Below are positions 1 through 24,089 of a stretch of DNA of 24,089 nucleotides, piece after piece. The number at the start of each line of letters is the position of its first letter. Position 1 is the first letter of the stretch. The stretch is from Anaerolineae bacterium (GTDB lineage Bacteria; Chloroflexota; Anaerolineae; S140-20). The notes beneath the pieces were generated by a model, which was not told the origin of the DNA, did not search any database, and saw only the letters and a list, made by a program, of their open reading frames with translations. The translations under genes were made by a program, and so were the position numbers. The DNA lies in the NCBI GenBank assembly GCA_027021705.1, contig JALUTT010000153.1, positions 1-24,089 of the forward strand, in the 5' to 3' direction.

Positions 1-1
1 G

Positions 2-118
2 TGCCCGCTGGAGTTGGCCGGCTACGACATCAGCCAGGTGCCGATGGCTTCCCTTTGCGCCGGCCTGAGCGTTGTCTGGCCTTTGGAGGCAACTCAGAAT
101 GATGTCCCAAACTCGTGA
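2..118 (+). CDS. Possible 3' end of a gene entering from the left edge (partial, function unknown)
   Basis: Open frame from position 2 (CPLELAGYDISQVPMASLCAGLSVVWPLEATQNDVPNS*) to TGA at 116-118. Early codons are GC3-rich. Too short to assign. Confidence 0.3.
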   Translation, partial: CPLELAGYDISQVPMASLCAGLSVVWPLEATQNDVPNS

Positions 119-137
119 CGGTCGCCCCAGAAACCTA

Positions 138-165
138 TTGCTATTCCTGACGTTTGTGGTATAAT
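138..165 (+). promoter_or_regulatory. Sigma70-type promoter with extended -10
   Basis: TTGCTA (138-143), 16-nt spacer, TATAAT (160-165) preceded by TG at 157-158 (TGnTATAAT). AT-rich patch in a GC-rich context. Confidence 0.65.
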
Positions 166-555
166 TCCGCGCGGGTTTTGCGCTACGGACGGATCAGGAT
201 GCTCCCTGGAACCGAGATGGGGTGGCGAGGGAGCGGCTGACAATAGGAGTGACGGGCAATGTTGGAGAAAGAGGATCCCCTATCTAGGGTTGGGCCGGCC
301 CAACTGGCGGGCCGGTGGATGTCGGGACCACCGCCGAGATCGAGCTGCCTTCGGACTCGCCCCACGATCTTCTCCCCGCTGATCTTGCCACTGCCTGTCC
401 CCACGGTTCTGCCCACCGCTCCCCGGTGGGATGTGAAGAGGGCCACTTTTCTCTCCCCTAAGCTTACCCAACGGATTGAGCCCAACCGCCGGGTGCCTCG
501 TGCGCCGAGGGCTCCCTTTGCTCAGGCTCTGACGGCCAACGCGCAGGGCGAATGA

Positions 556-599
556 GGCTCTGACGCAGGGTCTGGCCTGCGTCGGGCCCTTTTCCCTTT
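556..599 (+). terminator. Intrinsic terminator-like hairpin in the leader upstream of the opine dehydrogenase gene (possible attenuator)
   Basis: GGCTC(T)GACGCAGG (556-569) pairs with CCTGCGTCGGGCC (576-588), followed by CTTTTCCCTTT. It lies ~75 nt before the start codon at 675. Confidence 0.55.
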
Positions 600-674
600 C
601 CAGGCCGACCTGTGAACCGTTGCGCGTTGCCGATGAGGGCGTTGTGGTCATGTTTCATCGAGGAGGTGAGGAAG

Positions 675-1979
675 ATGCGAGGATCAAGGGAAACCGAGAC
701 GCCATATCGTGAGGCCGTGCCCCAGACCTGGTCCACCGGTCCTGGGGACGAGGACCTGCAGGTCACCATCTGCGGGGGGGGCAATGCCGCCCATCTGTTG
801 GCCGGCCTGCTCTCCACCCGTCCGGGACTGCGGGTCAACGTTTACGCCCCCTACGGCGATGAGGCCCAGCGGATGCGCCAGGGCATCGCCCGTCGTGGGG
901 GGATCGTCGTGGTTGCCGCCGAGGAGCGGTGGGCGGGACGTCCCCACCGGGTCAGTGCCGATCCAGCCCAGGTGGTGCCCGGTTCGGGGTTGGTGATGCT
1001 GGCGCTGCCCGCCTTCGCCCACGAGATCGTCCTGCGCGACATCGCACCCTACCTGGACGAGGGGGCCTGGGTGGGCGCCCTTCCCGCTCGGGGCGGCTTC
1101 GATTGGTGCGCCTTTGACGTCCTGGGGGAGAAAGGGAGTTCGCTGATCCTCTTTGGCCTGCAGACACTGCCCTGGGCTTGCCGCCTCCGCACCTACGGCG
1201 AGGAGGTGGCGCTCCTGGGGACGAAGAAGCGGGTGGACCTGGCCACTTGGCCGCCCCACTATGCCGGCAAGGTAGCCCGTCGGCTGAGCGACCTCCTGGG
1301 GGTGCGCCTGCAGCCCATCCCCAACTTCCTGAGCATCACGCTGGCCAACACCGGGCAACTGATCCACCCCGGTGTGATGTACGGGATGTTCCGGAATTGG
1401 GATGGTCACCCCTACGCCAAGGCCCCCCTCTTCTACCAGGCCGTGGACGGCCCCACTGCCCAGATCCTGCAGCAGCTGAGCGACGAGGTCCAGACCCTGC
1501 GGGAGGTGCTGGAGCACCGCTTCCCCCATCTGGACCTCTCGGCGGTGCGCCCCTTGGACGAGTGGCTGCGGGAGTCGTACCGGGACACCATTACCGATCC
1601 CTCGACGCTCCAGAGCTGCCTGGTCACCAACCGCAGCTACGCCGGCCTCAACGTTCCGATGCGCCGCGCCGATGACGGGCTGGTGCCGGACTTCCGGGCC
1701 CGCTACCTCTCGGAGGACGTGCCCTACGGCCTGGTCGTCACCCGGGGCATCGCCGAACTGGCCGGCGTCGCCACGCCCACAATGGACCAGGTGATCGGCT
1801 GGGCCCAGGCCCGTCTTGCCCGGGAGTACCTGGTCAACGGCCACCTGCAGGGGCGGGACCTGGGGGCTTCCCGTGCGCCCCAGCGCTACCATCTGGAGAC
1901 GCTGGAGGCGGTGGTCAAGGGTCAGGAAGAGGTGCCCTCTTACGTCCTCCCGGCGGCCCGGGTGCCGGTTCAAGCCTGA
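675..1979 (+). CDS. NAD(P)-dependent opine (octopine/nopaline) dehydrogenase family protein, 434 aa
   Basis: Rossmann motif VTICGGGNAAH. Family motifs QTLPWACR, LIHPGVMYG, PLFYQ and RYLSEDVPYGLV...TPTMDQVIGWAQ. Start moved from 612 to ATG 675, which follows RBS AGGAGGTG (661-668). Confidence 0.9.
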   Translation: MRGSRETETPYREAVPQTWSTGPGDEDLQVTICGGGNAAHLLAGLLSTRPGLRVNVYAPYGDEAQRMRQGIARRGGIVVVAAEERWAGRPHRVSADPAQVVPGSGLVMLALPAFAHEIVLRDIAPYLDEGAWVGALPARGGFDWCAFDVLGEKGSSLILFGLQTLPWACRLRTYGEEVALLGTKKRVDLATWPPHYAGKVARRLSDLLGVRLQPIPNFLSITLANTGQLIHPGVMYGMFRNWDGHPYAKAPLFYQAVDGPTAQILQQLSDEVQTLREVLEHRFPHLDLSAVRPLDEWLRESYRDTITDPSTLQSCLVTNRSYAGLNVPMRRADDGLVPDFRARYLSEDVPYGLVVTRGIAELAGVATPTMDQVIGWAQARLAREYLVNGHLQGRDLGASRAPQRYHLETLEAVVKGQEEVPSYVLPAARVPVQA

Positions 1980-2015
1980 CGGGCGCCAAGGGGAGACGGG
2001 CCAGCGCTGGAGGCC

Positions 2016-2055
2016 CGGGGAGGGGCGCCGACCGTGCCCCTCCCCGATAACTTTT
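2016..2055 (+). terminator. GC-rich hairpin downstream of the opine dehydrogenase gene (weak terminator or mRNA stabiliser)
   Basis: CGGGGAGGGGC (2016-2026) and GCCCCTCCCCG (2036-2046) form a perfect 11-bp stem, followed by ATAACTTTT. Confidence 0.45.
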
Positions 2056-2065
2056 GTTAGGCGAA

Positions 2066-2173
2066 GTAACGGTTCACCCTCCCGCAGGTTAGGCGCGTTT
2101 CCGACGCGAAACCGTAGGTCAAATAGCCCATCGGGGCTGAGAGCGCCCTCGACCGGTGACCTGCGGGAGGGTA
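2066..2173 (+). repeat. REP-doublet/MITE-like inverted-repeat element, copy 1 (97-bp core 2076-2172)
   Basis: ACCCTCCCGCAGGT (2076-2089) and ACCTGCGGGAGGGT (2159-2172) are perfect 14-bp inverted repeats around a 69-bp spacer. Reverse complement of 7041-7148 with 7 mismatches over 108 bp by manual alignment. Confidence 0.85.
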
Positions 2174-2241
2174 GGCTGAATAGATACGGCGCGAATTGGC
2201 TTCTTGTGCCTTGCAACTTGCAACCAAAACGAGGTAGGACG

Positions 2242-5200
2242 ATGACGAAGGACAACGGACGACCCAAGGAAGCAGCAGCAGCCGAGGATAAGCCTCCAGA
2301 ACCCGGACGGAAGCGGCGGGTGATGGTAGGGGCCATCGGCAAGTGCGTGCACAACCTGGGCGTGGAAACCTTTGCCGACTGGATGGAGGACCAGGGGCTG
2401 GGCTACGTCTCCGTCAAGCTGGGGCCGGCCGTTCCCATCCGGGAGGTGATCAACAAGATTCGGGAGGCCCGGCCCGAGGTGGTGGGCGTCTCGATGCGCC
2501 TGGGCGACCTGCACGTGGACCGACTGATCGGAGAGTTCATCGAGCTGGCGACCCGGTACGGTCTGCACCCCCGCGATAGCGGCATCCGCTACGCCTTCGG
2601 CGGGCTGCGGCCGGCGGCCAACGTGGTGCGGGCGATGACGGGGTTGCCTCTAGAGCCGGATCGCTTCACCCGCGAGGAGGAGCAGCATTACGACCTGGAG
2701 GCGCTGGCCGAGGCCTACCGGGACCGGACCTCCTTCCAAGGCTTCTTCGAACTGGTGGCCGATGACTTCATCACGATGGAAGAGCTAGAGCGCTTCGCCC
2801 ACGAGCTGCCGCCGGCCCACCAGGAGGGGCCGATGGCCTGGTCCGACAACCTGGTCGAGCGCATCCGGCAGGTGCAGGAGCGGGAGAGCCGCCCCGCCAT
2901 CCGGGCCCACATCGGCATCGCGGCTGAGACGATCGGCCCTACCATTGAGGCCGTCCAGAAGCTGGCCGACGCCGGCGTGCTGGAGATCGTCTCCCTGGCT
3001 CCCGACCAGACCTCCCAGGAGCTCCTGGCCAAGTTCATCCGGGGCGAGGAGGACCCAGACCGCTACCTGGCTGGCCAAGGTGGGGCTCCCATCCGCAGTG
3101 TCGAGGACCTGAAGCGGCTGAAGGCAGCCACCCGGCGGGGCAATCACCCCCTCACCCGCATCTACACGGGCACCGACGAACTGCTGGAGCTGGCGAGGCT
3201 GTGGGAGGAGCACCTCAACATCGCTTTCCCGGCGGTGCCCATCTTCTTCTACAACGAACTGGACGGGCGGGGACCGCTCAGCATCCGGGACGCCTTCGAC
3301 GAGCACTTCCGCGTCATCGAGTGGTGGGCTCAGCAGGGCAAACCCCTGGAGATCAACGATCCCCACCAGTGGGGGCTCCGCTACGCCAGCGACGACATGC
3401 AGGTCACCGACCACGTCCTCTGCGCCGTGATCGCCCTGAAGAAAGGGATCCGCCACTACGTGATGCAGATGATGTTCGAACTGCCGCCGACCATCTCCGC
3501 CTTGGACGATCTGGCGAAGATGAAGGCGGCCTACGAGCTGATCGAGCCCCTGACCCGCCACTTCGACTTCCACATCATCCGGCAGACCCGCTCCGGCCTG
3601 CCCAGCTTTCCCCCCAACCTGAACCAGGCCAAGGGCCACCTCGCCTTCGGCGTCTATACCCAGCTCTACATGGAGCCCGACATCCTCCACGTCGTCACTC
3701 ACTCGGAGGCCCACCATGAGGCGACGGCCGAGGACATCATCGAGGCCTGCGAGATCGTCCACCAGGTTTGCTGGGACTTCGCCAAAGGGGCCGTGCCCGA
3801 CATCTGGGCCGATCCGGTCCTGAAAGCTCGCAAGCGGGAACTAAAGGAAGGGGCGATGTACAATCTGCTCCACGGAGCCATCCTGGGCGGTTACGTCGGC
3901 CCCATCACGCCGGAGACCTTTTGGGCCTGGGCCCGGGAGCCGGAGGAGGACCCGGAGCGGAACTTCGGGACGATGCTTCTCAGCTTCATAGACGAGGCCA
4001 ACTACCTGACGGGCACCTGCGGCCTCATCGCCGCCGATACGCTGGACCTGGGGCTCCAGATCGGCCTCTACCAGGGGCCGCACATCACCGTGGTGGACCG
4101 ACGCTACGAGCTGGCGGGGGGCTGCCGCACCAAGGTGGTGGATGGGATGTGTCGCATCGAGGCTTGGAACGGCATCCCGGTGGGCAGCGAGTTCGAGCGG
4201 GTGGACCTGGTGCGCCAGCACTTCCCCTGGTACTTCGACCGGGAGATCAGCCACGCCGAACACGTCAGTTTCATCGCCGACGACGCCGAGGTGGAGCGGC
4301 TGGACGAGGAGACGGTGGCCCAGTTCCGTAGAGGGATCGGCGTCACCGGGCTGGCCGACGAGCGGGTCCTGGTGGTGGATTTTGGAAGCACCTTCACCAA
4401 GATCGGCCTCTTTGACACCCGGCAGGAGACCTTCGAGTTGCGCTACGTGCCCACCACCGTGGAGGACATCCGCATCGGGCTGGCCCACGGGCTGGGGGTG
4501 CTGGAGGCCTGTCGGGAGCGGGGCGACTGGAAGCCGCTGGCCCAGAAGATGGACGAGTTCGCGGTGCGGCTCCCCTGCTCCAGCGCCAAGGGAGGGCTCA
4601 AGGTCGCCACCGTGGCCTTGGTCAAAGAGGAGTCCGGCTTCGCCGCCGAGCTGGCAGCCCTGACGGCGGGGGCCAAGCTGGTGGGCAGCTACGAGGGGCC
4701 GTTGACGCCGGAGCAGGCCCGGGCCATCTACGAGGTGGACCAGCCGGAGATCATCCTGCTGGCCGGCGGCACCGACCAGGGGGGCGACGCCGAGACCCAA
4801 CTCCACAACGCCCGGATGCTGGCGGAGGCGGCCCGCTACGCCACCTACACCGACTACGGCGTGCCGGTGGTCTACGCCGGCAACCAGGACGTGCGCGGAC
4901 AGGTGGAGCGCATCTTCCGCGCCCACGGTGTGGACGTCCGCGTGACGCCCAACGTGATGCCGGAGATCAACGAGTTCCACATTGAGGCGGTCAACGAGGC
5001 CCTGCGGGAGCTCTTCCAGACGGTGATCATCCGGGCCAAGGGGTTCGATGTCGTCGAGGCCTATATGGATGCTCCCTTCATCCCCACCCCTCGGGCGGCC
5101 TTCCTGGGGATCAACCTGCTGGCCCAAGGGTATGGCAGCGAGGAAGGGTTGGGCAACATCCTGGCCCTGGACATCGGCGGCGCGACGACGGACTTCTACT

Positions 5201-5970
5201 CCCACGTTGCCGACAACCCCCTCTACCTCTTCCCCGGCGACGATCCCCGACGCCGGGTGAAGCGGACGATCCTGAAGACGCCCAACACGCCTCTGGTCTA
5301 CCGGCGGGTGGAGGGGAAGTACGGCCTGAGCTACAACGCCGAGAACGTGAAGGAGTTGAGCCGCTTCCAGGACGGGTCGCTGGCCCGGGACCTGAGCCGC
5401 TACCTGGCGCGCCGGTTCCCTCTGGAGTTCGGGCCGGGTCACGACCAGTTCCGCCGCTTTGTGCGCAGCGACAACGGCTCGTACCGGGTGGACCTGGACC
5501 GTTACCTGACCTGGCTCAGCGAGAACCCCCACACGGTGCCCCGGACGGCGTTGGAGAACGCCGCCCGTTCCTTCCTGGCCCGGGAGATCATGGCGGTGAC
5601 GACGCGCAAGCACGCCGGACGGGTGGAGGAGACGGAGGCCTACTTCTTCCAGTACGGCGTCAACTTCTTCAACCAGCCGGTGACGGTCCTGCTCATCGGC
5701 GGGACCATCTACCACAAGTACCGCGATCGGGAGCCGGGCTATGAGGAGGACCTGGCCCTCATCGCCGGCGGCGTGCTCTACAATCCCGAGGAACCGGAGG
5801 TGCTGCGCCCCACGGGGCCGGTGCTGATGGATGCCCGCTACCTGGTCAGCATCCTGGGCGGGCTCTACGGACGGGTGAACCCGGAGCAGGCGCTGCGGGT
5901 GATGAAGCGGGAGCTGGTGCCGCTGGAGGTGGGAGTGCCGGTGCAGGAGCGGGTTCCTGTAGCGGCGTAG
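2242..5970 (+). CDS. Cobalamin-dependent mutase-like protein fused to a GlmL/MutL-family (ASKHA ATPase) reactivase domain, 1242 aa
   Basis: N-terminal B12-binding Rossmann domain: CVHNLG (2344-2361, a DxHxxG variant), VGVSMRL, YAFGG. Central alternating beta/alpha region, probably a TIM barrel. C-terminal GlmL/MutL motifs DFGSTFTK (4378-4401), CSSAKGGL, ILLAGGTD, VYAGN, NVMPE, IPTP, DIGGATTD and RRVEG. Start ATG 2242 follows GAGGT. The ORF-track extension to 1816 overlaps the upstream gene and a repeat. Confidence 0.85.
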   Translation: MTKDNGRPKEAAAAEDKPPEPGRKRRVMVGAIGKCVHNLGVETFADWMEDQGLGYVSVKLGPAVPIREVINKIREARPEVVGVSMRLGDLHVDRLIGEFIELATRYGLHPRDSGIRYAFGGLRPAANVVRAMTGLPLEPDRFTREEEQHYDLEALAEAYRDRTSFQGFFELVADDFITMEELERFAHELPPAHQEGPMAWSDNLVERIRQVQERESRPAIRAHIGIAAETIGPTIEAVQKLADAGVLEIVSLAPDQTSQELLAKFIRGEEDPDRYLAGQGGAPIRSVEDLKRLKAATRRGNHPLTRIYTGTDELLELARLWEEHLNIAFPAVPIFFYNELDGRGPLSIRDAFDEHFRVIEWWAQQGKPLEINDPHQWGLRYASDDMQVTDHVLCAVIALKKGIRHYVMQMMFELPPTISALDDLAKMKAAYELIEPLTRHFDFHIIRQTRSGLPSFPPNLNQAKGHLAFGVYTQLYMEPDILHVVTHSEAHHEATAEDIIEACEIVHQVCWDFAKGAVPDIWADPVLKARKRELKEGAMYNLLHGAILGGYVGPITPETFWAWAREPEEDPERNFGTMLLSFIDEANYLTGTCGLIAADTLDLGLQIGLYQGPHITVVDRRYELAGGCRTKVVDGMCRIEAWNGIPVGSEFERVDLVRQHFPWYFDREISHAEHVSFIADDAEVERLDEETVAQFRRGIGVTGLADERVLVVDFGSTFTKIGLFDTRQETFELRYVPTTVEDIRIGLAHGLGVLEACRERGDWKPLAQKMDEFAVRLPCSSAKGGLKVATVALVKEESGFAAELAALTAGAKLVGSYEGPLTPEQARAIYEVDQPEIILLAGGTDQGGDAETQLHNARMLAEAARYATYTDYGVPVVYAGNQDVRGQVERIFRAHGVDVRVTPNVMPEINEFHIEAVNEALRELFQTVIIRAKGFDVVEAYMDAPFIPTPRAAFLGINLLAQGYGSEEGLGNILALDIGGATTDFYSHVADNPLYLFPGDDPRRRVKRTILKTPNTPLVYRRVEGKYGLSYNAENVKELSRFQDGSLARDLSRYLARRFPLEFGPGHDQFRRFVRSDNGSYRVDLDRYLTWLSENPHTVPRTALENAARSFLAREIMAVTTRKHAGRVEETEAYFFQYGVNFFNQPVTVLLIGGTIYHKYRDREPGYEEDLALIAGGVLYNPEEPEVLRPTGPVLMDARYLVSILGGLYGRVNPEQALRVMKRELVPLEVGVPVQERVPVAA

Positions 5971-5992
5971 AGGTCGAGAGGGGGCCATCACG

Positions 5993-6028
5993 GAACAGGC
6001 CGGGCGTGAGCGCCCGGCCTGTTCTCTT
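5993..6028. terminator. Hairpin between convergent genes, likely (bidirectional) terminator
   Basis: Perfect 14-bp stem GAACAGGCCGGGCG (5993-6006) / CGCCCGGCCTGTTC (6011-6024) with TGAG loop, followed by TCTT on the + strand. Confidence 0.75.
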
Positions 6029-6035
6029 AAGGCGG

Positions 6036-6965
6036 TCATCGGCCTGCGGGCTGCCACTGGGGATGGATGTCATCGGCGGGGTGGTTGGTGAGGCGGATTG
6101 GGTTGGAACCGTCAGCATTCATCACGTAGATCTCGGGGTTGCCATCCCGGTCGGAGACGAAGACGATCTTCGAGCCATCGGGGGACCAGGCGGGATCGCC
6201 ATCGTTGGCCGGATTGCGGGTGATGTTGGTCAGCGTCCCATCGGCCAGATCGAGCAGGTAGATCTCCATATTGCCCTCCCGGTCGCTCATGAAGGCGATC
6301 TTTGAGCCGTCAGGCGACCAGGCCGGGTTCATATCCTGAGCCGGGTTGTTCGTCAGGTTGACTTCGGTGTGGTCAGGCCCCAGGACGTAGATCTCGGGAT
6401 TCCCATCGCGAACGCTCATGAAGACGATGGATTGCCCATCGGGAGACCAGGACCCGTACATATCGAGCCCCAGTTGGCTGGTGCGGCGGGTGAGGTCACG
6501 GCCATCAGCCCCCACCGTCCACAGCTTCGTGTTGGCCGTCACCTCGATGCTCCCCCCTTCGGTGGGCTCGTAATAGGTGCGGTTGGAGGAGAAGAGGATC
6601 TGGGAGCCGTCGGGCGACCAGGCCGGCACCACGTTGAACCCGATCCCATCGGTTAGGCGGGTGGTCTCCGTCCCATCGGCCTTCATCACGTAGATGTCCG
6701 GGGAGCCCTCCCGTTCCGAGGTGAAGGCGATCCGCTGACCATCGGGTGCCCAGCTCGGTGTCCCGTCATAGGCTGGGTTGTTGGTCAGGTTCACCAGGTT
6801 GGAACCGTCGGCGTCCATGATGTAGACCTCGGCGTTGCCATCGCGGTAGGACTCGAAGGCGATCTTGCCGAGGGGGACCGTTGAGGAGCGGCATCCCACC
6901 GCCGTGGAGAGCAGGGCCGCGGTCAGCAGGAGGGTGCAGATTTGGAGGCATCGTCGAATGTCCAT
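6036..6965 (-). CDS. TolB-like beta-propeller (PD40 repeat) lipoprotein, 309 aa
   Basis: Six repeats of the type PxWSPDGxxIxFxSxRxGNxEIY. Signal peptide ends in lipobox AVGC. Start ATG 6965 follows GGGAG. It lacks the TolB N-terminal domain, so no gene symbol is given. Confidence 0.85.
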   Translation of the reverse strand: MDIRRCLQICTLLLTAALLSTAVGCRSSTVPLGKIAFESYRDGNAEVYIMDADGSNLVNLTNNPAYDGTPSWAPDGQRIAFTSEREGSPDIYVMKADGTETTRLTDGIGFNVVPAWSPDGSQILFSSNRTYYEPTEGGSIEVTANTKLWTVGADGRDLTRRTSQLGLDMYGSWSPDGQSIVFMSVRDGNPEIYVLGPDHTEVNLTNNPAQDMNPAWSPDGSKIAFMSDREGNMEIYLLDLADGTLTNITRNPANDGDPAWSPDGSKIVFVSDRDGNPEIYVMNADGSNPIRLTNHPADDIHPQWQPAGR

Positions 6966-7040
6966 AGGGCTCCCTAAAACGGTTCGGCCCGGCGGCCTGC
7001 CGGGCGCCCGGGCCGGAGGGTGGCTCGACGGGGATAGGGA

Positions 7041-7148
7041 TACCCTCCCGCAGGTCACCGGTCGAGGGCGCTTTCAGCCCCGATGGGCTGTTTGAAGCAC
7101 GGTTTCGCGTCGGAAACGCACCTAACCTGCGGGAGGGTGAACAGTTAC
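7041..7148 (-). repeat. Inverted-repeat element, copy 2 (97-bp core 7042-7138)
   Basis: Same 14-bp inverted repeats (7042-7055, 7125-7138) and 69-bp spacer. Near-identical reverse complement of 2066-2173. Confidence 0.85.
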
Positions 7149-7161
7149 GAAGGTCGTGGGG

Positions 7162-8196
7162 CTACTCCCCCCGTAGTCGGGGGTCGAAGGCGTCGCGGAG
7201 GCCATCGCCCAGGAAGTTGAAGGCCAAGGTGGTGAGCGTCAGCGCCAGGGCCGGCACGAAGACTTCGTGGGGGTAAGTCCGCAGCGCCTGATAGGTCTCC
7301 GAGATCATCAGCCCCCAACTGGGGGTGGGCGGGTTGACGCCCAGGCCGATGAAGCTGAGGAAGGCTTCCAGAAAGATGTAGCCGGGGATGGCCAGGGTCT
7401 CCGCCACGATGCAGGGGCCCAGGATGTTGGGCAGCAGATGGCGGAAGATGATGCGCCGGTTGGTGGCTCCGACGGCCCGGGCTGCCTCGACGAATTCCTT
7501 TTCCTTGTAGGAGAGGGTCTGGCCGCGGGCGATGCGGGCCATACCCAGCCAGTTGACCAGGCCCAGGGCGATAAAGAGGAAGAACATCCCGCCCATCGCC
7601 TTGTCAATGTTGATGAAGAGATTGGCGATCCCCCCACCGCCACCTCGCCGGGAGAGGGCCTTGAAGTAGACCTGCATCAGGATGATGAAGATGATGAGAG
7701 GGAAGCCATAGAGGAAATCCACGAAGCGCATCATCAGGTTGTCCACGCGGGTGCTGGAGTACCCTGAGATGAGGCCGTAGGTGATGCCCACGACGAGGCT
7801 CACGAAGGCCGCCACGAAGGCCACGGAGAGCGACACCCGGGTGCCATACAGCGTTCGGCTCAGGATGTCACGGCCCAGGTAATCCACGCCCAGGAGGTAG
7901 AACTTGCCGTCCTCGGTCCGGGTGAAGAGACCGGTATCGTGGTAGCGGAAGTTGACCTCGGCGAAGTGATAGGGAGCCAGGAGGGGACGGACCTCTCCAC
8001 CGGTGAAGAAGGCGATGACGGTGGTATCGGCGAAGATGGCGACTAGAACGAGGAGGATGAGGAAGATGCCGCTGATGACGGCGACGCGGTTCTTCAAAAG
8101 CTGCCGGCAGGCATCGGCCAGGGGACTGCGCCCACGCCGGACGGCCTCCTCCAATCGCAATTGAGCTACCTCTTGCGGTGTCGCTTCAGCAGCCAT
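7162..8196 (-). CDS. oppC: Oligopeptide/nickel-family ABC transporter permease (OppC type), cluster A
   Basis: LGVDYLGRDILSR, EAA loop EFVEAARAVGA, RHLLPN, LSFIGLG..PPTPSWG, C-terminal GDGLRDAFDPR. Confidence 0.92.
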   Translation of the reverse strand: MAAEATPQEVAQLRLEEAVRRGRSPLADACRQLLKNRVAVISGIFLILLVLVAIFADTTVIAFFTGGEVRPLLAPYHFAEVNFRYHDTGLFTRTEDGKFYLLGVDYLGRDILSRTLYGTRVSLSVAFVAAFVSLVVGITYGLISGYSSTRVDNLMMRFVDFLYGFPLIIFIILMQVYFKALSRRGGGGGIANLFINIDKAMGGMFFLFIALGLVNWLGMARIARGQTLSYKEKEFVEAARAVGATNRRIIFRHLLPNILGPCIVAETLAIPGYIFLEAFLSFIGLGVNPPTPSWGLMISETYQALRTYPHEVFVPALALTLTTLAFNFLGDGLRDAFDPRLRGE

Positions 8197-8237
8197 AGCG
8201 CCTCCTGCCTTGAGGGAGAATGGCTTCTCTCACGAGC

Positions 8238-9212
8238 CTACTCGTAGCGGATGCGGGGATCCAGCCAGGCGTAGGTGATGTCCACCGCCAGGTTAGCGAC
8301 AACCAGCAGCACGGAGTAGAGCAGGGTCGTCCCCATCACGATGGGGTAGTCCCGGTTGTTGACGCTGTCCACGAAGTGCTGCCCCATACCGCTGATGCCG
8401 AAGATCTGCTCAACCACGAAGGTCCCTGTGACGATGGCGGCGAAGAGAGGGCCGAGCACGGTGACGACAGGGATGAGGGCGTTTTTCATCGCGTGGACGA
8501 TGATGATGGTGCGCTCTCGCAGCCCCTTGGCCCGGGCCGTGCGGATGTAGTCCTCCCGGATAACCTGCAGCAGGCTGGCTCGCGTCAGCCGGGCGATGCT
8601 GGCCGAGAGCCCGGTCCCCAGAGCCACGGTAGGAAGCACCGCGTGTTTCCAGAAGTCTGAGGTCATCGGAGGGATGAACCCCAGGTAGAACTGGGTGTAG
8701 TCGGCTCCCCACCGGGCGACCGGGAACCAGCCCAGCTTGAGGCCGAAGGCCCAGATGAGGAAGGGGGCGAGGACGATGTTGGGGATGGAAACGCCTAGGA
8801 TGGCGATGAAGGAGCTAAAGTAGTCCACCCAGGTGTTGTGCTTGAGGGCCGCTAGGGTACCTGCTGGTATCCCGATGATCAGGGCCAAGGCTAGGGAGAG
8901 AATGCCCAACTGGAAGGAGACCGGGAAGGTCTGCTTGATGATGTCGTTGACGGTCAGGGAGCGGTAGCGGAAGGAGGGACCCAGGTCTCCGTGCAGGAGG
9001 TCCCACAGCCAGGCAGCGAACTGCTTCCAGAGGGGCCAGTCCAGGTGGTACTTGCGTTCCAGATTCGCCACCACGCTGGGGGGCAAGCTACGGTCTCCGG
9101 CGAAGTCGAAAGGGCCTCCTGGCATCGCTCGGGCCAGCACAAAGGTGACCAGCGCGATAGCGAACAGCACAGGGATGAACCACAAGATGCGTCGGACGAT
9201 ATATCGGGTCAT
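8238..9212 (-). CDS. oppB: Oligopeptide ABC transporter permease (OppB type), cluster A
   Basis: MTRYIVRR start, PGGPF, GDLGPSF, EDYIRTARAKGL, VVEQIF, LDPRIRY. Confidence 0.92.
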   Translation of the reverse strand: MTRYIVRRILWFIPVLFAIALVTFVLARAMPGGPFDFAGDRSLPPSVVANLERKYHLDWPLWKQFAAWLWDLLHGDLGPSFRYRSLTVNDIIKQTFPVSFQLGILSLALALIIGIPAGTLAALKHNTWVDYFSSFIAILGVSIPNIVLAPFLIWAFGLKLGWFPVARWGADYTQFYLGFIPPMTSDFWKHAVLPTVALGTGLSASIARLTRASLLQVIREDYIRTARAKGLRERTIIIVHAMKNALIPVVTVLGPLFAAIVTGTFVVEQIFGISGMGQHFVDSVNNRDYPIVMGTTLLYSVLLVVANLAVDITYAWLDPRIRYE

Positions 9213-9250
9213 TCGGTCCTCGCCTCGTCAAGGGGGGGCAGGCAGGTGAG

Positions 9251-9286
9251 CGGTGGCTGTGGGTCCATCAAGACCCACAGCCACCG
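9251..9286 (-). other. Strong intercistronic hairpin 3' of oppA (mRNA stabiliser or partial terminator)
   Basis: Perfect 15-bp stem CGGTGGCTGTGGGTC / GACCCACAGCCACCG with a 6-nt loop. No U-tract on the - strand. Confidence 0.7.
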
Positions 9287-9300
9287 ATAGGGTGCGGTTG

Positions 9301-11226
9301 CTACTTGCCCATAGCCGCCTTCTTGGCCTCCCAGTCAATCTTCCACTTCCAGATGTGGAGCCGACCGGGGTCACCCCAGACCCGATCCAGCCACGGCTTG
9401 CCGACGGCGACACGGGTGTAGTAGTAGATGGGGGCGATGCCTACGATCTCGTCCACGAAGAGCCGCTCGGCCTCCTTGTAGAGCTCCTTCTGCTTCTCCG
9501 GATCGGGCTCGACCTGGGCCTGCTTGGTCAGCTGGGCGAACTTCGCCACCGCCTCGCCAACCTGGGGGTCATCCTCGCTGATGAGAGGCTCGTTGGCCCC
9601 CTCGGTGGGATGGAAGACCTCGTGGATCCAGTTGTTGGCGTGCGGGTAGTCGGCGCACCAGCCCAGCCGATAGACGTTGGGCTTGTCCTCCAGCGGGCTT
9701 TCCCGATCAATGGTCTTCAGGTAGACCCGCCACTCCTGGGTCTCGATGGTGACGTTGATCTTCGGGTAGGCGCTCTTCCACATTGCCTGGATGGCCTGGG
9801 CGATCCGGGCGTGCCCCTCGCTGACGTTGTGCATCAGCAGGATGTCCAGCCCCTCGCCGTCGGGGTAGCCGGCCTCCTCCAGGAGCTTCTTGCCCTCGGC
9901 AACGGCCTTCTCGTAGCCCCAACCGCCCATATCCTCCGGCAGTGCCCACGGAGCAATGTCGGGATCGAGGGCCGGGGAGCCGAAGTTCAGGGGGTTGGTG
10001 AAGGCGTTGGCCGGGATCTGCCCACCCTTGGTCACCGTCTCGACCAAGGTCTTGCGGTCAATGCCCATCGAGAGCGCCTTGCGCACCCGGACATCATCCG
10101 TGGGCGGCTTCTTGGTGATGAAGCCGTAGTAGTAGGTGCAGTTGATGGGCGTGTTGACGAACTCCTTGCTGAGCTGCGGGTCCGCCTTCACCCGCTCGAT
10201 CTGGTCCAGCGGCACACCTGCCGTGTCCAGCTCGTTGTCCTCGTAGAGGGCGAAGGCCGTCGAGGCTTCTTCGATCATCACACCGTAGACCTTCTCGATG
10301 TTCCCGGCCTCGTCGGCAAGCTCCTCCCAGCCGTACCACAGCGGGTTCTTCTCCAAGGTCAGGTGATCGCCGTGGACCCACTCGGTCATCACGTATGGAC
10401 CGTTGGTCTGGATGAAGCCCGGCTCGATCCAGCGCTCACCCTTCTCCTCGATGATCCACTGGGGCATCGGGCGGGCGATCCACATGCTGGCGATCTGCGG
10501 GAAGAAGCCGGCTCCGTACTCCAGGGTGAACTCTACGGTGAAATCATCCACGGCGCGGACCCCCACAGCATCGTAGAGCTCCTGGAAGTTCTCCGCCTCC
10601 GGATCGGCCATGTTCAGGTCCGCGCAGCCCTTGACAATGTAAAGCACATAGGCGTAGTCGGAGCCGGTGCGCGGGTCGCAGGTGCGCTTCACGCCGTAGA
10701 CCACGTCGTGGGCGTTCACAATGCGGACGTTGCCTTCATCGTCAGTGACTTCCTCGACCTGACCGGTGGTGGGGTCGTAGCGCACCCACGGAACGTCGTT
10801 GCGCATCTTGAAGGTCCAGACTGTCCGGTCCTCGTTGGAAGACCACTCGGTGGCCAATTCGGGGATGGCCTCCATCGTCTCGTCATCGAGGTCCGTCAAG
10901 CCCAGGAAGAGCTCCTCGATGACGCCCACCGAGGTGGTGTCCGTCGCCAGAGAGGGGTCCGCCGTCGGGGGCTCGGTGCCCCAGTTGATGTTCAGGGTCA
11001 CCTTCTCCTCGCCGGGGACCGGGGTCGGGGTGACCTCGACGATCTTCTCGACCTCTTTCTCCACGATCTTGGTGACGACCACTGTGGCACCTTCCTTCTC
11101 TACCACCTCGGTGACCACAACGGTCTCCTTGACGACCTGGGGCGTAGGCTGAGCGCAGGCGGAGAGGACCACGCTGGCGATGACCACGAAAGCCCAGAGG
11201 GTCAACCACCTTCTTCGAGCAAGCAT
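9301..11226 (-). CDS. oppA: Oligopeptide ABC transporter substrate-binding lipoprotein (family 5), cluster A
   Basis: Lipobox LSAC, V/E/K-rich linker, PELATEW, TNGPY, CTYYY, RVRKALS..IDR, RLGWCADY. RBS GGAGGAGG. Confidence 0.92.
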   Translation of the reverse strand: MLARRRWLTLWAFVVIASVVLSACAQPTPQVVKETVVVTEVVEKEGATVVVTKIVEKEVEKIVEVTPTPVPGEEKVTLNINWGTEPPTADPSLATDTTSVGVIEELFLGLTDLDDETMEAIPELATEWSSNEDRTVWTFKMRNDVPWVRYDPTTGQVEEVTDDEGNVRIVNAHDVVYGVKRTCDPRTGSDYAYVLYIVKGCADLNMADPEAENFQELYDAVGVRAVDDFTVEFTLEYGAGFFPQIASMWIARPMPQWIIEEKGERWIEPGFIQTNGPYVMTEWVHGDHLTLEKNPLWYGWEELADEAGNIEKVYGVMIEEASTAFALYEDNELDTAGVPLDQIERVKADPQLSKEFVNTPINCTYYYGFITKKPPTDDVRVRKALSMGIDRKTLVETVTKGGQIPANAFTNPLNFGSPALDPDIAPWALPEDMGGWGYEKAVAEGKKLLEEAGYPDGEGLDILLMHNVSEGHARIAQAIQAMWKSAYPKINVTIETQEWRVYLKTIDRESPLEDKPNVYRLGWCADYPHANNWIHEVFHPTEGANEPLISEDDPQVGEAVAKFAQLTKQAQVEPDPEKQKELYKEAERLFVDEIVGIAPIYYYTRVAVGKPWLDRVWGDPGRLHIWKWKIDWEAKKAAMGK

Positions 11227-11320
11227 TTCCTCCTCCTCCTTTGGGTTACAGGGTAGGCGAAAGGAACAGCAGCAAGGCGACTATCCTCGGCTCGGTCCTT
11301 TCCCGCGATAGTGAGCAGGC

Positions 11321-11333
11321 ATCACCTCCTTTC
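11321..11333 (-). promoter_or_regulatory. Stand-alone extended Shine-Dalgarno-like element upstream of oppA
   Basis: The - strand reads GAAAGGAGGTGAT, complementary to the conserved 16S 3' tail (AUCACCUCCUUUC). It lies ~95 nt upstream of oppA, which has its own RBS. Confidence 0.55.
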
Positions 11334-11388
11334 CTGGTTTGTGCTCAGACTGTGCGCATCGGGTTTTCCGGGGGCCACCGGGCTGGTC

Positions 11389-12381
11389 TCACCCGGCCAG
11401 GTGGCAGGCGACCCGATGGCCTGAGGCCACCTCTTTCAGTTCCGGTTCCACCTCGAAGCAGACCTCCATCGCCACCGGACAGCGGGTGCTGAAGTTGCAG
11501 CCCCGAGGCGGATTCGCCGGACTGGGGACATCGCCTTCCAGGATGATTCGCTCCCGCTTTTCCTCGATGACCGGATCCGGGATCGGCACCGCCGAGAGCA
11601 GGGCTTGGGTGTAAGGGTGCAGGGGGTTGGTGTAGAGGCTGTCGCGGTCCGTCAATTCGACGATCTTTCCCAGGTACATCACCGCCACCCGGTCGCTGAT
11701 GTGGCGCACCATGCTCAGGTCGTGGGCGATGAACAAGTAGGTCAGCCCAAACCGCTCCTGCAACTCCTCCAGCAGGTTCACCACCTGGGCCTGGATGGAG
11801 ACATCCAACGCCGAGATCGGCTCGTCGCAGACGATGAAGTCGGGCTGCAAGGCCAACGCCCGAGCGATTCCGATCCGCTGGCGTTGGCCGCCGGAGAACT
11901 CGTGGGGGTAGCGGTTGATGAAGTAGGGGTTGAGGCCCACCAGTTGGAGGAGTTCCTGAACCCGCTCCCGCTTTTCTTTGCCGCGTGCCACCCCGTGCAC
12001 CTCCAGGGGTTCGGCGATGATGTTGCCCACGGTCATCCGAGGGTTGAGGGAGGCATAGGGGTCCTGGAAGATCATCTGCATCCGGCGGCGCATCCGCCGG
12101 AGGGCGTTGCCCTTGAGTTGGACGAGGTTGACGCCGTCGAAGAAGACCTGGCCGGCGGTGGGGCGGTAGAGTTGGAGGATGGTCCGGCCGGTGGTGGACT
12201 TGCCGCAGCCGCTTTCTCCCACCAGGCCCAGGGTCTCGCCCCGGAAGATCTCGAAGGAGATGCCGTCCACGGCCTTGACATCGCCGATGTGGCGTTGGAA
12301 GACGATGCCCCGGGTGATGGGGAAGTACTTTTTCAGCCCTTCGACGCGGACGAGGACATCACGACCGTTCTTATCGGACAC
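11389..12381 (-). CDS. oppF: Oligopeptide/dipeptide ABC transporter ATP-binding protein (OppF type), cluster A
   Basis: Walker [10 protein letters not shown], signature FSGGQRQR, Walker B FIVCDEP, HPYT, Cys-rich C-terminal domain. GTG start. Confidence 0.93.
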
Positions 12382-13369
12382 GGGACCACACCCCTTCCGT
12401 TTGGGTCTTTTCCCAGCAGGCGACCCGGTGGGCGTCGCCGACGGGTTCCAGGGCGGGATTCTCGTGGAGGCAGCGCTCGGAGGCGTACCGGCAGCGGGGG
12501 GCGAAGGGGCAGCCTGGGGGAGGGGCGACGAGGTCGGGGGGCTGCCCTGGGATGGAGAGGAGGCGGGTGCCGGGCGCTTCGTCGAGGCGGGGGAGGGAGC
12601 CGAGGAGGCCGATGGTGTAGGGGTGGCGGGGGGAGCCGTAGAGTTCCTTGACGGGGGCCTCCTCGATGATGTAGCCGGCGTACATCACGATGACCCGCTG
12701 GGTGAGCCGAGCGACGACGCCCAGGTCGTGGGTGATCCAGATGACGGCCATACCCAGCTTTTCCTGGAGGCGCTTGACCAGGTCAATGATCTGGGCCTGG
12801 ATGGTGACGTCGAGGGCGGTGGTGGGCTCGTCGGCGATGAGGAGCATCGGGTTGCAGGAGAGAGCCATCGCGATCATCGCCCGCTGACGCATTCCGCCGG
12901 AGAACTGGTGGGGGTAGTCGTCGAGGCGCTCCCGCGCCTGGGGGATGCCGACCATCGTGAGGAGTTGGGCGGCGCGGTCGCGGGCCTCCTTGTCGCTCAT
13001 CCCTTGGTGGAGCTTGAGGGCTTCGGTGATCTGGAAGCCGACGGTGAGGACGGGGTTGAGGGAGGTCATCGGGTCTTGGAAGACCATAGCGATCTCGGCC
13101 CCTCGGACCTGGCGCATCTCCTCGTCGCTGAGGCGGAGGAGGTCGCGTCCGTAGAAGAAGACCTGACCGTCTACGATCTTGCCTGGGGGGTCGGGGATGA
13201 GGCGCATCAGGGAGAGGACGCTGACGCTCTTGCCGCAGCCACTCTCGCCGACGATGCCGAGGGTCTCGCCCTCGTCCAGAGAATAGGAGATGCCGTTGAC
13301 GGCGTGGACGACGCCGTCCTGGGTGTAGAAGCGGGTGGTGAGATTGCGAACCTCCAGAAGGCTGGCCAA
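12371..13369 (-). CDS. oppD: Oligopeptide/dipeptide ABC transporter ATP-binding protein (OppD type), cluster A
   Basis: [50 protein letters not shown]. Probable TTG start at 13369 after GAGGAGG. Confidence 0.93.
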
Positions 13370-13540
13370 CCTGGTTCCTCCTCGGTGGTGGGTGGTCGGG
13401 CCGTCACCGCGAAGCACGCTAGCTCAGGTGGACCGATGATGACCGCAGATAGGCATCCGTGTGGAGAAATCGAGGCTTCCCTTCTGGATTAGGGAAGTTG
13501 CTACACCAGGTCCGGCCCGGTCGGTCTCAGTGGCACGATT

Positions 13541-13569
13541 ATTGTAGACCAAACTGCCCTTGCTGTCAA
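13541..13569 (-). promoter_or_regulatory. Sigma70 promoter of opp cluster A
   Basis: TTGACA-17 nt-TACAAT on the - strand. Conserved in the paralogous position at 24054-24082. Confidence 0.8.
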
Positions 13570-13595
13570 GGGTTTCGTTCTAGGATTGATCGGTT

Positions 13596-15053
13596 TCATC
13601 GCCATTCCTGGCCTGTGAGGGCTTTGTACGCCGCTCGAACCTGCACATCGGGGATCTCGCGGAGGCCCCATGTCCCCAAGGGCACCCGGATGTCCGGCTG
13701 GACGCCCACGCCCTCCAATGTGCTCCCATCGGGCAACTGGAGCGTGGAGACGGCCAGGCGGATCAGGGAGCCGTCGGGGAGGCTGAAGCCGGTGATCCCC
13801 TCGGTGTTGCCGGCCGTCGGCATCCCGACCAGGACGGCTCGCCCCGACTGTTGCATCGCCGTGGCGAAGTACTCGGAGGCGCTGTGGCTGTTTCCATCAA
13901 TGAGCACGGCCACCGGCGTTGTCTCGTTCCAGCGCACCGGCCCCCGAATGCGGTAGATGGTCTGGGTCGCATCCTTGCGCAAGGGACCGACCTTGCCGAA
14001 GACCCCGCTGGTGAAGATGGCGATGGAGCGGTCGGCATTCCCTCCTGGGTTGTGGCGGATGTCCACGATCAGGCCATCCAACGGCTGTTCCTCTTCCAGC
14101 AACTGGATGGCCTGGAGGATGTTCACGTCGGCGTCTCCGCCGAAGTCGGGCACCCGGATGTAGCCGATGCGAGGGTTCTCGCTCAGCAGGCCATACCGCC
14201 ATCCATCGCAGCCGGCCACCGCCCCAAAGCGCAGGCGGATCTCCTCGGGATCTCGGTCCGGCCCCCGCTGCACCGTGAGCGTGACCGCCTCGTGATCTCC
14301 GTACAACGCCTCACGGATAGAGGGCCAGTCGAAGCCTTCTTCGGAGCGGACCACGGGCTGGCCGTTGATGGCGAGGACCACGTCGCCCCGCTGAAGGCCG
14401 GCCTGGGCCGCCGGCCCGATCTCGCAGACGTACCAGATCATCAACTGCTCGTCCTCCCGCGCCGGCCAGATGATCAGCCCGGCTGCAGGGCGGCCCGTCC
14501 GCTCTTCCGGCGGTGTCAACTCGAATTCGACGGCGAAGCGGTCAGGGCGGACGAACCGACTGTGGTCATCGCGCAGTTCGGCGATGAAGGCTTCCATCAG
14601 GTCCCAAAAGGCCTCCTGGCTCTGAACCGCTTCCACCTGGGGCAGGTACGCCTCCCGCACTGCGTCCCAGTCCACGCCGTTGAAGTTGTCCCGCACGTAG
14701 TTGTCCTTGACGATCTGCCACGCCTTCTCGAAGATCGCCACGTAGTCGCCGGCCGCTTCAGGCCCGCCGACGGACGTCGGTGTGGGCGTCCGGGTGGGGA
14801 TGACCACGGCGGTGAGGAGGGCCTGGGCCGTCGCCCGAGGACCGGTGAGCGGTTTGGGCGTCGGGGTGTCCGTTGGGCCTGTCGGTGCAGGGGTGGCCGT
14901 CGCCTCCGGGGTGGCGATGGGAGCCGTCGCCGTCTCCGGGACCATCTCAGCCGTGGGAGAGGGGGGAGCCTCCGTTGGCGTTGCCTTGCAGCCTCCAACC
15001 ATCAGCACCAGCACGCCTCCCCATATCACAATGAAAGCAGCCAACCGTTTCAT
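13596..15053 (-). CDS. S41-family peptidase lipoprotein with PDZ domain, 485 aa
   Basis: Lipobox VGGC and P/T/A-rich linker. FNGVDW, DDHSRF, PDZ motif PAAQAGLQRGDVVLAING, IGYIRV, DIRHNPGG, SHSASE, EGVGVQPDI. RBS GAGGAGA. Confidence 0.88.
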   Translation of the reverse strand: MKRLAAFIVIWGGVLVLMVGGCKATPTEAPPSPTAEMVPETATAPIATPEATATPAPTGPTDTPTPKPLTGPRATAQALLTAVVIPTRTPTPTSVGGPEAAGDYVAIFEKAWQIVKDNYVRDNFNGVDWDAVREAYLPQVEAVQSQEAFWDLMEAFIAELRDDHSRFVRPDRFAVEFELTPPEERTGRPAAGLIIWPAREDEQLMIWYVCEIGPAAQAGLQRGDVVLAINGQPVVRSEEGFDWPSIREALYGDHEAVTLTVQRGPDRDPEEIRLRFGAVAGCDGWRYGLLSENPRIGYIRVPDFGGDADVNILQAIQLLEEEQPLDGLIVDIRHNPGGNADRSIAIFTSGVFGKVGPLRKDATQTIYRIRGPVRWNETTPVAVLIDGNSHSASEYFATAMQQSGRAVLVGMPTAGNTEGITGFSLPDGSLIRLAVSTLQLPDGSTLEGVGVQPDIRVPLGTWGLREIPDVQVRAAYKALTGQEWR

Positions 15054-15158
15054 AGCACTCTCCTCCTCGTTGCATCCACAGTCGTATGCGCGGTTGTACC
15101 CGCGCGGATGATGGACCGATGGAGATCAGCCCCATCACCCTGTTCCTCTCGCTCCCCC

Positions 15159-16943
15159 TCAGAAGGCTGCGTAGACCAGGACGCCGTAGACCGCCAGGGT
15201 GAGCACCCCGTCAACGGCAGCGTAGATGAACAGGAAGAAGAGGAGCGATGGTTGCTGACGACGGTAAGTATACCCCCAAGCGGTCAGGAAGGCCAGGCCC
15301 GTGAGCAACGGAGGCACGCCCCAGCGCAGGATGGGGGCCAGCCAGGGGGGGATGAAGGGGATCCAGGCGGAGAAGGGCACGTAGTGGCGTATGCCGGGCA
15401 GGATGGCCAGCTTCCCAGCCCAGTAGGCGGCCAGGGCGAGGGTCAAGCTGATGAGGACACCGGGGCTGAGCAGCCGTTCCTCCCTCCGCCAGATCGCCGA
15501 GGTCAGACCCAGCAGGAGCATCGGGGGGATCAGCCAGACGAAGATGAGGGGGAAGAGAAGGGCTCCTGTCAGCAGGCCGAAGAGGGTCTCGACGCTGAGC
15601 CGTCCCACGTCCTCGGGGGTCAGTGGGCGCAGGGCCGACCGCATCTCGGGAGCTGTGCCGGCGAGGTAGACGGGGAACCCCGACGGCTCCCTTCCCTCCA
15701 GCCAGGTTGCGTAGAGGTAGCCTTCGGAATCCCTCGACAGCGCCGGGTGTTCCGACCGGACGGAGGTGAAGCTGAGAAGTTGATAGGCCACGGGGGCGCC
15801 CTGTTGGAAGAAGAGGAGCCCCACCTGGCCTCGCTCCTTGCGCATCAGGTAGGGCAGCCGGGCGTGGAAGGCGATGGCCAACTCCCGACCGGGGGAAGGG
15901 ACAACGGCCACTTCGGTCACATAGGCGACGCCCCGCTGTCCGGTCCCCCAGGGCACCCGGTCGCCGGCTTTCAGTTCTCCCCCGGGGAAGGGGCGGTAGG
16001 TGAGATGGTAGTCGGCGGGGACCGTCAGCGCCTGGGCGGGGGATGCCCGGTCGGGCTGACCGGGAGGGAAGTGGACGTAGCTGGTCTCGGCCCGGCCCGC
16101 CTCCATGCCTGTGCGCACGATCACCGTCCAGAAGAGGTAAACCCCCTCCTGGCTCACCCCCAGCCGGGGGCCTTCCAGCACGCCGCCGACCCCCAGGGAG
16201 ATCTCGCGGACCGAGACGGGCTGGACCGGGTGGTCGGCCTGCCGAGGATAGGCAGCGTAGAGCAACGCGATGGTGCCGTAGCCGGGGGGGTAGTGCAACC
16301 AGACGCTGTGCAGGGTGCCCTCGGCATCGTACTGGAGATCGGGCCGAATCCCCTCGGGGTCCATCAGCGTCGGCTCTCCCTCCGGGTTGTCGGGCGGGAG
16401 GGCGTAGAGGCCCGGTGACCGACGGGATCCCGAATACCAGACGGCGATGCGCCCTTCGGAATCGCTGGCGACGTCGTAGGCCCCTACCCGTACCTCACCG
16501 GAGAGGAGAGCCGGGGGCTCCAGCAGCTCCCCATCGGCGGTCAGCCGGGCGTGATAGAGCCGCCAATCGCTCAGCCAAAAGAGATGAAGCCCCTCCCCCG
16601 ACCAGAGCAGACGGGGTTGGTCCAGCCACTTCAGGGTGATCGCTTCGTAGGTGCGATCCCACAGGACCTCGGCCCGTCGGTCCAGGGCGATCACACGGGG
16701 GTGAAGGCGATCCTCCCGGCCTCCCGTCAGCAGGAGGTACAACCTGCCCTCACCATCGGTGGCGATGGGCACGGGATCGCCGGTTTGGGTGTGACCGACC
16801 CATTGGGCTCGGCTCCATCCAGGGGCGTTGAGCCACAACCGCTCCGGCAGCCCGGCGCAGGCCGTCAGGAGCAACGTCAGGAGCAGAACACCGACCCCGG
16901 CGAGGAAGGGGGGGGCTGTGGGGCAGCCGCTTGATGGTTTCAC
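15159..16943 (-). CDS. Hypothetical membrane protein: N-terminal lipoprotein-like signal, large extracytoplasmic beta-rich domain, ~5 C-terminal TM helices
   Basis: Co-directional ORF with GC3 bias, LLLTLLLTAC lipobox-like segment and hydrophobic C-terminus. Start uncertain (GTG 16943 after GAGGT, or ATG 16991). Confidence 0.7.
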   Translation of the reverse strand: MKPSSGCPTAPPFLAGVGVLLLTLLLTACAGLPERLWLNAPGWSRAQWVGHTQTGDPVPIATDGEGRLYLLLTGGREDRLHPRVIALDRRAEVLWDRTYEAITLKWLDQPRLLWSGEGLHLFWLSDWRLYHARLTADGELLEPPALLSGEVRVGAYDVASDSEGRIAVWYSGSRRSPGLYALPPDNPEGEPTLMDPEGIRPDLQYDAEGTLHSVWLHYPPGYGTIALLYAAYPRQADHPVQPVSVREISLGVGGVLEGPRLGVSQEGVYLFWTVIVRTGMEAGRAETSYVHFPPGQPDRASPAQALTVPADYHLTYRPFPGGELKAGDRVPWGTGQRGVAYVTEVAVVPSPGRELAIAFHARLPYLMRKERGQVGLLFFQQGAPVAYQLLSFTSVRSEHPALSRDSEGYLYATWLEGREPSGFPVYLAGTAPEMRSALRPLTPEDVGRLSVETLFGLLTGALLFPLIFVWLIPPMLLLGLTSAIWRREERLLSPGVLISLTLALAAYWAGKLAILPGIRHYVPFSAWIPFIPPWLAPILRWGVPPLLTGLAFLTAWGYTYRRQQPSLLFFLFIYAAVDGVLTLAVYGVLVYAAF

Positions 16944-17003
16944 AAAGACCTCGGAGGTCCAAGCCCGTTCTCTAAGGGGCCTCCTGGCCATCTGACGGTG
17001 TCC

Positions 17004-17100
17004 ATCCTCCCGCAGGTCCCGCGGTGCCCGGTGACAGCAATGGCGTATCAGAGGCTGCCTATGACACGCTTCAGGCCGTGGAGGGAACCTGCGGGAGGGT
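17004..17100. repeat. Inverted-repeat element, copy 3 (97 bp; same termini, unrelated spacer)
   Basis: ATCCTCCCGCAGGT (17004-17017) and ACCTGCGGGAGGGT (17087-17100). The spacer is again 69 bp but not alignable by eye to copies 1/2. Confidence 0.75.
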
Positions 17101-17123
17101 TCCTGGGAAATGGATCAGGCAGC

Positions 17124-17759
17124 TCAAGGGGCCTCCGTGCTGATGTTGTCCGCCGGAACCCATCCTTGACCGGTTGGGGCGTCAATGCGATACCACAGTT
17201 GACCTTCGTGCTCAACGACCTCCAGGATGGTGACGGCAGCGCCCCGCTCCTGGTTGGCGATGATGCGTTTGCTCCCCGGCGCATCCACCAGGTTGATCAG
17301 AAAGCCCTTGCCGGTGAGGTAGACCGTCTCTCCTGGCTGGGGGCCTTCCGCCGCGCTGGGGCCGGTGGACTTCAGGAACTTGGCCGGCACCCATCCCTCC
17401 CCGGCTGCGCTCTTGACCAGGTACCAGACCTCGCCCTCGACTTCCCGAGAGCCCAACACCGTTGCCTGATCCCCCCGACCGGCGAAGGAGAAGGGGGAGA
17501 CGTCACCGGGTTCCTTGCGCAGGGGGATCAGGAACTCGGTGCCGGTGAACTCGACCGTCTCGTTCACCTGGAATTCCGCCCCCCTGGCCGTGGAGGGAGC
17601 GGATCCAGCCTCTCCCTCTTGGGCCTGTTGGGCTCGGGCTGTGGCCTCCTCCGGGGTCAGGATCTCCCCCGTTTGACAGGCGATACTTGCCAGCAACAGG
17701 AGGGCCAGGACCCACCTCAGGGCCATTGACGATTTCACAGGATCACGATGTTTGGCCAT
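17124..17759 (-). CDS. Lipoprotein with two bacterial SH3-like repeats, 211 aa
   Basis: Lipobox SIAC. Two repeats end in WYLVKSAAGEGWVPAKFL and WYRIDAPTGQGWVPADNI (SH3b-like WY...GWV). Starts 3 nt after the oppC stop. Confidence 0.75.
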   Translation of the reverse strand: MAKHRDPVKSSMALRWVLALLLLASIACQTGEILTPEEATARAQQAQEGEAGSAPSTARGAEFQVNETVEFTGTEFLIPLRKEPGDVSPFSFAGRGDQATVLGSREVEGEVWYLVKSAAGEGWVPAKFLKSTGPSAAEGPQPGETVYLTGKGFLINLVDAPGSKRIIANQERGAAVTILEVVEHEGQLWYRIDAPTGQGWVPADNISTEAP

Positions 17760-17762
17760 ACC

Positions 17763-18794
17763 TTACCTCCCGCGCAAGCGCGGATCAAAGGCATCCCGCA
17801 GGCCGTCCCCCATAAAGTTGAAGGCGAGGGTGAGCAGGGTCAGCGCCGTTCCGGGGACCAACACCAGGTGAGGATTGGAGCGGATCCCTTGGTACCCCTC
17901 GTTGATCATCGCCCCCCAGCTCGGCGTCGGCGGATCCACGCCCAGGCCGATGAAGCTGAGGGCGGCCTCGGTGAAGATGTACCCGGGGATGGCGAGGGAT
18001 TCCGCAATCAGCAGGGGGCCGATGACGTTGGGCAGCAGATGGCGGAAGATGATGCGGGCGTTGCTGGCCCCGATGGCCCGAGCCGCTTCGATGAACTCCT
18101 TCTGCTTGTAGGAGAGCACCTGTCCTCGGGCCAGGCGGGCCATGCCGATCCAGTTGAGGGCCCCCAGGGCGATGAAGAGGAAGAGCATCCCGCCCATCGC
18201 CTTGTTCCAACGGATCAGGAGGCCCATGAAGCCGGTGGCCCCTTGGCGTGCCAGGGCCTTGAAGTAGACCTGCATCAGGATGACCATCACCAGCACGGGG
18301 ACGGCGTAGAGGAAGTCCACGATGCGCATCATCAGGTTGTCCACACGCCCACCGGCGTAGCCGGAGATGGTGCCGTAGATGATGCCGATGATCAGGCTCA
18401 CGGAGGCGGCCACGACGGCCACCGAGAGGGAGACGCGGGTGCCGTAGACCGTGCGGCTCCAGAGGTCACGCCCCAGCGCATCGGACCCGGCCAGAAAGAC
18501 GGTGCATCCCATCTCCAGGGGAGTCCCTGCCCAGTGGCAATTGGGCAGGTGGTCGGTCGTCACGATGTAGGGGGTCAGGGGCTTGGTCCGGGTGTAGTTG
18601 GTGTTCGTGGTCCTGAAGTCGTAGGGGGTGATCAAGGGGGCGATGATCGCCATCACCACCACCAGGAGGACGAAAGCGGTCCCCCCGACGGCCACTTTGT
18701 TGCGGCGAAACTCCCGTAAGGCATCTTGAAGGGGGCTTCGTCCTTTGCGGGGGAAAAGCTCTGCAGGGGGTTCTACCTTGCGCTCCTCAGCCAT
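17763..18794 (-). CDS. oppC: ABC transporter permease (OppC type), cluster B
   Basis: GSDALGRDLWSR, EFIEAARAIGA, RHLLPN, PPTPSWG, GDGLRDAFDPR. Confidence 0.92.
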   Translation of the reverse strand: MAEERKVEPPAELFPRKGRSPLQDALREFRRNKVAVGGTAFVLLVVVMAIIAPLITPYDFRTTNTNYTRTKPLTPYIVTTDHLPNCHWAGTPLEMGCTVFLAGSDALGRDLWSRTVYGTRVSLSVAVVAASVSLIIGIIYGTISGYAGGRVDNLMMRIVDFLYAVPVLVMVILMQVYFKALARQGATGFMGLLIRWNKAMGGMLFLFIALGALNWIGMARLARGQVLSYKQKEFIEAARAIGASNARIIFRHLLPNVIGPLLIAESLAIPGYIFTEAALSFIGLGVDPPTPSWGAMINEGYQGIRSNPHLVLVPGTALTLLTLAFNFMGDGLRDAFDPRLRGR

Positions 18795-18868
18795 ATTCCT
18801 ACCTTATCATCTTGGTCGCTCTGGAGATCGAAATCCTGCCTCGGGGTCCCCTTCGTCGGCACGCCCGC

Positions 18869-19840
18869 TCAGTCATAGCGGATTCGGGGATCGAGCCAGG
18901 CGTACATAATGTCCACCATCAGGTTGCCCAAGACGAGCATCACGCCGTAGATGAGGGTCAAGCTGGTCAGCAGGAAGTACTCCCGCTCGCTCACGCTGTT
19001 GACGAAACGGCGGCCCATCCCGTTGAGGGCGAAGATCTGCTCGACGATGAAGGTTCCGGTGAGGATGCCCGCCAGCAGGGGGCCCAGGATGGTCGCGACG
19101 GGGATGAGGGAGTTCTTCAGCGCGTGGCGCAGGATGACCACCCGTTCCCGCAGCCCCTTGGCGCGAGCGGTGCGGATGTAGTCCTCGCCCAGCACCTCCA
19201 ATAGGCCGGCCCGGGTCAGTCGCGCGACGACCGCCGACAGGCCCGTTCCCAGGGTCACCGTGGGCAGCACCGCGTGGTGCCAGAACTGAGCCGTTGGGCG
19301 AGGGAAGAGGCCGAGGATGAAGGGGGGGTCAGCCCCCCAGAAGGCGATGGGGAACCACTTCAGGTAGACGCCGAAGACCAGGATGAGCAAGGGGCCTAGC
19401 ACCAAGTTAGGGATGGAGACGCCCAGCACGGCCACGAAGGTGGCGATGTAGTCCAAAAGGGTATTGTGCTTCAGCGCGGCGATGATGCCCGCCGGGATCC
19501 CGATGGCGAAGCCCAGAAGAACCGCCAGGATTCCCAGTTGGAAGGAGACGGGGAAGGTCTGGGCCACGATGTCGTTGACCGTCTGGCTGGGCAGGCGCAT
19601 CATCGGCCCCAGATCACCACGGGCCAGACGCTTGAGATACAGAAAGAACTGTTCGTACAGGGGCTTGTCCAGGCCGTAGCGCTGTTCCATAATCATGCGC
19701 ATATGCTCCGGCATCGCCCGCTCGCCGACCGTGTCGAAGGGGCCGCCGGGCAGGGCCTGGATCAGCACAAAGGTCGCCAGGATCATCGCGAAGACGACGG
19801 GTATGGAGAGCAGAAGACGGCGGATGATGTACTTGGTCAT
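18869..19840 (-). CDS. oppB: ABC transporter permease (OppB type), cluster B
   Basis: MTKYIIRR, PGGPF, GDLGP, EDYIRTARAKGL, LDPRIRY. Confidence 0.92.
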   Translation of the reverse strand: MTKYIIRRLLLSIPVVFAMILATFVLIQALPGGPFDTVGERAMPEHMRMIMEQRYGLDKPLYEQFFLYLKRLARGDLGPMMRLPSQTVNDIVAQTFPVSFQLGILAVLLGFAIGIPAGIIAALKHNTLLDYIATFVAVLGVSIPNLVLGPLLILVFGVYLKWFPIAFWGADPPFILGLFPRPTAQFWHHAVLPTVTLGTGLSAVVARLTRAGLLEVLGEDYIRTARAKGLRERVVILRHALKNSLIPVATILGPLLAGILTGTFIVEQIFALNGMGRRFVNSVSEREYFLLTSLTLIYGVMLVLGNLMVDIMYAWLDPRIRYD

Positions 19841-19907
19841 ACGTCCTCCGAATCACTGACTGGAAACGGCCCTCCGCCTATGGGCACAGGTGGCGGTCAG
19901 GCCGGAA

Positions 19908-19938
19908 GAGGGGGAGCAGCCCTCGACTGCTCCCCCTC
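19908..19938 (-). other. Intercistronic hairpin 3' of oppA (cluster B)
   Basis: Perfect 12-bp stem GAGGGGGAGCAG / CTGCTCCCCCTC with a 7-nt loop, followed only by TT on the - strand. Confidence 0.65.
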
Positions 19939-19960
19939 GACGCTTGCAGACAGGCTTAGC

Positions 19961-21817
19961 CTACTTGCCCCGGGCCTTCTGCTTGGCCTCCCAGTCAATG
20001 GTCCAGTTGTACCACTGGTCGCCACCGAAGAGGGCCGGGACCCGATCCAGCCAGGAGTGGCGGGCGGTGTAGGCGATGCGCAGGAAGATGGGCGCAAAGG
20101 GCATCTCGCCTTCGGGACCGAAGAACATATCCTCGATCTGCCGGTAGAGCTCGATGCGCCGCTGGGGATCCTGCTCCTCGCGGGCCTCGACGATGAGGTC
20201 ATCCACTTCGCTGCAGGGGCGCTTCTGGCGGTTCTCCGGGTTCTCGCACCAGAGAACGTCGCCCACCCAGTTGTTCTCATCGGCGTAGTCCGGCCCCCAG
20301 CCCAGCGTCCACATGTGCGGCCGCTCCTCGGTCGGGGTGTCCGCTGCCGTCGCCGCCAGCAGTTCGCGGAAGGGCTGCTGCTCGATCTGGATCAGGTCCG
20401 GGCTGCAGCCCAGGTTCTTGGACCAGTTGTCCTGGGCGAACTCGATCCAGTTCAGCGTGGCCTGGCCGCTGTAGCCCAGCAGCGTCACCTGGGGGAAGCC
20501 CTCGCAGTTGGGATAGCCAGCTTCGGCAAGCTGCTGTCGGGCGAACTCGGGATCGTAGCCCACGCCTACCTCGTCAATGGGCGGCGCGCCGAAGATGCCA
20601 GGCGGTGCGAAGTGCTTCATCGGCAACCCCTGGCCCTGGCGTACCTCCTTGACGAAGGTCTCGCGATCGAAGGCGGCACTGAAGGCCCGGCGGACGCGCG
20701 GGTCGTCGAAGGGCGGCTTGTCGTAGGCGAAGCTGATGTAGAAGACCGCCAGGTCGGGGATCTGGTCCGTCTCATCCGGGAACTGCTCCAGGTGGGCCTG
20801 CAGCTCCGGGTCGGGGATGCCCGAGGTGTCCACCTCGTTGTTGAGCCACAGGGCGTAGCCCGTGCTCACATCGGGCACCACGTTGGTCACGATCCGCTCG
20901 ATGTTGCCGCTACCCTGCATGTCCGCAGGCATCAGCGGGTTGCGCAGGAGGATGCGCCGGACGCCGTGGACCCACTCATGCAGCACGTAGCGACCGTTGG
21001 TCACGATGTTGCCTGCCTCGATCCAGTTCTCGCCGTGCTCCTCGATGGCCCACTGGGGCACCGCTGCCAGCGTCCACATCGGCGTCATGGACAGGAAGTA
21101 GCTGGCGGGGAACTCCAGCTCGATGACCAGGGTGTCCTCAGAGGGGGCGCTGACCCCGATGGCATCAACCAGTTCCTGAGGAATGTTCTCGGGGTCCTCG
21201 TAGTACAGCACGTCCGAGCAGCCCTTGATCAGCGGGGCCACGACACTGCTGTAGTAGGAGCCGATGTTGGGGTCACAGGCCCGCTTGATGCCGTAGACGA
21301 AGTCGCTGGCCGTCACGAAGCGGGGGTTGCCTTCCTCGTCCACCTCCTGGGTAGTCTCCCCGGTGACCGGGTTGTGCTTCACCCAGGGGATGTCTGTCCG
21401 CAGCTTGAAGGTGTAGACCAAGCCGTCCTCGCTGGCCTCCCAGCTCGTCGCCGCTTCGGGCACGATCTCGGAGGTCTCCAGGTCGTAGTTGGTCAGGTGG
21501 ACGAAGAGGTTCTCGATGTAGGTGATCGAGACCACATCTTCGGCGATCTGGGGGTCCAGGGTGGGGATGTCGGTGGTGCTGTAGGCGTCCAGCGTCACCG
21601 GTTCCGGCTCGGGCGTGGGGGTGACGATGACCTCCTTTTCCTTCTCGACGATCTTGGTCTCCACCACCTTCTCCCCAGGCTTTTCCACCACCTGGGTGAC
21701 GATGACGGTCTCCTTGACGATCTCCTTCTCCGGCGTAGGCTGAGCGCAGGCGGAGAGGACCACGCTGGCGATGACCACGAAAGCCCAGAGGGTCAACCAC
21801 CTTCTTCGAGCAAGCAT
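19961..21817 (-). CDS. oppA: Family 5 (Opp-type) substrate-binding lipoprotein, cluster B
   Basis: Lipobox LSAC, TLDPQ, PEAATSW, TNGRY, PPFDDPRVRRAFS, LGWGPDY. RBS GGAGGAGG. Confidence 0.9.
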   Translation of the reverse strand: MLARRRWLTLWAFVVIASVVLSACAQPTPEKEIVKETVIVTQVVEKPGEKVVETKIVEKEKEVIVTPTPEPEPVTLDAYSTTDIPTLDPQIAEDVVSITYIENLFVHLTNYDLETSEIVPEAATSWEASEDGLVYTFKLRTDIPWVKHNPVTGETTQEVDEEGNPRFVTASDFVYGIKRACDPNIGSYYSSVVAPLIKGCSDVLYYEDPENIPQELVDAIGVSAPSEDTLVIELEFPASYFLSMTPMWTLAAVPQWAIEEHGENWIEAGNIVTNGRYVLHEWVHGVRRILLRNPLMPADMQGSGNIERIVTNVVPDVSTGYALWLNNEVDTSGIPDPELQAHLEQFPDETDQIPDLAVFYISFAYDKPPFDDPRVRRAFSAAFDRETFVKEVRQGQGLPMKHFAPPGIFGAPPIDEVGVGYDPEFARQQLAEAGYPNCEGFPQVTLLGYSGQATLNWIEFAQDNWSKNLGCSPDLIQIEQQPFRELLAATAADTPTEERPHMWTLGWGPDYADENNWVGDVLWCENPENRQKRPCSEVDDLIVEAREEQDPQRRIELYRQIEDMFFGPEGEMPFAPIFLRIAYTARHSWLDRVPALFGGDQWYNWTIDWEAKQKARGK

Positions 21818-21893
21818 TTCCTCCTCCTTTGGGTGTTAAGAAGAAAGCACAGTGGCAAGGCGATCGTTCTCGGCACGGTCTTCTCTTCCAGGC

Positions 21894-21906
21894 ATCACCT
21901 CCTTTC
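21894..21906 (-). promoter_or_regulatory. Stand-alone extended SD-like element upstream of oppA (cluster B)
   Basis: GAAAGGAGGTGAT on the - strand, ~77 nt upstream of the oppA start. Confidence 0.55.
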
Positions 21907-21961
21907 CTGGTTTGTGCTCAGACTGTGCGCATCGGGTTTTCCGGGGGCCACCGGGCTGGTC

Positions 21962-22954
21962 TCACCCGGCCAGGTGGCAGGCGACCCGATGGCCTGAGGC
22001 CACCTCTTTCAGTTCCGGTTCCACCTCGAAGCAGACCTCCATCGCCACCGGACAGCGGGTGCTGAAGTTGCAGCCCCGAGGCGGATTCGCCGGACTGGGG
22101 ACATCGCCTTCCAGGATGATTCGCTCCCGCTTTTCCTCGATGACCGGATCCGGGATCGGCACCGCCGAGAGCAGGGCTTGGGTGTAAGGGTGCAGGGGGT
22201 TGGTGTAGAGGCTGTCGCGGTCCGTCAATTCGACGATCTTTCCCAGGTACATCACCGCCACCCGGTCGCTGATGTGGCGCACCATGCTCAGGTCGTGGGC
22301 GATGAACAAGTAGGTCAGCCCAAACCGCTCCTGCAACTCCTCCAGCAGGTTCACCACCTGGGCCTGGATGGAGACATCCAACGCCGAGATCGGCTCGTCG
22401 CAGACGATGAAGTCGGGCTGCAAGGCCAACGCCCGAGCGATTCCGATCCGCTGGCGTTGGCCGCCGGAGAACTCGTGGGGGTAGCGGTTGATGAAGTAGG
22501 GGTTGAGGCCCACCAGTTGGAGGAGTTCCTGAACCCGCTCCCGCTTTTCTTTGCCGCGTGCCACCCCGTGCACCTCCAGGGGTTCGGCGATGATGTTGCC
22601 CACGGTCATCCGAGGGTTGAGGGAGGCATAGGGGTCCTGGAAGATCATCTGCATCCGGCGGCGCATCCGCCGGAGGGCGTTGCCCTTGAGTTGGACGAGG
22701 TTGACGCCGTCGAAGAAGACCTGGCCGGCGGTGGGGCGGTAGAGTTGGAGGATGGTCCGGCCGGTGGTGGACTTGCCGCAGCCGCTTTCTCCCACCAGGC
22801 CCAGGGTCTCGCCCCGGAAGATCTCGAAGGAGATGCCGTCCACGGCCTTGACATCGCCGATGTGGCGTTGGAAGACGATGCCCCGGGTGATGGGGAAGTA
22901 CTTTTTCAGCCCTTCGACGCGGACGAGGACATCACGACCGTTCTTATCGGACAC
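21962..22954 (-). CDS. oppF: ABC transporter ATP-binding protein (OppF type), cluster B
   Basis: Translation identical to 11389-12381. Confidence 0.93.
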
Positions 22955-23942
22955 GGGACCACACCCCTTCCGTTTGGGTCTTTTCCCAGCAGGCGACCCG
23001 GTGGGCGTCGCCGACGGGTTCCAGGGCGGGATTCTCGTGGAGGCAGCGCTCGGAGGCGTACCGGCAGCGGGGGGCGAAGGGGCAGCCTGGGGGAGGGGCG
23101 ACGAGGTCGGGGGGCTGCCCTGGGATGGAGAGGAGGCGGGTGCCGGGCGCTTCGTCGAGGCGGGGGAGGGAGCCGAGGAGGCCGATGGTGTAGGGGTGGC
23201 GGGGGGAGCCGTAGAGTTCCTTGACGGGGGCCTCCTCGATGATGTAGCCGGCGTACATCACGATGACCCGCTGGGTGAGCCGAGCGACGACGCCCAGGTC
23301 GTGGGTGATCCAGATGACGGCCATACCCAGCTTTTCCTGGAGGCGCTTGACCAGGTCAATGATCTGGGCCTGGATGGTGACGTCGAGGGCGGTGGTGGGC
23401 TCGTCGGCGATGAGGAGCATCGGGTTGCAGGAGAGAGCCATCGCGATCATCGCCCGCTGACGCATTCCGCCGGAGAACTGGTGGGGGTAGTCGTCGAGGC
23501 GCTCCCGCGCCTGGGGGATGCCGACCATCGTGAGGAGTTGGGCGGCGCGGTCGCGGGCCTCCTTGTCGCTCATCCCTTGGTGGAGCTTGAGGGCTTCGGT
23601 GATCTGGAAGCCGACGGTGAGGACGGGGTTGAGGGAGGTCATCGGGTCTTGGAAGACCATAGCGATCTCGGCCCCTCGGACCTGGCGCATCTCCTCGTCG
23701 CTGAGGCGGAGGAGGTCGCGTCCGTAGAAGAAGACCTGACCGTCTACGATCTTGCCTGGGGGGTCGGGGATGAGGCGCATCAGGGAGAGGACGCTGACGC
23801 TCTTGCCGCAGCCACTCTCGCCGACGATGCCGAGGGTCTCGCCCTCGTCCAGAGAATAGGAGATGCCGTTGACGGCGTGGACGACGCCGTCCTGGGTGTA
23901 GAAGCGGGTGGTGAGATTGCGAACCTCCAGAAGGCTGGCCAA
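22944..23942 (-). CDS. oppD: ABC transporter ATP-binding protein (OppD type), cluster B
   Basis: Translation identical to 12371-13369. TTG start after GAGGAGG. Confidence 0.93.
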
Positions 23943-24053
23943 CCTGGTTCCTCCTCGGTGGTGGGTGGTCGGGCCGTCACCGCGAAGCACGCTAGCTCAG
24001 GTGGACCGATGATGACCGCAGATAGGTGCAGAGGGGTTAGACGATGGCTCATT

Positions 24054-24082
24054 ATTGTAGACCAAACCGTCCTCTCTGTCAA
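24054..24082 (-). promoter_or_regulatory. Sigma70 promoter of opp cluster B
   Basis: TTGACA-17 nt-TACAAT on the - strand. Confidence 0.8.
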
Positions 24083-24089
24083 GGAACGT

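Follow-up and report, generated by a model that had tools for sequence, protein, structure and literature searches.

Many anaerobes pair an opine dehydrogenase (ODH) gene with a gene for a putative B12-dependent mutase, a recurrence that suggests a pathway for an acidic amino-acid derivative. One such pair was analysed in a window of 24,089 nucleotides from an Anaerolineae bacterium (assembly GCA_027021705.1, contig JALUTT010000153.1, positions 1-24,089, forward strand), in which the mutase is fused to a GlmL-type ATPase domain. A functional link between the two genes is strongly supported, and a conserved operon of the fused subfamily, in which an RpiR-type regulator, the ODH, the mutase, an Opp-type ABC importer and a C45 hydrolase are encoded in the same direction, is newly described here. 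The explanation that we favour, with about even confidence, is that the two genes form one module, which in the fused subfamily breaks down an acidic opine conjugate.

The pairing itself is not new, having been in print since 2009, when Zhang, Rodionov, Gelfand and Gladyshev (BMC Genomics 10:78; PMC2667541) predicted a B12-dependent family adjoining a pfam02317 dehydrogenase. The two families are the same by description, rather than through sequence comparison with Figure 4 of that article. In its available text, the predicted family has a distant B12-binding domain located N-terminally, an "always adjacent" pfam02317 dehydrogenase and Chloroflexi hosts, with D-Ala:D-Ala ligase and asparagine synthase genes nearby, matching the loci of the unfused paralogue described below. 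However, that account covers 11 genomes and the unfused form, and the same text contains no occurrence of "MutL", and no GlmL, GlmE relationship or operon of RpiR, ABC and C45 genes. The earlier note on this DNA, which knew of no characterised pathway combining the two enzymes, was correct in that the literature searched contained none uniting an opine dehydrogenase with a B12 mutase, and none relevant for Anaerolineae, but the combination of genes had already been published (PMC2667541, available text).

Layout of the locus and recurrence of the pair

The two genes are co-directional, as previously proposed, and both are real (Table 1). The ODH begins with an ATG behind the ribosome-binding site GGAGGTG, and the second gene reads open throughout its length, with no stop. 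When residues 1-710 served as the query, its relatives shared 73-84% identity with this N-terminal region; most are 1,198-1,284 aa long, a few of the matches listed being 693-1,040 aa.

Table 1. Features of the window around the ODH-mutase pair
Feature	Position	Strand	Basis or remark
Multi-copy repeat at the contig end	1-126		Assembly breaks here
Sole sigma-70-like promoter match (TTGCTA-16-TATAAT) in 1-7300	138-165	+	~510 nt upstream of gene 1
Terminator-like hairpin upstream of gene 1	567-590	+	Terminator scan
Opine dehydrogenase (ODH) gene (gene 1), 434 aa	675-1979	+	Pfam PF02317, PDB 3c7a similarity
Terminator-like hairpin just after gene 1	2016-2046	+	13 pairs, 11 G-C, tail ATAACTTTTG
Dispersed 122-nt hairpin-forming repeat, one copy	2066-2187		Repeat search of genome
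Fused B12-binding / GlmE-like / GlmL gene (gene 2), 1,242 aa	2242-5970	+	Pfam/NCBIfam matches, relatives
B12-binding Rossmann domain, Cys-x-His-x-x-Gly	2317-2616	+	Pfam, family profile
Putative catalytic part, remote relative of GlmE barrel	2629-4356	+	Relatives' PF06368 matches, weak hhalign
GlmL/MutL ASKHA-type ATPase domain	4366-5916	+	PF13941
Perfect 14-bp hairpin between convergent genes	5993-6028		Read from sequence

The 262-nt gap between the genes (1980-2241) does contain the hairpin and the repeat that had been described. The hairpin belongs to the minimum-energy fold of the region, and because this terminator-like element lies directly 3' of gene 1, co-transcription of the pair in the source genome is doubtful. 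The repeat occurs well beyond this locus: it is dispersed over 81 contigs of the source genome, with 179 copies of 100 nt or longer, including a second copy in the window at 7041-7148, and it is absent from the 52 related loci examined. The single visible promoter proposed for the pair fared worse, as the one sigma-70-like match is at chance level (0.7 expected in positions 1-7300), and a terminator-like hairpin intervenes between it and gene 1. The hairpin proposed to close the pair at 5993-6028 has a perfect stem, but is shared by gene 2 and a convergent PD40 gene, and no T-run follows it, which is why the terminator scan did not list it. The repeat at the contig end has copies of 91.98-100% identity (100% in 15 of 23 full-length copies), mostly at the ends of more than 20 other contigs. 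Rfam detected no riboswitch across the window at gathering scores, nor over positions 1-2400 at E-values up to 1.

The expectation that homologues of the two genes should cluster in other genomes was borne out at three levels of relatedness. Firstly, an ODH adjoins the fused mutase in 44 of 52 related genome loci, upstream in 35 and downstream in nine; six of the other eight loci are cut off on the side needed, and in one (L044) both flanks are present with no ODH. Secondly, in all 21 loci of the unfused paralogue, an ODH comes after it. Thirdly, a metagenome scan with a four-sequence alignment as query found an ODH within 4 kb of a distant mutase clade in 53 of 75 loci. In the mutase tree, the nine fused genes with a downstream ODH form a single nested clade with support of 100, and the ODHs of this clade are only 27% identical to that of the window; therefore the partner has been swapped, while the pairing has been kept. 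Of 301 genomes sampled from the window's class, 112 contain the mutase family, which was also seen in metagenomes from gut, rumen and digesters.

Domain make-up of the mutase and substrate signature of the dehydrogenase

The earlier identification of gene 2 as a B12 radical mutase is provisional, as its putative catalytic part matches no Pfam family. The B12-binding match is below the Pfam cut-off (28.3 bits over residues 26-124, against 32.1), and the family profile matches corrinoid domains in the PDB with an E-value of 3.3e-07. The corresponding domain of glutamate mutase is marked by Asp-x-His-x-x-Gly, Ser-x-Leu and Gly-Gly elements. Within the 52 family members, the putative cobalamin-ligating motif retains His37 in 48, preceded at position 35 by Cys in 31 and Asp in 17, and Ser84 and Gly121 are kept in 47 and 50 respectively. 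The C-terminal domain scores 302.3 bits against PF13941 (MutL) over residues 709-1225, with the ATPase motifs DFGSTFTK and DIGGATTD visible in the translation, but scores below cut-off against TIGR01319 (197.2 bits against 204.05) and the NCBIfam GlmL equivalog model (285 against 475). Therefore it is a member of the GlmL family, but not an equivalog.

The region between these domains (approximately residues 130-705) has no Pfam match at E-values up to 10, including to PF06368, the GlmE family, which is matched by seven of the 52 family members, two of them above the cut-off. An Atlas lead also pointed to a relationship with GlmE, to which hhalign gave a collinear alignment over 359 columns, but with an E-value of 0.046 and a probability of 1.2%, making equivalences between individual residues uncertain. 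In the Clostridium glutamate (methylaspartate) mutase GlmS/GlmE, which has GlmL as an accessory protein (MutS/E/L; PDB 1cb7, 1ccw, 1i9c and 6h9e), the substrate residues of GlmE are Arg66, Arg100, Arg149 and Glu171, with numbering checked on 6h9e. In this low-confidence alignment, the arginines correspond to His223, Glu260 and Tyr308, with Arg221 and Arg306 each lying two residues before one of these positions, and Glu171 corresponds to Asp341. As the arginines of GlmE were not recovered at the aligned positions, free glutamate may not be the substrate.

Gene 2 resembles glutamate mutase in combining a putative B12-binding Rossmann domain with the His ligand, a barrel that may be remotely related to GlmE and a GlmL-family ATPase, as well as in having, in the tentative alignment, acidic residues at the position of Glu171 and, at Glu489, the likely position of Glu330. 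It differs in carrying all three parts on one polypeptide, in having Cys-x-His-x-x-Gly where glutamate mutase has Asp-x-His-x-x-Gly, in lacking both the aligned substrate arginines and a PF06368 match, and in having an opine dehydrogenase as its partner. Methylaspartate ammonia-lyase (PF07476) was not found in the source genome, which is 94.9% complete, and therefore the classical methylaspartate route is absent. Canonical glutamate fermentation was rejected on the combination of the missing methylaspartase, PF06368 match and arginine claw. Two other enzyme types were also set aside: a PLP-dependent aminomutase, as gene 2 has no Pfam match of that kind, and a B12-radical-SAM enzyme, as its translation has no Cys-x3-Cys-x2-Cys motif.

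The ODH matches Pfam Octopine_DH (PF02317) with 119.6 bits (E-value 1.6e-34; cut-off 30), and carries the Rossmann Gly-x-Gly-x-x-Gly/Ala motif as GGGNAA. It falls in a clade resembling the octopine dehydrogenase of the scallop Pecten maximus, with similarity over its full length (PDB 3c7a, E-value 1.7e-88 over residues 29-418). Its His231, Arg343, Asp348 and Trp297 align with Pecten His212, Arg324, Asp329 and Trp278, residues named in PMC2924402, thereby retaining the catalytic His-Asp dyad, Arg324 as the "sensor" and Trp278; catalytic residues are also named in the accessible text of PMC10787698. However, the guanidinium-holding Glu142 of the scallop enzyme is replaced by Gln163, as in 35 of 35 ODHs adjoining fused mutases, and Gln118 by Arg139. 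Therefore the window ODH is not arginine-specific, and an octopine dehydrogenase proper was rejected on the substitution of Glu142.

Its likely specificity can be read from two positions, numbered 111 and 198 in the CENDH/ArODH of Arthrobacter sp. 1C (PDB 1bg6), which are Arg139 and Gly227 in the window ODH. Arg and Gly occupy these positions in 54 of 54 partner ODHs, and the 44 partner ODHs of the distant clade all have Gly with either Arg or, in two cases, Lys, such that the pair is found in 98 of 98 partners, a new observation of this work. In the accessible part of Telek 2024 (PMC10787698), the same pair is shown to turn the enzymes, supplied with pyruvate and NADPH, towards L-Asp, L-Glu and cysteate; judged by these residues, the partner ODHs bear an acidic-substrate signature. 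Two of the enzymes in that study, mODH-45 and mODH-582, share the Arg/Gly pair and act on L-Asp, L-Glu, cysteate and 2-aminopimelate, pyruvate and NADPH being the co-substrates; E8MYZ6 and A0A7V4ZEF3 are named in that study as their nearest homologues in UniProt. From identities estimated by eye rather than computed, mODH-45 appears orthologous to the ODHs partnering the unfused mutase (~75-80%), and mODH-582 to those of the fused subclade with a downstream ODH (~55-60%), whereas the window ODH is only ~27% identical to this group, and is nearer to the scallop enzyme. As mODH-582 acts on L-Asp with low efficiency (KM 24.8 mM, kcat 0.9 per s; PMC10787698, accessible text), a different acidic amino acid is probably the natural substrate. 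According to the same text, these genes were recovered from reads and assayed in the reductive, synthetic direction only; within it, 3-methylaspartate has no occurrences, and a neighbouring mutase is not mentioned.

Gene contexts and competing readings of the module

Across the 52 related loci and the window, the RpiR regulator (HTH_6 and SIS domains) is present in 40, the binding protein (SBP_bac_5) in 38, the two permeases in 31 and 28, the ATPases in 28 and the C45 hydrolase in 25, with no ligase or glycosyltransferase among the conserved neighbours of the fused subfamily. Because a regulator of this type, an importer and a hydrolase are present and a ligase is absent, the operon reads better as uptake and catabolism than as biosynthesis. 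In the source genome the operon is dispersed: an 82-86% identical copy of the transporter, with its binding-protein gene at L053:11638-13365, is on another contig (C109), and no orthologous RpiR or C45 gene was found with the queries used. The two Opp-like transporters inside the window were rejected as the operon's own, being ~36% identical, against 82-86% for the copy on the other contig.

In the breakdown reading, the conjugate would be imported by the Opp-type ABC system, then freed by the C45 amidohydrolase. The ODH, which would either condense pyruvate and an acidic L-amino acid, using NAD(P)H, or split the resulting N-(1-carboxyethyl) opine, would here cleave the freed compound to pyruvate and a branched amino acid. 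The fusion protein would be an adenosylcobalamin carbon-skeleton mutase, similar in type to glutamate mutase but made as one chain, that converts acidic amino acids of the glutamate and 3-methylaspartate kind, or a close analogue, between straight and branched forms, thereby turning the branched product into an ordinary amino acid. The GlmL-type ATPase domain of the mutase would probably repair or reload the cofactor.

Relatives of the pair in clearly biosynthetic settings speak against breakdown. Hence the main competitor, which we consider somewhat unlikely, is that the module is biosynthetic here too, with a mutase-made branched acid being joined to pyruvate as an opine polycarboxylate that serves as an osmolyte or envelope decoration, and the ABC system importing a precursor or recapturing the product. 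In Anaerolineae, the unfused paralogue has asparagine-synthase-like genes in six of 21 loci, and genes for a D-Ala-D-Ala-ligase-type ATP-grasp protein, a glycosyltransferase and GNAT proteins are also among its neighbours. The distant clade lies in glycan loci, with ATP-grasp_4 (35 of 75), ATPgrasp_ST (24), Bac_transf (13), DegT aminotransferase (12) and GT2 (10) genes, and a c-di-AMP riboswitch precedes the pair in two of the 20 distant-relative loci tested. Opine residues are known decorations of O-antigens (PMC10609480, available text), and the enzymes of Telek 2024 work well in the reductive direction (PMC10787698, accessible text). Yet the fused operon encodes neither ligase nor glycosyltransferase, but a regulator, an importer with a binding protein, and an amidohydrolase, and Rfam found no riboswitch in seven fused loci or the window; nor was a relevant riboswitch found in eight unfused Anaerolineae loci. 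The earlier proposal that a rearranged amino acid is converted to an opine for the envelope or as an osmolyte is therefore consistent with the glycan loci, ATP-grasp ligases and riboswitches of the distant relatives, but at odds with the importer, the hydrolase and the lack of a ligase in the fused subfamily. In the source genome alone (one of 21 loci), a radical SAM gene adjoins the unfused paralogue.

It is a good deal less probable that the opine itself is the substrate of the mutase, with rearrangement taking place in the glutamate-like half of an N-(1-carboxyethyl) amino acid formed, or subsequently cleaved, by the ODH. Glu171, the GlmE residue that holds the substrate amine, is replaced by the shorter Asp341 in 52 of 52 family members, and a GlmE Gly by Arg343 in 51 of 52; these changes may provide room and charge for a carboxylated N-substituent, and the classical arginine claw was not recovered. 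However, these residues come from the low-confidence alignment, and the gene context does not separate opine rearrangement from the breakdown reading.

Two further explanations have very little probability. A staphylopine-like metallophore, with the ODH acting as CntM and an Opp/Nik-type importer taking up the metal complex, would fit the matches of the binding protein to NikA-type (184 bits) and CntA (102 bits) models. However, all of these are below cut-off, and peptide and agrocinopine binders are matched equally well; the regulator belongs to the sugar-sensing RpiR type rather than being a metal regulator, and neither a nicotianamine-synthase-like enzyme (CntL) nor an exporter is among the conserved neighbour clusters; hence the chelator suggested earlier found no support. 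An accessory role of the ODH-like protein as an NAD(P)H-dependent helper, for example supplying electrons for cobalamin repair, would likewise be compatible with strict pairing by itself, but this too is highly improbable, given that the catalytic set and specificity pair are kept in 98 of 98 partners, and that apparent orthologues catalyse true opine formation (PMC10787698, accessible text).

The pairing as a route to an orphan mutase family

The broader proposition, which we advance tentatively and with less than even confidence, is that the pair represents the first B12-dependent opine pathway, containing a new class of adenosylcobalamin mutase that would make or consume a branched acidic amino acid, with this core being reused across lineages. 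If true, the branched acid would be 3-methylaspartate, its N-(1-carboxyethyl) derivative or a non-glutamate analogue, and the ODH would be its sole outlet. The two-enzyme core would then build a glycan decoration or stress solute in some lineages, and the fused, GlmL-bearing form would import and degrade that compound.

Adenosylcobalamin carbon-skeleton mutases have few known substrate classes. The mutase family considered here is large, and was flagged as an orphan in 2009, 17 years ago; the link of its partner to ODHs that have been assayed on acidic amino acids now makes it testable at the bench. Its study could reveal a solute or surface-glycan decoration of some anaerobes, together with the scavenging route of others.

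Conservation of the ODH-mutase pairing

The earlier note had proposed an undescribed pathway from an opine dehydrogenase (ODH) gene and a B12-mutase-type gene, and this pair is real: both genes lie on the plus strand, with clear Pfam matches for the ODH and the GlmL/MutL domain. The larger protein carries its own GlmL domain, scoring 285 bits against the NCBIfam GlmL family, below the equivalog cut-off of 475. The source genome measures 5.19 Mb (94.9% complete, 65% G+C), and the window is its entire 24,089-base contig C153.

Features of the locus and its surroundings
Feature	Position	Strand	Description
Gene 1, ODH	675-1979	+	434 aa; ATG preceded by GGAGGTG; Pfam Octopine_DH 119.6 bits
Hairpin in gap	2016-2046		Start of gap after gene 1; strong, terminator-like; 13 pairs, 11 G-C
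Dispersed 122-nt repeat	2066-2187		After gap hairpin; folds into long hairpin
Further repeat copy	7041-7148		
Gene 2, fused mutase	2242-5970	+	1,242 aa, three parts
Gene 2, part 1, B12-binding	residues 26-124		Weak: Pfam 28.3 bits, cut-off 32.1
Gene 2, part 2, middle	~570 residues		Pfam match absent even at E 10
Gene 2, part 3, GlmL/MutL	residues 709-1225		Pfam 302.3 bits
PD40 beta-propeller	6036-7058	-	
S41/tricorn-type peptidase	13596-15053	-	With PDZ
610-aa protein	15159-16991	-	No Pfam match
SH3 protein	17124-17759	-	
2.4-kb duplication	11054-13453 and 21639-24026		97.5% identity

Among 8,000 candidates, 435 proteins are related to the fusion protein at E <= 0.001; the best 120 of these share 73-99% identity across residues 1-710, the N-terminal part used as query, and most are 1,198-1,284 aa long, with a few listed matches of 693-1,040 aa. 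Homologues of the two genes cluster in other genomes, at 44 of 52 loci of the fused form, 21 of 21 of an unfused paralogue and 53 of 75 of a more distant clade, and the records of related loci carry the labels Anaerolineae or Chloroflexota. At the fused loci, the ODH homologue immediately precedes the fusion gene in 35 and immediately follows it in nine, with estimated gaps of about -27 to 241 nt; at one locus (L017) the match is only a 78-residue piece. Six of the eight loci without an ODH are cut off on the needed side, and another (L012) has none upstream and a missing downstream flank, while L044 alone among the 52 has both flanks present and lacks an ODH, with no match up to E 10. The fused genes form a single clade in the mutase tree, within which the nine with a downstream ODH are a nested clade (support 100 for both). 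These downstream ODHs are only 27% identical to that of the window, indicating that a distant paralogue took the partner's place without loss of the pairing.

The unfused form, found in 25 of 401 genomes sampled from the phylum, is followed by an ODH at each of its loci (20 fetched, plus that of the window's own genome, where a 612-aa paralogue on contig C109 directly precedes a second ODH). This paralogue is ~42-44% identical to the window's protein in genome searches, and 34.6% over 619 aa by tblastn. The distant clade, at ~30% identity, comprises metagenome loci, and only two of the 22 in which no ODH was found have full 4-kb flanks on both sides. Either mutase form occurs in 112 of 301 genomes sampled from the class (E <= 1e-30), the fused form in ~23 of these, counted by rows. 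The association is hence well supported. It is also already in print: Zhang et al. (2009) predicted this B12 family in 11 genomes and described it as "always adjacent" to a pfam02317 dehydrogenase, with genes for D-Ala:D-Ala ligase and asparagine synthase close by (PMC2667541).

The intergenic gap and the contig edge

The 262-nt gap between the genes is real, as are the hairpin and the repeat noted inside it. This repeat is not a local feature of the gap: counting only copies of at least 100 nt, the genome holds 179, spread over 81 contigs, at ~84-95% identity. It is missing from related loci and matches no Rfam family, nor did Rfam find any match in the window, cobalamin riboswitch included. 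The hairpin said to close the pair was recovered at 5993-6028 as a perfect 14-bp stem, without a T-run. The one visible promoter was not confirmed: the scan's lone match (138-165) compares with 0.7 expected by chance, and is followed by a terminator-like hairpin at 567-590. Positions 1-126 are multi-copy sequence, 91.98-100% identical to the ends of >20 other contigs (100% in 15 of 23 full-length copies), and are probably the edge of a multi-copy mobile element that interrupts the assembly shortly before the ODH gene.

Elsewhere in the window, the 2.4-kb duplication covers the two ATPase genes of two distinct minus-strand Opp-like ABC operons. The PD40, S41, 610-aa and SH3 genes, lying among peptide transporters, look like a peptide-scavenging neighbourhood unrelated to the ODH-mutase pair.

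The two enzymes

Of 52 family members, 48 retain the cobalamin-motif histidine of the large protein; the residue before it is cysteine in 31 and the canonical aspartate in 17. A family profile searched against the PDB found corrinoid-binding domains (best E 3.3e-07), with no match to the rest of the protein. From sequence comparison, the middle part appears to be a remote relative of the GlmE barrel. PF06368 is matched by seven of 52 members, and its cut-off is exceeded by one of the family, P0130 (27.5 against 26.6), and by an unfused relative (32 bits); language-model look-alikes include methylaspartate-mutase clusters (score 0.85), as a lead only. Aligned by hhalign to three canonical GlmE proteins of the same class, the family is collinear over 359 columns, but at E 0.046 and a probability of 1.2%. 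The comparison used the presumed roles of Glu171, Arg66, Arg100 and Arg149 of GlmE, the numbering being checked as that of the PDB. In this same alignment of 1.2% probability, Glu171 corresponds to Asp341, invariant in 52 of 52, and the three arginines to His223, Glu260 and Tyr308, with Arg221 (52/52) and Arg306 (44 Arg, 7 Lys) two residues before two of those three positions. These differing residues at the substrate positions suggest that the enzyme is GlmE-like but probably has a different pocket from glutamate mutase. Methylaspartase was not found in the window's genome, and of 151 genomes sampled from the class only three carry canonical GlmE. Where the unfused form is the only one in a genome, MutL is encoded separately, 24-30 kb away; the window's genome has a second MutL gene on contig C87.

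The ODH matches scallop octopine dehydrogenase (3c7a) over residues 29-418 at E 1.7e-88, and Arthrobacter CENDH (1bg6) at E 9.9e-16. Its similarity to the scallop enzyme far exceeds that to the other bacterial ODH clade paired with this mutase family (27% identity), raising the question of animal ODH kinship with the window's bacterial clade. His231, Arg343, Asp348 and Trp297 align with Pecten His212, Arg324, Asp329 and Trp278, whose roles are given in PMC2924402 and PMC10787698. However, Pecten Glu142, which holds the arginine guanidinium, is replaced by Gln163, hence this is not an octopine enzyme. Telek et al. (2024; PMC10787698) describe six hot-spring ODHs that, using pyruvate and NADPH, favour L-Asp, L-Glu, cysteate, homocysteate and 2-aminopimelate; this acidic preference is set by Arg at ArODH 111 together with Gly at 198, and double mutants at these positions swap specificity. 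The window's ODH carries this pair as Arg139 and Gly227, and 54 of 54 partner ODHs of genome loci carry it too; among 44 distant-clade ODHs, Arg occupies the first position in 42 and Lys in two, and the second is always Gly. Judged by eye, mODH-45 of that study is ~75-80% identical to ODHs following the unfused mutase, and mODH-582 ~55-60% to those following the fused one (PMC10787698). As mODH-582 acts poorly on L-Asp (KM 24.8 mM, kcat 0.9 per s), and 3-methylaspartate is absent from the 26 tested amino acids in the available text (PMC10787698), the natural substrate is probably a different acidic amino acid, with the adjacent mutase as its obvious source or sink.

Gene contexts and the proposed roles of the pair

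Across 52 loci and the window, the operon of the fused subfamily is entirely co-directional. Besides the fused mutase (all loci) and the ODH, it comprises an RpiR regulator (HTH_6 + SIS; 40 loci), an SBP_bac_5 binding protein (38), two permeases (31 and 28), two ATPases (28) and a C45 Ntn-hydrolase (25), and no ligase is part of this conserved set. The binding protein is equally similar to binders of peptides, agrocinopine and nickel. The operon is dispersed in the window's genome: the orthologous transporter (82-86% identity) is on C109, with hydantoinase/oxoprolinase B and A inserted between its binding-protein and permease genes (L053:11638-15219 and L054:51-5701), and the two Opp-like systems in the window are only ~36% identical to the operon's transporter. 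Operon queries gave only a 29% match to RpiR, on another contig, and none to C45 at E <= 1e-10.

Relatives without the fusion have other neighbours. The 21 unfused Anaerolineae loci include asparagine-synthase-like genes in six and DUF2179 in five, besides amidase, ATP-grasp, glycosyltransferase and GNAT genes. The distant clade lies inside glycan loci, and its 75 loci hold ATP-grasp_4 (35), ATPgrasp_ST (24), Bac_transf (13), DegT aminotransferase (12), aldo/keto reductase (12), GT2 (10), GT4 (6), flippase-like (4) and PGA_cap (4) genes. A c-di-AMP riboswitch directly precedes the mutase-ODH operon in two of 20 loci tested, both from metagenomes (L119:159-290, 106.8 bits; L121:1847-1977, 93.7 bits). 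Separately, immediately downstream of one unfused pair there is a minus-strand SAM riboswitch (L100:6767-6873, 92.5 bits). On C109, L054:11855-15925 contains a radical SAM gene, the 612-aa unfused gene, the clade-B ODH that is its partner, and a NUDIX gene; this radical SAM neighbour is confined to the window's genome, one of 21 loci.

The conserved core is mutase plus ODH, which would use an acidic amino acid together with pyruvate, with substrates, direction and cofactor form all inferred. Accompanied by ligases and glycan genes, it most likely makes an opine-type acid; Providencia O-antigens carry opine residues amide-linked to sugars (PMC10609480). Uptake and breakdown are favoured where, as in the window's subfamily, the core comes with an importer, a sugar-type regulator and an amidohydrolase and the mutase bears a GlmL domain of its own. 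Firstly, the opine would be split into pyruvate and a branched amino acid; secondly, the mutase would convert the latter to an ordinary amino acid. Three points are new here: how the operon of the fused form is built and how it is dispersed in this genome, an account of the 262-nt gap, and the link of the partner ODHs to enzymes assayed in 2024. The function of the pair is now sharply testable.

Follow-up and report, generated by a model that had tools for sequence, protein, structure and literature searches.

A predicted single-chain AdoCbl isomerase of the GlmS/GlmE lineage with a fused GlmL-type ATPase, encoded beside an opine dehydrogenase

Introduction

Glutamate mutase, known from C. cochlearium (PDB codes: 1cb7, 1ccw and 6h9e) and E. 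coli O157:H7 (ECs_0762–0764), is a system of three proteins, GlmS, GlmE and GlmL/MutL, and the E. coli O157 gene cluster also includes methylaspartate ammonia-lyase. A GlmE-like barrel and a B12 domain are united in a single chain in 2-methyleneglutarate mutase and in an engineered GlmES fusion, neither of which is known to carry a GlmL domain. The fused isobutyryl-CoA mutase IcmF (PDB code: 4xc6 and others) is a natural fusion of an AdoCbl mutase to a nucleotide-dependent accessory module; the latter is a G-protein of the MeaB type, and the barrel, which binds CoA esters, is of the methylmalonyl-CoA mutase type. GlmL-related proteins, represented by the NCBIfam model Or-4, are also found in the gene clusters of lysine 5,6- and ornithine 4,5-aminomutases (PDB codes: 1xrs, 8t0v and 3kow).

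Here we describe a gene from an Anaerolineae bacterium, within a 24,089-nt stretch of DNA (hereafter, the window), in which the three modules of the glutamate mutase system form one polypeptide in the order S-E-L. The order of B12 domain and barrel is similar to that of IcmF, but here an ASKHA ATPase serves as accessory module and the barrel resembles that of GlmE; no Pfam or NCBIfam match to a MeaB/ArgK G-protein domain was found in the protein. Judging from sequence comparisons, we hold with moderate confidence that it would be a single-chain AdoCbl radical isomerase of the GlmS/GlmE lineage, acting on a new substrate, that acquired a C-terminal GlmL-type ATPase and works with the adjacent opine dehydrogenase. 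Full-text literature searches gave no description of the B12-barrel-GlmL architecture, nor of its pairing with an opine dehydrogenase, and the enzyme family is uncharacterised.

Results and Discussion

Domain organization of the fused protein

The gene is a single frame without internal stop, in which B12-binding, barrel and ATPase parts follow one another (Table 1). The initial annotation had read it as a B12 mutase-like enzyme with a fused GlmL/MutL-type reactivase, an interpretation that is supported overall; its domain boundaries proved right to within a few codons, and the acidic linker that it named lies between barrel and ATPase. The MutL model is matched over its full length, and family profiles recover the B12 domain and the GlmE barrel; PF02310 stayed under its cut-off and the central part gave no Pfam match.

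Table 1. Features of the fused gene and its upstream neighbour (window coordinates)
Feature	Position	Strand	Residues	Evidence or remark
Opine dehydrogenase gene, animal octopine-dehydrogenase type (T1)	750..1979	+		PF02317, E 1.7e-34
GC-rich hairpin, 13 pairs, then ATAACTTTTG	2016..2046	+		Pattern scan and sequence; inside the spacer between the dehydrogenase and mutase genes
Shine-Dalgarno-like GAGGTAGG	2231..2238	+		Read from sequence; ends 3 nt before ATG 2242
Whole fused gene: B12 domain, GlmE-like barrel, GlmL domain	2242..5970	+	1242 aa
B12-binding Rossmann domain	2314..2640	+	25–133	PF02310; family profile; strands and helices E25–H133 in model
CVHNLG, corresponding to DxHxxG (cobalamin His-on motif)	2344..2361	+	C35-V-H37-N-L-G40
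S84..L87	2485–2502	+	84–87	Downstream of CVHNLG
G120-G121	2596–2607	+	120–121	Downstream of CVHNLG
Connector or cap between Rossmann domain and barrel	2641..2832	+	134–197	Model secondary structure
GlmE-like TIM barrel	2833..4209	+	198–656	VIA, Foldseek, hhalign, column counts, model strand positions
Near-invariant barrel residues at strand ends			R221/H223, S251/Q259, R306/Y308, D341-G342-R343, E370/N372, Q409, R450, H483/E489
Flexible acidic linker	4210..4365	+	657–708	pLDDT <50 at residues 670–686
DDAEVERLDEE in linker	4279–4311	+	680–690
GlmL/MutL ASKHA ATPase domain	4366..5916	+	709–1225	PF13941
Phosphate-1 motif DFGSTFTK	4378–4401	+	713–720
Phosphate-2 motif DIGGATTD	5170–5193	+	977–984
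LLIGGT in GlmL domain	5689–5706	+

The GlmL-type ATPase domain

The ASKHA domain is complete, as had been proposed. It covers model positions 1–450 of 450 in PF13941 (E 7.5e-90, 302.3 bits against a gathering score of 27), and both phosphate motifs are matched in an alignment to E. coli O157 GlmL (29% identity, E 1e-36). The domain model (pLDDT 79.5) has the ASKHA fold; its nearest solved folds are hydantoinase and acetone-carboxylase type ATPases, and a diol-dehydratase-type reactivase is absent among the 50 fold matches listed. Of the NCBIfam models, the GlmL equivalog NF040745 scores best (285.1, far under its cut-off of 475), followed by TIGR01319 (197.2, cut-off 204.05) and Or-4, for the GlmL-related ornithine protein (166.6 bits). 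Identity is 36–37% to GlmL genes adjoining GlmE in Chloroflexota, versus 26% to the other MutL paralogue of the same genome. A reactivating role for MutL is stated, by citation only, in PMC4682846. By homology to GlmL, itself thinly characterised, we infer that the fused enzyme may be self-reactivating.

An opine dehydrogenase accompanies the mutase gene

The upstream dehydrogenase (T1) aligns with Pecten maximus octopine dehydrogenase (PDB code: 3c7a; residues 4–393 against 4–399, E 1.4e-88, 301 bits), to which it is nearer than to ArODH (61 bits). An ORF finder places its start at GTG 612, and homology begins near position 756 (tblastn). The aligned catalytic residues are retained (His in HP, Arg and Asp in RYLxED); His212 and Arg324 are named in PMC2924402.

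Of 57 related loci, 52 have an opine dehydrogenase near the mutase gene: a T1 enzyme directly upstream on the same strand in 44, a CENDH-like enzyme (hereafter, T2) directly downstream in seven, and a dehydrogenase 3 kb upstream in one. None was found in five loci, four of which are without upstream flank. For stand-alone paralogues of the mutase, described below, a T2 dehydrogenase adjoins in all four loci examined. T1 and T2 are only ~25% identical to each other, so that two separate dehydrogenase subfamilies were both recruited.

Telek et al. 2024 (PMC10787698) report that hot-spring opine dehydrogenases, with pyruvate, favour L-Asp, followed by L-Glu and cysteate, and that a switch of specificity results when Ala111 is replaced by Arg and Asn198 by Gly (ArODH numbering). 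Within the set comprising mODH-45, -49, -582 and others together with Arthrobacter ArODH/CENDH (PDB code: 1bg6), the mODHs have motifs in common with the T2 partners; the supplementary sequences contain the T2 motifs NMGAIFHP five times, PGRTCGA four times and PGRTGGA four times. The Arg111/Gly198 pair is likewise common to these mODHs and the T2 partners: Arg and Gly occupy both columns in five of five T2 and five of five T1 mutase-linked dehydrogenases aligned, including that of the window, the T1 signature being read from an alignment at ~25% identity. The KM for L-Asp given in the same study, 24.8 mM, suggests a native substrate other than L-Asp, and the paper mentions neither a mutase, nor cobalamin, nor gene context. 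Pyruvate and an acidic L-amino acid are the most likely substrates of the partner dehydrogenase.

In most relatives an RpiR regulator precedes the dehydrogenase–mutase pair and a Dpp/Opp-type importer follows it, and the operon in L008, L022 and L018 reads RpiR, dehydrogenase, fused mutase, SBP_bac_5, OppB and OppC. This layout points to uptake and breakdown of an opine-like compound. The window has neither the regulator nor the linked importer, and its two Opp systems lie on the opposite strand and are only ~35% identical to the operon-linked importers. At two of the four stand-alone loci an asparagine-synthetase-type amidotransferase comes after the dehydrogenase, and the stand-alone gene context looks biosynthetic, not catabolic.

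The central barrel is related to GlmE

The central part had been expected to be a B12-enzyme TIM barrel, without recognisable GlmE motifs, and both points held. A Pfam search of this part gave no match even at E 10. In the AF2 model that includes it (pLDDT 90.7), the nearest solved fold is that of GlmE (chain 1cb7_B; VIA Z 28.9, rmsd 3.0 over 379 residues; Foldseek E 9.6e-15), and hhalign aligned the family profile (A1, 52 rows) to a GlmE alignment (A2) over 380 columns with a probability of 98.1% and E 6.7e-14. On this profile evidence the barrel is homologous to GlmE. E489 aligns with the invariant Glu of GlmE (E329 in the E. coli protein) and is Glu in 48 of the 52 A1 rows.

These matches, with GlmE as best fold and sole mutase family found by profile, together with the GlmL equivalog as top score of the C-terminal domain, would suit a glutamate mutase of the ordinary type, converting L-glutamate to 3-methylaspartate, in which the three components have become fused. 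The dehydrogenase would then condense 3-methylaspartate with pyruvate or cleave that opine, and the Asp-like acidic amino acid signature of the partner enzymes would suit 3-methylaspartate. We nevertheless consider this unlikely. The glutamate-binding residues of the C. cochlearium enzyme, which we take to be R66, R100, R149, E171 and Y181, align (hhalign, A1 against A2) with H223, Q259, Y308, P330 and L340; none of the five is kept, which argues that the fused enzyme is probably not a glutamate mutase. The Pfam model Met_asp_mut_E (PF06368) has no match in the 1242-aa protein, even at E 10, or in the genome; it matches three of 20 distant family members at 18–27.5 bits, one of them above the cut-off (P0131, 27.5 against 26.6 bits). 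The GlmL equivalog score lies well below its cut-off, and methylaspartate ammonia-lyase was not found among the ORFs of the window.

By fold alone the modelled barrel is nearly tied between GlmE and lysine 5,6-aminomutase (Z 27.6); with ornithine 4,5-aminomutase at Z 25.3, both aminomutases lie ~1–4 units from GlmE, and IcmF scores 17.7. An identity as a PLP-dependent enzyme akin to lysine 5,6- or ornithine 4,5-aminomutase, which would also agree with the Or-4 match of the ATPase, is however quite improbable, as the sequence profiles tie the family to GlmE and no profile link to the lysine or ornithine aminomutase families was found. The PLP lysine of those enzymes sits in the B12-binding module, where no Lys, and no conserved candidate, stands among the near-invariant columns of A1; the sole near-invariant Lys, K426, is inside a helix, away from the strand ends.

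The B12-binding domain

PF02310 matches residues 26–124 with 28.3 bits, under its cut-off of 32.1, and the family profile matches B12 domains of known structure (PDB codes: 4jgi, E 3.7e-8; 2yxb, E 5.3e-8). Of the DxHxxG...SxL...GG pattern, the domain shows CVHNLG, S84..L87 and G120-G121 (Table 1). It thus resembles the His-on motif pattern of GlmS/GlmE, but with Cys for Asp; at this position, 35, A1 has Cys in 29 rows and Asp in 17. Other motif positions are retained in 46 (H37, G40 and S84), 45 (L87) and 47 (G121) of the 52 rows. The connector that follows is without any match of its own.

Taken as a single sequence, the domain is best matched by corrinoid proteins of methyltransferase systems (4jgi and 7xcn; MtbC, MtgC and MtaC models), and the ATPase domain has RACo (3zyy) as one of its fold matches (E 2.6e-5). 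A corrinoid methyl-transfer protein, in which the ASKHA domain would serve for ATP-dependent reductive activation in the manner of RACo or RamA, is still very improbable: the fold and profile matches of the barrel are radical AdoCbl enzymes, the Glu aligned to the invariant Glu of GlmE is retained, RACo ranks under hydantoinase-type and sugar-kinase folds, and the ATPase is a member of Pfam MutL rather than of the RACo family, with no ferredoxin or Fe-S domain shown by Pfam.

Family distribution and stand-alone paralogues

Among the 120 best database relatives, 113 are full length (1198–1284 aa; 74–84% identity over the N-terminal 705 residues) and seven of those listed are short (693–1040 aa). 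The fused gene is present at 57 loci in other genomes, and the MutL part comes directly after the N-terminal part in 52 of the 55 loci having both. The junction, for which confirmation in sequencing data had been called for, is spanned by Logan contigs from three metagenome runs of two studies, some of which may be the source of the window DNA; they cover 3900–4700 without indel and with one G>C at 4121. In the tree the fused rows (n=10) form one clade with support 100 and identity down to 47%, consistent with long-standing divergence. An assembly or frameshift artefact joining two genes, to which the short entries and an in-frame stop inside the gene of L009, a related MAG chromosome, might point, is refuted by the conserved full-length relatives, the junction-spanning contigs and the single divergent clade.

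As to whether homologues are normally split, a question raised with the initial annotation, the best relatives are fused, and the fused clade is nested in a larger family of ~550-aa stand-alone B12-plus-barrel proteins. These paralogues (for example G000:C109, L075, L076 and L077) have the B12 domain, barrel and near-invariant residues in common with the fused form but are without the GlmL domain, and a CENDH-type dehydrogenase lies downstream. The genome of the window has one form of each kind, the stand-alone form being G000:C109. No GlmL gene was found in the operons of the stand-alone relatives, so the ATPase is not obligatory for the family; the sole MutL homologue within ~30 kb of a stand-alone mutase lies 24–29 kb away in three of five genomes searched, as an open frame of 600–690 aa.

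Proposed function

In the radical isomerase that we favour, the N-terminal Rossmann domain would bind cobalamin base-off/His-on via H37, as its motif suggests. The barrel would shut over the corrin with the adenosyl group held via E489, and the substrate would be bound by conserved Arg, His, Asp and Glu side chains that form a ring where the strands end. Family chemistry points to Co–C homolysis, followed by hydrogen abstraction and a 1,2-shift. The GlmL domain, by homology, may use ATP in cis to release inactivated cofactor or load fresh cofactor. Since the partner dehydrogenase most likely joins pyruvate and an acidic L-amino acid, the mutase may make or consume an unusual acidic amino acid, or isomerise the resulting tricarboxylic opine. 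On the best reading, the enzyme would act in a pathway that handles an opine or an acidic amino acid.

With none of the five GlmE substrate residues kept, the chemistry could differ more than is assumed here.

It is conceivable, though doubtful, that the enzyme is an 'opine mutase', a new AdoCbl enzyme class that rearranges a tricarboxylic N-(1-carboxyethyl) acidic amino acid, or makes or consumes a branched acidic amino acid existing only as that opine. If so, the stand-alone operon (mutase, opine dehydrogenase and asparagine-synthetase-like amidotransferase) would build an undescribed small molecule, and the fused operon (RpiR, opine dehydrogenase, mutase-GlmL and Dpp/Opp importer) would import and degrade it, releasing pyruvate and a common amino acid. 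The GlmL domain would then be the first natural example of a B12 accessory protein of the ASKHA type that works in cis.

Start site and intergenic region

The reading frame of the fused gene runs uninterrupted from TTG 1816 up to the stop codon at 5968–5970. ATG 2242 is the likely start, as GAGGTAGG precedes it, alignments of relatives begin at about residues 1–24, and further upstream the frame extends into the 3' end of the adjacent gene. The hairpin between the two genes, followed by ATAACTTTTG, is terminator-like or attenuator-like. The dehydrogenase–mutase spacer is not conserved, being 262 nt in the window versus only ~30 nt in L009.

The fused gene encodes three joined domains

The plus-strand frame is open in the window from 1816 to the stop codon at 5968–5970. 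The likely start of the fused mutase gene is the ATG at 2242; a GAGGTAGG ribosome-binding site lies upstream of it at 2231–2238, and the alignments of relatives to the fused mutase begin within the first two dozen residues. The initial annotation had described a single uninterrupted frame, and indeed no stop occurs from this ATG to the end of the 1242 amino acid product; the sequence also carries the linker and the two phosphate motifs of the ASKHA domain at the positions quoted there. Pfam matches flank a segment of 583 residues for which no Pfam match is returned even at E 10 (Table). In the NCBIfam ranking the GlmL equivalog comes first (285 bits, cut-off 475), followed by TIGR01319 (197.2 against 204.05) and a GlmL-related ornithine protein.

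The fusion of B12-binding domain, barrel and GlmL is real and conserved. When one genome per species was scanned, relatives of the fused mutase turned up at 57 loci, nearly all of them labelled Anaerolineae or Chloroflexota. Assembly error, against which the initial annotation had cautioned, is rejected as the origin of the fusion: the MutL part directly follows the N-terminal part in 52 of the 55 loci having both, and 113 of the 120 best listed relatives of the N-terminal 705 residues are 1198–1284 amino acids long and 74–84% identical (the other seven measure 693–1040). Logan contigs from three runs, belonging to two hydrothermal-vent metagenome studies, also span window positions 3900–4700 without an indel, although some of these runs are possibly the source of the window DNA and the contigs thus lend the junction weak independent support.

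Stop codons are present in two of the related loci. In L009, a complete MAG chromosome (CP070811.1), one in-frame stop splits the fused gene into 5956–7842 and 7846–10026 (628 and 726 amino acids), and in L056 a stop falls in the MutL part; either sequencing error or decay of the gene copies could account for them. The L056 row was left out of the alignment used in the MutL comparison because its reference contained the stop codon.

Table. Domain matches and structural comparisons of the fused mutase, position of partner dehydrogenases, and the stand-alone paralogue
Feature	Position or frequency	Strand	Evidence or remark
MutL domain PF13941	residues 709–1225	+	Pfam, full-length, E 7.5e-90
B12-binding domain PF02310	residues 26–124	+	Pfam, 28.3 bits against cut-off 32.1, sub-threshold
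Glutamate mutase E (1cb7_B)	model residues 198–656		VIA-align Z 28.9; 379 residues, rmsd 3.0
Lysine 5,6-aminomutase			VIA-align Z 27.6 against fused-mutase model
Ornithine 4,5-aminomutase			VIA-align Z 25.3 against fused-mutase model
Methylmalonyl-CoA mutases			VIA-align Z about 20 against fused-mutase model
Octopine-dehydrogenase-type (T1) gene directly upstream	44 of 57 loci	same as mutase	
CENDH-like (T2) gene directly downstream	7 of 57 loci		
Dehydrogenase 3 kb upstream	1 of 57 loci		
Dehydrogenase not found	5 of 57 loci		4 without upstream flank, 1 ending 129 nt past the gene
Stand-alone paralogue, same genome	G000:C109:29069–30721 (L074 7863–9701)		B12 domain and barrel, no GlmL

The middle domain is a remote relative of glutamate mutase E

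An AF2 model calculated from the 52-row family alignment has a mean pLDDT of 90.7, and in a Foldseek search with this model glutamate mutase E ranks first (6h9e_B, E 9.6e-15). For a profile comparison, an alignment was built from the GlmE gene of E. coli O157:H7 and seven Chloroflexota GlmE genes. Using hhalign, the family alignment matched this profile with 98.1% probability (E 6.7e-14, 380 columns) versus only 45% against the single E. coli sequence, which indicates genuine, though distant, homology between the barrel of the fused mutase and GlmE. Together with the VIA-align score of 1cb7_B (Table), this agrees with the earlier proposal that the central domain is a B12-enzyme TIM barrel. The relationship could be recovered only by fold search and profile–profile comparison, since sequence searches of the PDB returned corrinoid proteins alone (over residues 23–101) and neither single-sequence nor family-profile HMM searches of the PDB matched anything but B12 domains. 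The Pfam glutamate mutase E model was matched by 3 of 20 scanned relatives, one of them, the stand-alone protein P0131, exceeding the cut-off (27.5 against 26.6 bits).

The cofactor-binding features of the family are largely retained. Of the 52 alignment rows, 46 keep the cobalamin-motif His, and 45–47 keep each of G40, S84, L87 and G121; the Asp position of the DxHxxG motif is occupied by Cys in 29 rows and by Asp in 17. An invariant Glu of GlmE (E329 of the E. coli protein), which contacts the adenosyl ribose, aligns with E489, and Glu is found here in 48 of the 52 rows. The residues R66, R100, R149, E171 and Y181 of C. cochlearium GlmE, presumably the glutamate-binding set (R67, R99, R148, E170 and Y180 in E. 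coli), align by hhalign with H223, Q259, Y308, P330 and L340, so that none of the five is kept. Near-invariant in the family alignment are instead R221/H223, S251/Q259, R306/Y308, D341-G342-R343, E370/N372, Q409, R450 and H483, all of which lie at or just past barrel strands in the AF2 model; strand ends are the usual position of the active site in such barrels. This pattern is read as cofactor chemistry like that of GlmE acting on what would be a different substrate, and the many conserved basic residues suggest that this substrate may carry several carboxylates.

For all the resemblance to GlmE, it is unlikely that the enzyme is a canonical glutamate mutase, given the loss of all five of these glutamate-binding residues. 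An aminomutase of the PLP type was judged more improbable still, despite the high score of lysine 5,6-aminomutase against the model, and a corrinoid methyltransferase has hardly any credibility.

The C-terminal domain resembles GlmL

The MutL domain is 29% identical to E. coli GlmL (E 1e-36) with both phosphate motifs kept, 36–37% identical to the GlmL genes that adjoin GlmE in two Chloroflexota genomes, and 26% identical to the other MutL paralogue of this genome. Its model (pLDDT 79.5) adopts an ASKHA fold, for which the closest solved structures are ATPases of the hydantoinase and acetone-carboxylase type. The corrinoid activator RACo appears lower in the list, and no diol-dehydratase-type reactivase is present among the 50 fold matches listed; the domain may nevertheless be related to such reactivases. 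PMC4682846 ascribes a reactivating role to MutL, and by homology a putative reactivating function is assigned to the fused GlmL domain.

This other paralogue, the second MutL-family gene of the genome, lies at G000:C87:34472–35836 (L002 1135–2925, minus strand) and encodes 596 amino acids with a C-terminal extension; its neighbours are without Pfam matches.

Fused and stand-alone forms of the family

Residues 1–705 were searched against every representative of a library of 1.8 billion proteins, and 393 representatives were returned at E ≤ 1e-3. These comprise fused forms of ~1230 amino acids and many stand-alone forms of 540–630 amino acids that consist of the B12 and middle domains only; the cluster names of ten stand-alone relatives read 'hypothetical protein', with one 'methionine synthase'. 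In a maximum-likelihood tree of 56 rows, a branch with support of 100 separates the 10 fused rows from the others, and under midpoint rooting they are nested among stand-alone forms, which suggests a single origin of the fusion.

The family was detected in 27 of 401 sampled Chloroflexota genomes. Among these 401, only the window copy lies in a long open frame (1391 amino acids), the other full-length matches occupying frames of about 546–658. Eight of the 401 genomes have canonical GlmE; profile search did not find it in the present genome. This genome holds both the fused gene and, on contig C109, a stand-alone paralogue (Table). A radical-SAM gene lies before this paralogue; after it come the gene for an opine dehydrogenase of the CENDH type (L074 9772–10926) and a Nudix gene.

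Several variants were seen among the relatives. In another Chloroflexota genome, the B12 domain (G362:C4:48498–48947, 184-amino acid frame) and the barrel (48947–50128, 436-amino acid frame) occupy separate adjacent frames, an arrangement that may reflect a frameshift or a naturally split S/E pair. The stand-alone members P0131 (863 amino acids) and P0134 (732 amino acids) bear extra domains, ATP-grasp of the glutathione synthetase/RimK type and Peptidase_M15_3, a hint of amino-acid or peptide chemistry around the pathway. Proteins encoded at L079 1495–2934, L081 1375–2811 and L086 1185–2741 score 496–530 bits with the Pfam GlmE model, but the Arg-His of RHGT and the Glu of YEGGG, two segments of the E. 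coli protein, are missing from them; a GlmL gene adjoins those of L079 and L081. They may represent another GlmE-like subfamily with a different substrate.

Partner opine dehydrogenases and a lead to the substrate

The gene directly before the fused mutase (750–1979) encodes an opine dehydrogenase that matches scallop octopine dehydrogenase (3c7a) over its full length (301 bits, E 1.4e-88) and retains in the alignment its catalytic His, Arg and Asp; the match to bacterial CENDH reaches only 61 bits. Two types of dehydrogenase, T1 and T2, have been recruited beside the family (Table). The T2 gene follows the stand-alone mutase in all four loci examined, and an asparagine-synthetase-type amidotransferase comes next in two of them. 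The same four stretches contain no MutL gene, and in five stand-alone genomes the sole MutL homologues lie elsewhere in frames of 600–690 amino acids, 24–29 kb from the mutase in three.

At L008, L022 and L018 the operon order is RpiR, dehydrogenase, fused mutase, SBP_bac_5, OppB and OppC. The RpiR regulator is absent from the window, whose two Opp systems are encoded on the opposite strand and share only about 35% identity with the systems linked to the operon. Rfam at gathering score returned nothing in the window, and over seven related loci only a SAM riboswitch in L077 (6267–6373, minus strand, 92.5 bits), situated just downstream of a stand-alone mutase and dehydrogenase and before the next gene on that strand.

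A lead to the substrate comes from Telek et al. 2024 (PMC10787698), where opine dehydrogenases from hot springs are described as preferring L-Asp, followed by L-Glu and cysteate, together with pyruvate, and the replacement of Ala111 by Arg and Asn198 by Gly (ArODH numbering) as switching the specificity. L-Asp is used poorly (KM 24.8 mM, kcat 0.9 per second); its opine was made there with the metagenomic mODH enzymes on a preparative scale. The article makes no mention of mutase, cobalamin, methylaspartate or gene context. Arg and Gly are found exactly at positions 111 and 198 in the T2 dehydrogenase of L075, and a MAFFT alignment of ten mutase-linked dehydrogenases has both residues in these columns in 5/5 T2 and 5/5 T1 sequences, the T1 columns being placed at about 25% identity. 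A motif search of the supplementary sequences of the same article found the T2 motifs NMGAIFHP five times and PGRTCGA and PGRTGGA four times each; from these motifs and the printed sequences, the enzymes of Telek et al. look closely related to those of L075 and L077.

The Arg/Gly signature would link the partner dehydrogenases to characterised enzymes. We infer that the partner dehydrogenase probably acts on some acidic amino acid that is not aspartate, and that this amino acid or its opine may be the substrate or product of the fused mutase. The link to opine dehydrogenases characterised in vitro makes the substrate question directly testable.

Relation to known systems

The fused mutase is a real, conserved and uncharacterised variant of glutamate-mutase-type B12 enzymes with a built-in GlmL ATPase, whose function we infer. 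Among known systems, glutamate mutase with GlmL comes closest. Fusion of a mutase with its accessory protein has a precedent in IcmF, whose parts, however, are a G-protein and a CoA-ester barrel. The initial annotation had allowed that the architecture might already be characterised; full-text literature searches, with subscription-only papers outside their reach, returned no description of it or of the pairing with opine dehydrogenases.

To our knowledge, few kinds of adenosylcobalamin-dependent isomerase are known, each new one having brought new radical chemistry, and the function of GlmL/MutL proteins is still poorly documented. The present family occurs widely, both in uncultured Chloroflexota and outside them, and the retained cofactor machinery, replaced pocket and tie to opine dehydrogenases point to an unknown B12-dependent pathway. 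A natural fusion of the GlmL type also offers a system of a single protein in which the actual role of GlmL/MutL proteins could be settled.

Other features of the window

A 2.4-kb segment is duplicated with 97.5% identity at 11054–13453 and 21639–24026, within two parallel minus-strand Opp operons (7162–13417 and 17763–24089). It takes in the genes for the OppD/OppF ATPases and the beginning of the gene for the binding protein, and could have arisen by recent duplication or gene conversion or be an effect of assembly. The peptide transporters are interspersed with genes of protease type at 6036–7058 and 13596–16991 (minus strand), encoding a PD40 beta-propeller, an S41 peptidase that carries Tricorn C1 and PDZ domains, and a 610-amino acid ORF without a Pfam match; with the transporters they form a peptide-scavenging neighbourhood.
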